Assembly: GCA_963737525.1 (NCBI GenBank) | Contig: CAVTTD010000039.1 | Coordinates: 5,113-69,112 of the forward strand | From: an uncultured Actinomycetota bacterium | GTDB taxonomy: Bacteria; Actinomycetota; UBA4738; HRBIN12 | Length of the DNA stretch: 64,000 nucleotides | Reading direction: 5' to 3' | Part shown: piece after piece, positions 1 to 64,000 of the stretch | Layout: the number at the start of each line of letters is the position of its first letter | Numbering within the stretch: position 1 is the first letter of the stretch | Notes under the pieces: model-generated | Databases searched by the model: none | What the model was told of the DNA's origin: nothing | What the model saw: the letters and a program-made list of their open reading frames with translations, nothing else | Program-made: the position numbers and the translations under genes

Positions 1-244
1 CGTCCTCACGGTCGCACTCTCGATCCTGGCGGAGACGACACTCTCGCTGCTCGGACTGGGGGATCCGAGGAACGTCTCGTGGGGCGGGATCATCAACGAC
101 GCGTTCACCGCGGGTGCTCTCTCGGCCGGCTATTGGTGGTGGATCATCCCACCGGGTGTCTGCATCTGCCTCGTCACGCTCGCGTTCACGATGTGTGGCT
201 ACGCGTTGGATGAGGTCCTGAACCCGAGGATCCGCGAACGGTGA
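1..244 (+). CDS. Oligopeptide/dipeptide ABC transporter permease (DppC/OppC family), 3' end only
   Basis: Frame from nt 2 reads VLTVALSILAETTLSLLGLGDPRNVSWGGII...GYALDEVLNPRIRER*, the typical DppC C-terminus. Its stop overlaps the GTG of the next gene. Confidence 0.9.
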   Translation, partial: VLTVALSILAETTLSLLGLGDPRNVSWGGIINDAFTAGALSAGYWWWIIPPGVCICLVTLAFTMCGYALDEVLNPRIRER

Positions 245-1228
245 GCGTCCTCTCCGTCCGCGATCTTCGGGTGACGTATCGGACCAAGGGCGGGGACGTG
301 CCCGCCGTCCGCGGGGTGGATCTCGAGATCGACAAGGGCCACGTGCTCGGGCTCGCCGGCGAATCCGGATGCGGCAAGTCGACGATCGCCGGCGCGATCC
401 TGCGTCTGCACGCACCCGGGACGAAGATCGAGGGAGAGATGTTCCTGGACGGGCAGGACGTATTGGCGCTCAAGCCGGGGCGACTCCGCGCGCTCCGCTG
501 GACGGGAGCGTCGATCATCTTCCAGGGCGCCCTCCACGCCCTCAACCCGGTCCGCCGTATCGGGGAGCAGATCGTCGAGGCGATCACCGTCCACAAGCTG
601 GCCGGCGAACGAGAGGCCCGGGTCCGCGCGGCGGAGCTCCTCGAGGAGGTGGGCCTGCCCGCTCGGCGCATCGACGACTACCCGCACGAGCTCTCCGGTG
701 GGCAGAAGCAACGCGTGATGATCGCGATGGCCCTCGCGTGCAACCCGTCGCTCGTGATCGCGGACGAACCCACCACGGCGCTCGATGTGATGGTCCAGGC
801 GCAGGTGCTCCAACTCCTCAAGAGTCTCCAACGAGAGCTCGGACTCGCGATGCTCTTCATCACCCACGACCTCTCGGTCTTGGTCGAAGTGGCGGACCGG
901 ATCGCGATCATGTACGCGGGTCAGATCGTCGAGGAGGGCCCGGCGGAGCATGTCTTCCACGAGCCCGCTCATCCCTACACGAAAGCGCTGGCAGGAGCGT
1001 TCCCCGAGATCGGCGACACGCGGTTCCGAGGCAAGCCGTCCGGGCTTGGAGGCGACCCGCCCGATCCCGCAGCACGTCCCATCCGGGTGCTCGTTCCACC
1101 CGAGGTGCGCCGAAGCGATCGGCGTCTGCCCGACCCTCGACGTGGATCTCTGGGAAGCAGGCGAGGGCCGCAGCGCCGCCTGCATCCACGTCTCGGGCGC
1201 CCCGTCCCTCTCTGAGGCTTCGACGTGA
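241..1228 (+). CDS. Oligopeptide ABC transporter ATP-binding protein (OppD/DppD-like), frameshift near 1075
   Basis: Walker A GESGCGKS, signature LSGGQKQR, Walker B IADEPTTALD. The C-terminal oligo_HPY domain (HPYT...PSGCSFHPRC...AAC) continues in ORF 950..1228. Confidence 0.92.
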
Positions 1229-2305
1229 ACGACACGTCGCTCGAGCCCCGGGGAAGGACCCTCGGAGACCCTCTGATCGAGGTTCGCGGTCTCGAGGTCA
1301 GCTTCTCCGGTCGTGCGTCTCTCCTCGGGGGGAAGAAGAAGGCCGTCGCGGCGACCGCGGTCGATGGCGTGGACCTGACGCTTCACGAAGGCGAGGTGCT
1401 CGCGCTCGCCGGCGAGTCGGGCTGCGGGAAGACGACGATGGCGCGCGCGATCATGGGGTTGATCCGGCCCAACGCGGGGACGATCTCTTTCCGTGGAGTC
1501 CCCCTCGGCCGGAAGCTTCGCGAATACCGCCGAGAGGTCCAGATGGTATTCCAAGACCCCACCGCGTCACTGAACCCGCGCCAGACGATCTACGAGAGCG
1601 TCGCGGAGGGGCTCCGGATCCACCGCATCCATGCTGGCCCCAACGGAGAGACCGAGGAGCAGATGGTCGCCCGAGCGCTGTCCCGCGCCGGCCTGCGTCC
1701 ACCCGAACGCTTCTACTTGCTCTACCCGCACGAGCTCTCGGGAGGACAGCGCCAGCGAGTCGTGATCGCCGGGGCGCTCGTGCTCGACCCGAAGGTGATC
1801 GTGGCGGATGAGCCGGTGTCCAACCTCGACGCGTCCGTCCGGGGCGAGATCCTGCAGCTGCTCCTCGGGCTGCGCGACTCGCTTCAACTCTCCATCTTGA
1901 TCGTCACGCACGATCCTGGGCCTGGCATGGACCGTGGCGGATCGCGTCGCGGTGATGTACCTCGGACGGATCGTGGAGATCGGCCCTGCAGAGGAAGTCC
2001 TGTTGCGGCCGCGACACCCGTACACGAAGGCCTTGCTCGACGTGGTCCCCGAGGCGGGTGGGATCGACCGCCCGATCCTGCAAGGGGAGCCGCCGGACCC
2101 GACGCGCGTGCCGACGGGATGCCGGTTCCATCCTCGGTGCCCCGTGGTCGCGTCGGGGGAGGCGGCGACCCTCGGCATCGAGGCGAGATGTCGTGGAGAA
2201 GATCTCGGACTCGAGGAGCTCTCCCCGGGCCACCTCGCCGCGTGCTACGAGGCTTCCCTGAGGCGAGGTTCGGTCACGCCTCCTCTGCGGGAGCCGTCGG
2301 CGTAG
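1225..2305 (+). CDS. Oligopeptide ABC transporter ATP-binding protein (OppF/DppF-like), frameshift near 1918
   Basis: GESGCGKT, LSGGQRQR, VADEPVSNLD, THD. Continues as ADRVAVMYLGRIVE...HPYTKALL...GCRFHPRC in ORF 1934..2305. Confidence 0.92.
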
Positions 2306-2987
2306 GAAACTCCTCGGCAGGTCGGTCCATCGCCGTCGGCGCCACCGTCTCCTCGTCCGCGGGTTGGTCGCCGTTGCCCTTCAAGACACCCAAGATCGCT
2401 TCCATCTCGGAATCGGGGAGCCGCTGGTCCGGATGCATGCCGGTGGCGCGCGCGGACGCGAGCAACGTCCTGAGGTTGGACTCGGCCATCTCGACGCGAT
2501 GTTCCAGCTCCCGAGCACGTTCGGCGAGCGTCCGCGCGCGCCGCTCGGCCTCGACCCGCATCTCCCGGTTCTCACGAGCTTCCTCTCGGGAGGTCTTCAG
2601 CTGCGCGCGGAGCTGCGAGACCTCTTGGCCCAGCTCGACCAACCGATCGACCGTCGCCCTGCCCAGGTCCGAGTACGCGAGGCCGCCACGCCGCGCGGCG
2701 TTCGTGTCGTCGGGGCGTTTCCGGGAGCGCCTGCTTCTACGCTCGATCGTCTCCCGCTCGCCCTCGGCCACCGGAGACGCGTCGAGGAGCCGGTAGGAGC
2801 CGCCCGCGGGCTCCAGTCGCCGCCTGGCGACGAGGGCGCGCACTGCGCGGGCGATCGACAGTGGGTCGGGGAAGCCCAATTCCCTGCCAAGCTCGGCAGG
2901 CGTGGCTTCCAACAATTCGCCCTTGTCGGTTCGATCGGCGACGGCGGCGAGGAAGGCATTGACGCGCTCGAGGCTCTGCTCGTTCAC
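2274..2987 (-). CDS. Hypothetical protein with an N-terminal winged-helix-like region and a long coiled coil
   Basis: GTG start at 2987. TPAELGRELGFPDPLSIARAVRALVARRRLEPAGGSYRL looks like a wHTH and is followed by about 80 aa of E/R/A-rich heptad sequence. Confidence 0.65.
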   Translation of the reverse strand: MNEQSLERVNAFLAAVADRTDKGELLEATPAELGRELGFPDPLSIARAVRALVARRRLEPAGGSYRLLDASPVAEGERETIERRSRRSRKRPDDTNAARRGGLAYSDLGRATVDRLVELGQEVSQLRAQLKTSREEARENREMRVEAERRARTLAERARELEHRVEMAESNLRTLLASARATGMHPDQRLPDSEMEAILGVLKGNGDQPADEETVAPTAMDRPAEEFPTPTAPAEEA

Positions 2988-3078
2988 AGTCGGATTCTGC
3001 CCATTGTCGCCGCGATGCGCCAGTTGTGTGGAAGCACACCGGGATGGAGCGGCAGAGAGGGCGAGTATCCTCCGCACC

Positions 3079-4221
3079 GTGGAGCACCTCCCTCTGGCCG
3101 GCCTCCGGATCCTCGACCTTTCGAGGGTGCTCGCGGGACCCCTCGCGACCCAGATCCTGGGCGATCTGGGCGCCGACGTGATCAAGATCGAGCGCCCCGG
3201 CGACGGTGATGACACCCGCCACTGGGGACCACCGTTCGTGGAGGACGACGCCGCCTACTACCTGGCGCTGAACCGGAACAAGCGCTCGGTCACGGTCGAC
3301 CTCAAGACGTCCGACGGCATCGACGCAGTCCGGCACCTCGCCGGCGGCTCCGACGTGTTGATCGAGAACTTCCGTCCGGGACTGATGGCCGAGCTCGGCC
3401 TCGCCCTGGAAGATCTCCGTCGAGGAACACCCGGATTGATCACCTGTTCGCTGACCGCGTTCAGCGAGGAGGTGCCCGACGCCGCACGTCGTCCGGGCTA
3501 CGACATCATGGTTCAGGCGCTCTCGGGCCTCATGAGCGTCACCGGCGAGCCGGGCGGGCGGCCGGTGAAAGCCGGGGTCGCCCTGCTCGACGTCATCACG
3601 GGCCTGCAGGCGGCGATCGGGATCCTCGCCGCGCTCCACGAGCGAGCGCGCACCGGTCGGGGACGGCACGTGAGCGTGTCGTTGTTCGACGCGAGCGTCG
3701 CCGCCATGGTGAATCAGGCCGCCAACCTCCTGATCGGCGGGATCGTGGCCGGCCCGATGGGAACTGCGCACCCCAACATCGCTCCGTACCAGGCGTTCGA
3801 GGCATCGGACCGGCCGTTCATCCTGGCGGCGGGCAACGACAGGCTCTTCGCGCGAACGTGCGAGGTGCTCGAACACCCGGAGTGGCCCCTCGACCCGCGC
3901 TTCGTCACGAACGAGGACCGGGTGCGCCATCGGGACGAGCTGATCCCGCTCCTCGCCGAGACCTTCGCGTCCAGGACCGCGACCGAGTGGATCGAGGCGC
4001 TCGAAAACGCGTCCGTGCCGTGCGCCCCGATCCGGGCGATCGACGAGGTCTTCGCTTCGCCCGAGGGAGCGGCACTCATCGAGTCGGTCGCCGACCCGCG
4101 ACGCGCGACGACGCTCCGTCTCGTTCGCAATCCCATCCGGTTCGACGGGAGTGTGCTCGATACGCGGCAAGCGCCGCCGACCCTCGGCGAGCACACCGAC
4201 GAGATCCTGCGTGAGACGTGA
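3079..4221 (+). CDS. Family III CoA-transferase (CaiB/BaiF)
   Basis: PLAGLRILDLSRVLAGP, LGDLGADVIKIERPGDGDDTR, LNRNKRS, ENFRPG, GYD, APTLGEHTDEIL. Confidence 0.95.
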   Translation: MEHLPLAGLRILDLSRVLAGPLATQILGDLGADVIKIERPGDGDDTRHWGPPFVEDDAAYYLALNRNKRSVTVDLKTSDGIDAVRHLAGGSDVLIENFRPGLMAELGLALEDLRRGTPGLITCSLTAFSEEVPDAARRPGYDIMVQALSGLMSVTGEPGGRPVKAGVALLDVITGLQAAIGILAALHERARTGRGRHVSVSLFDASVAAMVNQAANLLIGGIVAGPMGTAHPNIAPYQAFEASDRPFILAAGNDRLFARTCEVLEHPEWPLDPRFVTNEDRVRHRDELIPLLAETFASRTATEWIEALENASVPCAPIRAIDEVFASPEGAALIESVADPRRATTLRLVRNPIRFDGSVLDTRQAPPTLGEHTDEILRET

Positions 4222-5036
4222 CGGCGCTCGATCGATGGCGGGAGGAGCTCGAGCGGTGGGCGATCCCGGCTGAGATCATCGCGGCGGCCCCGGAGTCCCC
4301 GTACGGCTTCCCGACCGAGCTCTTCCGGACGAGAGGCGAGCGGGCACGCGTCGCGCCGGATCCCACCCCGACGACGGTCCGTGCGCTCGAGCGGCTCCCC
4401 GACGGCGGGCGCGTGCTCGACGTCGGGTGCGGTGGAGGTGCCACCTCCGTCCCCCTCGCCGGCCGCGCGGGCGTGCTGGTCGGGGTCGACGCGCAGGAGG
4501 ACATGCTCGAGGGCTTCCTGTCGAACGCCCGCGCGGCCGGCGTCGAGGCCGAGGCGGTCGCGGGCCGATGGCCCGACGTCGCCGACCGCGTCGGCCGTGC
4601 GGACGTCGCGGTCGCCGGTCACGTGCTCTACAACGTGGCGGATCTCGGGTCGTTCGCACGGAACCTCGCGGCCGTCGCCGGAGGTCGCGTCGTCTTCGAG
4701 CTCACCGAGCGGCATCCGCTCCACTGGATGAACGACCTCTGGCTCCGGTTCCACGCCGTCGAGCGCCCCGACGGGCCGACCGCGGACGATGCGCTCGAGG
4801 CGCTGACGGAGTCAGGGCTCGACCCGTCGATCGAGCACTGGACGGCGCCTCCGACCCCCGGCAGCTTCGACCGGAAGCAGGACGCCGTCGCACTCATCCG
4901 GCGGCGTCTCTGCCTTCCATCGGAACGCGACGAAGAACTCGCCGATGCGCTCGGGCCTCGGCTCGTGGAGCGGGAGGGACGCTGGAGCGCGGGACCGACC
5001 GATCAGAGGCTCGCGACGATCTGGCTCGGCCGCTAG
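4218..5036 (+). CDS. Class I SAM-dependent methyltransferase
   Basis: VLDVGCGGG motif I; GTGA overlap with the upstream gene. Confidence 0.85.
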   Translation: MTALDRWREELERWAIPAEIIAAAPESPYGFPTELFRTRGERARVAPDPTPTTVRALERLPDGGRVLDVGCGGGATSVPLAGRAGVLVGVDAQEDMLEGFLSNARAAGVEAEAVAGRWPDVADRVGRADVAVAGHVLYNVADLGSFARNLAAVAGGRVVFELTERHPLHWMNDLWLRFHAVERPDGPTADDALEALTESGLDPSIEHWTAPPTPGSFDRKQDAVALIRRRLCLPSERDEELADALGPRLVEREGRWSAGPTDQRLATIWLGR

Positions 5037-5632
5037 CGGCCGAGCCGGATCCGCGTGACGGACGCGTAGACCTCGCCGTCGGGATCCTCGATCCGTCTGG
5101 GCTTGCTGGTACTGGCGCCCGCTCGCTCGGGGATCGAGAACCGGAGCGTGCTCAGGGTCTTCAGGAATCCCCCGAGGTCCTGCGATCCCAGAGGCAACCG
5201 TCCCTCCTCCGAGAAGTGGAGGTCGAGCTCGTCCCCGTCCCGGCGCCCGGCGATCGAGATGTCGACGCGCCGGGTCTGGACCTGCGCGGACGGGAAGTCG
5301 CAGCTCGCGCCTGGCAGGAGCTTCGCGACGCCGTGCCCGTCGGCGCGGCCCGACTCGGTCAACTCGATCTCGCCTCCTCGGAGGCGCCAGTCGCTCGTGC
5401 ACGAGCCGCCCACGTGGTACGTGTGCCTCGTCCGGCTGATCATCGAGACGGACCAGCGGACGAGGTCTCCGTTCGTCGCGCTGGGACTCGAGCTCGGGCT
5501 CTCGCTCGGGGGAGCGGTCGAGTCGCGCACCCCCGGCGGGAACGGGTTCGAGCGTGAGGCGATGAACGCGCCGACGCCGGCGCAGGCCAGCAGGATCGCT
5601 GCCCAAAGGAGCACCTTCCTCCACCCACGCAT
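5033..5632 (-). CDS. Hypothetical membrane-anchored/secreted protein
   Basis: N-terminal TM or signal (KVLLWAAILLACAGVGAFIA), S/P-rich linker, then a beta-rich domain with two Cys. Confidence 0.6.
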   Translation of the reverse strand: MRGWRKVLLWAAILLACAGVGAFIASRSNPFPPGVRDSTAPPSESPSSSPSATNGDLVRWSVSMISRTRHTYHVGGSCTSDWRLRGGEIELTESGRADGHGVAKLLPGASCDFPSAQVQTRRVDISIAGRRDGDELDLHFSEEGRLPLGSQDLGGFLKTLSTLRFSIPERAGASTSKPRRIEDPDGEVYASVTRIRLGR

Positions 5633-5667
5633 GGGCGCCATCATCTCGCAGCGGCGGACGGGCGCCG

Positions 5668-6075
5668 CTAGAGACCCAGTCCGGTCATCAACGCCCGGAG
5701 CGTGAGACCGAAGCTGATGAACGAGGCCCACGCGAACGGGACCCACGGCCGGATCGGCCGATCGATCCCGACCGCGCGGGCACTGCCGTCCCTCGCGACG
5801 ACGTGCGCGAACACGAAGAGAAGGAGCGGCAGGTAGCCGTAGACGTAGTGGAGCGTGCCCCCCAAGACCCCTTCGGCTTCGACCCGTCGGCCGATGAGGA
5901 GCAGGATGGTGCCGAGCACCGCCTGAAGCCCGGCAACCACCTGGGCCACGGTGAGCCAGGTCCAGAAAGCGTCACCGGGTTCGCGCCGCGCGATCCTCGC
6001 GCCCAGTCCCCAGATCCACCCGAGCGCGAAGATGGCGACGACCGCGAAGCCGACCACGCGATGCAGAGCGGACAC
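5668..6075 (-). CDS. Hypothetical 4-TM membrane protein
   Basis: Four hydrophobic segments and an LHYVYGYLP motif. Confidence 0.7.
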   Translation of the reverse strand: MSALHRVVGFAVVAIFALGWIWGLGARIARREPGDAFWTWLTVAQVVAGLQAVLGTILLLIGRRVEAEGVLGGTLHYVYGYLPLLLFVFAHVVARDGSARAVGIDRPIRPWVPFAWASFISFGLTLRALMTGLGL

Positions 6076-6114
6076 GGCGCGGATACTACGGACGCCGGTA
6101 CACGGACGCTCGTC

Positions 6115-6840
6115 CTAGAGCCTCGAGATGACGAACGCCGTCGCGAGCACCGGCATCGCGATGGCCAGGAGCTTCAGCGCCGCCTCAGGCGCCGTTCTGA
6201 TGACATCGGCCCCGAGCGGCTCCGTCGTGCCGTCCCGCAGCGTGATCGTCCCCTCGACGGCCGCGACCCGTCGCCGGAGGCGGCGCACCGGCGTCGACAG
6301 CACGCGCTGGGCCGCGCTGATCGCGACGCAGCCGCCCGCGACCAGGACACCCGCGACCTCCAGCTTCCCGTCCTGCGCGAACGCTCCGGTCAGCGCGGGG
6401 AAACCGCCCCACGCGATCGCGAACCACAGGTCGGAGTGGAACGAGCCGCCGAACAGCTCGAGGTTGTAGGCGACGACGAGGAACGCGCCGGCCACGATGA
6501 ACGCCGCGAGCCACGCCGACACCTGGACGATCCCGACGATACCCACCGCCGCAGCGCCTGCGAGCGAGACGATCGCGACGCCCCGGAGAACCCGATCCGA
6601 GATCGAGGTCCCCAGAGGCCGACCCCGGAGCTCGTCGAGCGCGTGCGCCGCGAGACCCACGCCGAGGAAGAAACCGAGCAGGCTCATCCCCAGCCGATAG
6701 AGGTCCACCTCGGCCGCGGTCGCTGCCCCCATCGCGACGTACGAGAGGTGCCACACCGTGTACGGCGGATGCAAGAGCGTCCACCAGTCCCGCCAGCCAC
6801 CGGGATCGAGCGCGTAGAACGCAGGTCGGCCTTCGCTCAT
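6115..6840 (-). CDS. UbiA-superfamily-like polytopic membrane protein (degenerate Asp motif)
   Basis: ATG at 6840. Multiple TMs, LLHPPYT, AAHALDELRGRPLGT at the first Asp-rich motif position, YNLE, WGGFP. Coupled to the upstream methyltransferase. Confidence 0.65.
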   Translation of the reverse strand: MSEGRPAFYALDPGGWRDWWTLLHPPYTVWHLSYVAMGAATAAEVDLYRLGMSLLGFFLGVGLAAHALDELRGRPLGTSISDRVLRGVAIVSLAGAAAVGIVGIVQVSAWLAAFIVAGAFLVVAYNLELFGGSFHSDLWFAIAWGGFPALTGAFAQDGKLEVAGVLVAGGCVAISAAQRVLSTPVRRLRRRVAAVEGTITLRDGTTEPLGADVIRTAPEAALKLLAIAMPVLATAFVISRL

Positions 6841-7554
6841 CTGCCCTTCACGCCCCAGAGCACGACGGCGGAGCCGAACAGGAACGTTCGCGTGCGGACG
6901 TGCCGGATGCCGGCGCCCTGGAACCAGCGCACCCACTCCTCCAAGGGATGCGCGGCGACGAAGCGCGAGACGTTCGGCCCGAGGAAGGCGGAGGTGCGCG
7001 CCCATGCGGGAGAAACGACGGTCCCGAGGACCGGCATCAAGAATCTCGTGTGGACCCACCAGCCGGCGCGGGCGATCACCGGATCCGGGACGTGGAACTC
7101 CAGCATCCCGATCGAGCCGCCGGGGCGGATCACCCGGGCGAGCTCCCCGACGGTGGCAGCCGGATCTTCCACGTACCGCAACAGGTACGTGAACGTCACC
7201 GCGTCGAACGCGCCGTCTTCGAAGGGGAGGCGCTCGGCTTGTCCGAGGACGGAGTGGATGCGGTCGTCGAGGCCGGCCAGTCGGTTCGGCTCACGACCCG
7301 CTCGCAGCATCGGTTCGCTCTGGTCGAGCGCGACGACTCGCACGTTCTTCCGCGCCGCCAGCTCCCGGGAGACGAGTTGTGTGCCGGCCGCGACGTCGAG
7401 CGTCCACGATCCCGGCACCGCGTTCGTCTTCGACACGAGGAAGCGCCTCCACCGTTCGTCCTGACCGAACGACAGCAGCGCGCCCGGTGCGCTCGTACTG
7501 CGGGGCGATGCCGGCGAACAGTCGTTGCGCGAAGCGGTTCGGATCGGGCACCAT
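6837..7554 (-). CDS. UbiE/MenG-family methyltransferase, frameshift near 7490
   Basis: FAGIAPQYE...LLSFGQDERWRRFL, LDVAAGT, LDQSEPML, AERLPFEDGAFDAVTFTYLLRYVED, LARVIRPGG, LEF. Confidence 0.85.
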
Positions 7555-7569
7555 GGCCGGCCGGATCCC

Positions 7570-8347
7570 TTACGCGAGGCCCAGGAACACGGGGACGTCG
7601 GCGAAGGAGGGCAGGACGTGATCGGGTCGGCCGGCCTCGCGATCCTCGTCGCCCGCTCGAAACTTCCCCGTGCGCACGAGGATCCCGGTCAGCCCCGATG
7701 CCTGGGCACCCTGGATGTCGTTGACGATGTCGTCTCCCACCATCGCCGACCGATCCGCGGTCACACCGAGCATCGCGAGGGCCGCGTCGAAGTACGCCTT
7801 CTCCGGTTTCCCGCAGATCGTCGCCTTCGTCTCCGCGGCTTCCTCGAGCCCGGCGATGTACGCACCCCCGTCCAACTCCCAGCCCTGGCTGGTCTTCCAG
7901 AAGAGGTTCCGGTGCATGCCGACGAGCGCGGCACCATCCATCAGGCGGCGGAAGATCTTGTTCATCGTCGGGTAGGTGAACTCGTCGCACGCGCCTCCGA
8001 TCACGACCACATCGGCGTCGTCGACGGCCGTGAGCTCGACGCCGGCGAGGTCCTCCGTGGCGTCTCCGTCGGAGAGCACGAAGACCTTCTTCCCGGGATG
8101 TTCCTTCCGGAGGTAGGCGGCCGTCGCGACGACGGCCGTCACGATCTCCTCGTCGCTGACGTTCGAACCCCGCCTCCCTGAGCGTGCCGGCGAGATCGGC
8201 TCGGGTCTTGGTCGTCGTGTTCGTGATCATGCGGAACGGCACGCCGGCCTCCCGCAGACGTCGCAACGCATCGACCGCTCCGGGCAGCGGTTCCCAGGAG
8301 ACCGCGAGCACGCCGTCGATGTCGAGCAACAATCCGTCGATCGCCAC
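7570..8347 (-). CDS. HAD-IIA family hydrolase (HDHD2/LHPP-like), frameshift near 8165
   Basis: LLDIDGVL, ITNTT, CGKPEKAYF, MVGDDIVNDIQGAQASGLTGILVRTGKF. Confidence 0.92.
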
Positions 8348-8363
8348 GATCAGGAGTGTGCCA

Positions 8364-9221
8364 TCACAGGCGGATCCCCAGCGAGCGCCGCGCGCGCTCG
8401 ATCCCGACATGGTCGGCGCGTCCTCGCTCCCGAAGTCGCCACTGTTGGTAAGGAGCGATGAAGCGGTACTTCGGCGGGAGGAGCGGACGCAGCGTCCGGA
8501 GCCCCGCGAGCGTCGCGCGGACGAGCGTGCGGCTTCCCGGCCCGGACGGGAAGCCGTACCCCTCTCGCACGGCCTCGGGAAGCGTCCCGATCGCGAGCCG
8601 GGCGACCGCTCTCAGGACCGGTCGCCACTGCGCGTCACGAGGCGGATCGAAGAAGAGCTCCGCCACTCGGCGCGCCGCTTCCGTGACGACGAGTTCTCCC
8701 GATCCAACCGTCTCGGCGACGTAGTCCGCGAGGGAGGGCACCGTCGCCGGGATCCTCTCCCGAGGGAGGCGCACCATCTCGGCCGCGAGCATCTGTTCCT
8801 CGTGGAAGCGCTGGCGGTCGGCGTCTGCGAGCGCCCCCACCGTCATCCGCTCGAAGAGCAGCGCACTGTCGACGAGGCACGTGTGCACCCAGAGCAGCAA
8901 CTCCGGATCGAGCGCGTCGTAGCGCCGCCCGGTCACGGGATCCACCCCGTTGATGCGCTCGTGCACCCCGTTGATGCGTTCGGCCGCGGCATGCGCCTCG
9001 GTCTTCGTCCCGAACGTGAGGGCGTATTGCAGCACGAGCGTTCGTTGAAGCCGTTTCCACGGGTTGCGCTCGTACATGCCGGTCTGGTTCGCGCCCGCGA
9101 CCACCAACGGATGGGCGGCCTGCATGAGCATCGCTCTCGCGCCTCCGAACAGCACCGTGACCTCTCGGTGCACCCGCCAGGAAACGCTCTCCGGTCCGAA
9201 GTACCCTTCGTCGCTCCGCAC
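8364..9221 (-). CDS. Oxygenase MpaB family / DUF2236 protein
   Basis: GYFGPESVSWRVHRE...GGARAMLMQAAHPLVVAG, RLQRT, INGVHERING, YDALDPELLLWVH. Confidence 0.9.
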   Translation of the reverse strand: MRSDEGYFGPESVSWRVHREVTVLFGGARAMLMQAAHPLVVAGANQTGMYERNPWKRLQRTLVLQYALTFGTKTEAHAAAERINGVHERINGVDPVTGRRYDALDPELLLWVHTCLVDSALLFERMTVGALADADRQRFHEEQMLAAEMVRLPRERIPATVPSLADYVAETVGSGELVVTEAARRVAELFFDPPRDAQWRPVLRAVARLAIGTLPEAVREGYGFPSGPGSRTLVRATLAGLRTLRPLLPPKYRFIAPYQQWRLRERGRADHVGIERARRSLGIRL

Positions 9222-9314
9222 ACGACAAGGGTATCGCCGCATCGACGCTGGACTCCCTTCGGGGGCCGTGGAACGATGCTGTCGGTTCAGCCGCCCGAGT
9301 CGGAGACTTCCCCA

Positions 9315-9985
9315 CGTGATGTTGGTCCTCATCGTGATCGGCTTGGCCGTCGGCGTTGGCTTCATCGCCGGTGGCAGCCTGCGACCGTTCGAGCGACTCA
9401 ACGTGCACTGGTGGGGTGTCGCCCTCGCCGGACTCGTTCTCCAAGGCGTCTCGCTCACGGGAGATATCGGACGATCAGCGGCCTTGGCCGTCCTCGTGGG
9501 CTCCTACGGACTCCTGCTCGCGTTCGCATGGGTGAACCGTCGGCTCCCGGCCTCGTGGCTCGTGATGGCCGGACTGGTCCTGAACATCCTCGTCATCGGG
9601 GTGAACGGTGGGATGCCGGTGAGCGCCAGCGCCCTCGACACGGCAGGTGCCGGGGCCGAGGAACTTCTCGGCGCGGGGACCGCGAAGCACCACCTCATGG
9701 GCCCCGCCGATTCCCTGACCCTCCTCGGCGATGTGATCGGGATCCCGCCGCCGGTCGGCGCCGTGATCTCGATCGGCGACGTGCTCCTCTACGCGGGCGT
9801 CGCGGATACTCGTCGTGATGATCATGCTCGGACGGTCGGGCGAGAATCGCCGGCCGCCGGCTCGGATCTTCCAGGGGTATCGGGGGAAGCATCTTCCGCC
9901 GGACCGTCACTTCTCCCGTCTCGCGGCTCGAGTGGTGTCGGTCCCGGGCGATCCCTCCCACCACCCGCCGGATCGATCGGAGTAG
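9315..9985 (+). CDS. DUF5317 family membrane protein, frameshift near 9805
   Basis: GGSLRPFERL, LNILVIGVNGGMPV, KHHL, LLGDVIGIP, VISIGDVLLYAG match my recollection of DUF5317. The second frame continues ILVVMIMLGR...YRGKHLPP to a TAG at 9983-9985. Confidence 0.8.
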
Positions 9986-11445
9986 GCCCGGGTCCTCCGC
10001 CGTCTCCGATCGACTCTGGCGGTGGCTCCGATTGGAGAAGGGACTTCGGGAACCTGACCGTGATCGTCGCGCCCTCACCGGGTGCGCTCTCGACCTCGAA
10101 GCGACCGCCACCGACCTGAGCGCGCTCACGCATCATCGCCATGCCGAAGTGACCTTCAGGGCCGGGGGCTTCCGTGTCGAAGCCAACCCCGTTGTCCTTC
10201 AAGATCAGCTCGATGTCGTCGTCTTCCTCGCGAACCGTGATCCACACATCTCTCGGCTGTGCGTGCTTCAGGGCGTTCATCACACCCTCGCGGGCGATGT
10301 GATACACGAGCAGCGCGATCGGAGCCGGGAGCTCGATGTCCTCCACGTCGCGATGGAAGCGGATCGAGGAATCGCGACCGACCTCCTCGGTGAAGGACTC
10401 GAGCGCTTCGGCAAGCCCCTTCGCTCCGAGCGGGGATCGGTGCAGGTCTCGGATGAGCGCGCGGATCCGGTCTGACGTGTCTTGCTTCGACTGACGGATC
10501 TTGTCGAGTTGCGCAGCGACGTCCTCCGTCTGACCCTTTTCGAGCAGCTTTCGGGCTACATCAACCTGGATGGAGAGCCGGAAGAGGACCTGGGCGAGGT
10601 CATCATGGAGATACCCGGCGATCTGGAGTCGTTCGTCGGCTCGTTCCTCGGCCATCGCGTTCGAAAGCGATCGAAGGACCTGCTCGCGATCCTGGAGCTC
10701 TTCGTGGGCCACTTCGAGCGCCTGCGATCGGAAGAACATCTGACGTGCAAATAGCAGGGGTGCAAGGATGGCAGGCAGCGCCCCGTATCCAACATCTTTG
10801 TATAGGAATCGCAAGACTCAAACCAACGAGGCCGAGCCCGAGGTAGCTCACGAGGAATTCGCTCAGGCGCCCGATCCGCAGCTCCCGCATCACCTGGCGG
10901 ATAGGCACCCCCGTTCGAAGACTCACGAAGATGGTTACGAGCGCGCTGTTCACGCCGTAGTCGACCAACGAGGCGGCGGCGGCCGCGATCAAGAGGATGA
11001 CTTGAGAATCGCCGGGCAGTGTCTATGCCGAACGGCGTCAATCGCATGGAAGAGGGCACTCGCTGCGAGTACCGACAAGAGCGACCTGACATCGATTGAA
11101 CAGGGCCCGGAGGCAGCGTTACTTCTCGTCGGAATTCCCTTGGATCCGACGCACCGACGAGAGCCACGGCGGCGGCGGCGACCGGCTCGTAAAGAAATGC
11201 CACGACCATCAGAAGAGGGAAGCCAACACTGATGGTCAGTCCCCGCCAAGCGGGAACAGGGAGCAGCTCCACCAGTCCGATGAGAGCGGCCCAGAAGACA
11301 AGCTCGCCCCAGTAGTCGTGGAATGCCGCAGGGTCACGGGCGACGAGGAGCGCCCCCCACGCAAGGTGGGAATGATCACGAGGAGCTCGAAGGCGACTAC
11401 CTTTCGCTGATCAACCTTGGCCGGATTCGCCCTCATGAACGTCAA
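9822..11445 (-). CDS. Membrane-sensor histidine kinase 1 (HisKA_3 + HATPase_c), about 4 frameshifts in the sensor domain
   Basis: H-box ERLQIAGYLHDDLAQ, N-box REGVMNALKHA, DNGVGF, GHFGMAMMRERA, SAPGEGAT. The multi-TM N-terminus is split over ORFs 11236..11445, 10556..11272, 10989..11249 and 10603..10992. Confidence 0.88.
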
Positions 11446-11498
11446 TCTTGTCGGTCAGAGCTCGAAGCGCAAGCAGCCCAAAAGCCGGTGCAAGGACC

Positions 11499-11533
11499 CC
11501 TACAGCATGTGTCGTACATGGCTCCTACAGCAT
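11499..11533. repeat. 10-bp direct repeat CCTACAGCAT x2 (11499-11508, 11524-11533) in the divergent intergenic region
   Basis: Exact repeat read from the sequence, 25-nt period. Confidence 0.7.
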
Positions 11534-11597
11534 CCTTCGTAGCTGCATCGGCGTCCTTGCCTATCCCCCGTTTGCCATCGATATTCACTTCCGGAGT

Positions 11598-11611
11598 CCC
11601 CCAAATGGGGG
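11598..11611. promoter_or_regulatory. Palindrome CCCCCA-AA-TGGGGG, putative regulator binding site
   Basis: Perfect 6-bp inverted repeat about 60 nt upstream of the small peptide gene. Function is inferred only. Confidence 0.35.
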
Positions 11612-11672
11612 GTTGGAATAGGTCAGAAGCGGGACTGCCTTGTTGGGCCCGTGACATGAGAGGGGGATCGGC

Positions 11673-11756
11673 ATGAAGGTCGTGCGACGGATTGCAATCG
11701 CGCTCGGCTCTCTGCTGGCTGTCGCTCTGGCTGGCGGCGCCCACTGGCGCGGCTAG
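11673..11756 (+). CDS. 27-aa small peptide precursor MKVVRRIAIALGSLLAVALAGGAHWRG
   Basis: Below the ORF-track cutoff. Purine-rich RBS GAGAGGGGG 6 nt before ATG, basic n-region, 14-aa hydrophobic core, polar tail, and a strong hairpin 27 nt after the stop. Confidence 0.8.
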   Translation: MKVVRRIAIALGSLLAVALAGGAHWRG

Positions 11757-11782
11757 ACAGACCGAACATCAGAGACTGAACC

Positions 11783-11809
11783 AAGGGGACCCTGAAGAAG
11801 GGTCCCCTT
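11783..11809. terminator. Bidirectional terminator-like hairpin between the peptide gene and kinase 2
   Basis: AAGGGGACCCT-GAAGA-AGGGTCCCCTT, a perfect 11-bp stem between convergent stops at 11756 and 11824. Confidence 0.8.
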
Positions 11810-11823
11810 CCATTTGGCGGAGT

Positions 11824-13232
11824 TCACGAATCCCTTGGGATGCTCGCGGCAACGGTAGTGCCCGACCCCAGTCTCGAGTCGACGAACATCGTCCCTCCGG
11901 CCGCTTCGAGCCTTTCCTTCATCATCTGCAGCCCGAAGTGTCTGTTGCCATCCACCCTGAACCAGTCGAACCCAGATCCATCATCAGTGACGCTGACGCG
12001 AACCATGGTTTCGTCTGCCCAGAGTCGGACAGCAATTCGTGAAGCTTGAGCGTGCTTCGAGGCGTTGTGGAGAGCCTCGCGGATGACCTGATAGGCGAGC
12101 AGCTGAGCAAGAGGGGAACTCTCAAACTCTTCTTCCTCGATGATCCACCGGGGGCGCCCCAGCGGCCGCCAGCTGATCGACCAGCATGCGAACAGTTGGG
12201 ACCAGCCCTGCAGCTCCAAGCGGAGATCGACGAAGATCGCCCAAGAGGTCCCGAATCGCCCGCTGCGCAGCGTCGGTCGCGAGGAGAAGCTCAGGGAGAT
12301 CATCGTCAAGCTCCAGCAGCCGTCCAGCCGCGAGGTCTTGCTTGAGAACCTGCCCCATGAGATGAACCTTGAATAGAGACGGAAGAACTTCATCATGTAG
12401 CTCACCGGCCAGGGCAAGGCGTTCGTCCTTCCGTTCGCGCGCCATCTCTCCAGCAGCACCACGTAGCGCCGACATCCTTTTGGCGGATGCGCTCGGTGGC
12501 GTACAGGACCTGCTGGGTCTGACGGAACATCTCCCGAGCGAGCACAAGCGGCGCGAGGAACAACAGCAGCGCCCAGATCCCACCCACCGCAACCGCAGCA
12601 GCAAGTGGCAGGGCAAGGAGGCCAAGAAGCAGGTAGCCAGCCAGGTAATGCGAGAGGCGATGCACCGAACATCCTCTTCAAGACGCCCCGGGCGTCGATC
12701 GGTCCTCGAACGAGACGGCGAAAGCCACAAGGATGAAATTGCTTCCGGCGTCAGCAAGAGAGCAGCTGCGCCAGGAAGAAGGACCCGGGCCAGTCGAGTA
12801 ATGGCTCCATCCATCACGTGGAAGAGCGCGGACCCCGCCATGACGCTTGCCGCCACTTGGCTCCGATTGAATATCGACTTCGCCAACGAAACGCTGCCCT
12901 TCAGTTCTCGTGGATCGAAGGAGCCAATGAAGGCGATAAGTGCCGCTTCGGTCGGAAGAAAGATCATTCCAGCCGCCAAGGTCACAGGAAAGGACATGCT
13001 GACGCTCACGGAACCCCACACGCGAACTGGAACAAGATCTACAGCCGCCACGGTGGCTGCCCACAATCCCAGTTGCAGGAGCTCGGCATGATTACCTGCC
13101 AGGCGAGAAGCCCCGGGGGCGGCAACTGATCGCTGTCAGGAGGCTGACAGTCCAGAGGAACGCCTTGGCCAATGGTGGCTCGTGAGTGCCGGCATCGAAG
13201 TTCCGCCTCTTGCGACCGACCGTGACCGACAT
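11824..13232 (-). CDS. Membrane-sensor histidine kinase 2 (HisKA_3 + HATPase_c), paralogue of kinase 1, several frameshifts
   Basis: RBS GGAGGAGGGG before ATG at 13232. Sensor SFDPRELKGSVSLAKSIFNRSQ, H-box ERLALAGELHDEVLP, REALHNASKHA, DDGSGF, HFGLQMMKERL, SRLGSGTT. Confidence 0.88.
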
Positions 13233-13380
13233 CTTCCCCTCCTCCCGAGGGCTCCATGCGGTCTCCCGGCCACCGCGGCCTCTGAACGCTCGATGTTCTA
13301 GCCCATCCGCTGTACGCCGCACAAGACTGACAAATCGCCCGTGAGCCAGAGTCGGCCCGCCGTGCGAGACTCGATGCGAT

Positions 13381-13821
13381 ATGACAGCTGAACCCGACGA
13401 AGACCCGAAGAGCCGCCGATCCCCCTTCCGGGACGAGGTCTGGGGGGACGAACCCCAAGAAACCGACGCCTCTGAGCTCGTCGAAGAGATGGAGACGACC
13501 CAACCGGAGCTCGCGCGCCGTTGGCATGACCACCCGACCGTCGTCCCGTTCAAGATCCTGGCTCGCTTCATCGGCAGGAATGGGAAGCGTGTCGCCATCA
13601 CCATCGCCGGCTTCGCCGTCCTCCTCGCCGGCCTCGCGATGCTCGTCCTCCCGGGTCCGGGCATCGTCGTGATCATCGCCGGCCTCGCGATCCTCGCCAC
13701 GGAGTACGTCTGGGCCCAGCGACTGCTGAAGCTCGCCAAGGAGAAGGCGAATCAGGCGAAGGACGCGATCCTTCGGAAGAAGACCGAGGAGAAGAGCGGA
13801 GGGGAAGGTACGTCCTCGTGA
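13381..13821 (+). CDS. PGPGW-domain membrane protein (TIGR02611-like)
   Basis: GLAMLVLPGPGIVVIIAGLAILATEYVWAQRLL. Confidence 0.85.
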   Translation: MTAEPDEDPKSRRSPFRDEVWGDEPQETDASELVEEMETTQPELARRWHDHPTVVPFKILARFIGRNGKRVAITIAGFAVLLAGLAMLVLPGPGIVVIIAGLAILATEYVWAQRLLKLAKEKANQAKDAILRKKTEEKSGGEGTSS

Positions 13822-14735
13822 CACGAGGTCCGATCCTGATCGGGACCTCCTCGTGGACGGATCCCACGCTCATCAAGGACGGCAACTTCTACCCACCCGG
13901 AACCAAGACCGCCGAAGGTCGACTGAAGTTCTACGCCTCGAAGTTCCCACTGGTCGAGGTGGACTCGACGTACTACTTCCCTCCGTCCGAGCGGAACGCC
14001 GAGCTCTGGATCGAGCGCACACCGTCGAACTTCACCTTCAACATCAAGGCGTACTCGCTCCTCACGAACCATCCGACGAAACCGGAGTCGCTCTACGGCG
14101 ACATCAGGGAGGAGCTACCGAAGGAACTCCTCGAGAAGCGGCGGCTCTATCGCGACAAGCTTCCCGATGAAGCCGTCGAGGAGGTCTGGGAACGGTTCCG
14201 ACTCGCGCTCTATCCGCTCCACTCGGCCGGCAAGCTCGGGGCGGTGCTCTTCCAGTTCCCGCAGTACTTCACCATCTCGAGGAAGAACAAGGCGTACATC
14301 GAGGAGGCCGTGACGCGGCTGCCCGATTACCGGATCGCCGTGGAGTTCCGGCACAAGTCCTGGCTCGAGGATCGCAACGTCGAGGAGACGCTCTCCTTCC
14401 TGGAGCAGCGCAACCTCCCCCTGGTCTGCGTGGACATGCCGCAGGGCTTCGATTCCTCGATGCCGCCGATCGCCGCGGCGACGGCGGACGACCTCGCGAT
14501 GGTGCGGTTCCACGGACGCGATCCCAAGGCGTGGCAGACCAAGAGCGAGAGCGCCAGCGAGCGATTCCGCTACGACTACGAGAAGAACGAGCTCCAGGAG
14601 TGGGTGCCGAAGATCGAGGGCCTCGCGGAACAGACACGCGAGACGCACATCCTGATGAACAACTGCTACCGGGACTTCGCGGTTCGCAACGCGAGGGATC
14701 TCGGCGCGATGCTCGACCTGGACCTGCCCGAGTAA
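13818..14735 (+). CDS. DUF72 family protein
   Basis: IGTSSW, YASKFPLVEVDSTYY, FTFNIKA, LGAVLFQFP, AVEFRHKSW, VRFHGR, RYDY, LMNNC. Confidence 0.93.
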   Translation: MTRGPILIGTSSWTDPTLIKDGNFYPPGTKTAEGRLKFYASKFPLVEVDSTYYFPPSERNAELWIERTPSNFTFNIKAYSLLTNHPTKPESLYGDIREELPKELLEKRRLYRDKLPDEAVEEVWERFRLALYPLHSAGKLGAVLFQFPQYFTISRKNKAYIEEAVTRLPDYRIAVEFRHKSWLEDRNVEETLSFLEQRNLPLVCVDMPQGFDSSMPPIAAATADDLAMVRFHGRDPKAWQTKSESASERFRYDYEKNELQEWVPKIEGLAEQTRETHILMNNCYRDFAVRNARDLGAMLDLDLPE

Positions 14736-14736
14736 C

Positions 14737-15379
14737 TCAGTCGCTGCAGCCAGACGACTCCGTCTGGAGCCATCCTCCGGATCCGTCGGACGTATAGACC
14801 AGCGATTCTTTCGCCTGGCCCTCGGACACGTTGATGAACGTTCGTTGGCCCGAGATGTCATACCCCGCTTCGACGACCGAGCCTTCGAGACGGAAGTGCT
14901 TCTCCGAGTCGACGAGTGGATCCTCGACTCCCCGGGCACCCGCGACGTAGTCCGCGTTCCCCATGTACATCCGTCCACCGGGGCACTCGAGCGCCGGCGA
15001 GATCGAACCCTCGATGGCCAGGACCTCGAAGCCGCCCCAGTCCCCGTTCGCCATCGCGTTGTCTTCGGTCTCCTTCATGCATCGGATCCGAGAACGGCCG
15101 GGGTTGATCGGGAAGATCAGCGTCGTCTCGCCGGGGGAAGCACCATCGCCGCCGGTCTCGGTCGTCACGGAGAGTCGCTCGGTCGCGGAGTTGTGGATCA
15201 AGACGTGCACACCATCTCGCTGCGCCTGGACGGTCGGCGTCAGCACCTCGGTGGTCTCGCCATCGCAGCGGATCTCGAGCTCGTCCGGCGCGTTCCCGGT
15301 CGTCGTCGTCGTCTCCGTCGGATCCGCGCACGCACCCACAAGGAGATACGAGGAGCGCGATCGCAGCCGCACGTCTCAC
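14737..15379 (-). CDS. Putative lipoprotein, frameshift in the signal peptide
   Basis: MRRAAAIALLV joined to LLVGAC (lipobox), then a Thr-rich linker and a Cys-containing domain. Confidence 0.6.
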
Positions 15380-15452
15380 GCGAGCAGTATGCCCCCGGTC
15401 ATCGGTGCCGTGACAGGCAAGCGTAGGCAGGAGGCCCGGTAGGCTCCCGATC

Positions 15453-16610
15453 GTGGAGAAGCGCTGGAAACTGGTGACGATCGGCGGGATCCCGATCTAC
15501 ATCACGGTCCCGTGGCTCTTCTTCGCCGCGTTCATCGTGTGGGCGATCGACCGCGAACTGGCGAGCACGAACGACCTCACCGAACAGCAGGCGATCGCGT
15601 GGTCCCTCGCGAACGCCGCGCTGTTCTACGGGAGCATCATCCTGCACGAGCTGGCCCATGCCGTCGCCGCTCGCGCGTTCCGTCTCGCCGTACACGGCAT
15701 CACCCTCGTGTTCTGGGGTGGCTACACGGAGACCCAATCGAGCGAACGAGGACCGCTCGCCTCGTTCGTGATCTCGGCGGTCGGTCCGCTCACGACGCTG
15801 ATCCTGGGCGGCGCCTTCTGGCTCGCCGCCGCCGCGACCGAGGGTGTGCTTTCGTCGATCCTGCGGAACCTCGCGTTCCTCAGCCTGCTCTTCGCCGGGC
15901 TCAACGCGCTCCCCGGGTTCCCGCTCGACGGGGGGAGGATGCTGCTCGCGGTGATCTGGGGGATCACGCGGGATCGATTCGTCGCCCTCAGGGTCGCGGG
16001 ATGGGGAGGTGTCGTGGTTGGCGTCTCCCTCGGACTGATCGGAGTGCGGCAGCTCCAGGTGCAGAGTCCCAACTGGCTCATCTTCGCGTTCGTCGGGTGG
16101 ATGTTGATCAATCAGGGACGGCAGGTGGTCAAGCAGGCCCCGGTGCTCCGATCCCTGTCGGGCGGACGGGTCTCGGAGGCGATGAGCCCCCCTCCGGCGC
16201 CGATCCCGGTCGATGCGACGTTGCTGCACGCCCTCGAGACGCATCTCCGTGCGGATCGCTCGACGGAGTTCCCGGTCGTCGACGCGTTCGGGCGCGTGCT
16301 CGGCTCGCTCTCCTTCTCGACGGCGGCGAAGATCGGGGGGAGCGACCCCACGCGAGGTGTCCGGGAAGCGATGACGCCTCTCGAGCAGATGCGTTCCGTA
16401 CCCCCCGACCTATCGCTCGATCGGGCGCTCGAATCGATCGCGGGCGGCGGGCAGGCGCTCGTCCTCGAGGGCGAGCGACTGCTCGGCCGCATCACGGCGC
16501 GGGACATCGACCGCTGGTACCGGCGACGGATCCTCGGCGCCTCGGCGCCGGACGCAGCCGGCGGAGTGCCGCCTCGGCCCGACCTCGGAGGTGTCGGCGA
16601 CCGCGGGTAG
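15453..16610 (+). CDS. Site-2 protease (M50) with CBS domains
   Basis: HELAH, FVISAVGP, LNALPGFPLDGGR, and C-terminal CBS-like repeats. Confidence 0.93.
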   Translation: MEKRWKLVTIGGIPIYITVPWLFFAAFIVWAIDRELASTNDLTEQQAIAWSLANAALFYGSIILHELAHAVAARAFRLAVHGITLVFWGGYTETQSSERGPLASFVISAVGPLTTLILGGAFWLAAAATEGVLSSILRNLAFLSLLFAGLNALPGFPLDGGRMLLAVIWGITRDRFVALRVAGWGGVVVGVSLGLIGVRQLQVQSPNWLIFAFVGWMLINQGRQVVKQAPVLRSLSGGRVSEAMSPPPAPIPVDATLLHALETHLRADRSTEFPVVDAFGRVLGSLSFSTAAKIGGSDPTRGVREAMTPLEQMRSVPPDLSLDRALESIAGGGQALVLEGERLLGRITARDIDRWYRRRILGASAPDAAGGVPPRPDLGGVGDRG

Positions 16611-16620
16611 CATCCGGTCC

Positions 16621-19536
16621 GTGAACCCCCCCTTGTCCCCCGACGGCCGGCAAGAGGCCGTCCTCGCACACGGAGATGGCGCGCTCCTCGTGACCGGTGC
16701 AGCGGGCACCGGGAAGTCCTCGGTGCTTCGCGAGCGGTTCGCCCGGCTCGTGGAGAGCGGGGCGGACCCCGAACGGGTTGCGCTGGTGGTGGGATCGCGT
16801 CGCGCGCGGCAAGCCGCGCGCGACGCGCTCATCGCGCGGCTGCCCTCATCGCTTTCCAGTCTCCAGGTGTTGACCTTCCACGGTCTCGGGCACTTGATCC
16901 TGCGCGAACGCTTCTCCGCCCTCGGATACCCGGAGCCTCCCGAGGTCCTTTCGGCCGCCGACCAATTCGCGCTCGTCCAGGATCTGCTCCAGGGGCAGGA
17001 CCCGGCGGAATGGCCCGCGTACGGGCACCTCCTCACCCTCCGCGGGTTCGCCGACCAGATCCGTCAGTTCCTGCTGCGGGCGCAGGAGGCTCGTCTCACC
17101 CCGGAGGAGATCGAGACGAAGGCGGAGGCCCGCGGCCTCTCCGGCTGGCGCGAGCTCGCGACCTTCTACCGGACATATCTAGACGTCTTGGATGCCGACC
17201 GACGCGTGGACTTCGCCGCGTTGATCGGCCGGGCGGAGGCGGCGGTGTCGGCCTCGGACGTGCCGCTCCTCGACCATCTGCTGGTGGACGACTACCACGA
17301 TGCGACGTTCGCGCAGGAAGCATTGGTGACGTCTCTCCGGGTGCGCGATCTCGTGGTCGCGGCCGATCCCGAGGCACACGTGTTCTCGTTCCAGGGCACG
17401 ACGGCGGTGCCGTCGCTCCGATTCACGCAGGTGTTCGACGGGGCGATCCACGTCGAGCTGAGCACTCCGCATCGGGCTCCTCATCCGATCCGCATCGACG
17501 CGTGGAGCGCGTCCCACACGTCGGAGGAGTACGCGGCCATCGCGCGCGAGCTTCGGCGACTCCACGTCGACGAGGGTGTCGCCTGGGGAGATCTCGCCGT
17601 CGTCGTCCGGCGCCAGGGCACCCATGTGGGAGGCCTGCTCCGTGCGCTGGACGACACACGTGTTCCCAGGACCGCTCCCGAGTCGGGTGTCTCGCTCGCC
17701 CAGGAGCCGGCCACGAGACCGTTCGTCCTCGCGCTGCGCTTCCTCGCCGCGAAGGAGGACGAACGGAACGGCCTCATCGAATCGGTGCTGACGTCGGACC
17801 TGGTTCGGTTGTCGCCTGCGGCGGCGCGCGGCCTCCTGCGCGTCGCGCACGCCCGGACGGGCTCCGTGGGCAGGGCCCTCGAGTTCACCGACGGCCTGAC
17901 CGCGCAGGAGGCCGCGCAGGTGGAGGAGGTCAGGGGTGTCCTCGATCGCGCCGCGAAGGCGGCGGACCGATCTGTCCTCGACACGTTCGCCACCCTCTGG
18001 CGGGAGCTGGCCTGCTCGCGACGTCTCGTCGACGAAGGCGACGCCTCCGTCGAGTCGCGGCGCGAGCTCGACTCCGTCGTCGCCTTCTCGAGCGCGGTCG
18101 CGGAGGCGGGCTCGGCCGCGGACCCCTCCGTCGAGGCGTTCCTCGCATCGGTGGATGCGGGGGAACGAGGCCCGGGCTTCTCGGCGTGGGAACGCCGAGA
18201 AGCCGACGCCGTGCAGGTCCTCACGGCCCACGGCGCCGCGGGCCGTGAATTCCATACCGTGATCGTCGTCGGCACCGTGGAGGGAAACTTCCCGAGCCTG
18301 TCCCGGCCGGAGCCGATGTTCGACCTCGACGCACTCGATCGTCTCGTCTCGCAATCCGATCGCAACCGCGCCCGGTTGGAGGACGAGCGCCGGCTGTTCC
18401 GGATGGTGCTCGGCCGCGCGAAGGAACGTGTCGTGCTGATGGCGAGCCGGGCCCACGCCGACGAGGCGTCGACGGGCTCGAGGTTCGTCGAGGAGCTCGG
18501 GCTCAAGTGGTCGTCGGTCCCGGACCCGGGCCTCGCCGAGCCCATCTCGGTCCGAGAGGCCGCGGCCGTCTGGCGCAGGACCCTCGCGGACAGGCACGTG
18601 GCGGCAGCTGAGCGGCTCGCCGCGCTGGAGGGACTCGTCACGCTCGGCGTGGACCCGCGGCGTTGGTGGTTCCAGCGCGACTGGACGGACACGGGACGGC
18701 CGCTGCACGAGCATCTCCGCGCGTCGTACTCCAAGCTCGACGTGCTGGACAACTGTGAGCTCCAGTTCGTCCTCGGGTCGGAGCTCGGACTCGGACGGCC
18801 CGTCGGGTATCAGGCCTGGGTCGGATCGCTCGTCCATCGGATCATCGAGGACTGCGAGAAGGGCGAGGTCGCGCGGACGCTCGAGGCCCTCACCGCCGAG
18901 GTCGATCGACGGTGGCGACCGCAGGAGTTCCCCGCCAAGGCCGTCTCGGAGGCCTGGCGCGCGCTCGCGAAGGGTCGGATGCTCCCCAACTGGTTCGAGC
19001 GATACGGCGCCCATCCCGCATCGGCCACCGAGCAGGGCTTCGAGTTCGACTACGACGACGCGACGATCGTCGGCTACATCGACCGCATCGGACCCGACCC
19101 GGCGGGCTTCCCCGGGAACCGGATCACGGACTACAAGACGGGCAACGCCGATCGCGCCCCGAAGGCGAACGAGAGCCTCCAGCTCGGCATCTACTACCTG
19201 GCCGTCCTCGAATCCGAGGAGCTGAAGGAGTTCCAGCCGGTCTCCGGCGTCGAACTCTCATATCTCAAGGGCCACTGGCGCACCGGCGATCTCGAGACGC
19301 GGGAGTGGACGGTCGGCACGGAGGATCGAGAAGAGGCGTACCAGAACGTGATGCGAGAGAAGCTTTCCGGTCTGGTCGGCGAGCTGAAGAGGCTCAACGA
19401 GACGGCCTCGTACCGCCCCAACTACCAGGCGAACTGCTTCTTCTGTGAGTTCCAGTCCCTGTGTCCTCTCTTCCCCGAGGGCCGGCCGCTCTTCGACGTG
19501 GGCGATCCCGCGATCTCCGTGGGAACCGGGGCATGA
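16621..19536 (+). CDS. adnA: ATP-dependent helicase-nuclease AdnA-like subunit
   Basis: GAAGTGKS, LLVDDYHD, FSFQG, TAHGAAGREF, EDERRLF; PD-(D/E)XK tail GYIDRI/ITDYKTG/QLGIY; Fe-S Cys CELQF...CFFCEFQSLC. Tandem with a paralogue, as in mycobacterial AdnAB. Confidence 0.85.
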   Translation: MNPPLSPDGRQEAVLAHGDGALLVTGAAGTGKSSVLRERFARLVESGADPERVALVVGSRRARQAARDALIARLPSSLSSLQVLTFHGLGHLILRERFSALGYPEPPEVLSAADQFALVQDLLQGQDPAEWPAYGHLLTLRGFADQIRQFLLRAQEARLTPEEIETKAEARGLSGWRELATFYRTYLDVLDADRRVDFAALIGRAEAAVSASDVPLLDHLLVDDYHDATFAQEALVTSLRVRDLVVAADPEAHVFSFQGTTAVPSLRFTQVFDGAIHVELSTPHRAPHPIRIDAWSASHTSEEYAAIARELRRLHVDEGVAWGDLAVVVRRQGTHVGGLLRALDDTRVPRTAPESGVSLAQEPATRPFVLALRFLAAKEDERNGLIESVLTSDLVRLSPAAARGLLRVAHARTGSVGRALEFTDGLTAQEAAQVEEVRGVLDRAAKAADRSVLDTFATLWRELACSRRLVDEGDASVESRRELDSVVAFSSAVAEAGSAADPSVEAFLASVDAGERGPGFSAWERREADAVQVLTAHGAAGREFHTVIVVGTVEGNFPSLSRPEPMFDLDALDRLVSQSDRNRARLEDERRLFRMVLGRAKERVVLMASRAHADEASTGSRFVEELGLKWSSVPDPGLAEPISVREAAAVWRRTLADRHVAAAERLAALEGLVTLGVDPRRWWFQRDWTDTGRPLHEHLRASYSKLDVLDNCELQFVLGSELGLGRPVGYQAWVGSLVHRIIEDCEKGEVARTLEALTAEVDRRWRPQEFPAKAVSEAWRALAKGRMLPNWFERYGAHPASATEQGFEFDYDDATIVGYIDRIGPDPAGFPGNRITDYKTGNADRAPKANESLQLGIYYLAVLESEELKEFQPVSGVELSYLKGHWRTGDLETREWTVGTEDREEAYQNVMREKLSGLVGELKRLNETASYRPNYQANCFFCEFQSLCPLFPEGRPLFDVGDPAISVGTGA

Positions 19537-22500
19537 GCGCGACCACCACCTACCCGCAGGAGATCCTCGACGTCCTCGGCGGGCGGCCCCCCACCCAGGA
19601 GCAATGGCGTGCGATCACGTGGCCGCTCGAGCCGTTCGTGCTGGTGGCCGGCGCCGGCTCCGGGAAGACCTCGGTCATGGCGGCGCGGGTCGTCTACCTC
19701 GCGCTCGTCGCGCTCGGGCGTCTCCCCGCGGACCACGCCGGAGTCCTTCCCGGCAACGTGCTCTGTCTGACGTTCACGAACAAGGCGACGGAGAACCTGC
19801 AACAACGGGTCCGCCGCGCCCTGGCCGGACTGGATCTCCCCGACGGCGAGGAGCCCGAGATCACCAACTACCACGGGTTCGCCGCCCAGCTCCTCGACCG
19901 TCATGGCGTGTTGATCGGGATCGAGCCGAACCAGCGGGTCCTCACACCCGCTCAGCGCGTCGAGCTCTGCGGGCGGGTCCTCGACCGGATGACGTTCGAC
20001 GTCGTCGAAGCCCAGAGGCTCCCCGGGGTCGTCGATCGGATCCTGACCCTCGACGATCAGGCGGCCAACCACTTCCGGTCCCCCGACGAGATCGTCGAGT
20101 TCAACGAACAGCGGCTCGAGGAGCTCAAGGATCATCGCTCGGATCGCGCGTACGGGTCCGCCAGGGAGCGCATCGAGCTCGCGAAGGCCTGCTCCGTGTT
20201 CCGCGAGCTCAAGCGGGAGCTCGGCGTGATCGACTTCGGCGATCAGATCGAGCTCGCGCTCAACATCGTCGAGCGACACCCGGAGGTCGCTCGCCAGTAT
20301 CGCGATCGCTTCGCCGCGGTGCTGCTCGATGAGTACCAGGACACCAACGTGGCCCAGGCGCGGCTGATGGCGGGTGTCTTCGGGGACGGCCACCCGGTGA
20401 CGGCGGTCGGCGATCCCGATCAGAACATCTACGCGTGGCGCGGAGCGTCGCTCTTCAACCTGCTCGAGTTCCCGAACCAGTTCCGCAAGCTCGACGGAGG
20501 AGAGGCCACCAAGCTCCCTCTGTACACCAACTTCCGTTCCGGCGCCCGGATCCTCGAGGCGGCGGATGTCCTGATCGGGCAGCTCCCTGCGCAGCAGCGC
20601 CCGGACCCGGACAAGCGGCTCGTGCCGTGGGAGGAGAACGGCCTCGGCGAGGTCCACGTGGCACGCATCTCCGACGAGGTGAAGGAGGCCGCCTGGGTCG
20701 CGGATCGCATCGTGTCGTTGCACGAGAACGGTGCCGCGTGGTCCGACTGCGCCGTGTTGTGCCGGACGTCGAGGCTCTTCCTCTCGCTGCAGCAGGCGTT
20801 CAACGAACGCGGGGTGCCCGCGGAGATCCTCGGGCTCGCGGGGTTGCTCAAGATGCCCGAGGTCGTCGAGGTGCTCGCGTACGCGCGCGCGACGCTGGAC
20901 CCTCTGGCCAGCGTCGCGCTCGGCCGGATCCTGCTGGGACCGCGGTATCGGGTCGGCTTCAAGGACCTGGCGCTCGTCGCCTCGCTCGCCAAGACCAAGA
21001 GCTACGCCCTCCGCGAGGAGGACGAGACCGAGGGCGAGGCCACGCCCTTCCTGTTCACGGAGGCGTTGGAGCACCTGGACGAGGTCGAGGGGATCTCCGA
21101 GGAGGGGCGGGCGCGTCTCGATGAGTGTCGCCAGGAACTGGCGGCGCTCCGCGTCGAGGCGCGCCGCCCCGTGGGCGAGTTCCTGGGCGAGATCATCCGG
21201 CGCACCGGCATCCTGACCGAGCTCGACGCCCATCTGGACATGGCGTCCGCCGCGTCGGCTCGGCGCAACCTGGCGGCGTTCCTGGACGAGGTGCACGCCT
21301 TCTCGCCGGTCCAGGGGGAGCTCACGCTGCGCGCGTTCCTCGAGTACGTCGACGCCGTGGAGAACCTCGACAAGCAGGAGTGGTCGCCGGTCCAGCCCTC
21401 GGAGGAGGACTCGGTGAAGGTGATGACGATCCACGTCGCGAAGGGGCTCGAGTTCGACCACGTCTTCGTGCCCGGCCTCGCGAAAGGGCTCTTGCCCAAC
21501 ACGACGATCCAGCACAATCCGGCCGAGCGCGGGAAGTCGATGGACTTCGAGCTCCGCGGGGACGCCTCCTATCTGCCTCGGTACGAGGGCAACCTGTCCG
21601 CGTTCAAGAAGGACCTGAAGCAGCAGGAGGAGTACGAGGAACGGCGCACCGCCTACGTCGCGATGACCCGAGCCCGCCGGAGCCTGCACGTGACCGGCGC
21701 ACATTGGTACGCGGAGAACCTCCGCGCCAAGGAGGCGGGGCCCTTCCTCCGCGAGCTGAAGGATTGGGTCGTGGAGACGAAACACGCCACGTGGGACCCG
21801 GGCGCCGACATCGACGAGGAGAACAACCCGATCCTCGGATACCGCGAGCGGTTCGTTCGTGACTGGCCCGGACCCGCACTGCCGGCCGTCGCAGACACCG
21901 TGTTCCCGGAAGGGTGGCGGCACGCCGCCGTCGTCGCGAGCGACGCCGGCGCGGTTCAGGGATCGCTCCTGGGATCGCTCGACGACGAGCAACGCGGCGC
22001 ACTCGATCGACTCTCGGCGGACCGCCGTGGGTTGGCGCTGCACCTCAAGGAACGCGAGGAGGCGGAGGGCACGGGCCGCGAGATGGCGCCGCCGCAGTCC
22101 GTGTCGGTCGGTGGCGTCATCGACTACTCGCGCTGCCCGAAGCGCTTCTACTGGACATCGGTACGACCGCTCCCGCGTTTCTCGGGACCCGCGGCGCGGA
22201 TCGGCACCGAGATCCATCGCTGGATCGAGCGGCGCTCATCGGGACAGGGACAGCTCCTGGAGCTCGATGACGCGCCGGACCTCACCTCGGAGGAGCTGGC
22301 GGACCAGCCGGGCAAGGTCGACCGCCTGCGGCAGGCGTTCCTCGCCAGCCGTTTCGCGGGGAAGGTCCCGCTCTTCGCCGAGCGGGCGTTCCTCCTCCGC
22401 ATGGAGGGGTTCGCCGTGTCCGGGCGGATCGATGCGGTGTTCGGGGAGTCCGTCGACGCGCCGTGGGAGATCGTCGATTGGAAGACCGGACGACGTCCGG

Positions 22501-22790
22501 ACGACGACGACCCGCTCGCCGGACTCCAGCTCGATCTCTACGGTCTCGCGTGCATCGAGGTCTGGGGGAAGCGGGCCCAGGACCTCACGCTCACGTACCT
22601 GTACCTGGCCGGTGGTGAGGAGGTCTCGCATCCGATGGACGATCCGGACGAGGTTCGTGCCCGGGTCTCGGAGTCGCTCCGCGGGATCGGCGCCGGAGCG
22701 TTCGATCCGTTGCCGGGGCCGTGGTGCCACCACTGCGACTTCCTGTCGTTCTGCGAGGCCGGCCGAGCGTGGACGACGCAGGACGCGTGA
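19533..22790 (+). CDS. adnB: ATP-dependent helicase-nuclease AdnB-like subunit
   Basis: AGAGSGKT, CLTFTNKA, LLDEYQDTN, VGDPDQNIYAWRGA, NFRS, TIHVAKGLEF, YVAMTRAR; nuclease GRIDAV/VDWKTG/QLDLY; CPKRF...CHHCDFLSFC. Confidence 0.88.
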   Translation: MSATTTYPQEILDVLGGRPPTQEQWRAITWPLEPFVLVAGAGSGKTSVMAARVVYLALVALGRLPADHAGVLPGNVLCLTFTNKATENLQQRVRRALAGLDLPDGEEPEITNYHGFAAQLLDRHGVLIGIEPNQRVLTPAQRVELCGRVLDRMTFDVVEAQRLPGVVDRILTLDDQAANHFRSPDEIVEFNEQRLEELKDHRSDRAYGSARERIELAKACSVFRELKRELGVIDFGDQIELALNIVERHPEVARQYRDRFAAVLLDEYQDTNVAQARLMAGVFGDGHPVTAVGDPDQNIYAWRGASLFNLLEFPNQFRKLDGGEATKLPLYTNFRSGARILEAADVLIGQLPAQQRPDPDKRLVPWEENGLGEVHVARISDEVKEAAWVADRIVSLHENGAAWSDCAVLCRTSRLFLSLQQAFNERGVPAEILGLAGLLKMPEVVEVLAYARATLDPLASVALGRILLGPRYRVGFKDLALVASLAKTKSYALREEDETEGEATPFLFTEALEHLDEVEGISEEGRARLDECRQELAALRVEARRPVGEFLGEIIRRTGILTELDAHLDMASAASARRNLAAFLDEVHAFSPVQGELTLRAFLEYVDAVENLDKQEWSPVQPSEEDSVKVMTIHVAKGLEFDHVFVPGLAKGLLPNTTIQHNPAERGKSMDFELRGDASYLPRYEGNLSAFKKDLKQQEEYEERRTAYVAMTRARRSLHVTGAHWYAENLRAKEAGPFLRELKDWVVETKHATWDPGADIDEENNPILGYRERFVRDWPGPALPAVADTVFPEGWRHAAVVASDAGAVQGSLLGSLDDEQRGALDRLSADRRGLALHLKEREEAEGTGREMAPPQSVSVGGVIDYSRCPKRFYWTSVRPLPRFSGPAARIGTEIHRWIERRSSGQGQLLELDDAPDLTSEELADQPGKVDRLRQAFLASRFAGKVPLFAERAFLLRMEGFAVSGRIDAVFGESVDAPWEIVDWKTGRRPDDDDPLAGLQLDLYGLACIEVWGKRAQDLTLTYLYLAGGEEVSHPMDDPDEVRARVSESLRGIGAGAFDPLPGPWCHHCDFLSFCEAGRAWTTQDA

Positions 22791-22793
22791 TCG

Positions 22794-23228
22794 CTAGCCC
22801 GAGGAGCGGGACACGAGGCGTTCGATCTGCTCGGGGAACCGGCGGTAGTTCGCAGCGGGGTCATAGCCGCCGGCGGTGACCCCGGGGACCGATCTCGCGA
22901 CCAGACCCGTCTCGGCCGGGACGCGGACCTGCGCGACGGCTCGGAACCATCCGAGGTCGCCCGGCGGCAGGACCGATTCCCCGCTGGTCCCCGGGTAGCG
23001 GAGCGAGGGATCGTCCACCACGATCGGAGTCGAGCGGAACGCATGCTCGATCGACGCCTTGAGCTTCGGGTCCTCGGCCTCCACGATCACTCGGTCCCCC
23101 AGCCAAACGGCCGAGGCGACGGCGGGGGGCGGCTCCGGCGGAGGTGGTGGCGGGCCGGGCGGAGGCGGTGTGGCAACGGGCTCGGCGGGCTCCGCGGGAT
23201 GGTGGAACTCGACGCGGAGAGGGCTCAC
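22794..23228 (-). CDS. Hypothetical protein with a poly-Pro stretch
   Basis: GTG at 23228 overlaps the upstream stop; PPPPGPPPPPPEPPP followed by a globular domain. Confidence 0.6.
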   Translation of the reverse strand: MSPLRVEFHHPAEPAEPVATPPPPGPPPPPPEPPPAVASAVWLGDRVIVEAEDPKLKASIEHAFRSTPIVVDDPSLRYPGTSGESVLPPGDLGWFRAVAQVRVPAETGLVARSVPGVTAGGYDPAANYRRFPEQIERLVSRSSG

Positions 23229-23647
23229 CGGGCGAGCGAGTGGTCGACCCGCCGAACCATCCTCGCCAGCGACGCGAGCAGCGCGCGCGCGAGGTCGGCG
23301 TCCTCCTTCACCAGCCGCAGGAAAGAGGACCGGGTCAGCCGAAGGAGCGACAAGGGTGTCTCGGCGACCACCGATGCGGATCGTGGGCGGCCATCGAGCA
23401 ACGAGATCTCGCCGAAGTGATCCCCGGGGATCAGGCGGTGGAGCGTCTTCCCACCGGACACGACCCTGGCCTGCCCGGAGACCGTGACGAAGAACGAGTC
23501 GCCCGGCTCGCCCTCCTGGATGACCGTATCCCCCGCGTTGTACTCGACGGTCGACGTCAGTCCCGCGATCTTCTTCAGATGCCGCTTCGAGAGGGATTCG
23601 AACAGCGGCACCGCCGCGATGACGCCATCGAGCTTCGCCTTCGCCAA
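23225..23647 (-). CDS. Stand-alone cyclic nucleotide-binding domain protein
   Basis: RBS GAGGAGG then TTG; VPLFESL, IQEGEPGDSFFV, phosphate-binding cassette FGEISLLDGRPRSASV. Confidence 0.9.
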   Translation of the reverse strand: MAKAKLDGVIAAVPLFESLSKRHLKKIAGLTSTVEYNAGDTVIQEGEPGDSFFVTVSGQARVVSGGKTLHRLIPGDHFGEISLLDGRPRSASVVAETPLSLLRLTRSSFLRLVKEDADLARALLASLARMVRRVDHSLAR

Positions 23648-23700
23648 CGTGACCTCCTCGGGAGTGCGGCGAGGCAAGCCTAGCGCGTCCGGCGCGGGCG

Positions 23701-23734
23701 CGTGTCGGCGACCGCCGGTACGGTCGCCGACACG
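23701..23734. repeat. Perfect 14-bp inverted repeat in the divergent intergenic region
   Basis: CGTGTCGGCGACCG-CCGGTA-CGGTCGCCGACACG, immediately followed by AAGGAG (SD of the Crp-like gene). Confidence 0.75.
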
Positions 23735-23747
23735 AAGGAGTGGTGGC

Positions 23748-24356
23748 GTGGTGAGCATGGCCAGTGACCCACTCCCCCTCATGTTCGATGTCCACCCCGA
23801 GCGGGAGGTCATCTCCCAGGGCGAGCCCTATCCCGACGCGTGGGTGGTCCGATACGGAGCACTCCTGATGGAGGTGGTCGACCCCGACGGGCATCGGCTG
23901 GCGCTCGACGTGCTGGGACCCGGGGACCTCGTGGGCGGTCCGTCCGGATGGGCGGCCGACGCATCGGTCCGCGCGCTCGTGACGAGCGGGCTCTTCGCCG
24001 CCGGACCGAATGCGCTCCGCGACGGATTGGCCCGGCGTGCTCGGCGTGCGTCGTGGCTCGCCTGCTCGGTCGCCTGGGATCGGATCGCGGATCGTCTCGC
24101 AACCAGGCTCGACGATCTCGCCGTTCGCTTCGGCCGTCCGGTCCCGGGAGGACGGTGTCTGGAGCTGCCGCTCACGCAGGAACACCTTGCGGGATTGACG
24201 GGCGCCACCCGGGAAAGCGTGAACCGAGCGCTCGCCGAGCTCGCGACGGCCGGGCGGGTGGAGCGGAGCCGCGGGCGGTACGTCATCCGCCCGGCCGCCG
24301 CGCCGGATGAGGCGGTGCGACTATCCCTCGGCCTGCAGCATCGCAAGGGAGCATGA
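23748..24356 (+). CDS. Crp/Fnr family transcriptional regulator with a degenerate effector domain
   Basis: ISQGEP...LDVLGPGDLVG; HTH LPLTQEHLAGLTGATRESVNRALAEL. Confidence 0.85.
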   Translation: MVSMASDPLPLMFDVHPEREVISQGEPYPDAWVVRYGALLMEVVDPDGHRLALDVLGPGDLVGGPSGWAADASVRALVTSGLFAAGPNALRDGLARRARRASWLACSVAWDRIADRLATRLDDLAVRFGRPVPGGRCLELPLTQEHLAGLTGATRESVNRALAELATAGRVERSRGRYVIRPAAAPDEAVRLSLGLQHRKGA

Positions 24357-25184
24357 GTTGCAGTACCGGGCCTTGCCCTTGACCCTCCGGCCGCAGCGCT
24401 GACACGTTCTCGGCGTCGACGCGATCCACGGCCCGTCGTCCGTCTTGCCGGTGCGCTCGGCTCGCCCCTCATCGGCGAGCTTCAGCAGGTGCGCAAGGAC
24501 GGAGCGGGCCGCCAGCGGACGCACATCCTTCGGATGGTCGGCGTAGATCACTTCAACCATCTCGGCGATCGTGCGCGGTCCGTCGGCGAGCGCCCCGAGC
24601 ACCTGTGCCTCCCGCTCTTCACGATGAGCGACGTACTCGAGGAGCTTCTCCCGCCCTCGAAGGACGACCGGCCCGTGACCCGGATAGATGGTCTGCGGAT
24701 CGAGCTCCACCATCCGCTTGAGCGACCGCAGGTACGCGGCGAGGTCGCCGCCCGGAGGATCGATGAAACTCGTGCCTCGCCCCAACACCGCATCGCCGGT
24801 GAACAGGGCGCCGCTGCCGGGTTCGAAGAACGCGACGTGATCCGAGGTGTGTCCGGGCGTGTGGATCGCCGTCAGGTCGAGGACGCCGGCCCGCACATGC
24901 TGGTTGGCGCGGAGGGGTTCCGCGCCGACCAGCCGGTAGGCGTACAACGGCGCACCGACGAGCTCCGCGAAGGGGAGGGCGCCCGGCGCATGGTCCGGAT
25001 GGTCGTGCGTGACCAGGACGGCGCTGACCCGCCCCGCCTGACGGGCGACCTCGGCCAGATGCTCCGGCATGTCGGGCCCCGGGTCGATGACGATCGAGGG
25101 CTCGCTCCCGACGATCCACGTGTTCGTTCCCTCGAGCGTGTAGACGCCGGGGTTGGGAGCCAACACTCGTCTGATCGGAAGCAT
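24321..25184 (-). CDS. MBL-fold metallo-hydrolase (LACTB2-like) with a C-terminal zinc ribbon
   Basis: PNPGVYTLEGTNTW, THDHPDH, HTPGHTSDH, FTGD, YPGHG; tail CQRC...YCNSC. Confidence 0.92.
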   Translation of the reverse strand: MLPIRRVLAPNPGVYTLEGTNTWIVGSEPSIVIDPGPDMPEHLAEVARQAGRVSAVLVTHDHPDHAPGALPFAELVGAPLYAYRLVGAEPLRANQHVRAGVLDLTAIHTPGHTSDHVAFFEPGSGALFTGDAVLGRGTSFIDPPGGDLAAYLRSLKRMVELDPQTIYPGHGPVVLRGREKLLEYVAHREEREAQVLGALADGPRTIAEMVEVIYADHPKDVRPLAARSVLAHLLKLADEGRAERTGKTDDGPWIASTPRTCQRCGRRVKGKARYCNSCSLAMLQAEG

Positions 25185-25822
25185 CAGTCTTGGTAGAAGA
25201 CCGACCGCGGCAGCAGCCCGAGGTCGTCGTCGTCCGGCTCGCGCGTGGAGATCCGAACCCCCAGTACCTCGTCGGCATCTCGACAATCCGCGAGCGCCTT
25301 CATCGTGAAATGGGTGGGCCAGTACAGGAGGAGGTCGCCGGACTCCCATGCCTGCATCAAATGGCGAGGTGATGCCCACCAGGCCTTCGCCGCCTCGACG
25401 CCGTCCGGCGCGGGTTCGGTCGCGCCGTCCATGCGCGCGGCGAAGTAGCGAGCGTCGAAACGGACCGGCACCTGCTCGGGCGCGATCCAGCGGGCGACCT
25501 CCGGCAATCGCGAGACCGGGGGCGGCGCCTCGTCGATGCGCGCGAGCAGGCGCTCTCGATCGACCCCGACGACCGTCTCCCGGGTCACGGCCAGCCCCAC
25601 CTCCTCGACCAGCTCCCTGATCGCGGCCGCGCGGGAGGCCTCCTCAGCGTCGCCGAACCAACGCTCGGCCAGAGGCGCGTCGTCGGGATCGACGGCGCCT
25701 CCGGGGAAGGCGATGTATCCCGGAAGGAATCGGTGGTCGAGCGTTCGTTCGATGACGAGCACCTCCGGTCCATCCGAGCCATCGCGAACCCCGATCAGGG
25801 ACGCCGCCTGCGCGGATCTCAT
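25184..25822 (-). CDS. NUDIX hydrolase
   Basis: FPGGAVD...AAIRELVEEVG, RFDARYF, LLYWPT. Confidence 0.88.
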   Translation of the reverse strand: MRSAQAASLIGVRDGSDGPEVLVIERTLDHRFLPGYIAFPGGAVDPDDAPLAERWFGDAEEASRAAAIRELVEEVGLAVTRETVVGVDRERLLARIDEAPPPVSRLPEVARWIAPEQVPVRFDARYFAARMDGATEPAPDGVEAAKAWWASPRHLMQAWESGDLLLYWPTHFTMKALADCRDADEVLGVRISTREPDDDDLGLLPRSVFYQD

Positions 25823-25867
25823 CGCTCACCGGTCCGATGCTACCCAGGAGCCCGTACGCTGGAGCTC

Positions 25868-26902
25868 GTGGATGTGCGCGACGCGATCGCGAGCGCGATC
25901 CGGGATCACGGCCCGATCACGTTCGCCGAATACATGGAGCTCGCGCTCTTCGGTTCCGGGGGGTTCTTCGAAGATCCGCCGATCGGTCCCGACGGTCATT
26001 TCGTCACGAGCCCGCACGTCCATCCCGTGTTCGCCGAGCTGCTCGGGCGCGCGATCGTGGACCTGCACGGCCGGCTGGGCGAGCCTCGCCCCTTCTCCGT
26101 CACGGAGCTCGGCGCGGGCGACGGCACGCTCGCGCGAGAGCTCGTGGATCACCTCCGGCCCCTGGACGCCGTCTACCACGCGGTCGAGACGAGTCCGGGC
26201 GCTCGCCGGGCGCTCGCCGCGATCGAAGGGGTCCACGTGACGGAGCGTCTGGAAGGGTCCTCCCAGCTGATCGTGGCCAACGAGCTCATGGACAATCTCC
26301 CGTTCCGCCGGCTCCGCGGCACGGCCTCGGGGACGAAGGAGGTGCTCGTGGGGCTCGACGGGGATCGATTCGTCGAACGGCTCGGCGATCCCGCTCCGGT
26401 CGAGGCCGTCACACTCGCCGACGGAGAGGAAGCGGTGCTCCCCGAGGGTGCCCTCGCATCCATCGAGGAGATCGCCGCCCGGCTCGCCCACCCCGGCTAC
26501 GCGCTCCTGATCGACTACGGCGGGGTGGGCGAGCCGGGCGGCCCACCCCACGGCTATCGCGCGCAGCGGCCCGTCGAGGACCTCCTCGAGCGACCCGGCT
26601 CCACCGACATCACCTCGGGGCTCGACTTCGAGCTCCTCGGTGCCCACGCGGAGCGGCACGGACTGATCGCATTCCCCAGCGTGACACAGCGCCACGCGCT
26701 CACCGCGCTCGGCTTCGACCGCTGGGTCCACGAGCAGCTGCGACGGCAGGCCGAGCTCCTGGATGGCGGGGAGGGACTCGACGCGGTGAGGGCCTGGGGC
26801 GGGCGGAGCCGCGCCACGCTGTTGGTCGACCCATCGGCGCTCGGCCGGCTCCGGTGGCTCCTGCTCGCGACCCCCGGTCTCCGGTCGCCCTCCTGGATGT
26901 GA
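25868..26902 (+). CDS. SAM-dependent methyltransferase, MidA/NDUFAF7 family
   Basis: GPITFAEYMELALF, HFVTSP, ELGAGDGTLA, VANELMDNLP, LLIDYG, TDITSGLDF. Confidence 0.9.
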   Translation: MDVRDAIASAIRDHGPITFAEYMELALFGSGGFFEDPPIGPDGHFVTSPHVHPVFAELLGRAIVDLHGRLGEPRPFSVTELGAGDGTLARELVDHLRPLDAVYHAVETSPGARRALAAIEGVHVTERLEGSSQLIVANELMDNLPFRRLRGTASGTKEVLVGLDGDRFVERLGDPAPVEAVTLADGEEAVLPEGALASIEEIAARLAHPGYALLIDYGGVGEPGGPPHGYRAQRPVEDLLERPGSTDITSGLDFELLGAHAERHGLIAFPSVTQRHALTALGFDRWVHEQLRRQAELLDGGEGLDAVRAWGGRSRATLLVDPSALGRLRWLLLATPGLRSPSWM

Positions 26903-26920
26903 GGCTCCACGAGCTCCGGT

Positions 26921-26949
26921 TTGACCGGCGGTTCAGCTGACGCTACCGT
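26921..26949 (+). promoter_or_regulatory. Housekeeping sigma70-type promoter
   Basis: TTGACC-N17-TACCGT, upstream of SD AAGGAGG and ATG 26980. Confidence 0.6.
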
Positions 26950-26979
26950 CCGCTTGCCCTCACCCCGAAGGAGGCCCCG

Positions 26980-28461
26980 ATGACCCGCCGCCTGTTGGTC
27001 TCGCTCGTCGTCGTCGCGACCATCGTCGCCGTCGCGATGTTCGTCCGAACCCCCAGCTCCACCGTCGGGGAACGTCGCGGCGATCGTGCCGGTGAAGAAC
27101 AGGGTGAGGAACAGGGCGAGGATCGGGGAGGCGCCGAAGAGCTGCAGGAGCAGCAGGAATCCACCCAGGAACGCCTCGAGGCCCTGAAGGCGGCGCGAGC
27201 CGCCGGTCGCTTCGGGAAGCGCCAGAGGATCCTCGCGGCACCCGCCGCCGGCTGGGCCGGCGAGCAACTCATGAACGTGAGCACCGACGACTGGGAGCCG
27301 GCGATCGCGGCCGACCCGAACGCGCCGTTCGTCTACATGATCGCCACGCGCTACGCGCCGAAGCCCTGCCCCGGGAACTGCCCCTCGCCGTGGATGGCCC
27401 TCGAGGTCTCCTCGGACGGAGGAGCGACGTGGGGTCCCGGTGCTCCCTTGTGCGCGTGCAAGGGGTCGGGGCAGTTCGACCCGATCATCGAGGTCGTCCC
27501 CAACACGGGCCAGGTCTACGCCCTGTACATGAACGGGTTCAACGTGGTGTTCACGAAGTCCACGAACCACGGTCAATCGTGGTCGACGCCGGTCAAGACC
27601 TACGGCCAGGTCTCGTGGAACGACAAGCCGGTGCTCGCGATGAGCAACGACGGCCAGCACGTGTACGTCTCCTGGAACGGGCCGAACGCCGGCGACCCCT
27701 GGGTCGCCCAGTCCCACGACGGCGGTGCGACGTGGACCCAGACCAAGCTCCTCGACAGCACCAGGTACTTCTTCGCCTACGACGCCGACGTCCTCCCGAA
27801 CGGGACGGTGGTGTTCTCGGAGAGCAGCATCAACTACGGCGGCCAGGGGTCGACCCCCTCGGGTCAGGTTGAGCACCGTGTGTTCGTCTCCTCCAACCAA
27901 GGGGGGTCGTGGCAGAACGTCCTCGTCGACTCTGTGGAGATCGGTGAATCGTGTGTCGCGGCGGGCTGCTCGTCGGACTTCTACATCGGTCACAGCGGGG
28001 TGTCCGCCGACGCGTCGGGCAACCTCGTGATGGTCTACGACGGTGCCACGACACCGGGAGGCAAGCAGCTCATCTTCTCTCGACGGTCGACGAACGGCGG
28101 ACTGACGTGGTCGGCTCGCACGACGCTGTCGCTCGCGAGCGAGCAGTCCACCGCTCCCACGGTGGAATCACGCCTCGCCGGAGACGTGCGGGTCTGGTAC
28201 GCACAGACGAACGGTGGGAATCACGACGCCTGGAACATCTGGTATCGGAGCTCCACGGACGGTGGAGTGAACTGGACGTCGCCCGTCAAGATCTCCGACG
28301 CGAGCACGGGGGCCGACTACAAGACGGCGAACGGGTTCCAGGAGTTCTACGGCGACTACGGCGAGATCGCGATCACCAACACGGGGAAGACGATCGGAGT
28401 CTGGAGCGAGGGCTTCAGCTACTCGGGACCCGGAGGGGCGTGGTTCAACCGGCAAACCTAG
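26980..28461 (+). CDS. Exported Asp-box (BNR) beta-propeller protein, sialidase-like
   Basis: N-terminal TM/signal; six Asp-boxes SSDGGATW, STNHGQSW, SHDGGATW, SSNQGGSW, STNGGLTW, STDGGVNW. Confidence 0.85.
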   Translation: MTRRLLVSLVVVATIVAVAMFVRTPSSTVGERRGDRAGEEQGEEQGEDRGGAEELQEQQESTQERLEALKAARAAGRFGKRQRILAAPAAGWAGEQLMNVSTDDWEPAIAADPNAPFVYMIATRYAPKPCPGNCPSPWMALEVSSDGGATWGPGAPLCACKGSGQFDPIIEVVPNTGQVYALYMNGFNVVFTKSTNHGQSWSTPVKTYGQVSWNDKPVLAMSNDGQHVYVSWNGPNAGDPWVAQSHDGGATWTQTKLLDSTRYFFAYDADVLPNGTVVFSESSINYGGQGSTPSGQVEHRVFVSSNQGGSWQNVLVDSVEIGESCVAAGCSSDFYIGHSGVSADASGNLVMVYDGATTPGGKQLIFSRRSTNGGLTWSARTTLSLASEQSTAPTVESRLAGDVRVWYAQTNGGNHDAWNIWYRSSTDGGVNWTSPVKISDASTGADYKTANGFQEFYGDYGEIAITNTGKTIGVWSEGFSYSGPGGAWFNRQT

Positions 28462-28467
28462 CCGGCG

Positions 28468-29553
28468 CTACGAGGTCCAGTCCGAGAACTCTTCCTTGGC
28501 GGCGAGCTCGTCGAGGTCTTCGAGGTCCGCGAGCCGACGCAGCTCGGCGGCCGCCTCGATCGCGGCCTTCTCGGCCGCCTTCTGGTCGCGGAGCATCTGC
28601 GCGTACTCGGCCTGAGGGATGTAGACCGGCGTGGGGAAATGGGATGGCGGCCCCGTCGGTGCCCGCTTGGCGATCGGCGCGGGGGCCGGGATCGATCCTT
28701 GATCGCCGATCGTCACCTCGACGAGTTCGGGTGTCGGCTCCGTGCGGGCCCGTCGACCCGATCGGCGTGATCCCGTGGGTTCTGGCTCCTCGGCTCGCAC
28801 CGGCTCGACCGTCCCTTCCGGCGTGAGCTTGACGGCTTTCAGCGCCGCTCGGACCGCTTTCCGATCCCTGCGTTGCTCCTTCCTCGTCGGATGATCCGAC
28901 AAGGGCTCGAGCACGTGAGCGGCGGGGACCGGAGCGGGCGTGCCCTCCGGCGCCAGCTTGACGGCCTTCAGTGCGGCGCGCAGCGCTCGCCGCTCGGCCC
29001 GCTGTTCCTTCCGGGTGTGCTCATCCGAGAGCGGGTCGGCGTGGATCACGGGAAGCGCCGGCTTGTGAAGACCGCCCGCCATGGCGCGCTCCTTGAGTTG
29101 ATTCAATTGGTCCGCGGCGGAGAGCTCCTGTCCCTCGTCTCCGTAGGGATCGAGCTCCGCGGGGTCGAGTGTTCCGGGCAGCGGCACCTGCCGGTCGTCA
29201 TCGAGGATCATCAGGATGCGCGCCTCGTCGTGACTGCGCTCACCCATGAATCCGGCCACCTGTTCCCAGGCGAACCGTTGCGTGCGCACGACGCTGACGA
29301 TGGACACCGCCTGTTGCGTGAGCCAGAGACCTGGCTTCGTCATACGGAAGACGAAGAAGGTGGCCGCCATCATGACGACGGCACCCGCCGCGCGCATCGG
29401 TGTCGACATCGGAGCCAGGAGGAACCCCAGGGCGAGACCCATCGGCACCAGGGCGTAGAGCTGAGACTCCAAGCGCCAGCCGCGCGCCCAGACCTCGAGC
29501 GATCCGTCATCCGCGACGCGGGTGCGGAACGAGCCAACCTGCTCGGTGTTCAT
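28468..29553 (-). CDS. Membrane protein with a bacterial PH-like domain and a repetitive charged tail
   Basis: Two TMs, then LWLTQQAVSIVSVVRTQRFAWEQV (bPH-like) and a duplicated segment in the tail. Confidence 0.6.
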   Translation of the reverse strand: MNTEQVGSFRTRVADDGSLEVWARGWRLESQLYALVPMGLALGFLLAPMSTPMRAAGAVVMMAATFFVFRMTKPGLWLTQQAVSIVSVVRTQRFAWEQVAGFMGERSHDEARILMILDDDRQVPLPGTLDPAELDPYGDEGQELSAADQLNQLKERAMAGGLHKPALPVIHADPLSDEHTRKEQRAERRALRAALKAVKLAPEGTPAPVPAAHVLEPLSDHPTRKEQRRDRKAVRAALKAVKLTPEGTVEPVRAEEPEPTGSRRSGRRARTEPTPELVEVTIGDQGSIPAPAPIAKRAPTGPPSHFPTPVYIPQAEYAQMLRDQKAAEKAAIEAAAELRRLADLEDLDELAAKEEFSDWTS

Positions 29554-29671
29554 CCCCAAGGAGGTATCGGCACGAACCGTTCGACTGTTGAGCACGACTT
29601 CGCCTCGGGATCAGGGGGCGAGACCGACGGCTTTCCCCGGGGAGCCCTCAGAGACGACGCTGGCGGAGCGC

Positions 29672-30862
29672 CTATCGGTCGACGTCGCCGACCACGAAGA
29701 AGATCGACCCGAGGATCGCGATCAGATCCGGGACGAGCGTGCCCGGGAGCATGGCCGGGATCACGCTGACGTTGGAGAACGAGGCCGTCCGCATCTTCAG
29801 GCGGTAAGGCTCCTTCTTCCCGTCGCCGACCACGTAGTAGCCCATCAGGCCGAGCGGGTTCTCGGTCCGGACGTAGATCTCGCCTTCCATCTTCAACGTC
29901 TTGGGGAGCTTGGCCGCCCGGAACTCGCCCGGCGGGAGGCGGTCCATGCACTGCTCGATGATGTTGCACGACTGCTTCATCCGCTCGATGAGGACCCAGA
30001 GGCGGTCGTAGCAGTCACCCTTCACACCCACCGGCACCTCGAACTCGACCTCCCCGTACTTCTCGTACGGCTCGTCCTTGCGAGGGTCCATCGCCACGCC
30101 GCTCGCCTGCAGCACCGGCCCCGAGGTTCCGTACGCGACGGCCATCTCGGCCGGAAGGAGTCCGACGTCTCGGGTACGGGCGTAGATGATCTCGTTGCCC
30201 ATGATCAGGGTCTCGAACTCTCCGATCCGCTTGCGCGTCTCGGCGAGCACCCTCGCGGCACTCTTCAGGAAGCCCCGCGGAAGGTCGTCCTTCAGCCCGC
30301 CCACCCGGCAGTAGGAGTGGTGCATCCGCGCACCGGTCGCGGACTCCATCAGGTCCTGGATCATCTCGCGTTCCCGGAACGCGTAGAAGATCGGCGTCAT
30401 CGCCCCGAGCTCGAGGGGGTAGGAGCCGCTGAACATCAGGTGGTTCAAGATCCGGTTCCACTCGGCGAACATCGTCCGGATCCACTGCGCGCGCTCGGGC
30501 ACCTCGATGCCGGCGAGACGCTCGACGGCGATCGTCCAACCGAGCTCGTTGTTGAAGGCGCTGATCCAGTCGTGGCGGTTCATCAGGACGAGGACCTGGC
30601 GTGCGTCGCGATACTCGGCGAGCTTCTCGGCGGCGCGATGCATGTACCCGATCACGGGCTCGGCCTTCGTGATCACCTCGCCGTCCAGTTCGAGGATCAC
30701 CCGAAGGACGCCGTGGGTCGACGGATGCTGCGGGCCGATGTTGAGGATCATCTCCTCGGTGGAGAAGTCCCCGCTGGGAAGGACCTCGACGTCGAGTCCA
30801 CCGCCCCGGATCATGGAGGTGACCTGGGAACTTTCGAACGCGGGCCGCTCGCGGATGTCCAT
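29672..30862 (-). CDS. nuoD: NADH-quinone oxidoreductase subunit D (stand-alone copy)
   Basis: LNIGPQHPSTHGVLR, GYMHRAAEK, RMHHSY, YVRTENPLG, KMRTASF, C-terminal VVGDVDR; no hydrogenase CxxC motifs. Confidence 0.92.
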   Translation of the reverse strand: MDIRERPAFESSQVTSMIRGGGLDVEVLPSGDFSTEEMILNIGPQHPSTHGVLRVILELDGEVITKAEPVIGYMHRAAEKLAEYRDARQVLVLMNRHDWISAFNNELGWTIAVERLAGIEVPERAQWIRTMFAEWNRILNHLMFSGSYPLELGAMTPIFYAFREREMIQDLMESATGARMHHSYCRVGGLKDDLPRGFLKSAARVLAETRKRIGEFETLIMGNEIIYARTRDVGLLPAEMAVAYGTSGPVLQASGVAMDPRKDEPYEKYGEVEFEVPVGVKGDCYDRLWVLIERMKQSCNIIEQCMDRLPPGEFRAAKLPKTLKMEGEIYVRTENPLGLMGYYVVGDGKKEPYRLKMRTASFSNVSVIPAMLPGTLVPDLIAILGSIFFVVGDVDR

Positions 30863-30944
30863 CCGCGCGTCATCCTAGCGGAGCCGCGGCGACACCATGC
30901 TCGCCGATGGAGAGCGCCGACCGAGGCGATAGGCTGCCCGAACC

Positions 30945-32387
30945 ATGGCCGTCGACGTCCGCCGGAAGGTCCCCTCGGTGGATGCGCTCCTGCGTTCGGA
31001 TCCCGCACGGAAGGCGACCCGGTCGCTCGGGCGACCGCTCCTGAAGCGGATGCTCGAAGACGTGCTCGAGGAGGTCCGATCGGCCGCGGCGCTCGGGCAG
31101 GATCCACCCTCCGACGACATCCTCCTCGCCCGATCTCTCGAGCGCGCCTCCCATGCGGCGCAGGGGATGGTGCCGGTGATCAATGCGACCGGCGTCATCC
31201 TGCACACGAACCTCGGGCGCGCGCCGCTGCCCGAGCGCGCAGCGCGAGCAGCGGCGCGCGCCGCTCGGTCCTACACCGACATCGAGGTCGACCGGGAGAC
31301 GGGACTCCGCGGCAAGCGCGCCCGGCGCGCCGAGATCATGCTCACGGCGCTCACCGGCGCGGACGCGGCGATGGTGGTCAACAACTGCGCCGCAGCGCTC
31401 CTGCTGGCGATGGCCGCCCTCGCCAAGGGGAAACAGGTCGTCGTCTCGCGGGGCGAGCTCATCGAGATCGGGGGGGAGTTCCGGATCCCGGACATCCTCG
31501 CGGCGTCGGGGGCTCGGCTCGCCGAGGTGGGCACCACGAACCGGACACGGATCGGCGATTACCGGGCCGCGATCGGTGAGAAGACCGGACTGATCCTCAA
31601 GGTGCATCCATCGAACTACCGCATGATCGGGTTCACGGCGGCTCCGTCGACGGCCGATCTCGCCGGGCTCGCCCGCAAGCACGGAGTGCCGTTCCTGTTC
31701 GACGTCGGATCCGGGTTGCTGCATCACGGCCACGGTCACCCGGCAGACGAGCCCAGCGTCACGGACGCGCTCGCCCAAGGAGCCGATCTCGTGACGTTCT
31801 CGGCGGACAAGCTGCTCGGCGGACCGCAGGCAGGCATCCTCGTCGGACGGGCCGACCTGTTGGACAGGCTGCGCCGGCACCCGATCGCCCGCGCGGTTCG
31901 CATCGGCAGGATCCAGATGGCTGCCCTCGAGCAGGTGCTCGCGACCATCGCCACCGGGAGGGAGGAAGAGATCCCGGTGTTCCGCATGCTCCGGGAAACC
32001 CCGGAGACGGTCCGCGACCGTGCCCATGTGCTGTCCGAGACGATCGGCGGAGAGCTCGAGGGAGCGCGGGTCGTCCGTTGCGAGTCATCGGTCGGCGGAG
32101 GTTCGATGCCGGGGACCGCGGTGGCTTCGTGGGGGGTTCGCATCCAGGTCCCGGACGCCCCCGCCTTCGCCGCCCGGCTCCGCACGGGCACGCCGGCCGC
32201 GTTCTCGCGGGTCGAGGATCGGTTCATCCTGCTCGATTGCCGGACCGTGACGGACGCGCAGGTCCCGCATCTCGCACGGGCCGTGCACTACGCACTGGAG
32301 GGCGACGAGGAGCACGGTCACGACCTCCACGGTGACGATCGTCAGGACCCGAACGGAACCGACGCCGGTCGCGACGTCGACGCGTAG
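30945..32387 (+). CDS. selA: L-seryl-tRNA(Sec) selenium transferase
   Basis: [80 protein letters not shown]. Confidence 0.97.
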
Positions 32388-34246
32388 ATGAACGAGCTCC
32401 GAGTCGTGGCCACCGCCGGCCACGTCGACCACGGCAAGTCGTCGCTGATCGCGCGACTCACCGGGATGGATCCCGACCGCTGGGACGAGGAGAAGCGGCG
32501 CGGGCTCACCATCGACCTCGGGTATGCATGGTGCGATCTCCCTTCCGGGCGCGAGGTCGGCTTCGTGGACGTACCCGGTCACGAGCGATTCATCGCCAAC
32601 ATGCTCGCCGGCGTCGGACCCGTCCGACTGGTGCTGTTCGTGGTCGCGGCAGACGAGGGATGGCGTCAGCAGTCGGAAGAGCATCTCGCGATCCTGGATG
32701 TCCTCGGGGTGGCGGGCGGCGTCGTGGCGCTGACGAAGCGCGACCTGGTCGACGAGGACGCCCTCGACCTCGTCGAGGAGGAGATCCGCGAACGCATCGA
32801 CGGCACGGCCCTGTCGGACGCCCCCGTCGTCCGCGTGTCGGCCGAGACGGGGGACGGGCTCGACGAGCTGCGCACGGCGCTCGACGACCTATTGGCGAAC
32901 GCACCCACTCCCGCCGACGAACGCGCGCGGTTGTTCGTCGACCGCGTGTTCACGATCGCGGGCGCCGGGACGGTCGTCACGGGGACGCTCGGCGGCGATC
33001 GCCTCCTGGTCGGCGAAGAGGTGGAGCTCTACCCGCGCGGGAAGATGGCGCGGATCCGTTCGCTCCAGACGCACAAACGGGACGAGGGACGAGCGGATCC
33101 GGTGACGCGCGTCGCCGCCAACCTCGCGGGTACCGGCAGAGCGGAGCTCGCGCGGGGAGACGTGGTGGGGATGCCGGGCGCCTGGAGACCGACGACCGTC
33201 TTCGAGGGCGTGCTCCGCCCGGTGCGTGGTCTCCCGCACCCGATCACCGCTCGGGGAGCGTTCAAGGTCCACGCCGGCGCGGCGGAGTCCGACGCTCGGA
33301 TCCGTCTCTTCGGCGGCGCCCGCCTCGAACCGGGACAGGAAGCCTTCGTCCGGATCACGACGGCACGCCCCTTGGTGCTCGACGTCTTCGACCGCTTCGT
33401 CCTCAGGGAGTCGGGCCGGCGGGAGACCCTGGGAGGCGGCTCGGTGCTGGATCCGGCGCCGCCGCGGCGGGCCGGACCGGCCCCGCAGGAGCGTCTCGCC
33501 CGGCGCGCCGCGGCGGCCCGCGACGACCTCCCCGCGATCCTCGCCGACGAGCGGGGAGCCGTCCGGGCATCGGATGCGGTCGCCCTCACGGGCTCGACCG
33601 CCGGCGTTCCCCAGGCGGGCGAGTGGTTGCTCCGGGACGGGCTGCTCGGAATCGGCGGGCACCGCGCTGGTCGACCACATCGGGGCGTTCCATGAGGTGC
33701 ACCCGCTGGAAGAAGGAGAACCGCTGGCCTCGGCTCGCCGCGCGCTCGCCGCGTCCCTCCGCCCCCTCACCGGAGCCCCGGATCCCCGTCTCGTCGATGC
33801 CGTCCTCGACCGCCTGACGGCAGATGGGCTCCTGACCCGCACGAGCACGTCGATCGCGCTCCCCTCGCATCAACCCGCCGACCGCGAGAACGACCCCGCC
33901 GATCCAGCATCTGCTGTCGGCGATCGCCTCCGAGCCGGCGCAGCCTCCGACGATCAGAGACCTGGTCGCAGAAGGGGTCGGCCTCGACGCGGTCGACGCG
34001 GCCGGCAGGGCCGGCCTCGTCGTGCGCGTCGGCCCCGATCTCGTGTTCACGCCGGCGCTCATCGAGCGGGCGGAAGCCATCGTGGCGGCGGCCGGCAGCT
34101 CGGGCATCACCGTGAGCGCGTTCCGGGAGGCCCTGGGGACCAGCCGGAAGTACGCGGTGCCGCTCTTGGAATGGTTCGACCAACGAGGCGTGACCCGTCG
34201 AGAGGGCGACCTGCGCTACCCACGGGTCGACCGATCGGGGTCCTGA
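32388..34246 (+). CDS. selB: Selenocysteine-specific elongation factor, frameshifts near 33650 and 33900
   Basis: [54 protein letters not shown]; C-terminal winged helix [27 protein letters not shown]. Confidence 0.95.
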
Positions 34247-34275
34247 AGCTCCCCGTCCGGATCCGACCCTGTGTC

Positions 34276-34749
34276 CTACCCGGAGACCTCGGCCGTCACC
34301 GTGATCTCGACGCTCGCACCGAGCGGCAGCGACGCGACGCCCACGGCCGCCCTCGCATGCCGCCCGTCCGGTCCGAGCACCGAGATCAACAGGTCGCTCG
34401 CGCCGTTCGCGACCCGGGGGTGCTCGATGAACTCCGGGTCGGCCGCGACGAAGACCGTGACCTGCAGGATCCGCACGAGCCCATCGAGACTTCCCCCGAG
34501 GTGGTCTCGGAGCGCCGACAACGCCTGAAGGGCGGCACGCGAGGCCGACTCCTGCCCCTTCTCCACGGACACCTGCTTGCCCAACCTCCCCGCATGCAGC
34601 ACCTGTCCGTCGACCATGGCGACCTGACCGGCGACGAACGCAAGGGACCCCGTCTGGGTCACGGGCACGTAACTCGCGACCGGCACCGGAGGAGGAGGGA
34701 GCTCCAGACCGAGCTCGTCGAGCCGACGAAGGATGTCCGCGTCGTTCAC
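34276..34749 (-). CDS. RidA/YjgF family protein (Rv3678c-like)
   Basis: LGLELPPPPVPVASYVP, AFVAGQV, HPRVANGASDLL, HARAAVGVASLPLGASVEI. Confidence 0.92.
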   Translation of the reverse strand: MNDADILRRLDELGLELPPPPVPVASYVPVTQTGSLAFVAGQVAMVDGQVLHAGRLGKQVSVEKGQESASRAALQALSALRDHLGGSLDGLVRILQVTVFVAADPEFIEHPRVANGASDLLISVLGPDGRHARAAVGVASLPLGASVEITVTAEVSG

Positions 34750-34814
34750 GGGCCGCATCCTCTCAGACGAAGAGGTGGCAGACGAGGGCGCGAGGAGATC
34801 GATCGAGCGCGGTG

Positions 34815-35087
34815 CTAGCTGGCTTCGAGCGCCTGCTGCTTGAGGATCGCGCGCCGCTCGCTCTCGTTGAGTCCTCCCCACACCCCATGGCCCTCGCGGG
34901 TCGCCAGGGCGAAGTCGAGGCAGAGCTGGCGCACGGGGCAGACCGCGCAGATCCGCTTGGCGACCGCCTCACGGGCGAGCTTGTCCCTCCGCTTCTCGAA
35001 GTAGCTGGGCGCGAAGTAGAAGGCGGAGTCCTCGCCGCGGCACGCGGCGAGGCGCTGCCAACCGTCGAACCCCTTGTCGAACGACAT
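34815..35087 (-). CDS. WhiB family Fe-S transcriptional regulator
   Basis: WQRLAACRG...AKRICAVCPVRQLCL...GVWGGLNESER (four Cys and the GVWGG turn). Confidence 0.95.
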   Translation of the reverse strand: MSFDKGFDGWQRLAACRGEDSAFYFAPSYFEKRRDKLAREAVAKRICAVCPVRQLCLDFALATREGHGVWGGLNESERRAILKQQALEAS

Positions 35088-35193
35088 GTCTACCTGGTTG
35101 TTCGCAGGGAGCCCGGCTCAGGATTCCGCCACCGCCGAAGAGTGCCTGCCGTGACAGGTTCTCAAGAACTCGCCGGAAGCCTTACGCGCCAGG

Positions 35194-36513
35194 CTATTCC
35201 GCAGGCTGTACGGGTTCGGCCTCGACGTGCAGGATCAGCCCCTCGACGCCTCGGACGCGGATCGGTGTACCCACCTCGATCGGGGCGCCGCTCGTTCGCC
35301 CGCGCCAGAGCGCCCCCTTCACGAAGACGGCCCCCTCCGGGGCCAGCCGTCCTCTCGCCTCGCCGACCAGGCCGACCAGTCCGCGCTGGACACCGGCGAT
35401 CCGGTCCCGAGCCTGGAGCGCGACCGTCAGGGCGAACCCGTAGTACAGGAGGCTCGCAAGGACCGCGCCGCCGATCAGCCACGGGCTGATCCGGATCGAG
35501 GCATCGACGTCGTTCCACGCCAGGACGGAACCGACGCCGAACGCGACGAGCCCGGTCCACGTCGGCCAGGACAGGCTCCGGAGCCGCACGTCGAACATCA
35601 AGAGGCCGATGCCGAGCAACAACAGGACGAACCCGGGCCAGGAGGGGATCGCCACCGTGAGTCCGTACACCGCGAGCGCCACCAGCGCGATCCCGCTGAA
35701 CCCGGCGAACCCGAATCCCGGTTGTGTGAGCTCGAACGCGATCGCCGCCAGCCCGAGGACGAGCAGGAAGTAGACCATCGAGGGAGTCGCCACGGCGTGG
35801 AGCACGCGCGTGATCACACCGGGCTCTTCGAAGCGGATCTCGACGGTTCGCTCGTTCGCTTCCGCCTGCGTCGTGGCGACCCGGGTCTGAAGCACGACCG
35901 CACCGGCCGCCGTCTGGACCGTCATCCCGTCCACGCGATCGAGGAGCTGGGGGACGGTGTACGCCGCGACCTGCGCGATCCCGGCGTCGAGCGCATCCCC
36001 GGCCGCGAGTGGGCGTACGAGGTCGCGGAGATCGACGTCGCGTCCGTGCGCCGCGAGCCATCCGTCGATGCGGGCCGGGAGCCCCGCGGCCTCGACATCG
36101 GGCCGCAGGACGTCCACCGGCTGAAGCGGACCGGTCTGCGATCCGGGCGAGACGGCCGCGAGCGACGAGGCGAGCATCAGCATCAGTCCCGCGCCGCTCG
36201 CCCGCGCCGGAGCGGGCCCGACCCATGCCAGGACCGGCACCTCCAACTGGGCGACGCGCTCGGCCAGGACGATCGCGTCCTGGCCGAGCGCTCCCGGGGT
36301 GTCGAGCTCCAGGACCACGATCGCGCCTGCTCGTTCCGCCTCCGTCAATCGTTCCTCGAGGTAGGCCCGGAGGGGTCGGTCGATCGGCCCGTCGACCTCG
36401 ATCACATGGACCTGCGTGACCGGCTGCGCGCCGGCCTCCCCGGCCAGCGGGCCGGCGAGGCCGACCGCCAGGCTCGTGGTCAGGAGGAGCGAGGGAAGGG
36501 TTGCGGCGCGCAT
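35194..36513 (-). CDS. Long-form NfeD family membrane protein
   Basis: Signal peptide, ClpP-like domain (LELDTPG), TM bundle with FELTQPGFG, C-terminal OB-fold GLVGLVGEAR...VFVKGALWRGR. Confidence 0.88.
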   Translation of the reverse strand: MRAATLPSLLLTTSLAVGLAGPLAGEAGAQPVTQVHVIEVDGPIDRPLRAYLEERLTEAERAGAIVVLELDTPGALGQDAIVLAERVAQLEVPVLAWVGPAPARASGAGLMLMLASSLAAVSPGSQTGPLQPVDVLRPDVEAAGLPARIDGWLAAHGRDVDLRDLVRPLAAGDALDAGIAQVAAYTVPQLLDRVDGMTVQTAAGAVVLQTRVATTQAEANERTVEIRFEEPGVITRVLHAVATPSMVYFLLVLGLAAIAFELTQPGFGFAGFSGIALVALAVYGLTVAIPSWPGFVLLLLGIGLLMFDVRLRSLSWPTWTGLVAFGVGSVLAWNDVDASIRISPWLIGGAVLASLLYYGFALTVALQARDRIAGVQRGLVGLVGEARGRLAPEGAVFVKGALWRGRTSGAPIEVGTPIRVRGVEGLILHVEAEPVQPAE

Positions 36514-36572
36514 CGAGGGCGCATCGTACCGAGCAAGGCGAGCGAAGATGGGGCGTATCCTGGTGGGTACCC

Positions 36573-39072
36573 ATGAGCGTGGACACCGGTCGCCGCCCGG
36601 CGGGACCCCCGCCACCGGGGGGCCGTCCAGGCCCCCGGCTGCCTCGCGACCCTCGATCCGTCCACGACCGCGTCTCCTTCAAGCCGATCGCGATCCTCCT
36701 CCTCGTCCCCGTGATCCTGGCGACCTCGATCCTCACCGCGGCCGTCCTCGCCCCCCCGTTCGCGGCCGCCGGGTTCGGCGTGAACGAGATCCGCTCCCGC
36801 CTCGACGCCCTGGGGGCGGACTTCACCCGGATCCCGAGGTTCCCGGAGCGCTCCACGATCTACGCGGCGGACGGCTCCGTCCTCACCCGCGTCTACCTCG
36901 ACAACCGCGAGATCGTGCCGCTCTCGGCGATCTCCCCGGTCGCCCGCCAGGCGGTGCTCGCGATCGAGGACTCCGACTTCTTCGAGCACGGGGCGTTGGA
37001 CTGGTCCTCGCTGATCCGCGCGATGATCCAGAACGCGCGTGCGGGACATGTCGTCCAGGGCGGCTCGACGCATCACGCAGCAGCTGGTCGGCAGCACCCT
37101 CGGAGCGAACCGATTCGATCAGAGCATCGAGGGCAAGCTGCAGGAGCTCGCGCTCTCGATCCGGGTGGAGCAGCAGTACTCGAAGGCACAGATCTTCGAG
37201 CTCTACCTGAACCAGGTCTACATGGGCAACGGCGTCTACGGGTTCGGGACCGCGGCGCAGTTCTACTTCCGGAAGCCCGCCCGCCGGCTCACCCTGCTCG
37301 AAGGAGCCACGCTGGCCGGGATGGTCCGGGCGCCGGAGTACTACGACCCACTCGACCGGCCGAAGAAGATGTTGCTCCGCCGCAACGACGTGCTCAACCG
37401 GATGGAGGGACTGGGCTGGATCACGGAGGCGCGCAACGACCGCCTGAAGGCGAAGCCGTTGCTCCTGCCCGAGAACGCCGGGAAGCTGCATCGCCGGCAT
37501 CCTCCGTTCTTCGTCAAGTACCTCACCGACCAGATCGTGGAGAACAGATCCGGAGAGTTCGACGCGCTCGGCCGTACCGAGAAGGCGCGGAGACGTGCCC
37601 TCTACGAGGGTGGTCTCGAGATCCACACGACGCTCGAGCCGCGATGGCAGGGTTGGGCCGAGCAGGCTGCGCGACAGCCCCTCAGCGTGGGTATCTACCC
37701 TCCGGCGGGGTCGCCGCCACCCGACGTCTCGATCGTGACGATCGACAATCGGTCGGGCGCCGTGAAGGTGATCCTCTCGGGACGGAACTACCGGAAGGAC
37801 GAGCTCGACCTGGCGACCACCGGCCACCAGCCCGGGTCGGCGTTCAAGCCGTTCGTCCTCGCCGGGGCGTTCCAACAGGGCATCCCGCCGACGCAGACCT
37901 ACTCGAGCTCGTCACCGTGGTGCTCGCCGATGTGGGATGACGAGGACCACTGCGTGGAGAACGCGGAGGGTGGAGGCGAGGGCATCGTCGACCTGTGGAG
38001 GGCCACCGAGGACTCGATCAACGTGGTGTTCGCCCAGCTCATCTTCGATGTCGGGCCGAGCGTGGTCGCGGACATCGCGGGGCGGATGATCGGGATGGAT
38101 CCCCGCACGGAGGGGTTCCCGCCGGTGGCGGCGCTCGCGACGGGCTCCGTGGCCATCTCGCCGATCGACATGGCCACCGGCTATCAGACGATCGCGAACG
38201 ACGGGAGGCACTGCGACCCCTACACGGTCCAGTCGATCGAACGGGACGGCAAGGTGCTCCTGGAGCACGAGCGGACGTGCGACCCGGTCCTCAAAGCGGG
38301 CGACGCGCATCTCATCACCGCGATGCTCGAGCAGGTGCCGATCTCCGGAACGGCCGCGAGCGCCTTCGGTCCCTGGGCGGACTGGCCGGTCGCGGGCAAG
38401 ACGGGGACGGCGCAACTGAACACGAACGTGTGGTTCGGCGGTTACACGAAGCAGTTCACGACCGTGGTGTGGGTGGGCTCCCCGGGGAATCCCTATCCGA
38501 TGGGACACGTCTTCGGCGGCACGGTCGCCGCGCCGATCTGGGTCGAGTACATGTCGAAGGTCATGCAGGGGCTGCCGGCGATCGGGTTCCCGGAGCCGCC
38601 GAAGCCGCCGGTCGGTCCGGTGCCCAGCGTGATCGGGATGGACAGGAAGGGCGCGATCACGACGCTGTCGAACGCCGGGTTCCGCGCGACCGTCGAGGTC
38701 GTCGACAACCTCAGCACGAAGGGGAAGGTGTTCAGCCAATCGCCGGGCGGCGGGTCCGTGACGGCACTGGGGACGATCGTGTCCGTGCAGATCTCCACCG
38801 GGAACGCTGCGCAGGTCCCGATGCCACGGGTCGTCGGGATGCGTGGTTCCGAGGCGAAGGCCCTCCTGGAGTCATCGGGATTGGTGGTGAACCTCGTGCG
38901 GGTCGAGACCGGGAACCCGAACAAGGTCGGTTTCGTCATGGCCCAGAACCCCTACATCAACCACGTGGTGACCCAGGGGGCCACCGTCACGATCTTCGTC
39001 GGCGAGGCCAAAGGCGGTGGCGGAGGCGGCGGGGGAACGGCGGAGGCGACGGAGGCGGCGGGCGGCGGTTAG
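36573..39072 (+). CDS. Class A penicillin-binding protein (PonA2-like) with PASTA domains, frameshift near 37073
   Basis: LAIEDSDFFEH, QGGST-ITQQL, YLNQVYMG, QPGSAFKP, SIN, GKTGT, two PASTA-like repeats. Confidence 0.93.
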
Positions 39073-39533
39073 CCCGCGGACTCCCGCAACCGAGCCCGAA
39101 CCTTCTCCTGCACCACCTTGCCGTCGACACGACCCTTCGCCTTCCCCATCAGGAAGCCCATGACCGCGCCGAACTCCTTCTCCGACGTGGCACCCGTGGC
39201 CGCGAACGCCTCCTCGAGCAGGGCGTCGATCTGTTCGTCGCTCAGCTGCTCGGGGGCGTAGGGAGCGATCGCGCCCTGCTCGGCTCGCTCCTTCTCGACG
39301 AGCTCGTGACGGCCGGCTCCCTGGAACGCTTCGATCGATTCGGTGCGCTTCTTCATCTCTTTCGCCGCGACGTCGCGCACCTCGTCGTCCGAAAGATCGT
39401 GACGCAGCTCCTTCTCCTTGTTCGTCACGGCGGCGGAGAGCATGCGGAGCGCTCCGAGCCGAACCTTCTCGCCCGCTCGAAGCGCATCCGTCATCTCGGC
39501 GGCGAGCCGCTCCTTCAGCGTCGGTTCGCTCAC
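39069..39533 (-). CDS. GatB/YqeY domain protein
   Basis: LKERLAAEMTDALRAGEKVRLGALRML, KKRTESIEAFQGAGR, FGAVMGFLMGKAKGRVDG. Confidence 0.92.
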   Translation of the reverse strand: MSEPTLKERLAAEMTDALRAGEKVRLGALRMLSAAVTNKEKELRHDLSDDEVRDVAAKEMKKRTESIEAFQGAGRHELVEKERAEQGAIAPYAPEQLSDEQIDALLEEAFAATGATSEKEFGAVMGFLMGKAKGRVDGKVVQEKVRARLRESAG

Positions 39534-39545
39534 TACACTCCCCCC

Positions 39546-40427
39546 GTGCTTCCCGTGGTCGTCGCTGTCGCCGTGCTCGGCGTCGGCTGCGTGTTGTACG
39601 GGATCTTCATCGAACGGTTCCGATACCGGGTGTTCCGGCATCGTCTCGACATCCTACCGGCGTCCGCCGCGCGCCCTCTCGTCGTGCTCCACCTATCCGA
39701 CCTGCACTTCGTGCGGCACGATCCGCGGAAGGCCCGGTTCCTCGCGTCCTTACCGACACCCGACATCACGGTCGTGACCGGAGACTTCCTGGCGGAGCCG
39801 GAGGCGGTCGAAGCCGCCGTGGAAGGCGTGCGGCCGGTGCGCGGCCGGCTGGCCTCGTGGTTCGTGCTCGGTTCCAACGACTACTTCGTCCCGAAGCCAC
39901 TGAACTACTTCGCGTACTTCTGGAGAGATCGGAAGAGGCGACCCGCCCGTCGCGGCCGCGGCCCCGAGCTCATCAGAGCGCTGGTCGCCGACGGTTGGGA
40001 GGACCTCACCAACGTCCACCGCGAGGTGTCATTCGGAGGGCTCGATATCGAGCTCCTGGGGCTGGATGACGCCCACATCAGCCGACACGATCTTCGCGTC
40101 GCGCCTCGGGGCGCCGAGGAGCGATTCGGCTTGGCCGTCATGCACTCGCCGGACTCCGCACCCGAGGCGGCCGCGCTCGACTACAGATTGATCGTGGCGG
40201 GTCATACCCACGGCGGTCAGGTCCGGCTCCCGTTCGTGGGCGCTCTCGTGACCAACAGCACGATGCCGCCGAGGCTCGCCTCCGGGTTGATCCGGATGGG
40301 CGCTGCCGTGCTCCACATCTCGCGTGGGCTGGGCACCAGCAAGTACGCCCCCTTCCGGTTCTGGTGCCGGCCGGAGGCGACCTTCCTCGATCTTTCGCCC
40401 GACGCTTCGACCGCGACCACGCGCTAG
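39546..40427 (+). CDS. Metallophosphoesterase (Rv3683-like)
   Basis: LHLSDLH, VTGDFL, VLGSND, GLDD, MHSPD, AGHTHGGQV, SRGLGTS. Confidence 0.92.
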   Translation: MLPVVVAVAVLGVGCVLYGIFIERFRYRVFRHRLDILPASAARPLVVLHLSDLHFVRHDPRKARFLASLPTPDITVVTGDFLAEPEAVEAAVEGVRPVRGRLASWFVLGSNDYFVPKPLNYFAYFWRDRKRRPARRGRGPELIRALVADGWEDLTNVHREVSFGGLDIELLGLDDAHISRHDLRVAPRGAEERFGLAVMHSPDSAPEAAALDYRLIVAGHTHGGQVRLPFVGALVTNSTMPPRLASGLIRMGAAVLHISRGLGTSKYAPFRFWCRPEATFLDLSPDASTATTR

Positions 40428-40438
40428 ACTGCTCTGCA

Positions 40439-40512
40439 CGGGACGTGGCGCAGTTTGGTAGCGCGCAGCGTTCGGGACGCTGAGGTCGCGGGTTCAAGTC
40501 CCGCCGTCCCGA
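40439..40512 (+). tRNA. tRNA-Pro(CGG)
   Basis: Cloverleaf CGGGACG acceptor / GCGC D-arm / CAGCG-TTCGGGA-CGCTG anticodon arm / GCGGG-TTCAAGT-CCCGC T-arm; CCA not encoded. Confidence 0.97.
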
Positions 40513-40522
40513 CACCGATGTA

Positions 40523-40554
40523 TGAAGGGCGGGCCGAGCGGGGCCCGCCCTTCA
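40523..40554 (+). terminator. Hairpin downstream of the tRNA
   Basis: TGAAGGGCGGGCC-GAGCGG-GGCCCGCCCTTCA, a 13-bp stem followed by a T-rich run. Confidence 0.8.
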
Positions 40555-40582
40555 CATTTCTTCAAGAGGCAACACCAGAGGT

Positions 40583-40611
40583 TTGACGAGCACCCGGGGC
40601 GTCGGTAGCCT
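40583..40611 (+). promoter_or_regulatory. Sigma70-type promoter of the NlpC/P60 gene
   Basis: TTGACG-N17-TAGCCT. Confidence 0.65.
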
Positions 40612-40659
40612 CGGGCGACGGCTCCGGTGACGGAGCCTTTTGCTCGGACAAAGGAGCAC

Positions 40660-41742
40660 ATGACCGGGACGCGAACGCGGATCGCACGGCTCGTCATCGC
40701 CGTCGTCTTCGCGCTCCCCGTCGTCCTCACCGCGCTCAGCCTCTCCTCGCTGGCGGCACCGTCCGCCAAGGAGGTCGAGGCGGCCAAGCAGCGGCTCGCC
40801 AGTCTCCAGCATCAATTCGAATCGATCGCCGAGCACTACAACGACGCGAAGTACCAACTCTCCCTCATCGAGCGGAAGCTCGCGGAGGCAAAGAGCCAGC
40901 GAGACGGGGCCGAACGCAAAGCTCGCGCCGCGGAAGCTCGCCTCGCCGAGCGCGCGGTCCAGGCCTACCTCGGGACCGGATCACAGGTGGACGGCCTCCT
41001 GGGCGCGGAAAGCATCGGCGAGTTCTCGGATCGGCTCGTCTTCATGGGCGCCGTCGCCGAGGGGGACGCGGAGATCGGCCGTCAAGCCACCAACGCCCGC
41101 CAGGAGGCGCAGTGGGCGGCCAAGCGGTTCGCGGACACGCTCGCCGAGCGCCAGCGGCAGGTCACGGCGATCAAGGGTCAGCTCGATCGGCTCGATTCGA
41201 GCATCAACGAGCAGGCGTCTCTCTACGAGCAGCTGAACCAGGACCGTACGGACTACCTGAACGCGTTGGCGGCGCAGCGGGCCGCGCTCGCGCAGGCTCG
41301 CCAGGAGGCCTCCCAGAACTCGGGAGGAACCACGGCCGACACCACGAGCGACACGGGTGGCTACGTCCCGCCGGTGAACGCCTCGGCAGCCCAGATCGCG
41401 GTCGGCGCGGCGCTGTCCGTGCAGGGCACCGGATACGTCTGGGGCTCCGCCGACCCGAGCGTCGGCTTCGACTGTTCGGGCCTCACCTCGTGGGCATGGG
41501 GACAAGCGGGCGTGTACCTCCCCCACTCGTCGGCGGCTCAGTACTCTTCGCTCCCGCACGTGCCGCTCGGCAGCGTGCAGCCCGGCGACCTGATCTTCTA
41601 CTACAGCCCGATCAGCCACGTGGCGCTCTACATCGGCGGTGGGCAGATCGTGCACGCGCGTCATCCCGGACCGGGTGGGGAAGTCCAGGTGACATCGATG
41701 TTCGGCTACGACAACCCCGTCGGAGCCGCTCGCCCCGGTTAG
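40660..41742 (+). CDS. Secreted NlpC/P60 peptidoglycan endopeptidase with an N-terminal coiled coil (RipA/CwlO-like)
   Basis: SD AAGGAG then ATG 40660; signal peptide, coiled coil, YVWGS...FDCSGLTSWAW...LPHSS...HVALYIGGGQIVHA. Confidence 0.93.
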   Translation: MTGTRTRIARLVIAVVFALPVVLTALSLSSLAAPSAKEVEAAKQRLASLQHQFESIAEHYNDAKYQLSLIERKLAEAKSQRDGAERKARAAEARLAERAVQAYLGTGSQVDGLLGAESIGEFSDRLVFMGAVAEGDAEIGRQATNARQEAQWAAKRFADTLAERQRQVTAIKGQLDRLDSSINEQASLYEQLNQDRTDYLNALAAQRAALAQARQEASQNSGGTTADTTSDTGGYVPPVNASAAQIAVGAALSVQGTGYVWGSADPSVGFDCSGLTSWAWGQAGVYLPHSSAAQYSSLPHVPLGSVQPGDLIFYYSPISHVALYIGGGQIVHARHPGPGGEVQVTSMFGYDNPVGAARPG

Positions 41743-41775
41743 AGGGCTTCCCTGGCTCGTCGATAGGCTCCGAGG

Positions 41776-42420
41776 GTGACCGGAGCGACGCCCCTCTCGG
41801 AGGACCTCTCCCTCGTCGAGCGGCTCCGAGCGGGTGACGAGGCCGCGTTCATGCAGCTCGTCGATCAGCTCCAGCCGGCGATGCTCCGCGTCGCCCGGAT
41901 GTACGTCTCGACGGCGGCGGTTGCCGAAGAGGTCGTTCAGGATGCGTGGCTGGGGGTCCTTCGAGGGCTCCACAGCTTCGAGGGCCGATCCTCGTTGCGA
42001 ACCTGGATCTTCCGCATCCTCACGAACATCGCGAAGACACGTGGGCAACGCGAGGGTCGAAGCCTGCCGTTCGCCTCGCTCGGCGGCGATGACCTCGACG
42101 CTCCGGCCGTCGATCCGAGCCGATTCGATCCGCCGGAGGGTGCGCGCGGTCGCTGGTCGACGCTCCCCGACGATTGGTCCGAGATCCCGGAGGAGCGGCT
42201 CCTCGGTCACGAGACGCTCGATGTCATCGGGCGGGCGATCGCGGGTCTCCCTCCGATGCAGGCTGAAGTGATCCGGCTCCGGGACGCGCTGGGATGGACG
42301 TCGGAGGAGGTCCGTAACGCGCTCGATCTCACGGAGACCAATCAGCGGGTGCTCCTCCATCGCGCGCGGGCGAAGGTGCGTGGCGCACTGGAGCGATATC
42401 TCTCGGACGAGGCGACATGA
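41776..42420 (+). CDS. ECF RNA polymerase sigma factor
   Basis: GDEAAFMQLV, AEEVVQDAW, FEGRSSLRTWIFRI; region 4 LPPMQAEVIRLRD...NQRVLLHRARAKVR. Confidence 0.93.
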   Translation: MTGATPLSEDLSLVERLRAGDEAAFMQLVDQLQPAMLRVARMYVSTAAVAEEVVQDAWLGVLRGLHSFEGRSSLRTWIFRILTNIAKTRGQREGRSLPFASLGGDDLDAPAVDPSRFDPPEGARGRWSTLPDDWSEIPEERLLGHETLDVIGRAIAGLPPMQAEVIRLRDALGWTSEEVRNALDLTETNQRVLLHRARAKVRGALERYLSDEAT

Positions 42421-42662
42421 TGGGACGCGATCTGACCTGCAAGGAGCTGGTGGAGTTGGTCACCGGCTACCTCGAGGGCACCCTGTCCCGCCGGCAACGT
42501 CGACGGTTCGAGGCCCACCTCACCACGTGCGACCGGTGCACGGCCTACCTGGCCCAGATGGAGATGACCATCCGGATGACCGGGACGCTCACCGAGGAGC
42601 AGGTCACCGGAGAGCAGAGGGACGTGTTGCTGGCGGCGTTCCGCGACTGGAAGGCGAGCTAG
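42417..42662 (+). CDS. zf-HC2 (ZAS) anti-sigma factor, cytoplasmic
   Basis: CKELVELVTGYLEG...FEAHLTTCDRC (HxxxCxxC); coupled to the sigma gene; no TM. Confidence 0.9.
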   Translation: MMGRDLTCKELVELVTGYLEGTLSRRQRRRFEAHLTTCDRCTAYLAQMEMTIRMTGTLTEEQVTGEQRDVLLAAFRDWKAS

Positions 42663-42874
42663 GCCAGGTCGGCGAGCCGGAGCTCGGCCTGTTGCACCAG
42701 TGCGTCGTTCCCGATCTGCCGGGCGGCGTCGCGCGCCTGCGTGAGGAGATCGGTCGCCTGACGGCGCCTGGCGTCACTCTTCTCGGCGGTCGCGTACTTG
42801 AGCTTCTCGTCCGCCTTCACGATCAGCTCGAAGATCTCCTTGGCATCCATCGGCGCGTGCTCGTTCTCGTTCAT
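42659..42874 (-). CDS. Small helical hypothetical protein
   Basis: 71-aa ORF 14 nt downstream of the TrxR gene, same strand. Confidence 0.6.
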   Translation of the reverse strand: MNENEHAPMDAKEIFELIVKADEKLKYATAEKSDARRRQATDLLTQARDAARQIGNDALVQQAELRLADLA

Positions 42875-42888
42875 GCCCGCATCCTCTC

Positions 42889-44115
42889 CTACGCCGTCCG
42901 GCGCTGCTCGAGCCGGTCGAGATAGCCCCGGATCTGGATCGCGGCCGCGGCGCCCTCTCCCACCGCGGACGCGAGCTGCTTCGTCGACCCCTGCCGTACG
43001 TCGCCGGCGGCGAAGACGCCCGGCATCGAGCTCATGAACGTCGGGTCGGTCGCGACGAACCCCTGCTCGTCGAGGTCGACGACCCCTTCCAAGAACGCGG
43101 TGTTCGGGTCGAGGCCGATGAAGACGAACACACCGGCGGGATGGTGTTCCTCGATCTCCCCCGACTCGAGATCCTCGATCAAGACCGCCCCGAGCTTGCC
43201 GGAGCCGTCGTCCTTCTTCCGGAACTCCTTCACCCCGTGCCGCAGCTCGACCTCCATCCTCGGATGGTCCAGCACCTTGTCCTGCAGGATCCTCGACCCG
43301 CGCAGCCGGTCACCTCGCTCGACGATCGTCACCTTGTCCGTGAACTGGGTCAGGAAGACGCCCTCCTCGAGACCGGAGTTGCCGCCGCCGATGACCATCA
43401 GCTCGTCGGAGCCCTTGTAGAAGGGACCGTCGCACGTCGCGCAGAAATGCACCCCGGCGCCGATCAGGTCGTCCTCACCCTCGGCATCCGTCCGGCGGTA
43501 CGAGGATCCGGTCGCGACCAACGCCGCTCGAGCGTGGTAGTGGTCCCCGGTCGCCGTCTCGACATCGAGCTCGTCCCCGTCGGCGGTCATGCCCGAGTCC
43601 GCCGAGATGGTCGTCACCGAGACGGCCTGCAGCATCTCGACGCCGTACCGCTCGGCCTGCTTGACGAAGCGGTCGGCGAGCTCCGCGCCGGCGATCCCCT
43701 CGGGGAACCCCGGATAGTTGTCGAGTCGCTCCGTCACCCCGGCCTGTCCGCCCAGCCCCTTCGAGTCGATGATGAGCGTCTCGAGGTTCTCCCTCGCCGC
43801 GTAGATCGATGTGGTCAGGCCCGTCGGCCCGCCGCCGACGACGATCAGGTCGTAGACGTGCTGCATCGCCTGTCGCTGAAGGCCGAGCTTCTCCGCCAAC
43901 TCTTCGTTCGAGGGCTCCGAGAGATGGGTGCCGTCCGGGAAGATGACCGTGGGGATGATGTTCTTGCCGTCGTTCCGCTCCTGAACGATCCTCGCGCCCT
44001 CCGGGTCGCCCTCGATGTCGTGCCATCCGTAGGCGACGCGCTGGTCCGCCAGGAACTTCTTCGCGCGACGGCAGTCGGGGCACCAGCTCGCGCCGTACAC
44101 GAGGATCTCCGCCAT
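42889..44115 (-). CDS. Glutaredoxin-like domain fused to thioredoxin reductase
   Basis: N-terminal VYGASWCPDC...IIPTV; TrxR IVVGGGPTG, ATGS, HFCATCDG, IGGGNSG, FIGLDPN, VFAAGDV. Confidence 0.92.
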   Translation of the reverse strand: MAEILVYGASWCPDCRRAKKFLADQRVAYGWHDIEGDPEGARIVQERNDGKNIIPTVIFPDGTHLSEPSNEELAEKLGLQRQAMQHVYDLIVVGGGPTGLTTSIYAARENLETLIIDSKGLGGQAGVTERLDNYPGFPEGIAGAELADRFVKQAERYGVEMLQAVSVTTISADSGMTADGDELDVETATGDHYHARAALVATGSSYRRTDAEGEDDLIGAGVHFCATCDGPFYKGSDELMVIGGGNSGLEEGVFLTQFTDKVTIVERGDRLRGSRILQDKVLDHPRMEVELRHGVKEFRKKDDGSGKLGAVLIEDLESGEIEEHHPAGVFVFIGLDPNTAFLEGVVDLDEQGFVATDPTFMSSMPGVFAAGDVRQGSTKQLASAVGEGAAAAIQIRGYLDRLEQRRTA

Positions 44116-44298
44116 GCTGCGACCTCCCGGGTAGCTCGGTACGTCGACCGTATCGCCTTCTGCCTTTCTCGTTACAGGTGTCACGGTTCGGACGCGAGCG
44201 GCATCGATCGAACGACAGGTGAAGAACTCGGGAAGGTTGCGGGGAACCCCTGGTGACCTTCGGGAGTCCGAAAGACACTACGACCGAGGAGGACGCCG

Positions 44299-44508
44299 AT
44301 GCGCCCGAACGACAGCAGGAGCGGAGATGCGATCGCGAAGGTCTTCTCGGATCCCTCGGCCGTGTGGACCCTGGATGAGGTGGCCGGCCGGTTCGGACTG
44401 TCCCTCGGCGATGCCATCCGGGTGATGTCCGATCTCGAAGCCATCGACGTCGTGCGCAGGATCGGGGACGAGTACGTGCCCGGGGTGGGAGCGGCGACCG
44501 CTTCCTAA
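44299..44508 (+). CDS. Small winged-helix-like protein
   Basis: RBS GAGGAGG; WTLDEVAGRFGLSLGDAIRVMSDLEAIDVVRR. Confidence 0.6.
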   Translation: MRPNDSRSGDAIAKVFSDPSAVWTLDEVAGRFGLSLGDAIRVMSDLEAIDVVRRIGDEYVPGVGAATAS

Positions 44509-44519
44509 GCGGTCGCCGC
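44491..44519. terminator. Perfect 13-bp hairpin at a convergent gene junction
   Basis: GCGGCGACCGCTT-CCT-AAGCGGTCGCCGC, overlapping the stop of the small gene. Confidence 0.6.
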
Positions 44520-45414
44520 GCGCCGCGAGCGCTTCGGCCTCCGCTTCGATCGCCTGGCGCTCCACCAACCGCTCCAGCCATGCGCGCGGCAGCCCTCCGC
44601 GTCCGTGAAGGGCGCCGAGCAACGCGCCCGTCACGGCCGCGTTCGTGTCGGTGTCGCCACCGAGGGACACGACGTACCGAAGTCCTTCCTCGAAGGGCGC
44701 GCCCTCGGCCGCCACCCGCAGCCCGACCCCCGCGGTGAAGAGCGTGAAGCCCATGTCGGGCCCGTCGATCGGCCGCGCTCGCCCCGCCTCCGCGACGAGG
44801 TACTCGAGCTCCTCCCCGCCGCCCCGGTCGAGCACGTCGTGCACCGCGTGCTCGACCGCCTCCCGATGTCCCTCTCCGCGAACGAGCGCGGCGACGGCGA
44901 GCGTCACCGCCAGGCATGCCGTCCGGCAGCGTTCGTCCCAGTGCGTGATCGCGGAGAGCGCCGGCGCCTCCTCGAGGAGCAGCTCCGGGCGCGCCGCTCG
45001 GAATGCTCCGAGCGGCGCGCAATACATCACGGAGCCGTTCCCGGCCGAGATCTCCGGCCCTCGCTCCGATACGTACCGCTCCGCGGCATCCGGGACGCCG
45101 TCCCGGATGCCGCCCAGCACCCGTCGCGTGAGATTCCCGACATCGGGCGGATCGGTGGCCAGCCAGTCGAGATGCCGCCGCAGCACGTCGTCCGCGTCCA
45201 GCCGCCCACGCTCCGCGAGCGATCGCCAGAGGTTGCGCGCCATCGCCGTGTCATCGGTCCAGTGACCCGGCGCGAGGCCCATCCAGCCCTGCTCGAACGC
45301 GGGGAGCGGGTCGGGGATCTCCCCGCGCCGGCGGAACTCGAACGGCGCGCCGAGCGCGTCGCCGAGCGCCAGGCCGAGGACGCACCCCACCACCCGTTCC
45401 CGCAGGTCATCCAC
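44505..45414 (-). CDS. ADP-ribosylglycohydrolase family protein (true stop probably near 44505; the raw frame runs on to 44278)
   Basis: GLALGDALGAPFEF, WTDDTAMA, AGNGSVM, SAITH, GGDTDTNAAVTGALLGA. Confidence 0.92.
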
Positions 45415-45476
45415 GGCGGCGCAGCCTACCGCGGGGGGTCCGCGACGAAGCGCCTCTGGTAGCCTGACTGGCCTCG

Positions 45477-46080
45477 ATGGACAAGATCGGACCCAAGCAC
45501 CGCATGTGCAGACGTGTCGGCGCTCCGCTGTGCGGGCGCCCCAATTGTCCTGCCAACAAGCGGCCATACCCACCCGGCATGCACGGCCGCGGCCGCAAGC
45601 GGATCTCGGAGTATCAGACCCGGTTGGTGGAGAAGCAGAAGATGCGCGCGATCTACGCGGTCGGGCGAGCGACAGATGCGCAAGTACTACGAACGGGCGC
45701 ACCGGTCGATGGGTGTGACCGGCGAGGAGCTGCTCAAACAGCTGGAGACCCGGATCGACTCGGTGATCCTGCGTCTGGGGTTCGCCCTGACGATCCACCA
45801 GGCCCGCCAGCTCGTGTCCCACGGTCACGTGCTGATCGACGGCAAGCGGATCGACGTCCCCAGCGCCCAGGTGAAGCCGGGTCAGGAGATCAGCCTCACC
45901 GAGAAGGCGCGGAACTTCATCTCGGTGCGCGAGGCGATCCAGATCACGCCCGAGCCGCCCGCCTATCTCTATCGCAACAAGGACGAGATCAAGGGCGCGT
46001 TCACGCGGATCCCGGAACGGGACGAGATCCCGCTCCCGGTGACCCTCGAGGAACGCCTCGTCGTCGAGTTCTACTCCTAG
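45477..46080 (+). CDS. rpsD: 30S ribosomal protein S4, frameshift near 45665
   Basis: KRPYPPGMHGRGRK, SEYQTRLVEKQK, LETRIDSVILRLGFA, ARQLVSHGH, VDVPS-like IDVPSAQVKPG, VVEFYS. Confidence 0.95.
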
Positions 46081-46086
46081 GGACGC

Positions 46087-46818
46087 ATGGTCGCCCCTTC
46101 CGGCGACGCTTCCACCCTCGACCGGGACGTCCGGCTCGCCGTGTATCGGACGTTCGTCGAGGACGGGCGCCCTCCGACCGCTCCCGAGATGGCCGTTGCG
46201 CTCGGCGTCGAGACGCCGGACATGGAGGCCTCGATCCGGCGGCTCGCGGAGGACCACGTCCTCGTGCTCGCACCGGGAACGCCCTACGTCTGGATGGCGA
46301 ACCCGTTCTCCGCGATCCCGACGCCCTTCGAGGTCGAGGTCGGCGACCGCCGGTACTTCGGCAACTGCATCTGGGATGCCCTCGGGATCCCCGCATGCCT
46401 GCACGCCGACGCGCGCATCCGAACGTCCTGCCCGGATTGCTCCGAACCTCTTCCGATCGACATCCGGGACGGGGAGCTCGACGCTCCCGCCGGTGCCGTG
46501 ATCCATTTCGCCGTTCCCGCCGCGCACTGGTGGGACGACATCGGCTCCACCTGAGCGAGCATGCTCCTCTTCCGGTCGGAAGAGCACGTGAGGCGATGGG
46601 CGGAGAACCGACGGTCCGCGATCGGAGCGACCTTCACCCCTCGACAGGGATGGCGGCTCGCGACCGCCTGGTTCGAAGATCGACTCTCGCCGGACTGGCG
46701 GCGGAAGACGCCCGAGGAAGCGCACGCGATCTTCACGGACATCGGACTCACCGGTCCCTTCTGGGACCTGACGTCGAAGGTTTCCTCGTCCGACGGGGTG
46801 GATACACCAGGGGCATGA
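46087..46818 (+). CDS. MerB (organomercurial lyase)-like protein, predicted selenoprotein (UGA at 46552-46554), 243 aa
   Basis: ORFs 46087..46554 and 46561..46818 are in the same frame and separated only by TGA-GCG-AGC. N-terminal HTH, MANPFSAIPTPF, FGNCIWDALGI, RTSCPDC, WWDDIGST-U-ASMLLFRSEEHV. A SECIS-like hairpin follows the UGA. Confidence 0.85.
46555..46587 (+). promoter_or_regulatory. Bacterial SECIS element (predicted)
   Basis: CTCTTCC-GGTC-GGAAGAG stem-loop (46567-46584), extendable with a bulge. The GGUC loop is at +23..+26 counting the U of UGA as +1, against +22..+25 in E. coli fdhF. Confidence 0.8.
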
Positions 46819-46952
46819 CCGACATCCTCATGCACCTCGCCCAACGTCTGCGCGGAGACGACGGCTTCGTGATCGGCCGGGTCGCCCTGGTCGTGCTGAT
46901 CGTCGCGATCGTCATCGTGGCCGCGCTCGTGGCGTTGATCGTTCCGAACTAG
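46815..46952 (+). CDS. 45-aa single-TM protein with an Flp/class III signal-like N-terminus
   Basis: ATGA overlap with the upstream stop; MTDILMHLAQRLRGDDG-FVIGRVALVVLIVAIVIVAALVALIVPN. Confidence 0.6.
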   Translation: MTDILMHLAQRLRGDDGFVIGRVALVVLIVAIVIVAALVALIVPN

Positions 46953-47564
46953 CGATCGCCCACCGGCTCCAGCGCCGCGCGGACGAACGCGACGACCTCT
47001 CTCTCCCGTCGCCGAAGTGACGCGCGGCTCTTGTCGGCGCCCACGACGGCGTTCAGGACGCTCGCCTCGGTGAGGGATCCCGACGACCGCCGTGTACAGG
47101 GTGAACAGAAGCATCGTGGGGTCTTGCTTCCGAACCTGACCGTCGTCCATCCCGGACCGGAGGAAGTCGATCGCGCGACGCCTGAGCGGATCGAGCACAT
47201 CGGCGAAGCGCTCGAACGCGAGCGGGCCGAGTCGGCCGGCCTCTCTGATGAACATCGGGAACTCCGGCCACTCGGCGGCGAGGTCGAACACGGAGTGGAT
47301 CACGGCTTCCGCGCGCTCCCAGTACCCCTCCTTGCCCTCGAGTGCACGCGCGATCTCCTCCGCGAGCCGGACCCCCGCCGCCTGCAGGCACGCTTCCAGC
47401 AGCGCGTCCTTGTTCTGGAAGTAGTACAGGAGGGTCTGCTTGCGGACGCCGACGGCGCCGGCGATGTCGTCGAGGCTCGCGCCTCCGTAGCCCTCACGAC
47501 CGAACTGCCGGATCGCCTCCTCGATGAGGGTCGAACGCCGTTCCTCGCCGCCGGTCCTCGGCAT
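46949..47564 (-). CDS. TetR/AcrR family regulator, frameshift near 47075
   Basis: LIEEAIRQFGREGYGGASLDDIAGAVGVRKQTLLYYFQNKDALL. Confidence 0.92.
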
Positions 47565-47570
47565 CGGACG

Positions 47571-48452
47571 TCACTCCCAGACCTTCGCGGGACCCTTGCG
47601 ACCGACGGGGCGCGAGCCCTCCCATCGCCGCAGCCAATCGGGTCCCTGCGGACCGACGAGCGAGGGAGTCTCGCCCCGGTTCGCTCGATGGAGCGCCTCC
47701 CACCAGGTCGTGCGTTCCTCGTGGAAGAGCTGGGTCACCGCCTGGGTCATCCGCCGTGAGAGGTCCTGATGCGTCTCCCCTTCCTGTGGCCAGAACGGCT
47801 CGCCGTAGCGGACCGTGACGGGTGGTCGTCCGGCACGCGGCCAGAACCGACCCTTCGGCATCGCCTGGAACGCCCCCACGATCGCGATCGGCGCGAGGCC
47901 GGCGCCGGTCTCCAACGCGAGTCGGGCGGCGCCGTGCCGGAACCGCTGGAGGTGACCGTCGGCCGAGCGCGTGCCCTCGGGGAAGACGACGATGCTCCAC
48001 CCCTCCGAGAGGAGCTCGCGCGCCTTGTCGACGGCGCCCTTCGCGCCGCGCGCGCGGTCGATCGGGAACGCGCCGTAGACGAGCGCCGTGAACGCCTGGC
48101 GCCACCACACGTCGAAGAAGTAGTCCCGCGCGGCGCCGACCGCGGTCTTCGCCTGCCAGCGATCCGGGAGCGAGCACATGATCAGGGTGGCGTCGAGGTG
48201 GCTCGAGTGGTTCGAATAGAAGATCAGCGGTGGGTCGACACCCTCGAGACCGTCTCGGCCGAACACCCGTAGCGTGAGCTCGTTCCGAACGATCGGATGC
48301 ATCGCTCCCTTGAGGAGGACCTGCCTCGCCGCCACCCCGGCGTCCGTCCGCGCCCAGTCCGACGGGAACACCCGGTCGACCTTCGGCTCCGCGTGCTCCT
48401 CCGCCGACCGCGGAACCAGCGGCCGCCGGCCCCAGCGGAACCCTTCCGCCAT
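47571..48452 (-). CDS. Lysophospholipid acyltransferase (PlsC family)
   Basis: NHSSHLD, AARDYFF, FPIDR, VFPEGTRS, FRHGAARLA. Confidence 0.92.
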   Translation of the reverse strand: MAEGFRWGRRPLVPRSAEEHAEPKVDRVFPSDWARTDAGVAARQVLLKGAMHPIVRNELTLRVFGRDGLEGVDPPLIFYSNHSSHLDATLIMCSLPDRWQAKTAVGAARDYFFDVWWRQAFTALVYGAFPIDRARGAKGAVDKARELLSEGWSIVVFPEGTRSADGHLQRFRHGAARLALETGAGLAPIAIVGAFQAMPKGRFWPRAGRPPVTVRYGEPFWPQEGETHQDLSRRMTQAVTQLFHEERTTWWEALHRANRGETPSLVGPQGPDWLRRWEGSRPVGRKGPAKVWE

Positions 48453-48497
48453 CGCCTTGAGCTCGTCCTTGACGTTCTTCGGCGCCCCATCAGCGCC

Positions 48498-50087
48498 TCA
48501 CACCACGTCCGCGATCATGATCGGGGGAGCGTGGAAGTACGTGATCGACGGGGAGGACCCGACGGTGTCCTTCGCCATCTCCAGCGCGTCGCGGAACGAG
48601 CCGGCCGCGCGATAGCCGAGGCGCGCGACGGACTTGGGCTCTCCGCCGACGAAGATCACGTCGCCCGCGTGATCGCGCCCGTGCGCGCCCCAGTACCACA
48701 TGTAGAACGGATGGACGCCGTGGTACGCGTGGGACGTCCGGTAGAGATGCGTGTACCAGGGGTCGGTCGCGTAGCGCTCCTCGTACTTCGACTCGATCGT
48801 CGCGGGATCGGTCGTCTCGGCGAGCACCTCCTCGAAGAAGTCGATGTAGGAGGGGTGATGGATCTGGTGGAACTCCCACGGGACCGGGTGGTACATGATC
48901 ACGACGCCGCCCTGCTTCACGAGCGGCATGTTCCGGTACATGTTGAAGAGGTAGCCGAGCCCGAGGCAGTGCACGAGGATCGGGTTGAGGATCGAGTTGA
49001 CGTTGTACGGCCCGAGGTACGGCAGGCCGAGCACGAGGACGTCGGATTGCCCGCGGACCTCCACGAGCTGCTGCCGGTGGAGGTTCTCCAGCGTTCGCTC
49101 GTGGACGGCCTCGACCTCACCGGCGTTGATGCCCGTGATCTTGTAGGGCGCCTCGACCCGGCGGTAGAACTCCCGCCGCACCCGTGGCGGCGCCATCTGG
49201 TTCGCCTTCCGGGCCGCCATCATGAGCCCCTGGTCGTACGCGGACCACTCCCACTCCCGCTTGTTCAGGAAGCCGAGGTTCTTCGGGAACGTCTCGGCGT
49301 TCACCGTGGTCTCGATCTGGAAGACCTTCGGACCGTCGGCGGCGACGAGCCGGCCCATCCGGGTGGCGGAGTCGGCGATCGCGCTGTGGCCGGGACGGGT
49401 GTCCATGTAGGAGCGCGAGTGCATCATCGTCTCGACGTTGTGGTGGTGCTTCAGGGAGCGGTAGCCCGCGAGCCCGATCGCGACCGACTTGTGGCCGCCG
49501 TCCATGGCCACGAGGTTCACGTTGACGTAGACGAGGAGGTCGGACTCCGCGGCGCGCTTCGAGATCTCCACGACCTCGTGCTCGTCCGTCGTGCCGATGA
49601 GCGCGAGCGCGTCCTTGTCCTCGCCGTCGAAGTTGTAGAGGTCCTTGGGCCAGAACGAACGGAAGACCCGCTCGCCGACCATCCGCCGGATCTCGTCGGC
49701 GGTCATGCGACGGTGCAGGGCGGTGGCGACGACGATCTGCACGTCCTCGACCCCTTCGCGCGCCGCCAGTTCGATCACCTGTTCGAGGATCCGCTGGCGG
49801 ATGTCGGGCCGCGTCATCGGCGGCAACGGGATCGAGATGTCGTCCACGGCGATCGTGAGCTTCATCCCGGCCTTCAGGAGGTCCGGGAGCGGCTTCGAGT
49901 CCCCGGTCGGGTGGAGCAGGGCGTGGCGGATCGCCGCGTTGACGTCCCTGATCCCCGGGAGCGGATCGGGTGGATACACGACCCGGGTGCCGAGGGGGAA
50001 CTTCTGCAGACGGAATCCCTCGCCCTCGTGGACGAGGAGCGGGGGCGTTCGCTCGTCCACCTCCAAGACGAATCCGGGTCTGGGCAT
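48498..50087 (-). CDS. Lactate racemase (LarA/DUF2088) domain protein
   Basis: IRHALLHP, LTIAVDDISIP, VATALHRRMT, AESDLLVYVNVN, DGGHKS. Confidence 0.8.
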   Translation of the reverse strand: MPRPGFVLEVDERTPPLLVHEGEGFRLQKFPLGTRVVYPPDPLPGIRDVNAAIRHALLHPTGDSKPLPDLLKAGMKLTIAVDDISIPLPPMTRPDIRQRILEQVIELAAREGVEDVQIVVATALHRRMTADEIRRMVGERVFRSFWPKDLYNFDGEDKDALALIGTTDEHEVVEISKRAAESDLLVYVNVNLVAMDGGHKSVAIGLAGYRSLKHHHNVETMMHSRSYMDTRPGHSAIADSATRMGRLVAADGPKVFQIETTVNAETFPKNLGFLNKREWEWSAYDQGLMMAARKANQMAPPRVRREFYRRVEAPYKITGINAGEVEAVHERTLENLHRQQLVEVRGQSDVLVLGLPYLGPYNVNSILNPILVHCLGLGYLFNMYRNMPLVKQGGVVIMYHPVPWEFHQIHHPSYIDFFEEVLAETTDPATIESKYEERYATDPWYTHLYRTSHAYHGVHPFYMWYWGAHGRDHAGDVIFVGGEPKSVARLGYRAAGSFRDALEMAKDTVGSSPSITYFHAPPIMIADVV

Positions 50088-50103
50088 CTGTCGTCTCTCC
50101 TCG

Positions 50104-51312
50104 TCAGTCCTGTGGCGCGAACGCCACCTTGAAGGTGCCGAGCTTGCCGGCGGCCATCGCGTGATCGAGCGCCTCACGCCAGCGGTCGAGCGGGTAGGTC
50201 GCGCCCACCAGCTCCTCGAGCATGGGCAGGTTCGAGGCGAGCTCCATCGCCATCTCGAAGGTGGGGCGCGTGACGCCCTTCCCGAGGTCCTCCACGCCCG
50301 ACGTGTACGCACCCGCGAGCTCGAGCTCGCGGAACCACAACGGGGTGAGGTCGGCGCCGCTCCCGGGGATGCCCGAGACCACGACACGCCCGCCCGCCTT
50401 CGTCGTCCGGAGCGCCAGGTCGAGGGCGCTGCTCGACCCCGTGCATTCGATCGCCACGTCGACGCCCCCGAGGAGGAAGTCCATCCCGCGCTCGGGCGTG
50501 AGCTTCACCGCGTGATCGGTCCGCCGAACCGCCTTCACGGCGTGTTCCGGCCGGACGACGTCGTCGGCGCCGGCCATCGTCGCGGCGGCGCGCTGACGCT
50601 GATGCTTCGCCGCCACCACGACGTGATCGGCCTTCGTCAGCGCCTTGATCGCGATCAGCGTGAGGATGCCCACCGTGCCGGCGCCGACGACGTGGACGGT
50701 TCCCCCGGCGGGGATCTCCGCGCGGAACGTCGCATGGATCGCGCACGCCAAGGGCTCGATGAGCACGGCGGTCTGGTCGCTCATCCCGTCGGGAACCGGC
50801 CAGAGCTGCGAGCGGTGGGCGAGCATCAGCCGGCTCCATCCGCCTCCGGTCTCGCTGCAGTAGCCGGTCTGGAGTCCCGGCTTGAGATGACCGACCGTGA
50901 CCCGGTCGCAGCGGCCGACCTGTCCCGAAGCGCAGTTCTCGCACGGCGGGTCCTCTCCTCGTGCCGCGCATCCCAGGACGCTCGCGATCACGACGCGCTG
51001 CCCGGCCACGAGGTCGCCGACGTCGTCGAGGAGCTCGCCGACGACCTCGTGGCCGGGCACGAACGGCAGCGACACGAGCGGAGAGAAGTAGAGGGATGAC
51101 CTCCCGGCGATCGTGGAGAGGTCGCTCCCGCAGATGCCGGAGAGCCGGGGCTTGACGCGCGCCCACCCCTCGCGCTTCGGCTCCGGATCCTTCTGGGTCA
51201 CGAGCCGGAGCGGCGCCAAGCCGGCGGTCACCAAGCCGGGCGCCTTCGACCCGAGCGTCCGGGTGCCGAGGTACTTCGGCGCGGAACGGTAGAACTCGAG
51301 CGCCAGCGCCAT
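50104..51312 (-). CDS. Zinc-binding alcohol dehydrogenase (MDR family)
   Basis: GICGSD, VPGHEVVG, structural Zn Cys cluster C...CENCASGQVGRC, IEPLACAIH, VVGAGTVG. Confidence 0.92.
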   Translation of the reverse strand: MALALEFYRSAPKYLGTRTLGSKAPGLVTAGLAPLRLVTQKDPEPKREGWARVKPRLSGICGSDLSTIAGRSSLYFSPLVSLPFVPGHEVVGELLDDVGDLVAGQRVVIASVLGCAARGEDPPCENCASGQVGRCDRVTVGHLKPGLQTGYCSETGGGWSRLMLAHRSQLWPVPDGMSDQTAVLIEPLACAIHATFRAEIPAGGTVHVVGAGTVGILTLIAIKALTKADHVVVAAKHQRQRAAATMAGADDVVRPEHAVKAVRRTDHAVKLTPERGMDFLLGGVDVAIECTGSSSALDLALRTTKAGGRVVVSGIPGSGADLTPLWFRELELAGAYTSGVEDLGKGVTRPTFEMAMELASNLPMLEELVGATYPLDRWREALDHAMAAGKLGTFKVAFAPQD

Positions 51313-51317
51313 GAGCC

Positions 51318-53625
51318 CTACCTCCTCGCCGGCTTCGGGAAGCGGACCCGCGGCATCCCCTTCGACATGGCCCATTCCTCGATCGGCCAGCGGCGGCGGC
51401 GCGCGAACCGGTAGAGGTGGGAATCCGGTGACACGGCCACCGGGTTCCCCACCGCGCGGAGCAGCGGCAGGTCGGAGTAGGAGTCCGCGTAGGCGTAGGA
51501 CAGCTTCAGGTCGACGCCCTCCGTCGAGGCGTAGCGGCGGAGCCACGCCGCTCGCGCCTCGCCGACGAGCGGCGGACTGGACATGAACCCCGTGTACCTG
51601 CCCTTGTCGTCCACCTGGAGGTCCGCCCCGATCACCACGTCGAACAGGGGATCGAGCGGCCGGAGGAACGCGTTGGCGGCGGCGGTGAGCAGCAGCGTCC
51701 GGTGTCCGGCCGCTCGATGCTCGCGGATCCGACGGATCGCTCCCGGGCTGGCCTTCTCGAGCATGAACTCCCCGACGTGGCGATCGATCAGTCGGTCGAG
51801 ACCCTCCACGGAGGCGCCCTCGTACCGGCGGAAGAACGTCCGCAGGAAGTCACCCCGATCCCGTCGGTCGATCGCCAGGTATCGCGGGATCCGGCCGAAC
51901 ACGCCGACCAGCTCACCCGGCCACTCGTCGGGCTCGAGGTCCGCCATCCTCGCCCACACGTAGGACTCGACGACGTTCGAGGAGATGATCGTCCCCTCCA
52001 TGTCGAACACGGCCAGGACCGGTTCTTCGCGCTCCCGGATCTTGACCGTGGGACGGACCCGATCCTTCCGAGCCAGCTCGCGGAGCGACTGCGTCACCGC
52101 GGGCGAGTGGACATCCTGCAGGTAGTACTTCCAGTCGATCGCGGCCGCGTCGAAGGGGAACCTGGCTCGGTCTTCCGCGGTCAGGCTGCCGGTAGAGGGC
52201 CATCGCCACGTCGTCGGTGTAGATCACCTCGGCTTCCGTGTAGGCGCCGTAGAGATCGGAGTAGCGCTTCACGAAGTCGACCCGGGCCTTGTCGCGATCC
52301 ACTCGACCCACCGCGTCGCGCATCGCCTTGGACTTCGGGAGGTGCGTGACGACCTTCTCGGCGATGTCGGTGAGCTGCTCGGCTCGACGGAGCATCTTCT
52401 CGACCGTGACGTTGCCGGGGAAGGTCCACTCGGGAACCTTGTGCTCGCCCCGGCCCCGCTCGGGGAGCGGGTGCGCCTCGAAATACTCTCGGACGAGCGT
52501 GTACAGCTGGTGGAACTGCAGCGGGTTCCGGTCGCCCGAACAGACGTGGTAGTGAGCGGGCTGGCCGGGGGGTGGCGGGGTCGCCGCCACGGCGAGGATC
52601 GCGTTCACGACGAAGTCCACCGGGATGATGTCCACGATCCCTTCCGGGATGCCGGGGAACTCGGGGATCTGTCCCAGGCCGTAGGACCGGATGATCGGGT
52701 CGGCCATCTTGAATCCGTCGATCCATCCCGGCGAAGGGTGGAGCAACGCGGACTCGATGATGGACGGTCGAACGATCGACAAGGGCAGGCTCTCCTCGGC
52801 GGCGAGCTCCTCCACGGCGCGCTCGCCCATCGCCTTGGTGAACGTGTAGACGTCCGGCCAGCCGAGCGACCGGGCGCGCTGACGCCCGTATTCGACGAGC
52901 CGCTTGGTCATCCAGTCCTTGCGACGCTGCTCGGCATCCTCGGCGACGGTCGTGGGACCGGCCCGAGAGTGCTCCTCGGCGGCGTCCGCGAGGAAGCGCT
53001 CGAGGAGCTCGGGTTTCCTGGAGGACGCCTCGACGTCGCCACGCGACCGGAGCGCGAGGTCGGCTTCGAGTCTCCAATCGACGCGGTGGTCCAGGGTGCG
53101 CTCCGGGATCACGCCTTTCTGCACACCCGCGACGTAGGCGGTGGAGACGTGGACGAGCGCGGGTCGCGAGCCGCCGGCGAGGACGCCTCGGTAGAGGTTC
53201 ATCGCGCCGAGCAGGTTCGTCTGGAAGCCCTCGTCGATCGGTGGGTCGAAGGCGACGGTCGCCGCCGAGTGGATCGTGACGTCGATGTCGCCCGGCAGGT
53301 CGGGCTGCCCGCGCGAGAAGTCGCCGTCGATGACCTCGACCCGCTCGTCCAGGAGTCGCAGGAGCGCATCATCCGACCCCAGGGTGGCGCGCAGCCCATC
53401 GAAGGAAGGCTTCCGCGTCAGGTAGTGGACCCGCTCGACGGAGGAAGCACCCGCCTGCGAACGGACCAGCAACAGGATGCGCGTCTCCGGCAGATCGGCG
53501 AGGAGGCGCTCGAGGACGACCTGGCCCAGGAACCCGGTGACGCCCGTGAGGAAGATGCGCTTGCCGGCCAGGCGCTCGACGATGGATCGGTCTCCGGCCC
53601 TGGGCCGCTTCCGCTTCTCTACCAT
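51318..53625 (-). CDS. Fatty acyl-CoA reductase (NAD_binding_4 + Sterile) fused to a HAD-IB phosphatase, frameshift near 52190
   Basis: IFLTGVTGFLG, HSAATVAFD, HVSTAYV, YTFTKAMGE, IVRPSII, GWIDG, VDIIPVDFVVN; then FDMEGTII, LLTAA, AYADSYSDLPLLRAVGNPVAVSPD. Confidence 0.9.
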
Positions 53626-53630
53626 CCGGC

Positions 53631-53662
53631 AGATTATCCGCCCTCTACCGGTCGGTAGACAA
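53631..53662 (-). promoter_or_regulatory. Leaderless-type promoter overlapped by the palindrome TCTACCG-GT-CGGTAGA (53644-53659)
   Basis: Minus strand TTGTCT-N18-GATAAT-7 nt-ATG(53625). A perfect 7-bp inverted repeat covers the -35 and spacer. Confidence 0.6.
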
Positions 53663-53727
53663 CCCCCGGACCTCAAGAGGCCTGGTCATGACGTCGAAGG
53701 CATGATGTCGGACTTCCTACAGGAGAA

Positions 53728-55010
53728 GTGATCGTGTCCCTTCGCTCGAAGATGCTTGCGATGTCGACCATCCCGGTGGTCGTGCTCATCTTCGCCGTCA
53801 TGTATTCGGTCTCCGCGCAACGGACCGCTTCACGAACCAACGCCGAAGTGGACAGGACGAACGCGGTCAGGCAATTGCTGGCCGAGATGGAGAACGATCT
53901 GGGGGTTGCCGAGTCGGGCGTCCGCGGATTCCTGCTGACCGACCGAGCCGGGATGAAAGCCGAGTACGAGAGCGCCGTCACGGACCTTCGACATGACCTC
54001 GCGAGGCTCGATCTCCGGGTCGCCGAAAAGCTCCAGCGCACACGGCTCGATCGGCTCAACGAGCTGGTCGACGAACGGGTGGCGACCTTCCGGGCCAGCC
54101 TTCGGGCCGGGAGCGTACGGAACGCCGGAGGGTCAGGCTCGGCTCGTGACGTTGCTCCTTCACGGTCAGACGATCACCGACGCCCTGCGCGGACTGACCG
54201 AACAGATGCGGGCGACCGCCGATGAGCTGGCTGCCCAAAGGGTCTTGGCGCGCGATACCGCCTTCGAGCGTTCCTACTTCGTGGAGGTGCTCGCGATGCC
54301 GGCGGCCGTGGCCTCGGCCATGATCCTCATGGTCGGCTTCACGGCGAGCATCGTGAGGCGGGTCCACAAGATGCGCAACAACGCGAGAAGGCTGGACCAA
54401 GGGAGGCCGCTCGAGGACCCGGACACCTCCCAGGACGAGCTCGGCTCGCTGTCTCGAGCCCTGGTCCGAGCCGGATCCCACGTCTCGGAGTTGCAGGAGG
54501 AGCTGCGCCAGCTCGCCACGGTGGACGAGCTCACCGGTCTCGCCAACCGCCGTGGCTTCTTCGCGTTGGGTGAACACGAGCTCCTGGTCGCCGCCCGGAC
54601 CCGGTCGGCGATCGCGCTGCTCTTCGTCGATGTCGACGGACTGAAGAAGGTCAACGACGAGCTCGGCCACGCCATGGGCGACCAATTGCTGAAGGAGGCG
54701 GCCGACGTGATCCGCGAAACGATCCGCGTGTCGGACCTCGCCGGGCGCATCGGCGGAGATGAGTTCTGCGTCCTCCTGCTCGGCGACCCGGATCTCGACC
54801 CCGCGCGTGCGGTGCAGCGGCTCCGGCAGACGGCCGACTCGCACAACGCCGATCCCGATCGGCGAGTTCGACGTGTCGCTCTCGATCGGCGTTTCCGCCC
54901 TTCCGCCGGGTCGCTCTGTCACTCTCGAGGAACTCATCGACGCCGCTGACGAAGGCATGTACGAGGACAAGCGCGGGAAGCGCGATCCGCAGGCGGTCTC
55001 GTCGATCTGA
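53728..55010 (+). CDS. CHASE3/HAMP-GGDEF diguanylate cyclase, frameshifts near 54115, 54170 and 54860
   Basis: AESGVRGFLLT (CHASE3), DELGSL, DELTGLANRR, FVDVDGLKKVNDELGHAMGD, RIGGDEF, ADEGMYEDK. Confidence 0.9.
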
Positions 55011-55092
55011 CGCAGTGACGCGAGTCTCCTTCCAACTCATCGGGGCGGTCGGTCACTGCTAGGGTCGCCGGGATGACGTCGATCACCGAACC

Positions 55093-55507
55093 TTGCAGCG
55101 ACGGATGATCGATGTCGGCTTCTGGGCGTTAACGGCCGCCTGCGTCGCCGCCACCCTCTGGTTCAGCTTCGTGGCACCGCCTCCGGGCACCGATCTCTTC
55201 CCCGGCGCCGACAAGGTGGACCACGCTGTCGCGTACTTCGCGACGACGATGAGCTTCCTCTTCGCGGCCGTCTGGCGTCCGGGGAGGGGGGTCGGTCGCT
55301 ACCCACACCTTGGGAAGTGGTTCGCCGTAGCCGCGATCGCGGGCGGCGGCGTGATCGAGATCCTCCAGAGCATGACCGCCACACGCGCGCGGGGACCTCG
55401 ACGATCTGGTGGCCGAGGCGATCGGCACCGTTGCCGCCCTCCTTGTTCATGCGCTGATCCGTCGGCTTTCTACTCTCCACCGTCTGCGAGCGGGTCTGCG
55501 ATCGTGA
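55093..55507 (+). CDS. VanZ-like membrane protein, frameshift near 55388
   Basis: DKVDHAVAYF, IEILQS, then DLDDLVAEAIG in the second frame. Confidence 0.75.
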
Positions 55508-55671
55508 CCTGGCGTGGACCCTTCCTTTGTCTGGTCGTTGCCAGGGGACGAGGAACTCCCCGCGGCGCGTCGAGGCGGTATCAGCGGACGGCTGTGGGCA
55601 GGGGTGTCGATTCGATGCCGAGCTGTGCACACCCTGGGCTGGCCGGACTTCGCTGTGAGGTCAATCAGGTG

Positions 55672-56549
55672 TCACGGGATGGGGCGGCTCGATAGCGTAC
55701 CGGATGCCCGAGTCGCTATCCGAGCGCCCAGCCACCCACCCAAAGCAACGAGACAACGGCTCCGAGTGAGTGGACCTATCGGCGCTGACCGAACCGCCTG
55801 TAGATATGCCGCCGCCTGGATGACGCGATTTAGCGCTGCCACTCGGGAGTCTCGGGTCGACGTAGAGCGCCCGTCGGACAATGGAGGAGTGATGGGTGTC
55901 CCGGGATTGGTGGTCACGTTCGGAAGAAGTCGTACTCCGGGAGCCCAACGAACCTCCCACGCAGGGATAGCTCAGCGAGAAGAACATGATCACACGAGGC
56001 GTTGCTCCTGAACAGACCGGTATCGGCGAGAACGCTCGACCGGATGACGCCGAACATCGGGGTCGCCCAGAACGGCCACCGCATCAATGAGGAGAGTCGG
56101 ACGGCGGGGTCTAGCGAGGTCATGTCGGGCCCGGGGCCATGCCTCTTCCTGACCTGGCCGTTTTCGTCGATCATCGCCACCCGTGGATAGACGAGTACAA
56201 CGCCTGGGTCGCGATCCAGCACCTCGACACACCTACCAAGCAGGTTGGGACCGCAGATGTCATCGTAAGCTGCCCACTTGAAGAACTCTCCGGAGGATAG
56301 ACGGAAAGCCTGATTGAAGTTACCTACGATGCCCACGTTGAGCCGATTCCGGACGTACCTGATGCGATCGTCTCTTGCGGCGTACCGGAGGCAGATGTCT
56401 TCGGTTCCGTCGGTAGAGGCGTTATCCGAGATGATCAGCTCGAAGTCCTCAAACCGCTGATTCAGGAGCGACTCCAGCCCATCCGCTAGATAGCGCTCGC
56501 TGTTGTAGACCGTCAGCCCGATGCTCACCCGAGGAACGCGGTTACCCAT
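55672..56549 (-). CDS. GT2 family glycosyltransferase; 3' part frameshifted, end approximate
   Basis: VSIGLTVYN, IISDNASTDGT, NFNQAF, FFKWAAYDD. Confidence 0.88.
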
Positions 56550-56573
56550 GGCCGCCGATCGGAGGCTGCCGTC

Positions 56574-57872
56574 TTAGACGGGAGCGTGGTCGGTGGCTTC
56601 GAAAACCCCCTGCATCCTAGGATCCTCATCAACTGCCCTCACGTACTGCCCCCACGAGACAAGCAACTCAAGACCACCGGCTACTGCGAATCCCCATGCA
56701 ACCCCACGGGCGCCCGCCAGTAACGCGCCCATAACCCCGGCTACGAGGGTGAGCACCGCGACGATACTCCTCGCCCTGAGACTCCGTCGCGCTGCTGCCA
56801 TAGCTCGCAATCCAACCACCGCGCCGTAAGAACCCGCGTAGCCGACCACCGCGATCGTCAGAGGAAGAAGAACACTTCGTGCACCCTGCCAGTTTTCGCC
56901 CAGAAGTTTCATCCCCAAGCTCGCGGGAAGGAACAAGGCGAATGTGCCCCATGCAGCAGCCATCCCAGCCACGCCCAACGAGAGCAGAACCATTGCCCGG
57001 CGGAACATTGCGGGGGATGCGACCAGGAACCGGACGCTCTCCGGGACGGCGACGAGCCCGACGGCACTGAACATAACGTATAGAGGGCCAAGGAGGATCT
57101 GGCCTGCGCGTAGAGCTGCGGCCTGGCTGAGGCCCGCTATGCCCCCAACGAGGAAGACGGTCAGTTGCGAAGTGCCACTCGAAACAGCGAACTCGCCGAG
57201 GAATCGAGGAGCAAGAGCACGTTGCTCATGGAGCCACGTCAGAGTCGTGGACGGCGAGGGCATCACTTTGGCCTGGAGGATCCCGGTGACGGCCGCGACA
57301 GATCCGGCGCCACCCCATACCAGGATCATCGATCCGACCGTGGCACGCCCCGTGTAGACCAGCAGCGCAACAGACGGGAACAGGATGATGGCCCAGACGA
57401 GGTCATTGCCGAATGCCCGGCCCTCCCTCCGCCCGGCGAAGAAGGCAAATCGCCAGGCATCCTGAAGGAGTAAGCCCGGCATCGTGACTCCGAGCATCAG
57501 GAACGCCGACCCAAGCGAACCGTCCATGAGCCACCCGGCCACCAAGCATGCGACCCCGACGGTGATTCCCATAGCGACAGCGAGTCCGCTCGCGGAGCGG
57601 ACCCCGCGCCTCCAGTCGGCATCGTTCACCGCGCTGTAGGTGACCGAAAGAGGCTCCGACGCAAGTGCCCGTGATGCCCCCAGTGCCAAGGTGTACGTCA
57701 CGAATGCGATACTGAAAGCGCCGAAGTCACTGGGCGGTAGCGTTGAGCTACCAACAGACCAACGACGAAGTTCGTCGAACTGGACAGCACCTGATCCGCA
57801 AGTCCCCAGCTCAGACGTGGTGGTCCGGCCTATCCCCTCCTCGCGTTCGCGCCCGCTCGAGGCGCGTCTCAT
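56574..57872 (-). CDS. Polysaccharide export/flippase-like (Wzx/MATE-like) membrane protein; 5' frameshifts, start approximate
   Basis: About 12 TMs; WGLADQVLSSSTNF in an adjacent frame, DFGAFSIAF, EPLSV, LLQDAWRFAFF. Confidence 0.75.
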   Translation of the reverse strand: MRRASSGREREEGIGRTTTSELGTCGSGAVQFDELRRWSVGSSTLPPSDFGAFSIAFVTYTLALGASRALASEPLSVTYSAVNDADWRRGVRSASGLAVAMGITVGVACLVAGWLMDGSLGSAFLMLGVTMPGLLLQDAWRFAFFAGRREGRAFGNDLVWAIILFPSVALLVYTGRATVGSMILVWGGAGSVAAVTGILQAKVMPSPSTTLTWLHEQRALAPRFLGEFAVSSGTSQLTVFLVGGIAGLSQAAALRAGQILLGPLYVMFSAVGLVAVPESVRFLVASPAMFRRAMVLLSLGVAGMAAAWGTFALFLPASLGMKLLGENWQGARSVLLPLTIAVVGYAGSYGAVVGLRAMAAARRSLRARSIVAVLTLVAGVMGALLAGARGVAWGFAVAGGLELLVSWGQYVRAVDEDPRMQGVFEATDHAPV

Positions 57873-58062
57873 CGGGGGTCGCCCCAATGGGAGCGACACT
57901 CCAGCGATCGGGTCCTGACGTCCAGTCGATAGGGGCTCCAGCATGGACTCTGCTTTTCCCTATCCTTGGATGCGCGGGCGGGTCGATTTCGCGTCTTCGC
58001 CTTCCTCTATCACGACTGGTCGTCGACCTCTCGACCCGTCCCGGCGCAGGCTCTTCGGGAGA

Positions 58063-59319
58063 TCAGTCGACGACTGTGAGCTCGGGGATGGCGATGACGA
58101 ACCGGCCACCCCAATCCTTGATGAACGACATCTGGTCCATGATCTCGTTCTTGAGGTTCCAAGGCATGATCATCAGGTAGTTCGGGTCGGTCTCCTTGAT
58201 CCGATCCGGATGGAAGACCGGGATATGGGTTCCGGGGAGGAACCGCCCCTGCTTGTGGGGGCTCCGATCCACCACGTAGTCGATGACGTCCGTTCGGATG
58301 CCACAGTAATTGAGCAGTGTGTTGCCTTTGCCGGGAGCGCCATAGCCCACGATCGACTTCCCCTCGCGCTTCGCTCGTATAGCGAACTCCAGAAGTTTGC
58401 GCTTTGTCTCTTTCACCCGTTCGGAGAACGACCGGTAGTAGTCCATGGCTCGAAGCCCCGCGGCTTCCTCTCTCGACCGCAGTTCATGAACCCGGCTGGT
58501 GACCGGGCGGGTGCGGTCCTCCGCGTGACGGGCGTAGATCCTCATCGACCCACCGTGGGTCGCCAGCTCCTCGACGTCGAAGATGGTGAGCCGATGCGCC
58601 TCGAACACTCGCGTTACGGAGACGAGGGAGAAGTAAGAGAAGTGCTCGTGGTAGATGGTGTCAAATTGGTTCTCCTCGACAAGTCGCATGAGGCTCGGGA
58701 ATTCCATCGTGATGACACCGCCTGACTTGAGGGCGATCTGCATTCCCTCCACGAACCCATTCAGATCCGGCACCTGAGCCAGCACGTTGTTCCCTAGCAG
58801 CAGCTCAGCTGTCAGCCCGGTGGCGACAAGCTGCCTCGCCATCTCGACTCCGAAGAACGCAACCTGGGTCGGAATACCGCGGCTGATTGCCTCAGTGGCC
58901 ACGTTGGCTGCAGGCTCGACACCTAACACTGGGATGTCGCGGTCCCGGAAGTACCGGAGCAGGTACCCGTCATTGCTCCCAACCTCGACTACCTGGCTTC
59001 CCTGGTTGAGACCAAGGCGATCGATGATCATCTCCACGTAGGCTTCAGCATGTTGCAACCAACTATCGGAATAGGAGGAGAAATAGGGGTAGTCGCTGAA
59101 GATCTCGCCCGGACTGACGTACTCCTCTAGCTGCACCAGGAAGCATCCCTCGCACACCCAAACGTGAAGAGGGTAGAAGGGTTCCATGCGATCGAGGTCT
59201 TGCGGAAGCAGATATGTTTCGCAGAGCGGCGACATCCCGAGATCGACGAACGTGAACCGGAGGGCATCGCCGCATGACCGGCAACTGGGTTCACGGGCAG
59301 AGTATCCGTGTGACTGCAC
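58063..59319 (-). CDS. NDP-hexose C-methyltransferase
   Basis: CRSC...DLGMSPL...CEGCFLVQL, YPYFSS, VEVGSNDGYLL, FDTIYHEH, HGGSMR, YGAPGKGNTLLNYC. Confidence 0.92.
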   Translation of the reverse strand: MQSHGYSAREPSCRSCGDALRFTFVDLGMSPLCETYLLPQDLDRMEPFYPLHVWVCEGCFLVQLEEYVSPGEIFSDYPYFSSYSDSWLQHAEAYVEMIIDRLGLNQGSQVVEVGSNDGYLLRYFRDRDIPVLGVEPAANVATEAISRGIPTQVAFFGVEMARQLVATGLTAELLLGNNVLAQVPDLNGFVEGMQIALKSGGVITMEFPSLMRLVEENQFDTIYHEHFSYFSLVSVTRVFEAHRLTIFDVEELATHGGSMRIYARHAEDRTRPVTSRVHELRSREEAAGLRAMDYYRSFSERVKETKRKLLEFAIRAKREGKSIVGYGAPGKGNTLLNYCGIRTDVIDYVVDRSPHKQGRFLPGTHIPVFHPDRIKETDPNYLMIMPWNLKNEIMDQMSFIKDWGGRFVIAIPELTVVD

Positions 59320-59345
59320 GCTGGTCCTCGTTCGGATCGCGTCCC

Positions 59346-60395
59346 TCATGTCCGAGCTTCCTGAGCGCCGAGATCTGTGCGCCGCAGATCGGCATCGAGG
59401 TGTCCCATCGACATGAGCTGCTTGATTCGCTGCAGTCGAACGAATCGGGTCTGGAATGTCTCCTGCGTGAGGCCATTCTGACGATACGCGCGAAGTAGCT
59501 GCTCGGCCCCACGACGAACGGTCCACCTGGGGGTGAGCTCTGGGAAACTTGTCGCTAGCTTGGCGAAGTTGACTCGGTAGGAGCGAAGATCCGGTCCTCC
59601 CCCTGCCGCGAGGACGACTCGGCTGTTCGGGACAACCTCTTCGATGAGGTCCGCCACCTCCTTGATGCGGTAGTTCTCGTCGATGCTTCCGACGTTGACC
59701 GCTTGGTTGTGCACCAGCTCCGAAGGAGCTTCGAGGACGGCGAGGAAGGCACGCGCAACGTCCTCAACGTGGACGAGCGGCCTCCATGGTGTCCCATCAC
59801 TCATGACGAGAATCTTGCCCGTGAGATACGCGATCCCCACCAGGTTGTTCACCACCAAGTCGGTGCGGAGCTGGGGGGAAACACCATAGACCGTGGCGTT
59901 CCTTAAGAATGTGGGACTGAAGGAGTCGCTCGCCAATCTCGAGACATCCCGTTCCACCATCATCTTGGACTTCCCGTAAGCGGTCACGGGGTTGAGCGGA
60001 GCGTCCTCGGCAAGGAAAGCGTCACTCCCCGCTGCCCCGTACAGACTGCAAGATGATGAGAACAGGAACCGAGCGACTCCAGCCTCTCGGGCCAATCGAG
60101 CCAGACGGACCGAGGCCTCATGATTTATCGCGTATGTCCACGCGGGGTTCAGGTCGCCCACGGGATCGTCGGAGATCCCCGCGAGGTGGACGACCGCATC
60201 AACCCCTCCGAGATCCCGCGCCGTGACGTCGCGGATGTCGCCTTCTCAGTGAAGGTATCTCCGACGCCGGCTCCCCGAAAGAGCAGCCTTCGAACAGACA
60301 GCTGTCGAGGCCCACACGTCGTGACCCGCTGCCCCGAGCATCGGAGTCATCACGCTACCGATATAGCCGTCGTGACCGGTTACGAGCACTTTCAT
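59346..60395 (-). CDS. NAD-dependent epimerase/dehydratase, frameshifted
   Basis: MKVLVTGHDGYIG, VHLAGISDDP, FSSSCSLYG, YGKSK, LRNATVYG, RPLVHVED. Confidence 0.92.
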
Positions 60396-61428
60396 CAGCG
60401 GACCCCTTCCCCACCGCGCGACTCGTCACCACCCGACGCCTCGGTCCCAGAGGTGGCACCCACGCCCTTCAAGCCACGTCCGATGGCCTTGGCATCGCTC
60501 GCGGTCGGTTCTTCCTGGGAACCCGATACACCTCGCAACCAGCGAGTCGTCCTACTCAGTCCTTCGTCGAGTGCTACTCGAGCTCGCCACTCCAGCAAGG
60601 AGAGCGCCTTGTCAACATCCGCTCGAGGAGATAGCTCGAATACCCGATCAGGAACAGCCCCGAACCGTGGCTCGATGGAAGGGTCGATCAGCGACACCAG
60701 CTTTTCGACCACGGTTCTTACTGACACGAGCACGCCCGTGCCGACGTCGATCGTCTCGCCCTCGATTCCGTCGGCGGCTGCGGCCGCGACGAATGCGTCG
60801 CTGACGTCGTCAACGTATACCCAGTCCACAAGCCTGCCACCACTAGACAACTCCGGCGTCTCGCCGCGATAGAGGGAAAGACCGACATAAGGGATCAGCT
60901 TCGTGTGGTCGCGCTGCTCCCGGCCCGTAAACCATGAACAGGCGGAGGACGACAACCGGAAGGTCGTACAGCGCGTGGAACATCCTTGCATATGCGGTGC
61001 TTGCGGATTTCGCAGCCGCATAAGGTGAGTTGGGAATCGCTGCCAACGGATCGGTAGGCTCCTCCATCGACCCGGCAACTACGAATCGGTGGCATCCGGT
61101 CTCCGCGGCGGCTGCCAGAAGATTGACCGTACTCAGCAGGTTGTTCTTCACCGTTGGAACAACCCAGTCTAGAGCTCGACTCCTCCGACCTGACTGGCGA
61201 GATGGAAAACGAGATCCGGGCTCACTGTCCATGAAATCAGTTTCTCGCGTCCGCCAGGTCTGCCCTCCACCAACGATCGACGCCGGCATGACCAGCTCCG
61301 GTCCTGGAAACGCCGCGGACCTCCACCCCCGCCCCGCGTAATTGCCGACAAAGGTGCGTGCCGATGAATCCAGAGGCGCCGGTGACGATGGCGGATCGGC
61401 CGGCGAGCCCAGACCGTTCATCGCTCAT
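60395..61428 (-). CDS. Second NAD-dependent epimerase/dehydratase, several frameshifts
   Basis: IVTGASGFIG, VFHLAS, SPYAAAK, LRLFMVYGP, DWVYVDD. Confidence 0.85.
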
Positions 61429-62763
61429 TCTAAGGTCGCCTCTGATCGAGGTTCTTTTTTGCCGCGCTTCCGGGTCCCTACGGCTCCTCCTGTCGGGCAC
61501 GGCTCAAGTAACCCGTGGTGGAGAAGCCGGTCCGCTGCCGCCCTCAGGTGCAGGAACGGGAGGCCCGATACCTCGGCGATATCTAAGAGGCTGTGTTGCG
61601 TATCGGAGAGGTTGAGGACCCAGAGCAAGGCGAGCTGCTCCAGTTCAAGATCCTTCCCCCCCACCGACGGATAGAGCCCTCGTCTCCCCAGCTGAGGCTC
61701 GCCCTTCGGGTTCGTGTTGCGTACGTCGCGTTCCCTTCGAGCAAGTCGATGACGGAGAGCAAGACGGAGAGGGACTCCCCCAAGGCCTTGGGGGTCACAA
61801 GCTCGAGGTCGTCGGCGGAGGTGTGGTATTCGGATATCCCATGCGGCGTGCGGGTGAGGCCCCCACGGGAAAGTCGAATCCCGGCGAGCAGTACTGCCGC
61901 TCATCGTAGCCGTACGGCGAGAAGTCGACGAGCTCGTGGTCAACCCCGCAGGCGGAGCACGCGCCACGGCCCGATCGATCTCGGCATCGCCCCGTCGGCT
62001 CCGTTTGTAGGTGAGCCCGGTCTCCGACACATGCGAGCACCAGGCCGTGCTGATCCGCGACGCGATCCTCGTTCCGGGCCAGCCAGGTGATCGAGCCGAT
62101 CGTGCCCGGGATGAACAGGAACCGATAGGAGATCGGCGGCGACCCGCCAGATCGCATGAACGGCGAGCCACGTCGCCCAGCGAGGAGGTTGTCGTTGGCC
62201 AGGGATGGATGGCACACGTGGCAGGAGATCAGGACCTCGTCCTCCGTCTCGCCTGGCAGATAGCACTCCCCGTAGGTGAGGTGCCCGTCCCAGGGAGGAA
62301 TCGATGCAGACCTCGTACTCGCCGTCCGGCAGCGCGTCGAGCTGCCGTCTGACACAGGCAGAACCCCCAGGTCTCCTCGTAGTACGAGGTCCGGTATGGG
62401 ATCCAGTCCGGGTGATCCGGAACGAGTGAGATGTGGCCGGAGCTGGTCGAGCGTCATGCGTCCGCGGAACGGGACGCTGTAGCTCACCAGGTGGAGATTC
62501 GACGCGGAAGTCGATCACCCGATCGCCGCCCGCGTTCTTGACGTAGGCGTCCCGGATGTTCCATTCTCTCGGAACGGTCCAGTCGAGAACGGGGGTGCCC
62601 GTCGGCACTTCGTGGAGGTCGAGCGGGATGCTTGGCCGATACGTCGTGAGCGTCTCGCGCGTCCCGTCGCCGGTGATGCTCCGGCAGAACGGGAACAAGT
62701 CGCGCCATGCACTGAGGGCACGCCGATGGCCCGCCCGCTCGCACCGAACTCCGAGATGCTCAC
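61425..62763 (-). CDS. DUF4910 (aminopeptidase-like with C-terminal wHTH) protein, several frameshifts
   Basis: [93 protein letters not shown]. Confidence 0.88.
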
Positions 62764-63309
62764 TCGGGTCTGGCGCCCGCCGTCACGGCCGCGAAGTCGG
62801 GATACTCCCGGTCCCGCGCCGATATCGCCGGTCGTCGTCCGGCCAGGCGATTCCGAAGACGGGGTCGTTCCACCGGACACCCCGCGCGTGGTCGGCCGAG
62901 TGGTACTCGGACATCTGGTAGGACACTTCGGTGTCGTCTGGAGGGTGAGGAAGCCGTGCGCGAATCCCACCGGCACGTAGAGCATCCTCCGGTTCTCGGC
63001 GGTCAGAGCGTCACCCCGAATGCCGTTTGAAGGTCGGCGACTCCGGCCGGAGGTCGATGATCACGTCATGGATGCGCCCCGGCGTGCAGCGGATCAGCTT
63101 GGTCTCCTGGTGGGGCGCTGCCTGGTAGTGCATGCCCCGAAGGGTGCCCCGACCATTGAAGGAGATGCTCCATTGAGCGAACTCCGTCAACAGCGCGTTG
63201 GCTGCGAACTCCCTGCGACATCAAACGCGGGCGAAGAAGCCTCGTTCGTCGTCGAGGTGCTCAGGTTCGATCAGGAACGCCCCGGAAGATCGGTCTCGTA
63301 GAAGATCAT
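62760..63309 (-). CDS. dTDP/CDP-4-dehydro-sugar 3,5-epimerase (RmlC/RfbC family), frameshifts
   Basis: MIFYETDLPGAFLIEP, DERGFFAR, GTLRGMHYQ, ETKLIRC, MLYVPVGFAHGFLTL. Confidence 0.9.
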
Positions 63310-63335
63310 CGCGTCCGCCGCCACTCCTGTCGGAG

Positions 63336-63995
63336 TCATGCCAGCACCAGCTTCCGGCAGTAGAAGGCCTCAGCGAACCCTGACGGCGACCTGCTCTCCA
63401 TCCCCCGCAGTCGCAGCATGGCCATGAACACGTCCTCGGAGAACCAGGGCTTGTCCCGCTGACTCTCGAAGATGCCGAGAACGGATTCGACCTTCAGGCG
63501 AGAGGTCTCCTCGTCTAGATGAACGAAGACGTTCGGACGCCCTAGGTCGCCATCGTACTTCGGGATCTCGTACTCGAGGATCAGATGGTCGCGGAACGTA
63601 TTCCAGGTGAGCTCGCCTACCAAGCGGTGATCCTGATGGAGGTCGTCCCGACTGTGCGTCAGCACGAGATCTGGCGAAACCTCCCTCCCCAGAAGATCGA
63701 ACCGATCCTTGAGCTCCGCCCCCACGTAAGGGAAATAGCTCATCCTGAAGTCCTCTATGACTACCCGAGCGTTCTTCGCCCGCCTGAGGAAGGTTTCGGC
63801 GCCCCGGTTGGCCTCGGCTGACCGCCGTCCGGGTGCGCTCAAGACAACCCAATCGACCGAGACCCGGCCACTCCCCATCTGGAGCAGCTTCAGCATGGTG
63901 CCCCCACAGCCGATCTCGATGTCGTCCGCATGGGCCCCCAGACACAGGATGCGCGACAGGGGACTGGTGAACGCCTCCAACCCGAGGACGAGCAT
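63336..63995 (-). CDS. PIG-L/LmbE family deacetylase
   Basis: LGAHADDIEIGCGG, DLVLTH..DDLHQDH, YEIPKYDGD, AEAF. Confidence 0.92.
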   Translation of the reverse strand: MLVLGLEAFTSPLSRILCLGAHADDIEIGCGGTMLKLLQMGSGRVSVDWVVLSAPGRRSAEANRGAETFLRRAKNARVVIEDFRMSYFPYVGAELKDRFDLLGREVSPDLVLTHSRDDLHQDHRLVGELTWNTFRDHLILEYEIPKYDGDLGRPNVFVHLDEETSRLKVESVLGIFESQRDKPWFSEDVFMAMLRLRGMESRSPSGFAEAFYCRKLVLA

Positions 63996-64000
63996 TCAGC

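What the first reader, a model, noticed from the sequence alone, without database searches (positions are those of the whole stretch)
9315..13232. Candidate undescribed peptide-signalling (quorum-sensing-like) system: small precursor, DUF5317 peptidase and membrane-sensor kinases
Seen in sequence: the order is DUF5317(+), kinase 1(-), divergent 27-aa peptide gene(+), shared terminator, kinase 2(-). Both kinases have a multi-TM sensor sharing DPRE(F/L)xxxV(T/S)L and SALFH, plus HisKA_3/HATPase domains of the NarL-partner class. Established: Gram-positive peptide quorum systems (agr, com) combine a small precursor, a membrane peptidase and a polytopic kinase. Inference: DUF5317 cleaves the precursor in the membrane and releases a short C-terminal peptide that the (possibly MASE9-like) sensor detects. 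I know of no characterised system with these parts.
Basis: partly seen in the sequence, partly recalled or inferred. Interest (0 to 1): 0.9.

Follow-up and report, generated by a model that had tools for sequence, protein, structure and literature searches.

The report
Micropeptide, DUF5317 and MASE9 kinase module
A real, strongly conserved 27-codon gene for a tiny membrane protein sits between two membrane sensor kinases and next to an uncharacterised membrane protein; this trio recurs across Actinomycetota and gives candidate partners for a sensor domain (MASE9) whose signal is unknown, but in this assembly the three large genes are broken by single-base indels and nothing shows that the peptide is a secreted pheromone.

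Summary
The 27-aa ORF (11673..11756) is a genuine gene. It is present in all 13 same-genus relatives where the spacer could be aligned and in six of the seven other-family loci examined. Pairwise dN is 0.07 against dS 0.80. It has a strong Shine-Dalgarno sequence and a terminator hairpin kept by compensatory changes.

In the window itself DUF5317, kinase 1 and kinase 2 are split by about 15 frame changes. These trace to 14 private 1-bp indels, while relatives have intact genes.

The kinase sensors are MASE9 or MASE9-like. Frame-corrected K1 scores 36 bits against a cut-off of 24.3.

Relatives of the peptide lie beside DUF5317 and MASE9 proteins that carry other outputs (GGDEF-EAL, HisKA). In 301 Actinomycetota genomes, 45 of 66 peptide hits lie within about 3 kb of DUF5317.

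A confident DUF5317 model (pLDDT 84) matches no solved fold, so "peptidase" is unsupported.

Best reading: the peptide is a membrane-resident partner or in-membrane ligand of the MASE9 sensors, with DUF5317 as a third component. A cleaved-pheromone mechanism remains possible but untested. No published description was found. Earlier notes of this scan report the same trio with c-di-GMP outputs.

The parts
9319..9985 (+). DUF5317 membrane protein gene. It is read in one frame to 9805; an extra A at 9806 shifts the frame, and the native C-terminus (last TM helix plus basic tail) continues in the frame of ORF 9815..9985. Its 3' end overlaps the 3' end of kinase 1.
   Evidence: PF17248 at 91.6 bits, E 6.5e-26. 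The indel at 9806 appears against L029. Relatives read ...VLLYAGVAVLVVMIMLGRSGENRRPP.... Gene calls in relatives give 201 aa, overlapping K1 by about 100 nt.
9822..11436 (-). Kinase 1: MASE9 sensor, HisKA_3, HATPase_c. The catalytic half (9822..10814) is an intact ORF. The sensor half is split over frames 2>1>2>0>1>2>0.
   Evidence: Three-frame read. Pfam on the ORF and on the frame-corrected reading: MASE9 36.0 bits, HisKA_3 40.5, HATPase_c 51.5. Intact orthologues have 507-538 aa.
11500..11542 (.). Two tandem TAC...GTA inverted repeats, CTACAGCATGTGTCGTAC (11500-11517) and CTACAGCATCCTTCGTAG (11525-11542), in the divergent K1/peptide control region. They are candidate binding sites for a dimeric regulator.
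   Evidence: Read from the sequence. The second site is conserved over the order, with both half-sites changing together (TACAGC..GCTGTA, TACGTC..GACGTA). It has no RNA fold (-4.4 kcal/mol, z +0.36). The function is inferred.
11557..11585 (+). Promoter-like pair for the peptide gene: TTGCCT, 17 nt, GATATT.
   Evidence: Read from the sequence. Both hexamers align across the genus and order (CTTGYC ... GATAGT/GATATT). The generic scan did not score it. Inferred.
11596..11672 (+). Conserved leader: a C5-N4-G5/6 hairpin (11598-11612) and the Shine-Dalgarno sequence GGGGGA (11662-11667). The C5 run can alternatively pair with the Shine-Dalgarno sequence.
   Evidence: The window is 96.6% identical to L029 over 11500-11800, against about 85% in the flanking genes. 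CCCCC-N4-GGGGG is kept across families. The fold has z -0.8, not significant. No Rfam match.
11673..11756 (+). Small gene for the 27-aa single-pass membrane protein MKVVRRIAIALGSLLAVALAGGAHWRG: a basic N-terminus, an A/L/G-rich helix, and a C-terminal GA-x-W-[KR] motif.
   Evidence: 14 different coding sequences in the genus encode only 6 peptides. Variable sites by codon position are 9/3/16, and mean dN is 0.07 against dS 0.80. Orthologues occur in other families of the order and in other lineages. There is a single genome-wide profile hit. No Pfam or NCBIfam family matches.
11783..11809 (.). An 11-bp GC-rich hairpin between the convergent peptide gene and kinase 2, probably a two-way terminator.
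   Evidence: -25.7 kcal/mol, z -2.97 on the + strand. The stem is kept with different sequences in relatives. The U-tract is weak, and the consensus scan did not call it.
11824..13232 (-). Kinase 2: a paralogous MASE9-like sensor, HisKA_3, HATPase_c, split over frames 1>2>0>2>1>0>1>2>0 with one in-frame stop.
   Evidence: Three-frame read. The frame-corrected reading gives HisKA_3 28.1 bits, HATPase_c 50.7 and MASE9 16.8, below the cut-off. Intact orthologues have 468-469 aa.

Best explanation
This locus is a copy of a conserved, unpublished membrane signalling module made of three families.

- A ~27-aa single-pass membrane protein, predicted N-terminus in and C-terminal GA-x-W-[KR] out.
- The five-helix membrane protein DUF5317, which has a small, acidic, highly conserved beta mini-domain predicted to face outward.
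- MASE9-type polytopic sensor domains, here fused to two paralogous HisKA_3 histidine kinases.

Most likely the peptide acts inside the membrane as an intact helix. It would pack through its conserved small-residue face (GS...AGGA) against the MASE9 domain as a partner or in-membrane ligand that sets kinase activity. DUF5317 would bind, present or alter the peptide's exposed C-terminus. The peptide gene has its own promoter with TAC..GTA repeats, which may close a feedback loop through an unlinked NarL-type regulator.

Shown: the genes exist, the small gene is under purifying selection, the genomic linkage holds, and the domain identities stand. Inferred: every physical interaction, the topology and the feedback loop.

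In this particular assembly the three large genes carry 14 private 1-bp indels. I rate these slightly more likely to be a local consensus error than real decay.
For: Selection on the peptide: dN 0.07 against dS 0.80, and 6 peptides from 14 coding sequences.

Linkage across the order: DUF5317 next to K1 next to K2 in relatives from all 14 genera sampled in the order, with the peptide between K1 and K2.

The same peptide family lies directly upstream of DUF5317 followed by MASE9-like GGDEF-EAL or HisKA proteins in other Actinomycetota, and in one Chloroflexi MAG.

Phylum sample: 45 of 66 peptide hits (E <= 1e-3) lie within 3.1 kb of DUF5317 and 4 more within 6.1 kb. Three checked outliers lie between two MASE9-like kinases with no DUF5317 nearby.

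Residue-level conservation of the helix: G22 and A23 are invariant and A20 is kept in at least 90% of sequences.

Within the genus, the K1 sensor half, the peptide and K2 vary together as two types. DUF5317, the K1 catalytic half and the flanks do not.

The authors who defined MASE9 proposed ligand binding inside the membrane (10.1101/2021.11.05.467447).

The DUF5317 model has five helices and a beta mini-domain that carries the invariant N, K-H-H, D, D and S-x-G-D residues.

Indels: 11 insertions and 3 deletions, all 1 bp. Private substitutions are not raised (22 and 10, against 14-92 in relatives), the flanks are clean, and the rest of the window has long ORFs.
Against: No response regulator lies in the cluster.

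The type A and B peptides differ by only five conservative changes, so co-variation with the sensors may simply reflect one recombination block.

Tandem arrays of up to four diverged peptide genes in relatives are more typical of precursors than of stoichiometric subunits.

The signal-peptide-like shape, with ALA-GGA before HWRG, is compatible with cleavage.

The indels are confined to the module, which is unusual for random sequencing error and could mean real loss of the system in this organism.
Confidence: 0.5

Rival explanations
1. Processed pheromone. The 27-aa protein is a precursor. DUF5317 or another protease cuts it in or at the membrane, and a short C-terminal or hydrophobic fragment is released and sensed by the MASE9 kinases of the same or neighbouring cells. 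This would resemble agr, or the enterococcal pheromones cut out of signal peptides.
For: The peptide has a signal-peptide-like layout with small residues (ALAGGA) before the conserved HW[RK] end. It is linked to a conserved membrane protein whose invariant polar residues (K-H-H, D, D, S-x-G-D) could form an active site. Relatives carry multi-copy tandem peptide genes. A dimorphic cassette spans the sensor half, the peptide and the second kinase, reminiscent of agr specificity groups.
Against: DUF5317 has no detectable similarity to any solved protease fold or protease family. There is no exporter or maturation enzyme. The C-terminal motif is conserved across families and phyla instead of diversifying. 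The transmembrane part is conserved residue by residue. A 4-7 residue product would be unusually short.
Confidence: 0.2
2. The peptide is a subunit or substrate of DUF5317 only, for example a small subunit of a transporter or membrane enzyme. The MASE9 sensors would monitor the activity or product of that complex rather than the peptide itself.
For: In some loci one or two peptide genes flank DUF5317 with no MASE9 gene within about 3 kb (L049, L058). DUF5317 is near-universal in the order (37 of 41 genomes). The peptide's basic/aromatic end and the acidic DUF5317 mini-domain are predicted on the same side of the membrane (inference).
Against: K1-peptide-K2 cassettes exist without DUF5317 nearby (L076, L078, L079). 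The peptide co-varies with the sensors and not with DUF5317.
Confidence: 0.15
3. In this organism the locus is a decaying relic. The module has been lost by pseudogenisation, and only the peptide gene still looks intact by chance or through a separate role.
For: About 15 frame changes are confined to DUF5317, K1 and K2, while the flanking genes are intact. GC falls to 0.62 across 10-14 kb. Single frameshifts also occur in this cassette in a few other MAGs.
Against: All private indels are 1 bp and insertion-biased (11 to 3), unlike natural decay. Private substitutions are not raised, and the K1 codon-position pattern is normal. There are no larger deletions.
Confidence: 0.4

Closest known systems
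MgrB-PhoQ (also SafA-PhoQ, MzrA-EnvZ): small bitopic membrane proteins that regulate sensor kinases (PMC2789325, PMC8404706)
   Same: A very small single-pass membrane protein is genetically tied to a membrane sensor kinase. It has its own promoter, which could be under the pathway's control. The expected action is by helix and short-tail contacts in or at the membrane.
   Different: There is no sequence relation. At 27 aa it has almost no extramembrane part, whereas MgrB has 47 aa and a functional periplasmic tail with cysteines. The partner sensor is an 8-TM MASE9 domain, not a PhoQ-type periplasmic domain. A third conserved protein (DUF5317) is involved. The same peptide family also pairs with c-di-GMP enzymes. 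No interaction or feedback has been shown.
MASE9-containing signalling proteins (T. maritima TM1467 MASE9-HD-GYP; S. venezuelae HdgA), defined in bioRxiv 10.1101/2021.11.05.467447
   Same: The sensor domain family is the same (K1 passes the Pfam cut-off). That paper also proposes sensing inside the membrane.
   Different: The output here is a HisKA_3 histidine kinase, in two paralogous copies. The text passages I read from that paper list HD-GYP, HD-GYP-GAF-GGDEF and GGDEF-EAL outputs. The passages I read mention neither the small peptide nor DUF5317.
Staphylococcal agr (AgrD precursor, AgrB membrane peptidase, AgrC polytopic kinase) and its specificity groups
   Same: A small hydrophobic gene product, a polytopic membrane protein and a polytopic sensor kinase are encoded together. 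A variable block covers the peptide and the sensor half of a kinase.
   Different: None of the agr families is present. The kinase is HisKA_3 class, not HPK10, and there is no LytTR regulator. DUF5317 has no protease-like fold. The peptide's functional motif is conserved rather than diversified. No thiolactone-forming Cys is present.
LiaFSR-type three-component systems (HisKA_3 intramembrane-sensing kinase plus accessory membrane protein; PMC3543457)
   Same: A HisKA_3 kinase without a large extracellular domain, with input expected to come through accessory membrane proteins.
   Different: LiaF is a larger, unrelated protein. LiaS has 2 TM helices, not MASE9. LiaR is encoded in the operon, whereas here no regulator is linked.

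Membership tests
MASE9 (PF20972) | Profile score at or above Pfam's gathering cut-off (24.3 bits) over the N-terminal membrane domain | tested here: met
   Frame-corrected K1 of the window scores 36.0 bits, and the intact orthologue scores 42.5 bits. The uncorrected ORF pieces score nothing.
MASE9 (PF20972) | The same cut-off, applied to kinase 2 | tested here: not met
   16.8 bits (window, frame-corrected) and 15.7 bits (orthologue), both below 24.3. K2 is a paralogue of the K1 sensor (35-42% identity by tblastn), so I call it MASE9-like only.
MASE9 (PF20972) | Eight predicted TM segments, two of them short and forming an intramembrane hairpin (definition in 10.1101/2021.11.05.467447) | not tested
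   No topology predictor was run, and the second structure job was not used.
HisKA_3 / NarL-partner two-component kinases | HisKA_3 dimerisation/phosphoacceptor domain and HATPase_c domain | tested here: met
   K1: HisKA_3 41.3 bits, HATPase_c 52.3. K2: 30.3 and 52.1.
HisKA_3 / NarL-partner two-component kinases | A cognate NarL/LuxR-type response regulator encoded beside the kinase | tested here: not met
   The neighbours are HAD, MpaB, PGPGW and DUF72, with no REC or GerE gene. The assembly holds 14 GerE-type genes elsewhere, and none could be assigned.
DUF5317 (PF17248) | Profile score above the cut-off (25 bits) | tested here: met
   91.6 bits and 92.9 bits in the genome search.
Intramembrane or membrane peptidase (AgrB, GxGD aspartyl, rhomboid, S2P, CAAX, signal peptidase), as a label for DUF5317 | Sequence-family or fold similarity to a known peptidase | tested here: not met
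   Only PF17248 matches, with no NCBIfam hit. The AlphaFold model (pLDDT 84.3) searched against 350,542 PDB chains gives best E 3.3, TM below 0.25 and no protease. Catalysis by a new fold is not excluded.
agr-type quorum sensing | AgrD-like precursor with Cys for a thiolactone, AgrB, an HPK10 AgrC and a LytTR regulator | tested here: not met
   The peptide has no Cys, and no AgrB, AgrC or LytTR families appear in the Pfam scans.
MgrB-like small membrane regulators of kinases (functional class, not a sequence family) | A small single-pass membrane protein | tested here: met
   27 aa, made of 6 N-terminal residues (3 basic), 17 uncharged residues and HWRG. The call is by sequence only.
MgrB-like small membrane regulators of kinases (functional class, not a sequence family) | Physical binding to, and regulation of, the partner kinase | not testable with these tools
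   Only single-chain structure prediction is offered, and no experimental data exist.
Secreted peptide pheromone precursor | Evidence of cleavage or export: a dedicated exporter or protease, or a mature fragment | tested here: inconclusive
   No exporter or known protease is in the cluster. Small residues precede the C-terminal motif, but no cleavage predictor or peptidomics data were available.

The most novel reading that the evidence does not exclude
The micropeptide is the self-made, cognate ligand of MASE9 sensor domains, which would be the first natural input identified for this widespread domain. Recognition would be allele-specific: the type A and type B cassettes (K1 sensor half, peptide, K2) would be matched sets, as in agr specificity groups. 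DUF5317 would be a new-fold membrane enzyme that processes or presents the peptide's C-terminus. The module would then be a new class of peptide signalling that feeds either two-component kinases (as here) or c-di-GMP enzymes.
Probability: 0.2. Interest if true: 0.9.

Novelty: new variant of a known kind. Interest (0 to 1): 0.68.

Why it matters
MASE9 is a widespread membrane sensor domain with no known signal. DUF5317 is a conserved membrane family that no paper in the searched library mentions.

A strongly selected micropeptide that travels with both families, across lineages and across three different output types, gives concrete and testable candidates for the missing input. This locus adds the two-component (HisKA_3) version of the module. 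It also adds a natural two-allele cassette that could be used for swap experiments.

The peptide gene is shorter than common gene-caller limits and is mostly unannotated: 8 of 10 exact sequences are absent from a 15-billion-protein collection, and the others are labelled 'hypothetical'. The module is therefore invisible in standard annotation.

Tried and rejected
- An Rfam scan of 9000-13600 at E <= 1 found nothing, so there is no known riboswitch or sRNA.
- The generic promoter/terminator scan missed both the promoter-like pair and the hairpin.
- Pfam and NCBIfam give no family for the peptide.
- I considered that the S-x-G-D and D motifs of DUF5317 mark a GxGD-type aspartyl protease. I rejected this because the two Asp are only 16 residues apart, in a beta mini-domain, and because of the Foldseek null.
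A three-sequence alignment worked.
- A search of the assembly for further TAC..GTA sites found only two paralogous sites upstream of unrelated hydrolase-like genes, with no link to a regulator.
- The leader RNA fold is not significant (z -0.8), so I make no structured-RNA claim.
- A relative-rate test for relaxed selection on the window's kinases showed no excess of private substitutions.
Full report
**What is in the window**

The contig belongs to an incomplete MAG: 1.88 Mb in 44 contigs, 59% complete. It comes from an uncultured Actinomycetota lineage; relatives are titled 'Actinomycetota bacterium' MAGs. GC is about 69% and falls to 62% over 10-14 kb.

- DUF5317 on the + strand from 9319 (PF17248, 91.6 bits).
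- A convergent kinase 1 on the - strand, 9822..11436.
- A divergent 27-codon ORF on the + strand, 11673..11756.
- An 11-bp GC hairpin, 11783-11809 (-25.7 kcal/mol, z -2.97).
- Kinase 2 on the - strand, 11824..13232.

Both kinases have HisKA_3 and HATPase_c domains. Both share the motifs DPRE(F/L)..V(T/S)L and SALFH in their membrane halves.

**The large genes are broken here**

A three-frame reading shows that only the catalytic half of K1 (9822..10814) is an intact ORF.
- The K1 sensor half runs through frames 2>1>2>0>1>2>0.
- K2 runs through 1>2>0>2>1>0>1>2>0 and contains an in-frame stop.
- DUF5317 has an extra A at 9806 that breaks its last helix and tail, which relatives read as ...YAGVAVLVVMIMLGRSGENRRPP....

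Relatives have intact genes. K1 is 507-538 aa, K2 is 468-469 aa and DUF5317 is about 201-216 aa.

I aligned the window with five type-matched relatives. The window has 14 private indels in DUF5317..K2, all of 1 bp (11 insertions, 3 deletions). It has none in the right flank and one in the left flank. The relatives have 1-6 private indels each, several of them 3 bp or longer.

The window's private substitutions are not raised: 22 in K1 and 10 in K2, against 14-92 in relatives. In K1 they have the usual third-position share. The rest of the window carries long intact ORFs of up to 1113 codons.

One-base, insertion-biased indels without extra substitutions look more like a local consensus error than like natural decay. 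A mixed-strain consensus over a hypervariable cassette could produce this. Their confinement to the module, however, keeps real pseudogenisation alive. I put it at roughly 55:45 in favour of artefact.

**The small ORF is a real gene**

The spacer 11500-11800 is 96.6% identical to the closest relative, against about 85% in the flanking coding sequence.

The spacer could be aligned in 13 same-genus loci, and all 13 have the ORF, with a strong Shine-Dalgarno sequence 6-11 nt upstream and a downstream hairpin whose stem is kept by different sequences. In a set of 14 genus sequences, all 14 coding sequences are different yet encode only 6 peptides. Variable sites by codon position are 9/3/16, and mean pairwise dN is 0.07 against dS 0.80.

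Six of the seven loci examined from other families of the order carry an orthologue at the same place, for example MHLIKRLAAGAISLFALAIAGGARWKA and MQHIRRIALAASSLFALVLAGGAHWKL.

A profile of the family finds exactly one hit in the six-frame translation of the whole assembly (E 6.9e-15, next best 0.45).

No Pfam or NCBIfam model matches. Of ten exact peptide sequences, eight are absent from a 15-billion-protein collection, and the other two clusters carry only 'hypothetical protein'.

**The sensors are MASE9-type**

The intact K1 orthologue scores 42.5 bits for MASE9 and the frame-corrected window K1 scores 36.0, against a cut-off of 24.3. K2 scores 15.7-16.8, below the cut-off, so it is a MASE9-like paralogue.

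MASE9 was defined as an 8-TM sensor domain of HD-GYP and GGDEF/EAL proteins. Its ligand was proposed to bind inside the membrane, and it has no known signal (10.1101/2021.11.05.467447).

**The trio is conserved well beyond this locus**

DUF5317 is present in 37 of 41 related genomes. A K1 orthologue lies directly beside it, followed by K2, in relatives from all 14 genera sampled in the order.

In 28 further loci fetched through DUF5317, two layouts appear.
- The layout seen here: DUF5317, K1, peptide, K2.
- An operon-like layout in other lineages: one or two tandem peptide genes, then DUF5317, then a MASE9-like protein with a different output. The outputs are GGDEF-EAL (L056, L064) and classical HisKA-HATPase (L050). 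One Chloroflexi MAG has peptide, MASE9-like, DUF5317.

In an even sample of 301 Actinomycetota genomes, 121 have DUF5317. Of the 66 peptide hits at E <= 1e-3:
- 45 lie within 3.1 kb of a DUF5317 hit.
- 4 more lie within 6.1 kb.
- 2 sit next to K2 at a contig end.
- 3 checked outliers lie between two MASE9-like kinases with no DUF5317 nearby.

By chance less than one hit would be expected. The peptide's tightest link is therefore to the MASE9-type sensors, and DUF5317 is a frequent third member.

**DUF5317 is not a recognisable peptidase**

An AlphaFold model built on 30 sequences is confident (pLDDT 84.3, pTM 0.77). It shows five helices and a four-stranded beta mini-domain between helices 4 and 5. 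That mini-domain holds the invariant N97-G-G-M-P-V, K124-H-H, D132, D139, P146 and S152-x-G-D155.

Foldseek against the PDB gives nothing (best E 3.3, TM below 0.25).

By the positive-inside rule (my inference), the acidic mini-domain faces outward. That is the side where the peptide's conserved H-W-[KR] end should emerge. An enzymatic or binding role toward that end is possible, but 'peptidase' has no support.

**Pointers to mechanism**

The peptide helix is conserved residue by residue: G22 and A23 are invariant, A20 is kept in at least 90% of sequences, and there is a GS...AGGA small-residue face. This is typical of specific helix packing rather than of a mere export signal.

Within the genus there are two cassette types. 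Identity to a type A reference is shown below.

| Region | Type B loci | Type A loci |
|---|---|---|
| K1 sensor half | 48-74% | 62-90% |
| K2 | 28-42% | 64-91% |
| DUF5317 | 74-85% in both types | |
| K1 catalytic half | 91-95% in both types | |
| PGPGW neighbour | 82-92% in both types | |

The peptide follows the cassette (type A ...G..V...RG, type B ...S..I...KA). This fits co-adaptation of peptide and sensors, though a single recombination block would give the same pattern.

Upstream of the peptide gene lie two tandem TAC..GTA inverted repeats (11500-11517 and 11525-11542). Their half-sites change together across the order. A TTGCCT-17-GATATT promoter-like pair follows. The repeats do not fold as RNA, so they look like sites for a dimeric regulator. 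That regulator could be the unlinked NarL-type partner, which would give MgrB-like feedback (PMC2789325). This is inference.

No response regulator is in the cluster. The assembly has 14 GerE-type genes elsewhere.

**Verdict**

The layout, the domains and the small gene are real, but the large genes are frame-broken in this assembly.

A peptide-linked, unpublished sensor module exists. The peptidase role and the released C-terminal signal are unsupported.

I favour a membrane-resident partner or ligand model (0.5) over a processed pheromone (0.2) or a DUF5317-only subunit (0.15). The relic rival (0.4) is a separate question about the indels, not a fourth mechanism, so the four confidences are not meant to sum to one.

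Earlier notes of this scan, read after I had formed this view, report the same trio with c-di-GMP outputs in other genomes. They are unverified AI notes and are not independent evidence. What this locus adds is the HisKA_3 two-kinase version and the dimorphic cassette.

Noticed in passing
window 10815-13232, compared with loci L024-L036, L044, L046: There is a two-allele cassette within one genus. The K1 sensor half, the peptide gene with its promoter, and the whole of K2 occur as type A or type B (K2 only 28-42% identical between types). DUF5317, the K1 catalytic half and the flanking genes stay at 74-95%. The breakpoint lies inside K1, between the sensor and catalytic halves.
   Followed up: partly
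window 11500-11542: Two tandem TAC..GTA inverted repeats sit 25 bp apart, CTACAGCATGTGTCGTAC and CTACAGCATCCTTCGTAG. The half-sites co-vary across the order. They are a possible operator for a NarL-type regulator; the only similar sites elsewhere in the assembly lie upstream of unrelated hydrolase-like genes (C15:2586, C26:3304).
   Followed up: partly
window 11598-11666: A conserved C5 run can pair either with the adjacent G6 run (a hairpin at the predicted 5' end of the transcript) or with the G5 of the Shine-Dalgarno sequence. This is a possible translational switch, but the fold is not better than shuffles (z -0.8).
   Followed up: partly
G244:C81:1490-2117 and G054:C3:1482524-1483239 (relatives): Up to four tandem, diverged copies of the peptide gene lie directly upstream of DUF5317. 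One genome has eight copies in all.
   Followed up: no
window 14745-15437: This roughly 690-bp segment has a 211-codon ORF (14737..15372, - strand) with a lipobox-like LVGAC near its N-terminus. It has no counterpart between DUF72 and the M50 protease gene in the Logan relatives L044-L047.
   Followed up: no
window 9822-9985 and relatives (L044 6506-6606): The 3' ends of the convergent DUF5317 and K1 genes overlap by about 100-160 nt. The overlapped K1 tail is a Pro/Gly-rich extension after HATPase_c.
   Followed up: no
L026, L028, L034, L035, L036 (other MAGs of the genus): Single frameshifts in K1 or K2 also occur in several other MAGs of the genus. The cassette seems prone either to assembly error or to recurrent inactivation.
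   Followed up: partly
window 56000-64000: A second stretch of lower GC (0.60-0.64) lies at the right end of the window. Its ORFs look intact.
   Followed up: no

What the first reader, a model, noticed from the sequence alone, without database searches (positions are those of the whole stretch)
11673..11756. Unannotated 27-aa precursor with a Cys-less lipobox (LAGG) and a 5-6 residue tail
MKVVRR-IAIALGSLLAVALAG-GAHWRG is essentially a signal peptide with nearly no passenger. LAG-G mimics the lipobox LAG-C. Cleavage would release GAHWRG or AHWRG, a His/Trp/Arg peptide of typical pheromone size. It has its own RBS and terminator but is below the ORF-track cutoff.
Basis: partly seen in the sequence, partly recalled or inferred. 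Interest (0 to 1): 0.8.

Follow-up and report, generated by a model that had tools for sequence, protein, structure and literature searches.

The report
Conserved 27-residue membrane peptide beside sensor kinases
The tiny open reading frame is a real, strongly conserved gene for a 27-residue single-helix membrane peptide that travels with MASE9-type membrane sensors and the unknown membrane protein DUF5317, so it is probably the sensors' partner inside the membrane, not a lipoprotein-like pheromone precursor.

Summary
The ORF at 11673-11756 (+) is exactly as described, with a Shine-Dalgarno site, one possible start codon and a strong hairpin. It is a real gene. A peptide search hits 181 of 294 genomes of the order. 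In 53 loci it is a 27-29 codon ORF (one 38) with invariant ...AGGAH[W/F/Y]. Variation is highest at third codon positions, and pN/pS is 0.26 in frame but above 1.2 in the +1 and +2 frames.

In about 50 of 53 loci it lies between two paralogous kinases with MASE9-like sensors and HisKA_3, next to DUF5317. Eight "peptide-negative" genomes each have a contig ending inside kinase 1.

Outside the order, look-alike peptides (basic N-terminus, helix, C-terminal G-A-x-x-[KQ]-W) sit directly upstream of MASE9 proteins with other outputs (GGDEF, HD-GYP, HisKA), again near DUF5317.

The "Cys-less lipobox" reading fails. No member has Cys, LAG is not kept outside the order, and the DUF5317 model matches no solved structure, LspA included.

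Best reading (0.6): an intact membrane micro-protein that partners MASE9 sensors and possibly DUF5317. Cleavage to a released oligopeptide is not excluded (about 0.2). No family model or paper names it.

The parts
11673..11756 (+). Coding sequence of the 27-aa peptide MKVVRRIAIALGSLLAVALAGGAHWRG, stop codon included
   Evidence: It is conserved as a 27-29 codon ORF in 53 loci. Variation is highest at third codon positions. Invariant residues are R6, A16, A20, G21, G22 and H24.
11660..11667 (+). Shine-Dalgarno site GAGGGGGA, 5 nt before the ATG
   Evidence: Every relative has a GGAGG or GGGAGG-type site at the same place.
11557..11585 (+). Predicted sigma-70-type promoter of the peptide gene: -35 TTGCCT, 17-nt spacer, -10 GATATT
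   Evidence: The order-wide consensus TTGTCC-N18-GATAGT is present in about 30 of 52 loci, with variants in nearly all others. It is inferred from conservation only. The strict consensus scan found no promoter.
11597..11612 (+). G+C hairpin or palindrome TCCCCC-AAAT-GGGGGG, 11 nt after the -10 box, at the predicted 5' end of the mRNA
   Evidence: C5-N4-G5 follows the -10 box by 8-11 nt in nearly all loci of the order. Many loci carry a second copy in the promoter spacer. It is the only such site in the 64-kb window. Its role (mRNA 5' stem or operator) is unknown.
11783..11809 (.). 11-bp G+C hairpin between the convergent peptide gene and kinase 2, a likely bidirectional terminator
   Evidence: -22 to -26 kcal/mol. 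A hairpin of different sequence follows the stop in every locus.
9822..11438 (-). Kinase 1 (MASE9 + HisKA_3 + HATPase_c), transcribed divergently from the peptide gene. It is broken by about 7 single-base indels in this assembly.
   Evidence: Pfam on the intact orthologues L046 and L041. Orthologue of 510 aa in G002. Indels. Frame-corrected dN/dS is 0.04-0.14 with no stops.
11824..13232 (-). Kinase 2, a paralogue of kinase 1 (multi-TM sensor with a weak MASE9 match, HisKA_3, HATPase_c), convergent with the peptide gene. It is broken by about 8 single-base indels in this assembly.
   Evidence: MASE9 E=0.006, below cut-off; 38-44% identical to the kinase 1 sensor. Indels and selection.
9319..10116 (+). 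DUF5317 membrane protein (PF17248), convergent with kinase 1. The open frame runs to 10116; relatives are 201-233 aa, so the 3' end is probably frameshifted.
   Evidence: It is adjacent in nearly every locus with enough flank.

Best explanation
The ORF encodes a 27-residue single-pass membrane micro-protein. The basic N-terminus (K2, R5, R6) probably faces the cytoplasm. Residues 7-23 form an Ala/Gly/Ser-rich helix in the membrane. The invariant H24-W25-[K/R]26 sits at the outer membrane surface.

It belongs to an unnamed family whose genes always lie next to MASE9-type membrane sensor domains and usually next to DUF5317. Here the partners are two paralogous MASE9/HisKA_3 histidine kinases.

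The most likely mechanism is that the intact helix packs against the membrane-embedded sensor domain of the kinases, and possibly DUF5317. It would act as an obligatory subunit, co-sensor or dose-dependent modulator that sets kinase activity from within the membrane.

Shown:
- The gene is real and under purifying selection.
- Its linkage to MASE9 proteins and DUF5317 holds across families.
- Its helix is conserved position by position.

Inferred:
- Membrane insertion and topology.
- Physical contact with the sensors.
- The direction of regulation.
- That it is not cleaved.
For: Real gene.

Linkage within the order: DUF5317, kinase 1, peptide and kinase 2 keep the same order and orientation in about 50 of 53 loci, including other families.

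Apparent absences are assembly breaks: 8 of 8 peptide-negative genomes that hold a kinase 1 orthologue have a contig end inside kinase 1.

Linkage beyond the order, independent of the output domain:
- Look-alike 27-31 aa ORFs with Shine-Dalgarno sites sit next to MASE9 alone, MASE9-GGDEF, MASE9-GAF-HisKA kinase, MASE9-HD-GYP and MASE9-HisKA kinase proteins, in most loci directly upstream of the MASE9 gene, in families f9, f14 and f15, and directly upstream of DUF5317 itself in f18.
- Ten profile hits in 9 outside-order genomes lie 0.26-2.8 kb from a DUF5317 gene. Chance is about 0.002 per hit.
- MASE9 and DUF5317 are found in the same 2 of 14 control genomes.

Helix-specific conservation:
- R6, A16, A20, G21, G22 and H24 are invariant; A10, L11, S13, A18, A23 and W25 nearly so.
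- Conserved positions are spread around the helix.
- R6, G22 and A23 are invariant and S13 and A16 nearly so (over 90%) in the phylum-wide alignment.

One natural 11-residue C-terminal extension is tolerated (L024).

Literature: the authors who defined MASE9 inferred that its ligand binding occurs within the membrane (bioRxiv 10.1101/2021.11.05.467447).
Against: There is no expression, localisation or interaction data.

The hydrophobic stretch is short (13-17 residues). It is followed by small residues (A-L-A|G-G-A), which also fits a cleavable Sec signal peptide.

DUF5317 keeps invariant Asp, His and Ser residues, which could form a catalytic site acting on the peptide.

In this order the peptide gene is its own transcription unit, not co-transcribed with a kinase.

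No covariation analysis between peptide and sensor was done here.
Confidence: 0.6

Rival explanations
1. Processed signal. The 27-mer is a precursor. After insertion it is cut, by signal peptidase I at A-L-A|G or G-G-A|H, or by DUF5317 acting as a new intramembrane hydrolase. The released 4-7 residue His/Trp/Arg peptide, or the remaining helix, is the ligand sensed by the MASE9 kinases, as an autocrine or quorum signal.
For: - The build is signal-peptide-like, with small residues at -1 and -3.
- The C-terminal tail is invariant, and G-A...W is kept across the phylum.
- DUF5317 has invariant D131, D138, S151-x-G-D154 and H124-H125, and is always adjacent.
- A terminator often lies between the peptide gene and the sensor gene, as for many abundantly made precursor peptides.
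Against: - There is no Cys, so it is not a lipobox or Lsp substrate.
- The DUF5317 model (pLDDT 71.8) matches no solved structure at E<3, LspA included. It has no sequence match to any peptidase family.
- The tail is invariant across an order instead of diversifying as pheromones do.
- Residues inside the hydrophobic segment are conserved position by position, which is not expected for a discarded signal.
- MASE9 has only short, poorly conserved outer loops, leaving little surface to bind a soluble peptide.
- The last residue is the most variable position, and one 11-residue extension exists.
Confidence: 0.2
2. Subunit of DUF5317. The peptide is primarily an accessory helix of DUF5317, an unknown transporter or enzyme, as KdpF is for KdpABC or CydX for CydAB. 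The MASE9 sensors monitor that complex or its substrate and do not bind the peptide itself.
For: - In some loci the peptide gene sits directly upstream of DUF5317, co-directional and about 300 nt away (G345 and the second G201 locus).
- A DUF5317-MFS transporter fusion exists next to a peptide gene (L189).
- DUF5317 is kept in nearly all loci.
Against: - DUF5317 is far more widespread than the peptide profile hits: 59 of 151 phylum genomes, often with no MASE9 or peptide nearby.
- In most outside-order loci the peptide gene abuts the MASE9 gene, not DUF5317.
- In this order it lies between the two kinases.
Confidence: 0.13
3. Not a functional protein. It is a chance ORF, a regulatory upstream ORF, part of a non-coding RNA, or a type I toxin.
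For: - It is very short.
- About 200 nt upstream are conserved within the genus.
- The predicted 5' UTR can pair GUCCCCC with the Shine-Dalgarno site, as in some type I toxin mRNAs.
- Hydrophobic peptides of this size are typical type I toxins.
Against: - The codon-position pattern and amino-acid invariance are strong, while synonymous sites are near saturation.
- No gene lies downstream on the same strand here, so it is not a leader ORF.
- The 5' UTR fold is not significant (z -1.3), and the pairing is not possible in other genera, whose Shine-Dalgarno site is GGAGG.
- Rfam finds nothing.
- It is a single-copy, syntenic core gene, not a mobile multi-copy toxin locus.
Confidence: 0.04

Closest known systems
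MgrB (47 aa) and SafA, small membrane regulators of the PhoQ sensor kinase in Enterobacteria; likewise MzrA with EnvZ
   Same: Each is a small single-pass membrane protein encoded as its own gene, and each acts on a sensor kinase at or in the membrane. This is the best functional analogy for an uncleaved peptide (from established knowledge; none of these was fetched or compared here).
   Different: - There is no sequence relationship.
- MgrB works through a periplasmic domain with Cys residues, whereas this peptide has only a 4-5 residue outer tail and no Cys.
- This family follows a sensor domain type (MASE9) across kinase, GGDEF, EAL and HD-GYP outputs, not one particular kinase.
- It comes with a third conserved membrane protein, DUF5317.
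- Feedback regulation by the kinases is not shown.
agr quorum sensing (AgrD precursor, AgrB membrane peptidase, AgrC polytopic receptor kinase)
   Same: A short peptide gene lies next to a polytopic membrane protein of possible processing function and next to sensor kinases with multi-helix membrane sensors.
   Different: - AgrD is processed to a thiolactone that needs Cys, and it is hypervariable between specificity groups. This peptide has no Cys and is invariant across an order.
- DUF5317 has no detected similarity to any peptidase family, and no AgrB-family domain was detected in it.
- Within the genus the kinase sensors show only purifying selection (dN/dS 0.07-0.10).
MASE9-domain signalling proteins (Thermotoga maritima TM1467, Streptomyces venezuelae HdgA), as defined by Galperin and Chou, bioRxiv 10.1101/2021.11.05.467447
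   Same: The partner proteins here carry this domain: kinase 1 over the Pfam cut-off, kinase 2 as a weaker paralogue. The paper infers ligand binding inside the membrane, which fits a membrane-helix partner.
   Different: The passages on MASE9 that I read describe no associated peptide or DUF5317 partner, and no input for MASE9 is known. HisKA_3 kinases are a further output class alongside those listed there.
Bacterial lipoprotein signal peptides (lipobox L-[AS]-[GA]-C, cut by LspA)
   Same: A basic n-region, a hydrophobic core and the local string L-A-G.
   Different: The defining Cys is absent in all members. LAG is not conserved outside the order. No Lsp-like enzyme is linked to the locus.
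KdpF, CydX and AcrZ: small hydrophobic accessory subunits of membrane complexes
   Same: Similar size (about 25-50 aa), a single helix, and a gene beside the partner's genes.
   Different: Those sit in transporter or oxidase operons. This one sits with signalling proteins, and no kdp, cyd or acr genes are nearby (by inspection).

Membership tests
Lipoprotein signal peptide (SPase II / Lgt substrate) | Lipobox with an invariant Cys at +1, the residue that is lipidated | tested here: not met
   None of 41 distinct peptides has Cys. The +1 position is an invariant Gly. LAG is replaced in distant members.
Lipoprotein signal peptide (SPase II / Lgt substrate) | A linked Lsp-type aspartyl peptidase (the companion claim for DUF5317) | tested here: not met
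   DUF5317 matches only PF17248 in Pfam. No peptidase appears among PDB sequences. Foldseek against the PDB gives its best E-value at 3.4 with no LspA. The model pLDDT is 71.8, so this is not absolute.
Sec-type cleavable signal peptide (SPase I) | n-, h- and c-regions with small residues at -1 and -3, followed by an exported passenger | tested here: inconclusive
   n- and h-regions are present, and A-L-A|G or G-G-A|H would fit. But the passenger would be only 4-7 residues, and the h-region is conserved position by position. No signal-peptide predictor or experiment was available.
Gram-positive peptide pheromone precursors (AgrD, ComX, Phr, SHP types) | The mature region diversifies (pherotypes) and covaries with the receptor | tested here: not met
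   The tail is AGGAHW in 39 of 41 distinct peptides across 55 genera. It is 100% identical in 7 species of the genus, while the kinase sensors are only 70-87% identical.
Gram-positive peptide pheromone precursors (AgrD, ComX, Phr, SHP types) | A dedicated processing or export protein of a known family (AgrB, ComQ, PptAB, ABC-peptidase) in the locus | tested here: not met
   The neighbours are DUF5317, two kinases and an MpaB/Lcp-like protein. HAD, UbiE/UbiA-like, PGPGW and DUF72 were identified by eye only. No such family was found in the proteins scanned.
Small membrane-protein regulators of sensor kinases (MgrB/SafA kind; a functional class, not a homology family) | A small single-pass membrane protein genetically tied to a sensor kinase | tested here: met
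   A hydrophobic helix flanked by basic and aromatic residues. Conserved position between two kinases.
Small membrane-protein regulators of sensor kinases (MgrB/SafA kind; a functional class, not a homology family) | Physical interaction with the kinase and an effect on its activity | not testable with these tools
Unnamed MASE9/DUF5317-associated micro-peptide family (delineated here) | 27-31 aa; basic N-terminus; Ala/Ser/Gly-rich helix with conserved Ser13 and Ala16; C-terminal G-A-x(0-3)-[KRQH]-W or W-[KR] | tested here: met
   Alignment A3. Further members. The A3 profile retrieves them.
Unnamed MASE9/DUF5317-associated micro-peptide family (delineated here) | The gene lies within about 3 kb of a MASE9-domain protein and a DUF5317 gene | tested here: met
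   Window: kinase 1 is 234 nt away (divergent), kinase 2 is 67 nt away (convergent), and DUF5317 is about 1.6 kb away.
Type I toxin-antitoxin toxin | Overlapping or adjacent antisense RNA, patchy multi-copy distribution, poor sequence conservation | tested here: not met
   It is a single syntenic copy in most genomes and highly conserved. No RNA family was detected. The presence of an antisense RNA could not be tested without reads.

The most novel reading that the evidence does not exclude
The peptide is the self-made, membrane-resident input of the MASE9 sensor domain, either as ligand or as an obligatory subunit. With DUF5317 as a third component that handles or modifies it, it would form a widespread three-part signalling module feeding kinases and c-di-GMP enzymes alike. 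That would be the first natural input identified for any MASE9 domain.
Probability: 0.35. Interest if true: 0.85.

Novelty: new variant of a known kind. Interest (0 to 1): 0.72.

Why it matters
The MASE membrane sensor domains are common in bacterial kinases and c-di-GMP enzymes, yet their inputs are essentially unknown. A peptide gene that follows MASE9 whatever the output domain, together with DUF5317, gives a concrete and cheap hypothesis to test with a synthetic 27-mer, two-hybrid assays and reconstituted kinase.

It also shows that a gene conserved throughout an order of soil Actinomycetota is missed by standard annotation because it falls below the usual 90-nt gene-length limit.

It would also assign a first functional context to DUF5317 (PF17248).

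Tried and rejected
- **Rfam on 10800-12300, both strands, E<=1:** nothing. The conserved upstream region is therefore no known riboswitch or sRNA.
- **Consensus promoter and terminator scan:** nothing. The promoter and hairpin were found only through conservation.
- **NCBIfam and Pfam on the peptides:** nothing meaningful.
- **The search for homologous proteins with DUF5317:** returned only close relatives and gave no context.
- **DUF5317 as an LspA-like peptidase:** rejected on sequence and fold.
- **Hypervariable, agr-like cassette idea:** within-genus dN/dS is 0.05-0.11 in all kinase segments, with dS saturated, so diversifying selection is not visible at this resolution. The recurrent contig breaks at the kinase 1 sensor/kinase junction are more simply explained by junctions between sequence shared among co-occurring relatives and variable sequence. 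This was not tested.
- **Peptide fused to a MASE9 protein (L185, L186):** rejected. The profile hits are separate small ORFs in another frame, just upstream.
- **RBS-sequestering switch in the 5' UTR:** the fold is not significant and is not conserved beyond the genus.
- **MASE9 in four large Streptomyces-like genomes:** none at the threshold used, so no cultured model emerged from that search.
- **A whole-region MAFFT alignment of all upstream regions:** uninformative. Anchoring on the ATG worked instead.

Full report
**1. Observation**

ATG at 11673 and TAG ending at 11756 give MKVVRRIAIALGSLLAVALAGGAHWRG.

- The stop-to-stop frame has 33 codons and no other start codon.
- GAGGGGGA lies 5 nt upstream of the ATG.
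- An 11-bp G+C hairpin (11783-11809; -22 to -26 kcal/mol on either strand) lies between this gene and the stop of a convergent kinase gene at 11824.
- A consensus scan found neither a promoter nor a T-rich terminator, and Rfam finds nothing.

A 27-codon ORF alone is not evidence of a gene: one search lists 101 ORFs of 20 aa or more in 8 kb.

**2. It is a real gene**

The window comes from a 59%-complete MAG.

- The intergenic DNA is found in 9 of 24 same-genus genomes. There the ORF is almost unchanged in protein while the flanking kinases drop to about 75% nucleotide identity.
- A peptide search over the order hits 181 of 294 genomes, 83 of 109 high-quality genomes and 55 of 78 genera.
- In all 30 loci first fetched the match is an ATG-started 27-codon ORF (one of 38) with a GGAGG-type ribosome-binding site and a hairpin of differing sequence after the stop.
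- Over 53 non-redundant loci and 41 distinct peptides the length is 27-29 aa, and ...AGGAH[W/F/Y][K/R/H]x is kept.
- Entropy by codon position is 0.54 / 0.23 / 1.22. pN/pS is 0.26 in frame, against 1.26 and 2.75 in the other two forward frames.
- The order-level profile hits nothing in about 367 genomes outside the order at E<=1e-4, so it does not simply pick up hydrophobic peptides.
- All named records are uncultured soil Actinomycetota MAGs.

**3. Absences are assembly breaks**

I searched 12 genomes for kinase 1: 11 without a peptide hit, plus G002 as a positive control. Eight of the 11 have a clear orthologue. In all eight the contig ends inside that gene, seven of them at residues 230-251, the junction between sensor and kinase domains. 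Many peptide-bearing contigs also begin or end within about 1 kb of the peptide gene. The true prevalence in the order is therefore higher than 62%.

**4. Context**

On the minus strand lie two paralogous histidine kinases.

- Kinase 1 (9822-11438) starts 234 nt from the peptide ATG and is transcribed divergently.
- Kinase 2 (11824-13232) is convergent.
- Intact orthologues are 510 and 468-473 aa. Kinase 1 is MASE9 + HisKA_3 + HATPase_c. Kinase 2 has the same kinase core and a sensor 38-44% identical to that of kinase 1, with a sub-threshold MASE9 match.
- DUF5317 (PF17248) is convergent with kinase 1.

The order DUF5317, kinase 1, peptide, kinase 2 is kept in about 50 of 53 loci, including other families of the order. 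Some genomes carry tandem or extra copies of the peptide gene. I saw no response-regulator gene within about 8 kb, but this was by inspection only.

**5. Regulation (inferred)**

Aligned on the ATG, the upstream regions share TTGTCC-N18-GATAGT. The window has TTGCCT-N17-GATATT at 11557-11585. A C5-N4-G5 palindrome follows 8-11 nt later (11597-11612 here), at the predicted mRNA 5' end. Many loci have a second copy in the promoter spacer. It is the only such site in the window.

In this genus the 5' C-run could alternatively pair with the GGGGGA ribosome-binding site, but the fold is not significant (z -1.3) and the pairing is impossible in other genera. Whether the palindrome is an RNA stem or an operator is unknown.

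**6. Beyond the order**

- DUF5317 occurs in 59 of 151 sampled genomes of the phylum, and in Thermus and Thermotoga among 14 control genomes. MASE9 is found in the same two controls.
- In family f9, DUF5317 lies beside MASE9 proteins (MASE9 alone, or MASE9-GGDEF). The gap between them holds small ORFs with ribosome-binding sites directly upstream of the MASE9 gene: MKFRLFRIAVALSSFAALASSVGANNKWG (two tandem copies), MKARLFRLGVTLSSFVMLMETLGAARKWGR and MRTRLLRAGMLLASLAALVAASGAGHKWY.
- They align with the window peptide. R6, G22 and A23 are invariant, and S13 and A16 are over 90% conserved.
- A profile that includes them finds further members in families f9, f14, f15 and f18. Ten hits in nine outside-order genomes lie 0.26-2.8 kb from the DUF5317 gene found independently.
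- Their neighbours are MASE9-HD-GYP, MASE9-GAF-HisKA kinase, MASE9-HisKA kinase, GGDEF-EAL proteins with an unassigned membrane N-terminus, and a DUF5317-MFS fusion.

The peptide thus follows the sensor domain, not the output domain.

**7. What it is not**

- A lipobox is defined by its Cys. No member has Cys, the position is an invariant Gly, and LAG is not kept in distant members.
- DUF5317 has invariant N89, N96-GGMPV, K-H-H, D131, D138, S-x-G-D154 and YRGKH. It matches no peptidase by sequence. Its model (pLDDT 71.8) matches nothing in the PDB at E<3, LspA included.
- The pheromone reading is weakened in three ways. The tail is invariant across 55 genera. Conserved positions lie all around the helix. 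The defining paper describes MASE9 as having short, poorly conserved outer loops and probable ligand binding within the membrane.
- Cleavage by signal peptidase I (A-L-A|G or G-G-A|H) cannot be excluded.

**8. Best reading**

It is an intact single-pass micro-protein that partners the MASE9 sensors, and possibly DUF5317, inside the membrane (0.6). The rivals are:

- a processed signal (0.2);
- primarily a DUF5317 subunit (0.13);
- not a functional protein, or a toxin (0.04).

No Pfam or NCBIfam model matches the peptides, and database copies are 'hypothetical protein'. A full-text search finds two papers containing 'MASE9', of which only the defining preprint concerns this domain, and none on DUF5317.

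**9. Earlier notes of this scan**

I read these after my own. They describe the same peptide between two kinases in another genome, and the same three-gene unit with c-di-GMP enzymes in other phyla. They agree with this report but are not independent evidence.

**10. Assembly quality**

Relative to G002, the window carries about 7 single-base indels in the kinase 1 sensor and about 8 in kinase 2. Frame-corrected dN/dS is 0.04-0.14 with no in-frame stops, like intact orthologues. These are most likely consensus errors, not decay.

Noticed in passing
window 9822-11438 and 11824-13232 (- strand): Both kinases are split over several frames by about 15 single-base indels relative to intact orthologues. 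The indels are concentrated in the kinase 1 sensor half and in kinase 2; the kinase 1 catalytic half has none. Frame-corrected dN/dS (0.04-0.14) and the absence of stops point to assembly or consensus errors, not pseudogenes.
   Followed up: partly
window 7570-8410 (- strand); window 9319-10116 (+): A HAD-type hydrolase also appears split between two frames near 8150-8200. The DUF5317 frame is 266 aa against 201-233 aa in relatives. So indel errors are probably not confined to the kinases.
   Followed up: no
window about 10350-13050: G+C is about 0.58-0.62 here against 0.64-0.70 in the flanks. GC3 is 0.64-0.67 for the kinase 1 sensor and kinase 2, against 0.77 for the kinase 1 catalytic half and 0.8-0.9 for neighbouring genes. 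The cause is unknown.
   Followed up: partly
G014:C15, G009:C3, G021:C23, G018:C130, G072:C118, G073:C14, G123:C96, G017:C126 (loci L111-L118): Contigs of eight independent MAGs end inside kinase 1, seven of them at residues 230-251, the sensor/kinase junction. Many peptide-bearing contigs start about 0.9-1.07 kb upstream of the peptide, at the same junction. The locus is a recurrent breakpoint in metagenome assembly, which suggests strain-level or between-species variation starting at that junction.
   Followed up: partly
window 11466-11556: Sequence blocks conserved within the genus lie between the kinase 1 start and the peptide promoter: AAGCGCAAGC, two direct repeats CCTACAGCA (11499-11507 and 11524-11532, 25 nt apart) and CGTAGCTG. 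They may be the kinase 1 promoter or regulator sites. They are not conserved in this form in other genera.
   Followed up: partly
window 10019 region (- strand, kinase 1 C-terminal tail): An in-frame 87-nt insertion relative to G002 in the Pro/Gly-rich C-terminal tail of kinase 1.
   Followed up: no
L189 (G463:C48) 2804-4807 (-): A natural fusion of DUF5317 with a major-facilitator (MFS) transporter domain lies next to a peptide gene of the family. This hints that DUF5317 may work with transport.
   Followed up: no
L107 (G103:C31), L106 (G117:C90), L105/L099 (G193:C23), L184 (G201:C26), L129 (G392:C13): The peptide gene occurs as tandem duplicates, and as extra copies away from any kinase.
   Followed up: partly
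L024 (G227:C1): One orthologue has lost the stop codon and reads on for 11 more residues (…AHWRGWYSYRPHSGLK, 38 aa). This MAG may carry indel errors, so the extension may not be real.
   Followed up: no

Follow-up and report, generated by a model that had tools for sequence, protein, structure and literature searches.

The question raised by this locus is whether a reading frame that is interrupted by a single in-frame TGA, and that continues directly behind it, is one gene or two. In the window (the whole stretch of 64,000 nt of DNA that was analysed), inspection of the plus strand gave a frame of 155 codons from the ATG at 46087 to the TGA at 46552-46554. This is followed by 87 more open codons, beginning with GCG AGC ATG, up to a terminal TGA at 46816-46818. 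The first-pass annotation of this DNA had described two same-frame ORFs joined by TGA-GCG-AGC and had read them as one MerB-like selenoprotein; its coordinates were exact. Our sequence comparisons lead us to consider it highly likely that the segment is a single gene for a 243-residue enzyme of the MerB fold, in which UGA156 would be decoded as selenocysteine (Sec). The features of the locus can be seen in Table 1.

Table 1. Features of the predicted selenoprotein gene and of its surroundings, in window positions.
Feature	Position	Strand	Details
selA (selenocysteine synthase)	30945..32387	+	PF03841, 388 bits
selB (Sec-specific elongation factor)	32388..34246	+	TIGR00475, 281.6 bits, N-terminal part; three frames
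rpsD	45477..46080	+	
MerB-like selenoprotein gene (predicted), complete	46087..46818	+	243 codons including Sec156; PF03243 match
C94-I-W-D97 motif, aligned with MerB Cys96...Asp99	46366..46377	+	invariant in 81/81 Sec forms
C115-P-D-C118 (CxxC)	46429..46440	+	C115 aligned with MerB Cys117; C118 family-specific
In-frame TGA (U156), MerB Cys159 equivalent	46552..46554	+	alignment to PDB MerB/MerB2; conserved column
Bacterial SECIS (predicted)	46560..46590	+	lower helix 46560-46563/46587-46590; upper stem 46567-46573/46578-46584; GGUC loop 46574-46577
45-aa ORF	46815..46952	+	
TetR-family regulator	46949..47564	-	

The protein obtained by reading through the TGA matched the Pfam MerB family (PF03243) with 109 bits against a cut-off of 27. 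The match covered the complete model (positions 1-126 of 126) over residues 74-197 and thereby spanned the TGA. In MerB, Cys96 and Cys159 are the metal ligands and Asp99 is the proton donor. HMMER alignments to solved chains (MerB2 5C17; MerB 3F2G, 3FN8 and 1S6L) placed C94 on Cys96, D97 on Asp99, C115 on Cys117 and the TGA on Cys159, and the single sequence and the 81-sequence profile agreed on this. The earlier proposal that GNCIWD supplies Cys96/Asp99 and that the UGA stands for Cys159 is borne out by these alignments to MerB and MerB2 chains, and Cys94, Asp97 and Sec156 would correspond to the catalytic triad Cys96/Asp99/Cys159. The AlphaFold2 model built from the 81-sequence alignment had a pLDDT of 90.6 and a pTM of 0.87. 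When it was compared with the PDB using Foldseek, 11 chains were returned at E<=0.001, every one of them MerB or MerB2 (best E 2.7e-12, TMt 0.71). Downstream of the TGA, residues W195, R199, W204, F225 and W226 are nearly invariant among the Sec-form loci. The two cysteines of the CxxC motif are found in 81/81 (C115) and 80/81 (C118) of the Sec forms, and both are present in about 31 of the 52 full-length forms; the motif is missing from divergent Sec forms of the Ilumatobacter type.

Homologues were collected by scanning one genome per species, which gave 193 loci, and the best 80 of these 193 (43-74% identity) were compared. All 80 have a TGA at the same column, tblastn HSPs cross it, and 69-87 codons behind it stay open until a TGA, TAG or TAA is reached. 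These best 80 loci belong to Actinomycetota, Chloroflexota, Acidobacteriota, Gemmatimonadota, Dormiibacterota, Planctomycetota and Calditrichota, roughly seven phyla. The TGA form is also present in about 17 same-genus genomes. Of 401 evenly sampled Actinomycetota species, 50 were found to have the family, with a single in-frame TGA in about 31 and none in about 12. The residue that precedes U is Thr in about 62 of the 81 Sec forms, otherwise Asn or Ser, and never Cys. Could the TGA have arisen by nonsense mutation of a MerB-like gene that once had Cys at this position, or by an error in sequencing it? The assembly does have errors or lesions, with frameshifts in selB and rpsD, and selB appears broken. 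However, these visible errors are indels rather than substitutions, whereas the TGA recurs in every one of the 80 genomes, the codons downstream of it are conserved as protein, and the hairpin described below is kept at synonymous sites. The comparative data effectively refute a dead gene or an error, and we give this explanation practically no credence.

The hairpin that had been pointed out behind the TGA, CTCTTCC-GGTC-GGAAGAG with its loop at +23..+26 (the T of TGA being +1), was exactly as described. It begins 12 nt past the UGA and consists of a 7-bp stem closed by a GGUC tetraloop, and below it CAUG pairs with CGUG in a lower helix. The fold energy of the single sequence was unremarkable for DNA of 69% G+C (z = 0.29). 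Since fold energy is ordinary in such G+C-rich DNA, the case for a SECIS rests on the comparison with other genomes. A search of 46500-46660 against Rfam at a permissive threshold gave only noise, with no family matching the hairpin, and a crude genome-wide scan for a TGA, a GGU-loop hairpin and an open frame returned 16 candidates, most of them implausible.

Among the 81 UGA alleles, all seven stem pairs are formed in 74 and the GGTC loop is present in 80. Covariation in these alleles was above that of all 500 shuffles and of all slid controls. The closing C-G pair is changed to U-A in 11 sequences, by means of an Arg to Trp codon change together with TCG to TCA, and further stem pairs show C-G to G-C and C-G to U-A changes. 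The choice of synonymous codons is restricted as well: codon entropy is 0.10 bits at Leu161, compared to 1.83 at other conserved Leu columns and 2.0 at the adjacent Leu160, and it is 0.22 at Arg163 versus 1.81 for Arg elsewhere. This loss of synonymous freedom is confined to the stem and loop. In three divergent Sec forms (L120-L122) the stems are CCUCC/GGAGG, CCUUC/GAAGG and GCUUCC/GGAGGC, and GGUC is still exactly at +23..+26. The peptide L-F-[R/W]-S-E-E encoded here occurs in 70/81 Sec forms and in 1/52 full-length forms, and therefore part of what looks like a protein motif is an RNA constraint.

The minimal SECIS of Escherichia coli fdhF comprises nt 15-31, with G23 and U24 in its loop (PMC8659212). 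The likeness to fdhF that had been suggested is a fair comparison, as both hairpins lie within the coding region just past the UGA and carry G and U in the apical loop at about 23-25 nt. The present hairpin differs in that its loop is 1 nt further from the UGA (G23 G24 U25 C26), its upper helix is a perfect 7 bp with no counterpart of the bulged U17, and its stem also codes for L-F-R/W-S-E-E, unusually invariant across phyla. A nearly invariant SECIS that also specifies L-F-R-S-E-E would be a clean natural case of RNA structure constraining a protein.

Genes for selenocysteine synthesis and insertion are close by. The first-pass annotation had placed selA and selB 12 kb away, and both were found 12-15 kb upstream of the MerB-like gene, with selA intact; selD is also intact, on another contig (C26, 385 bits). 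Searches with ARAGORN and RF01852 did not reveal a tRNA-Sec gene (selC) in the MAG, which is 58.7% complete; their top matches were tRNA-Ser. A tblastn comparison with SelB from a same-genus genome (614 aa, intact) located changes of frame in selB near 33650 and 33880, and selB is intact in same-genus genomes. The essential gene rpsD, which ends 7 nt ahead of the MerB-like start, is frameshifted at about 45664-45671 relative to the intact 200-aa orthologue of a relative (L001), its S4 N-terminal and S4 domains matching in different frames. Because essential rpsD is frameshifted too, the frameshifts in selB are likely assembly indels rather than gene decay. Across the 401 Actinomycetota species, selA is present in 29 of the 31 carriers of the Sec form versus 237 of the 370 other genomes (Fisher p = 2.7e-4, odds ratio 8.1, a statistic that ignores phylogeny). 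As a side observation, 260 of the 401 species have selA above the cut-off, a high share of Sec users in a sample made up mostly of uncultured lineages.

Cys/UGA alternation at this column had been set beforehand as a test of the selenoprotein reading, together with a SECIS kept only in the UGA alleles. In 52 full-length relatives the column is occupied by Cys in 47, Trp in 2, and Ala, Tyr and His in 1 each. The expected alternation with Cys is thus the rule; the occurrence of Trp or other residues, which had been named as evidence against the reading, is limited to the two Trp (TGG) alleles and the three with Ala, Tyr or His. As for the hairpin, GGUC is retained in 80/81 UGA alleles and lost in 5 of the 6 Cys alleles for which DNA was compared, where it is replaced by GCUC, GCGA, GCAC or UGUC and where the stems keep 4-6 of the 7 pairs. 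GGUC is lost even in Cys alleles that encode L-F-R-S, because their Arg codon is CGC rather than CGG. The GGUC hairpin is almost exclusively a feature of UGA alleles; a single short contig combines TGC with a nearly complete hairpin, which looks like a recent conversion. In the maximum-likelihood tree, a Sec clade of 78 rows contains 75 Sec forms and 3 nested Cys forms, and clades with Cys only lie outside it. Phyla are interleaved in this gene tree (for example L038 from Rubrobacteraceae, and L028 and L045 from Chloroflexia inside the Pyrinomonadaceae group), which implies that the selenoprotein gene with its in-frame SECIS has been transferred horizontally on repeated occasions.

The Trp alleles are genuine TGG, and both are metagenomic: the hairpin is perfect in one (L114, 255-950) and decayed in the other (L115, 160-828). 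The proteins may have lost their activity or taken on another function, or the codons may be read errors, as each allele comes from a single short contig.

That TGG occurs at this column in two relatives, in one of them with an intact hairpin, might also suggest that the UGA is recoded as something other than Sec, through near-cognate readthrough with Trp or Cys or through a lineage-specific change of the genetic code. Such a reassignment is contradicted by the use of TGA as a normal gene terminator: it ends the MerB-like gene of the window itself and that of 51/81 loci. Moreover, the usual alternative residue is Cys and not Trp, and the hairpin shows the features typical of a SECIS that is bound by SelB. 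We therefore regard non-Sec recoding as extremely unlikely, and decoding as Sec is retained below.

A further possibility is that translation ends at the UGA and restarts six nt on at the ATG of M159, so that pieces of 155 and 85 aa assemble into a split MerB. It would be consistent with the near invariance of this ATG (+10..+12) among UGA alleles, and gene callers annotate exactly such pieces. On the other hand, Cys forms, which are uninterrupted, have Met or Ile at the M159 position as well, which indicates a constraint on the protein; reinitiation has no use for a hairpin that keeps GGUC at a fixed distance and shows compensatory changes; and Sec forms track selA. The fold assembled in this way would be without the Cys159 ligand, the very catalytic residue that the Cys forms supply. 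We consider both the split protein and a ligand-free site of this kind very unlikely compared to a single Sec-containing chain.

The prediction that standard annotation would divide the gene agrees with what databases hold. Close relatives in a large protein collection make up more than 100 clusters of stumps, 150-157 aa long, that all end at the UGA site, and all database copies of the family in this analysis are stumps of 144-157 aa. It follows that over 100 clusters are mis-annotated and that the catalytic half is missing from protein databases. One example comes from a cultured actinobacterium, Ilumatobacter fluminis, whose RefSeq entry WP_133869697.1 is a 144-aa 'organomercurial lyase' that ends at the UGA. 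Its divergent Sec form (L120, G128:C1:3288498-3289118) has no CxxC, carries an 8-aa deletion past the SECIS region, and keeps GGUC in the same position on a different stem.

We then compared the family to known MerB-like proteins. A MerB-like 'selenocysteine-assisted organometallic lyase', SaoL (NF040728), has been described (Haft & Gwadz, bioRxiv 10.1101/2022.07.06.499078; J Bacteriol 2023). It has a C-U dipeptide, belongs to a nine-gene SAO locus, and is found in about 0.3% of species, which are strict anaerobes among Clostridia, spirochaetes and Deltaproteobacteria (10.1101/2022.07.06.499078). SaoL is also the family behind the remark of the first-pass annotation that MerB-like selenoproteins have been reported in clostridia. 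The two families share the MerB fold (PF03243), a Sec that superposes on MerB Cys159, the equivalents of Cys96 and Asp99, and database copies cut at the UGA, and the substrate of SaoL is likewise suspected not to be restricted to mercury (10.1101/2022.07.06.499078). Membership in SaoL was rejected, however, with 45.1 bits against the NF040728 cut-off of 140 in an alignment limited to residues 13-134. The present proteins have a [T/N]-U instead of a C-U dipeptide, an additional invariant CxxC and a conserved C-terminal extension. Unlike SaoL, they have no SAO locus or conserved neighbourhood in the 81 loci, and they occur in about 8% of the sample of 401 Actinomycetota species, with Actinomycetota, Chloroflexota, Acidobacteriota, Gemmatimonadota, Dormiibacterota and others as hosts.

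Canonical MerB was rejected as well (NF009710, PRK13239, 48.4 bits versus 193; NF033555, lyase_MerB, 39 versus 200). MerB (R831b, 3F0P/3F2F) and MerB2 (5C17) have the same fold as the present protein, with Foldseek E values of 2.7e-12 to 1e-9 and TMt of 0.61-0.71, and the positions of Cys96, Asp99 and Cys159 and the equivalent of Cys117 are conserved. The differences from these enzymes are Sec in place of Cys159, the lack of Cys160 and an identity of only about 19-23%; in contrast to canonical MerB, the gene lies outside a mer operon, and MerA was present in just one of the carrier genomes checked. Novelty had been claimed for the family and the lineage, and this claim stands against the inventories of prokaryotic selenoproteins from 2022 and 2026, where the only entry under MerB is of the SaoL type. 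MerB goes wholly unmentioned in the main text of the BSepDB paper. The family is a second Sec-containing MerB-like lineage, far more widespread than SaoL and ecologically different from it.

The surroundings of the gene offer no partner. When all ORFs within ±3 kb were clustered, no neighbour family was found in more than 8 of the 81 loci, and sharing was seen only among close relatives; the longest ORFs flanking the loci were mostly shadow frames of high-G+C DNA. The first-pass annotation had noted that merA is absent nearby, and no true MerA was found in the source genome, where the best matches, all on other contigs, reach 327 bits (cut-off 454). MerA above the cut-off was found in 4 of 29 relatives, just one of which, a same-genus genome (G016), carries the Sec gene. 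The Sec MerB-like gene stands alone, independent of MerA. In view of the lack of conserved neighbours, the rarity of MerA and the position outside an SAO locus, the handling of the product must differ from that of the classical mer system, and in this stand-alone context without MerA the substrate need not be an organomercurial.

Genome G016 has a bona fide MerA (593 bits) and, a few kb apart, an ordinary merB-like gene without the stop and with 30% identity (G016:C147:1975-3354 and 6789-7346). Its Sec MerB-like gene is on a different contig, and the two systems coexist unlinked.

The mechanism we propose draws on the comparative evidence and on homology to MerB. While the UGA is being read, SelB·GTP·Sec-tRNASec would bind the hairpin, and Sec would be inserted instead of termination taking place. 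Sec at the position of MerB Cys159 would, judging from the sequence alignment, complete a MerB-type site with Cys94 and Asp97. The most likely chemistry, by homology, would be a protonolysis of the MerB type that breaks a bond between carbon and a metal or metalloid, with Cys94 and Sec156 as the ligands of the metal and Asp97 as the source of the proton. In both roles, as nucleophile and as ligand for soft metals, the selenolate would be stronger and more acidic than a thiolate. More speculatively, C115xxC118 is a candidate relay that could take over or release the tightly Se-bound metal.

The protein could instead be a real selenoprotein that is not a lyase, serving in the binding, trafficking or sensing of soft metals or of selenium; with its N-terminal winged-helix-like domain it might be a scavenger of Hg, Cd or Cu or a regulator. 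Several observations would fit. The N-terminus of some relatives matches HTH_20, and the N-terminal domain has weak fold matches to the winged helices of LexA and MntR/DtxR. A Se-Hg bond would impede turnover and no MerA partner is present, while copper is bound by MerB2 and by a D99S mutant (PDB entry titles; 10.1101/2022.07.06.499078). However, the N-terminal domain of canonical MerB has the same fold and is not a regulator, and Asp97, which as a proton donor is required for catalysis alone, is kept in all of the 81 Sec forms but in just 25 of the 52 wider full-length relatives. This pattern speaks in favour of catalysis over mere binding, and we consider a non-catalytic role, including that of a scavenger or regulator, rather improbable. 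For the lyase that we prefer, the difficulty of releasing mercury from a Hg-Se bond argues against efficient mercury turnover without a partner.

Taken further, the family might be an abundant and unrecognised group of selenoenzymes that work alone and cleave carbon-metal(loid) bonds without MerA, in mostly aerobic bacteria of soils and sediments, a proposal that we put forward only tentatively and hold to be somewhat doubtful. If it were true, the hosts would be Gaiellales, Solirubrobacterales and other Actinomycetota, Pyrinomonadaceae, Chloroflexota, Gemmatimonadota and Dormiibacterota, and they could possess a MerA-independent route of methylmercury demethylation or, alternatively, act on another native organometal(loid) substrate that requires selenium rather than sulfur. 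Selenoproteomes are dominated by redox proteins of the thioredoxin fold. The present family would lie outside that group and would add a widespread selenoprotein to phyla usually regarded as aerobic soil dwellers. A MerB-type Sec site without MerA raises the questions of whether soils have an unrecognised organometal lyase activity that contributes to methylmercury turnover, and of how a metal bound to the selenolate would be released.

Two minor observations concern the 3' side of the gene. The TetR-family regulator on the minus strand converges on the 3' end of the MerB-like gene and is not conserved beside it in other phyla. The 45-aa ORF, for which there was no Pfam match, begins with an ATG that overlaps the terminal TGA of the selenoprotein (ATGA) and encodes one hydrophobic helix (...GFVIGRVALVVLIVAIVIVAALVALIVPN). 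Some relatives of the same genus (L001, L007, L106 and L107) have it immediately behind the gene as well, with 53-64% identity, and its product may be a translationally coupled small membrane partner restricted to one sub-lineage.

What the first reader, a model, noticed from the sequence alone, without database searches (positions are those of the whole stretch)
46949..53625. Candidate ether/alkyl-lipid biosynthesis operon in an actinobacterium
Seen: five tightly packed co-oriented genes encoding a fatty acyl reductase-HAD fusion, Zn-ADH, LarA-domain protein, PlsC acyltransferase and TetR. Established: myxobacterial ElbD combines reductase and acyltransferase domains for ether lipids, with a HAD hydrolase in the cluster. 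My recollection that the cluster also has a LarA/DUF2088-domain gene needs checking. Inference: a fatty alcohol or aldehyde is joined to a glycerol/DHAP-phosphate backbone, then reduced and dephosphorylated, giving alkylglycerol lipids or wax-like products by an uncharacterised route.
Basis: partly seen in the sequence, partly recalled or inferred. Interest (0 to 1): 0.7.

Follow-up and report, generated by a model that had tools for sequence, protein, structure and literature searches.

The report
Actinobacterial elb-type ether-lipid operon
These five genes are a repressor-controlled operon, conserved across many Actinomycetota, that matches the Myxococcus "elb" ether-lipid genes module by module; its lactate-racemase-like enzyme is the counterpart of the unexplained ElbC protein, so it probably makes ether-linked glycerol lipids by a step nobody has yet explained.

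Summary
On the minus strand, 46949-53625, lie five tightly spaced genes: a FAR-HAD fusion, a Zn-dehydrogenase, a LarA homolog, a PlsC acyltransferase and a TetR.

FAR-HAD and TetR are each broken by a single-base indel. The essential rpsD next door is broken too, and 32 of 33 orthologous loci are intact. I therefore read the breaks as assembly errors.

MXAN_1529 (ElbC) is a LarA homolog (Desguin 2020, group 15), 47% identical to the window protein (E 5e-125). FAR and PlsC are reciprocal best hits of the ElbD reductase and acyltransferase domains, and the HAD domain's best M. xanthus hit is ElbB. The ACS/ACP modules and the ElbA/E SDRs are missing; a polyol-dehydrogenase-like Zn-ADH stands in their place.

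Gene order is conserved in 18 of 18 loci of the order. The core genes are present in 15 of 15 informative loci from eight further families, and about 24% of sampled Actinomycetota carry the LarA type.

The LarA homolog keeps the nickel-pincer (NPN) cofactor anchors but lacks the second catalytic His and the carboxylate binders. The cofactor genes larBCE are missing from this genome (an empty site) and from about half of its genus, yet the LarA gene stays under strong purifying selection.

The product is unproven. Ether lipids are the best reading, at about 0.55.

The parts
53633..53662 (-). Only sigma-70-like promoter in the 7.2 kb region. The -35 is TTGTCT (53662-53657), the spacer is 18 nt and the -10 is GATAAT (53638-53633). 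The -10 ends 7 nt before the ATG at 53625, so the mRNA is probably leaderless or nearly so.
   Evidence: 1 site found against 0.3 expected from shuffles. It is a consensus match only and is not proof of function.
53644..53659 (.). Candidate TetR operator 1, the perfect palindrome TCTACCG-AC-CGGTAGA. It lies between the -35 and -10 hexamers and overlaps the -35.
   Evidence: It occurs once in the 64 kb window. The motif TCTACC-N4-GGTAGA recurs upstream of FAR-HAD in all seven other same-genus-level loci checked (L001, L106-L111) and in most loci of other families.
53618..53633 (.). Candidate operator 2, the degenerate copy TCTGCCGGATGGTAGA. It overlaps the end of the -10 hexamer and the FAR-HAD start codon.
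   Evidence: Read from the sequence printed. Paired sites 24-26 nt apart are also seen in L098, L100 and L002.
51318..53625 (-). FAR-HAD fusion gene. It combines a fatty acyl-CoA/ACP reductase (NAD_binding_4 plus Sterile; GxxGxxG and YxxxK motifs present) with a C-terminal HAD-IB phosphatase domain (motif I FDMEGT). It is the homolog of the ElbD N-terminal reductase domain plus ElbB. In this assembly it is broken by one extra base near 52171-52188.
   Evidence: The intact 772-aa ortholog is in L001.
50104..51312 (-). Zn-dependent medium-chain dehydrogenase, 402 aa, intact. Its nearest solved relatives are polyol/ketose (secondary alcohol) dehydrogenases.
   Evidence: Nearest structures are L-idonate 5-DH, sorbitol DH, butanediol DH and ketose reductase, with E 1e-18 to 1e-20.
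48498..50087 (-). LarA-superfamily protein of the LarAH14 type, 529 aa, intact. It is the counterpart of ElbC (MXAN_1529) and the best-conserved gene of the operon.
   Evidence: NF052592 scores 878 bits against a cut-off of 740. It is 47% identical to ElbC and 64% to Frankia LarAH14. The fold model has pLDDT 80.7, and its best PDB match is the single-His LarA-like enzyme 9q3k, TM 0.73/0.80. Median identity across loci is 69.5%, against 52-62% for the other genes.
47571..48452 (-). PlsC-family acyltransferase with the HX4D motif NHSSHLD and the FPEGTRS motif. It is the homolog of the ElbD C-terminal acyltransferase domain. By homology the true start may lie about 30 nt upstream, near 48485.
46949..47564 (-). 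TetR-family regulator, 204 aa in the orthologs. It is the last gene of the operon and is broken here by one extra G near 47079-47080.
   Evidence: (weak FasR/FadR/BetI-like hits).

Best explanation
This is a TetR-repressed, probably leaderless, five-gene operon. It is the actinobacterial, 'unbundled' counterpart of the Myxococcus xanthus elb ether-lipid operon, and it most likely builds 1-O-alkyl-glycerol (ether) lipids.

Shown here:
- Four of its modules are homologs of ElbD-reductase, ElbB, ElbC and ElbD-acyltransferase. The reductase and acyltransferase are reciprocal best hits. The HAD domain's best M. xanthus hit is ElbB, in a forward search only. The LarA gene was matched by direct pairwise comparison.
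- The operon is conserved in order and under purifying selection across many Actinomycetota.

Inferred, by analogy with the FAR1/GNPAT/AGPS/alkyl-DHAP-reductase/phosphohydrolase route of animals:
- The FAR domain reduces an acyl thioester to a fatty aldehyde or alcohol.
- The PlsC-type enzyme acylates DHAP or glycerol-3-phosphate.
- The LarA homolog carries out the ether-forming or ether-enabling step. It is the only module without an assigned role, and its family stands in a pathway that in M. xanthus works largely without AGPS.
- The polyol-dehydrogenase-like Zn-ADH reduces the 2-keto group of the backbone, or else the aldehyde.
- The fused HAD domain removes the phosphate, giving alkyl(acyl)glycerol.
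- The TetR, binding TCTACC-N4-GGTAGA sites over the promoter, probably releases the operon in response to an acyl ligand.

The two frameshifts in this copy are most likely assembly errors.
For: - Domain content.
- ElbC is a LarA homolog: Desguin 2020 Dataset S2 lists MXAN_1529 in group 15, and L016 shows the elbA-E layout.
- Pairwise homology and best hits in both directions.
- Conserved order FAR-HAD > ADH > LarAH > PlsC > TetR in 18 of 18 loci of the order.
- FAR, HAD, ADH and LarAH are present in all 15 informative loci from eight other families.
- 48 of 201 sampled Actinomycetota genomes carry a LarAH above the family cut-off.
- Desguin 2020 Table S1 independently lists COG0204, COG0560, COG1063 and COG3320 next to group 14 LarAHs.
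- elbD mutants of M. xanthus lose ether lipids, while the AGPS mutant loses few (PMC9131029).
- The ADH is closest to ketose/polyol dehydrogenases.
- No full-length AGPS ortholog was found in the genus. Hits cover only generic FAD-domain proteins.
- LarAH dN/dS is 0.04-0.07.
- A single promoter with a conserved palindrome.
Against: - There are no lipid data for any carrier of this operon.
- Searches of the held library found no report of ether lipids in Frankia or Acidimicrobiia, although cultured carriers exist: Acidimicrobium ferrooxidans, Ilumatobacter, Kribbella and Frankia.
- ElbC itself was never tested genetically. Only elbA, B, D and E insertions were made, and the elbB effect was ascribed to polarity.
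- ElbD homologs do not guarantee ether lipids: Pontiella has them and no ether lipids were detected (PMC11868695).
- The ACS and ACP modules and the ElbA/E SDRs are absent.
- Frankia LarAH14 supplied with NPN showed no activity, though it was assayed only on seven reactions of 2-hydroxy acids.
- If the LarA homolog needs NPN, the absence of larBCE from this genome and from half of the genus is hard to reconcile with function.
Confidence: 0.55

Rival explanations
1. The operon makes fatty alcohols or aldehydes and esterifies them, or makes related neutral lipids such as wax-ester-like or acyl-DHAP-route di- and triacylglycerols, without any ether bond. On this reading the LarA homolog is an accessory isomerase or redox enzyme acting on a hydroxylated lipid or backbone intermediate.
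For: - FAR domains by themselves give alcohols or aldehydes, and PlsC enzymes form esters.
- No ether lipid has been reported from cultured carriers in the searched library.
- ElbD homologs occur in organisms where no ether lipids were detected.
Against: - Known bacterial wax synthases belong to the WS/DGAT family, not to PlsC (my own knowledge).
- This reading does not explain the strict linkage of four modules with the very genes whose disruption removes ether lipids in M. xanthus.
- It does not explain why the LarA homolog is the most conserved member of the operon.
Confidence: 0.2
2. The LarA homolog is a true NPN-dependent isomerase of a small phosphorylated polyol or hydroxy compound, for example inverting or shifting the C2 centre of a glycerol-phosphate derivative. 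The operon then tailors the backbone stereochemistry or head group of ordinary acyl lipids rather than forming ethers.
For: - The NPN anchors D72, H108, K184 and H200 are invariant.
- The nearest solved relatives are single-His LarA-like enzymes linked to triose- and sugar-phosphate genes.
- NCBIfam names the family 'NPN-dependent hydroxyacid isomerase'.
Against: - Inversion needs two bases, and H174 is replaced by Asn here.
- The carboxylate binders R75, Q295 and K298 are lost.
- larBCE is absent from this genome and from 13 of 24 congeners while the gene stays under purifying selection.
- This reading leaves the FAR domain without a role.
Confidence: 0.15
3. In this particular genome the operon is decaying. 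The two frameshifts are real, so FAR-HAD and TetR are pseudogenes.
For: Two single-base insertions relative to orthologs. The cofactor island larEBC has also been lost.
Against: - Essential rpsD and the neighbouring GGDEF gene are broken in the same way. That points to indel errors in the assembly.
- Apart from the indels, the broken genes are 89-92% identical in protein to intact orthologs, with no further stops.
Confidence: 0.07

Closest known systems
Myxococcus xanthus elbA-E ether-lipid operon (MXAN_1527-1531; Lorenzen et al. 2014 as reviewed in PMC9131029)
   Same: - Reductase (FAR plus Sterile), PlsC-type acyltransferase, HAD-IB hydrolase and LarA-type (ElbC) modules are all present.
- The reductase and acyltransferase are mutual best hits, and the HAD domain's best M. 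xanthus hit is ElbB.
- The acyltransferase motif NHSSHLD is identical in both.
- The LarA active-site signature is the same in ElbC and the window protein.
   Different: - There is no AMP-binding (ACS) or ACP module, so the acyl donor must come ready-activated.
- The reductase is fused to the HAD domain instead of to ACS-ACP-AT.
- The acyltransferase is a free-standing protein.
- The two extended SDRs, ElbA and ElbE, are replaced by one Zn-dependent MDR dehydrogenase.
- A TetR is attached.
- The product is unverified.
LarA homolog groups 14/15/16 (Desguin et al. 2020, PMC7583248; NCBIfam NF052592); Frankia LarAH14 (Franean1_4168)
   Same: - 64% identical to Frankia LarAH14 and above the family cut-off.
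- The same gene neighbours are tabulated for group 14.
- The same signature applies: D72, H108, K184 and H200 kept; R75, H174, Q295 and K298 lost.
   Different: Nothing differs at family level. The family's substrate is unknown. LarAH14 was inactive in the seven racemase/epimerase assays on 2-hydroxy acids. No paper in the searched library links it to ether lipids.
Animal/peroxisomal ether-lipid route: FAR1, GNPAT, AGPS, alkyl-DHAP reductase and phosphohydrolase. Also the minor M. xanthus AGPS operon MXAN_1674-1676.
   Same: Its set of activities maps one-to-one onto the five catalytic modules here if the LarA homolog takes the AGPS role. The M. xanthus AGPS operon (AGPS, FAR-GNPAT fusion, SDR) was read in L132.
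   Different: There is no AGPS ortholog in the genus. Only the FAD-domain part of AGPS matches generic oxidases there. The window FAR is much closer to ElbD than to the FAR of MXAN_1675, 166 against 47 bits. The fold of the candidate ether-forming enzyme is unrelated to AGPS.
Single-histidine LarA-like enzymes LarA_Sp and LarA_Bw (PDB 9q3k, 9q3j, 9q2u; bioRxiv 10.1101/2025.08.19.671153)
   Same: - They are the best matches by sequence (E 1e-24) and by fold (TM 0.73/0.80).
- Asn stands at the position of the second catalytic His.
- They are suspected to bind phosphorylated, non-hydroxy-acid ligands.
   Different: - Only about 20% identical.
- Those enzymes keep a Lys at the R75 position, where this family has Ile, Leu or Val.
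- Their gene context is glycolytic rather than lipid.

Membership tests
elb-type ether-lipid gene cluster | ElbD-type acyl reductase (FAR plus Sterile) module | tested here: met
   29% identity, E 5e-49 over ElbD residues 12-545. It is the best hit in the M. xanthus genome, 166 against 47 bits. In reverse, the reductase part of ElbD hits only the cluster gene in G014 and G002.
elb-type ether-lipid gene cluster | ElbD-type PlsC acyltransferase module | tested here: met
   38% identity, E 2e-26. It is the best of 10 PlsC-like hits in M. xanthus, 85 against 61 bits. The reverse search confirms it.
elb-type ether-lipid gene cluster | ElbB-type HAD hydrolase | tested here: met
   29% identity, E 3e-27. 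It is only narrowly the best M. xanthus hit, 77 against 73 bits, so orthology is less secure. The reverse search was not done.
elb-type ether-lipid gene cluster | ElbC (LarA/DUF2088) gene | tested here: met
   47% identity, E 5e-125 to MXAN_1529. The same NCBIfam model applies and the active-site signature is the same.
elb-type ether-lipid gene cluster | ACS (AMP-binding) and ACP modules of ElbD | tested here: not met
   No ElbD-ACS or ElbD-ACP match in any of the 20 phylum-level loci searched. None of the five window genes carries these domains. In G014 and G002 the ACS part of ElbD hits only unlinked genes.
elb-type ether-lipid gene cluster | ElbA/ElbE extended SDRs | tested here: not met
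   No ElbA or ElbE match in the loci. A Zn-dependent MDR dehydrogenase occupies the operon instead.
elb-type ether-lipid gene cluster | Operon-dependent alkyl ether lipids | not testable with these tools
   Needs lipid analysis. No report was found for cultured carriers.
LarA (lactate racemase) superfamily / NF052592 LarAH14-16 | Profile score above the curated cut-off, and LarA fold | tested here: met
   878.5 bits against 740. The AlphaFold model (pLDDT 80.7, pTM 0.84) has 19 PDB matches at E <= 0.001, all of them LarA-family entries.
LarA (lactate racemase) superfamily / NF052592 LarAH14-16 | NPN-binding residues: D72, the K184 tether and the H200 nickel ligand | tested here: met
   All three are conserved in 16 of 16 aligned sequences. 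The GG.KS lysine motif is present in 34 of 34 loci.
LarA (lactate racemase) superfamily / NF052592 LarAH14-16 | Two catalytic histidines (H108 and H174), as needed for racemisation | tested here: not met
   H108 is kept. H174 aligns with Asn in my alignment and with a gap in Desguin's.
LarA (lactate racemase) superfamily / NF052592 LarAH14-16 | 2-hydroxy-acid carboxylate binders R75, Q295 and K298 | tested here: not met
   R75 is Ile, Leu or Val; Q295 is Ser; K298 is Asn.
LarA (lactate racemase) superfamily / NF052592 LarAH14-16 | Cofactor biosynthesis genes larB, larC and larE in the same genome | tested here: not met
   - No hit in the own assembly.
- There is an empty site at the syntenic position on contig C28.
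- The genes are absent from 13 of 24 congeners, six of them at least 90% complete.
- They are present in most other families of the order. LarC is present in four myxobacteria.
PlsC/LPLAT acyltransferases (PF01553) | HX4D catalytic motif and the FPEGTRS motif | tested here: met
   NHSSHLD and FPEGTRS are read in the translation. H..H.D is present in all 30 loci that have the adjacent gene.
HAD-IB phosphatases (TIGR01490) | Motif I DxDG(T), plus motifs II-IV | tested here: inconclusive
   The profile score is just at the cut-off, 98.4 against 98.3. Motif I is FDMEGT (DxE) in this order but DxD in some other families. The motif III Lys is Arg here, and motif IV DSxSD is present. Phosphatase activity is plausible but not assured.

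The most novel reading that the evidence does not exclude
The ElbC/LarAH14 family is the missing ether-bond-forming (or ether-enabling) enzyme of the AGPS-independent aerobic bacterial pathway. It would be a LarA-fold protein acting on a glycerol-phosphate or DHAP lipid intermediate rather than on a 2-hydroxy acid.

There is a further twist. In at least part of the Actinomycetota it would work without self-made nickel-pincer cofactor. That means it either uses another cofactor, scavenges NPN, or has become NPN-independent while keeping the Lys and His anchors.
Probability: 0.3. Interest if true: 0.85.

Novelty: new variant of a known kind. Interest (0 to 1): 0.62.

Why it matters
- How the ElbD pathway makes the alkyl ether bond has been open since 2014. 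What the orphan LarA groups 14 and 15 do has been open since 2020. The two literatures hold the same protein family, yet I found no paper in the searched library that connects them.
- The actinobacterial operon is a simpler system to test: separate small genes, no megasynthase, and cultured carriers.
- If it does make ether lipids, roughly a quarter of Actinomycetota genomes (48 of 201 sampled) become candidate sources of the non-isoprenoid alkyl glycerol ethers used as environmental biomarkers.
- The LarA superfamily would gain its first reaction outside 2-hydroxy-acid racemisation and epimerisation.
- The patchy presence of larBCE next to a strongly constrained LarA homolog is itself a puzzle for the view that these proteins are strictly NPN enzymes.

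Tried and rejected
- Literature linking LarA/NPN/DUF2088 with ether lipids or ElbC: none found. Ether lipids in Acidimicrobiia or Frankia: nothing relevant.
- The sponge-symbiont elb preprint does not mention ElbC, LarA or Actinobacteria as carriers. A Black Sea study notes ElbD homologs in nine Actinobacteriota (Humimicrobiia) MAGs but does not describe this operon.
- Treating absence of larBCE from the own MAG as meaningful on its own was rejected at first, because the MAG is only 58.7% complete. It was accepted only after the empty site on C28 was found.
- AGPS absence: the test is weak. Generic FAD oxidases match the FAD domain, and one relative (G029) has a longer AGPS-like match with an internal TAG.
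- The DxE variant of HAD motif I looked special but is lineage-specific, since other families have DxD. I do not build on it.
- The below-cut-off LarA paralogs in families f23, f30 and f31 lack the operon and were set aside as a different, group-16-like branch.
- The whole-library HMMER job, which could have looked for LarA fusions, was not run because its top 150 hits would all be close orthologs.

Full report
**1. What is there**

The window has about 68% G+C, so long spurious ORFs abound. Third-position G+C content and homology single out five co-oriented genes on the minus strand:

| Gene | Coordinates | Evidence |
|---|---|---|
| FAR-HAD | 53625-51318 | NAD_binding_4 E 1.6e-50; weak Sterile hit; HAD PF12710 E 2e-30; TIGR01490 at the cut-off |
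| Zn-dependent MDR dehydrogenase | 51312-50104 | ADH_N plus ADH_zinc_N |
| LarA-superfamily protein | 50087-48498 | Lar_N E 8e-38; NF052592 'LarAH14/15/16' 878 bits against 740 |
| PlsC acyltransferase | about 48452-47571 | PF01553 E 2e-23 |
| TetR | 47564-46949 | TetR_N E 6.5e-13 |

Gaps between the genes are 5 to a few tens of bases.

**2. The frameshifts**

Against the 86%-identical metagenome locus L001, FAR-HAD switches frame near 52171-52188 and TetR near 47079-47080. Each is one extra base.

Within the same 10 kb, ribosomal protein S4 (45477-46077) is also split and the GGDEF gene (53734-55007) is split twice. FAR..HAD is a single open frame in 32 of 33 orthologous loci. A broken essential gene argues for indel errors in the assembly rather than decay.

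**3. The operon is conserved**

- Close relatives (L001, L002) carry intact genes of 772, 402, 529, 304 and 204 aa in the same order.
- In 16 further genomes of the same order, spanning seven families, the order FAR-HAD > ADH > LarAH > PlsC > TetR is identical. Together with L001 and L002 that makes 18 of 18.
- In 16 loci from eight further families of the phylum, FAR, HAD, ADH and LarAH are present wherever the contig reaches (15 of 15). PlsC is adjacent in 12; the four loci of family f19 lack it. A TetR sits downstream or divergently upstream in eight.
- A LarAH above the curated cut-off occurs in 20 of 21 high-quality genomes of the order and in 48 of 201 sampled Actinomycetota.
- The LarA homolog is the best-conserved member, with a median of 69.5% identity against 52-62% for the others. 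Within the genus its dN/dS is 0.04-0.07.
- This neighbourhood was already tabulated, without interpretation, for LarAH group 14 by Desguin et al. 2020. Their Table S1 lists COG0204, COG0560 and COG1063 at 88% and COG3320 at 50%.

**4. Regulation**

The only promoter-like site in the 7.2 kb region lies just upstream of FAR-HAD. It has -35 TTGTCT and -10 GATAAT, and the -10 ends 7 nt before the ATG.

The perfect palindrome TCTACCGACCGGTAGA (53644-53659) lies between the two hexamers and overlaps the -35. It occurs only once in the window. A degenerate second copy overlaps the start codon. The motif TCTACC-N4-GGTAGA recurs upstream of FAR-HAD in most orthologous loci, including those of distant families. 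This is the expected layout of a TetR-repressed operon. The ligand is unknown; weak profile similarity to FasR and FadR suggests an acyl compound.

**5. Homology to the elb operon**

It does.

- Desguin's Dataset S2 lists MXAN_1529 as LarAH group 15.
- In the M. xanthus locus L016 the genes read: SDR (elbA), HAD (elbB), Lar_N (elbC, 536 aa), FAR-Sterile-AMP-binding-PP-Acyltransferase (elbD, 1474 aa), SDR (elbE).
- The ether-lipid literature calls elbC 'unknown function' (PMC9131029).

Pairwise comparisons:

| Window module | elb partner | Identity, E-value |
|---|---|---|
| LarAH | ElbC | 47%, 5e-125 |
| FAR | ElbD 12-545 | 29%, 5e-49 |
| HAD | ElbB | 29%, 3e-27 |
| PlsC | ElbD 1269-1420 | 38%, 2e-26, same NHSSHLD motif |

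In the whole M. xanthus genome these partners are the best hits. FAR scores 166 bits against 47 for the FAR of the AGPS operon. HAD scores 77 against 73, which is marginal. PlsC scores 85 against 61. In reverse, the reductase and acyltransferase parts of ElbD hit only the cluster genes in two relatives, while its ACS part hits unlinked genes.

The ACS and ACP modules and ElbA/E have no counterpart in the actinobacterial loci. The Zn-dehydrogenase, whose nearest solved relatives are ketose/polyol dehydrogenases, is a non-homologous replacement or an added function.

**6. The LarA homolog**

Aligned with L. plantarum LarA, both the actinobacterial proteins and ElbC show the following:

- Kept: D72, the catalytic H108, the cofactor-tethering K184 and the nickel ligand H200.
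- Changed: Ile, Leu or Val for R75; Asn for H174; Ser for Q295; Asn for K298.

This agrees with Desguin's table. The lysine motif is present in 34 of 34 loci.

The predicted structure (pLDDT 80.7) matches only LarA-family entries. The best match is to the single-histidine LarA-like enzymes 9q3k and 9q3j, with TM 0.73/0.80. Their authors suspect a phosphorylated, non-hydroxy-acid substrate.

Frankia LarAH14, supplied with cofactor, was inactive in the seven racemase/epimerase assays on 2-hydroxy acids. So the protein looks like a cofactor-binding hydride-transfer enzyme that is not a 2-hydroxy-acid racemase.

**7. The cofactor genes (the new, unexplained point)**

- In the genus, larE, larB and larC form one small island. 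All three are present in 11 of 24 genomes and absent together in 13. Six of those 13 are 90-95% complete.
- Carriers and non-carriers are interleaved by LarAH divergence. dN/dS is equally low in pairs where both genomes lack the island.
- In the window's own genome, contig C28 has the two flanking genes only 64 nt apart. These are a 6PGD-like gene and an ArsP-type permease with a heavy-metal-binding domain.
- In congener G002 the same flanks enclose about 4.6 kb holding RibD_C-like, unknown, ECF-sigma, larE, larB and larC genes.
- G000 therefore has an empty site there. No lar gene is found elsewhere in the assembly, which is only 58.7% complete.
- Where present in the genus, LarC matches only positions 1-234 of the 375-position profile. 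The exception is one extra full-length locus in G021.
- Other families of the order mostly have full larBCE, sometimes within 16-31 kb of the operon. Four myxobacteria have LarC.
- So a strict need for self-made NPN is doubtful for this genus. Possible explanations are another cofactor, scavenging, or a non-catalytic role. Caveats: most of these genomes are MAGs, and I could verify the empty site only in the own genome.

**8. Mechanism**

In M. xanthus the elb route is the main source of alkyl ethers and the AGPS homolog contributes little. Some elb-encoded protein must therefore form the ether bond, and ElbC is the only one without an assigned activity.

The genus here has no full-length AGPS ortholog. 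Only the FAD domain of AGPS matches generic oxidases. I therefore propose, as inference:

1. FAR gives a fatty aldehyde or alcohol.
2. PlsC acylates DHAP or G3P.
3. LarAH exchanges or converts the acyl to an alkyl linkage, using hydride chemistry at C2 of the backbone.
4. The polyol-dehydrogenase-like ADH reduces the 2-keto group, or else the aldehyde.
5. HAD dephosphorylates.

None of these steps is shown.

**9. Novelty and standing**

The operon's neighbourhood and ElbC's family membership both sit in published supplementary tables. However, no paper in the searched library connects LarA/NPN with ether lipids or with ElbC, and none describes this actinobacterial operon.

Notes of this scan show that other agents reached the same reading for the same operon in at least 46 other genomes. 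Those are unchecked AI notes, not independent evidence. I saw them after forming my own reading.

- The reciprocal tests.
- The two-level synteny survey.
- The operator.
- The evidence that the breaks are assembly errors.
- The larBCE empty site and patchiness, which cut against 'certainly nickel-dependent'.

**10. Verdict**

The product is unproven. I class it as a new variant of a known kind, with interest 0.62.

Noticed in passing
window 45477-46077 (+) and 53734-55007 (+): Ribosomal protein S4 (rpsD) is split by one frameshift, and the divergently transcribed GGDEF/CHASE3-type gene by two. These are further signs of single-base indel errors throughout this assembly.
   Followed up: partly
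own genome contig C28:1-1441 (outside the window); compare L133 (G002:C3) 6486-12436: An empty site. A 6PGD-like gene and an ArsP-type permease with a heavy-metal-binding domain lie 64 nt apart here. In a congener the same flanks enclose about 4.6 kb with RibD_C-like, unknown, ECF-sigma, larE, larB and larC genes.
   Followed up: yes
same-genus genomes, e.g. L133 10418-11146 (G002): LarC in this genus matches only positions 1-234 of the 375-position Ni_insertion profile, in some genomes with an internal TGA or a frameshift. No C-terminal part was found in any frame. Only G021 has an extra full-length larE-larC-larB locus. The cofactor pathway may be decaying in the genus.
   Followed up: partly
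L002 8094-8695: In one relative a MazE/RHH antitoxin-like gene pair on the opposite strand is inserted between FAR-HAD and the dehydrogenase, splitting the otherwise tight operon.
   Followed up: no
L121, L122, L126, L127 (family f19, several single-contig genomes): These loci keep FAR-HAD, ADH and LarAH but have no adjacent PlsC. In three of them 0.7-2.5 kb of other sequence separates ADH from LarAH.
   Followed up: no
FAR-HAD orthologs; window about 52010-51990: HAD motif I is FDMEGT (Asp-x-Glu) throughout this order but Asp-x-Asp in some other families and in ElbB. The motif III Lys is Arg here. It is unclear whether phosphatase activity is retained.
   Followed up: partly
G029:C41:19123-20793: One relative in the order has a long AGPS-like match covering query residues 29-613 at 31% identity, with one internal TAG. 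All other relatives match only the FAD domain.
   Followed up: no
window 46087-46818 (+): A MerB-like gene lies directly downstream of the TetR. Another agent of this scan reads its in-frame TGA as selenocysteine. In my tblastn only the first 157 residues aligned.
   Followed up: no
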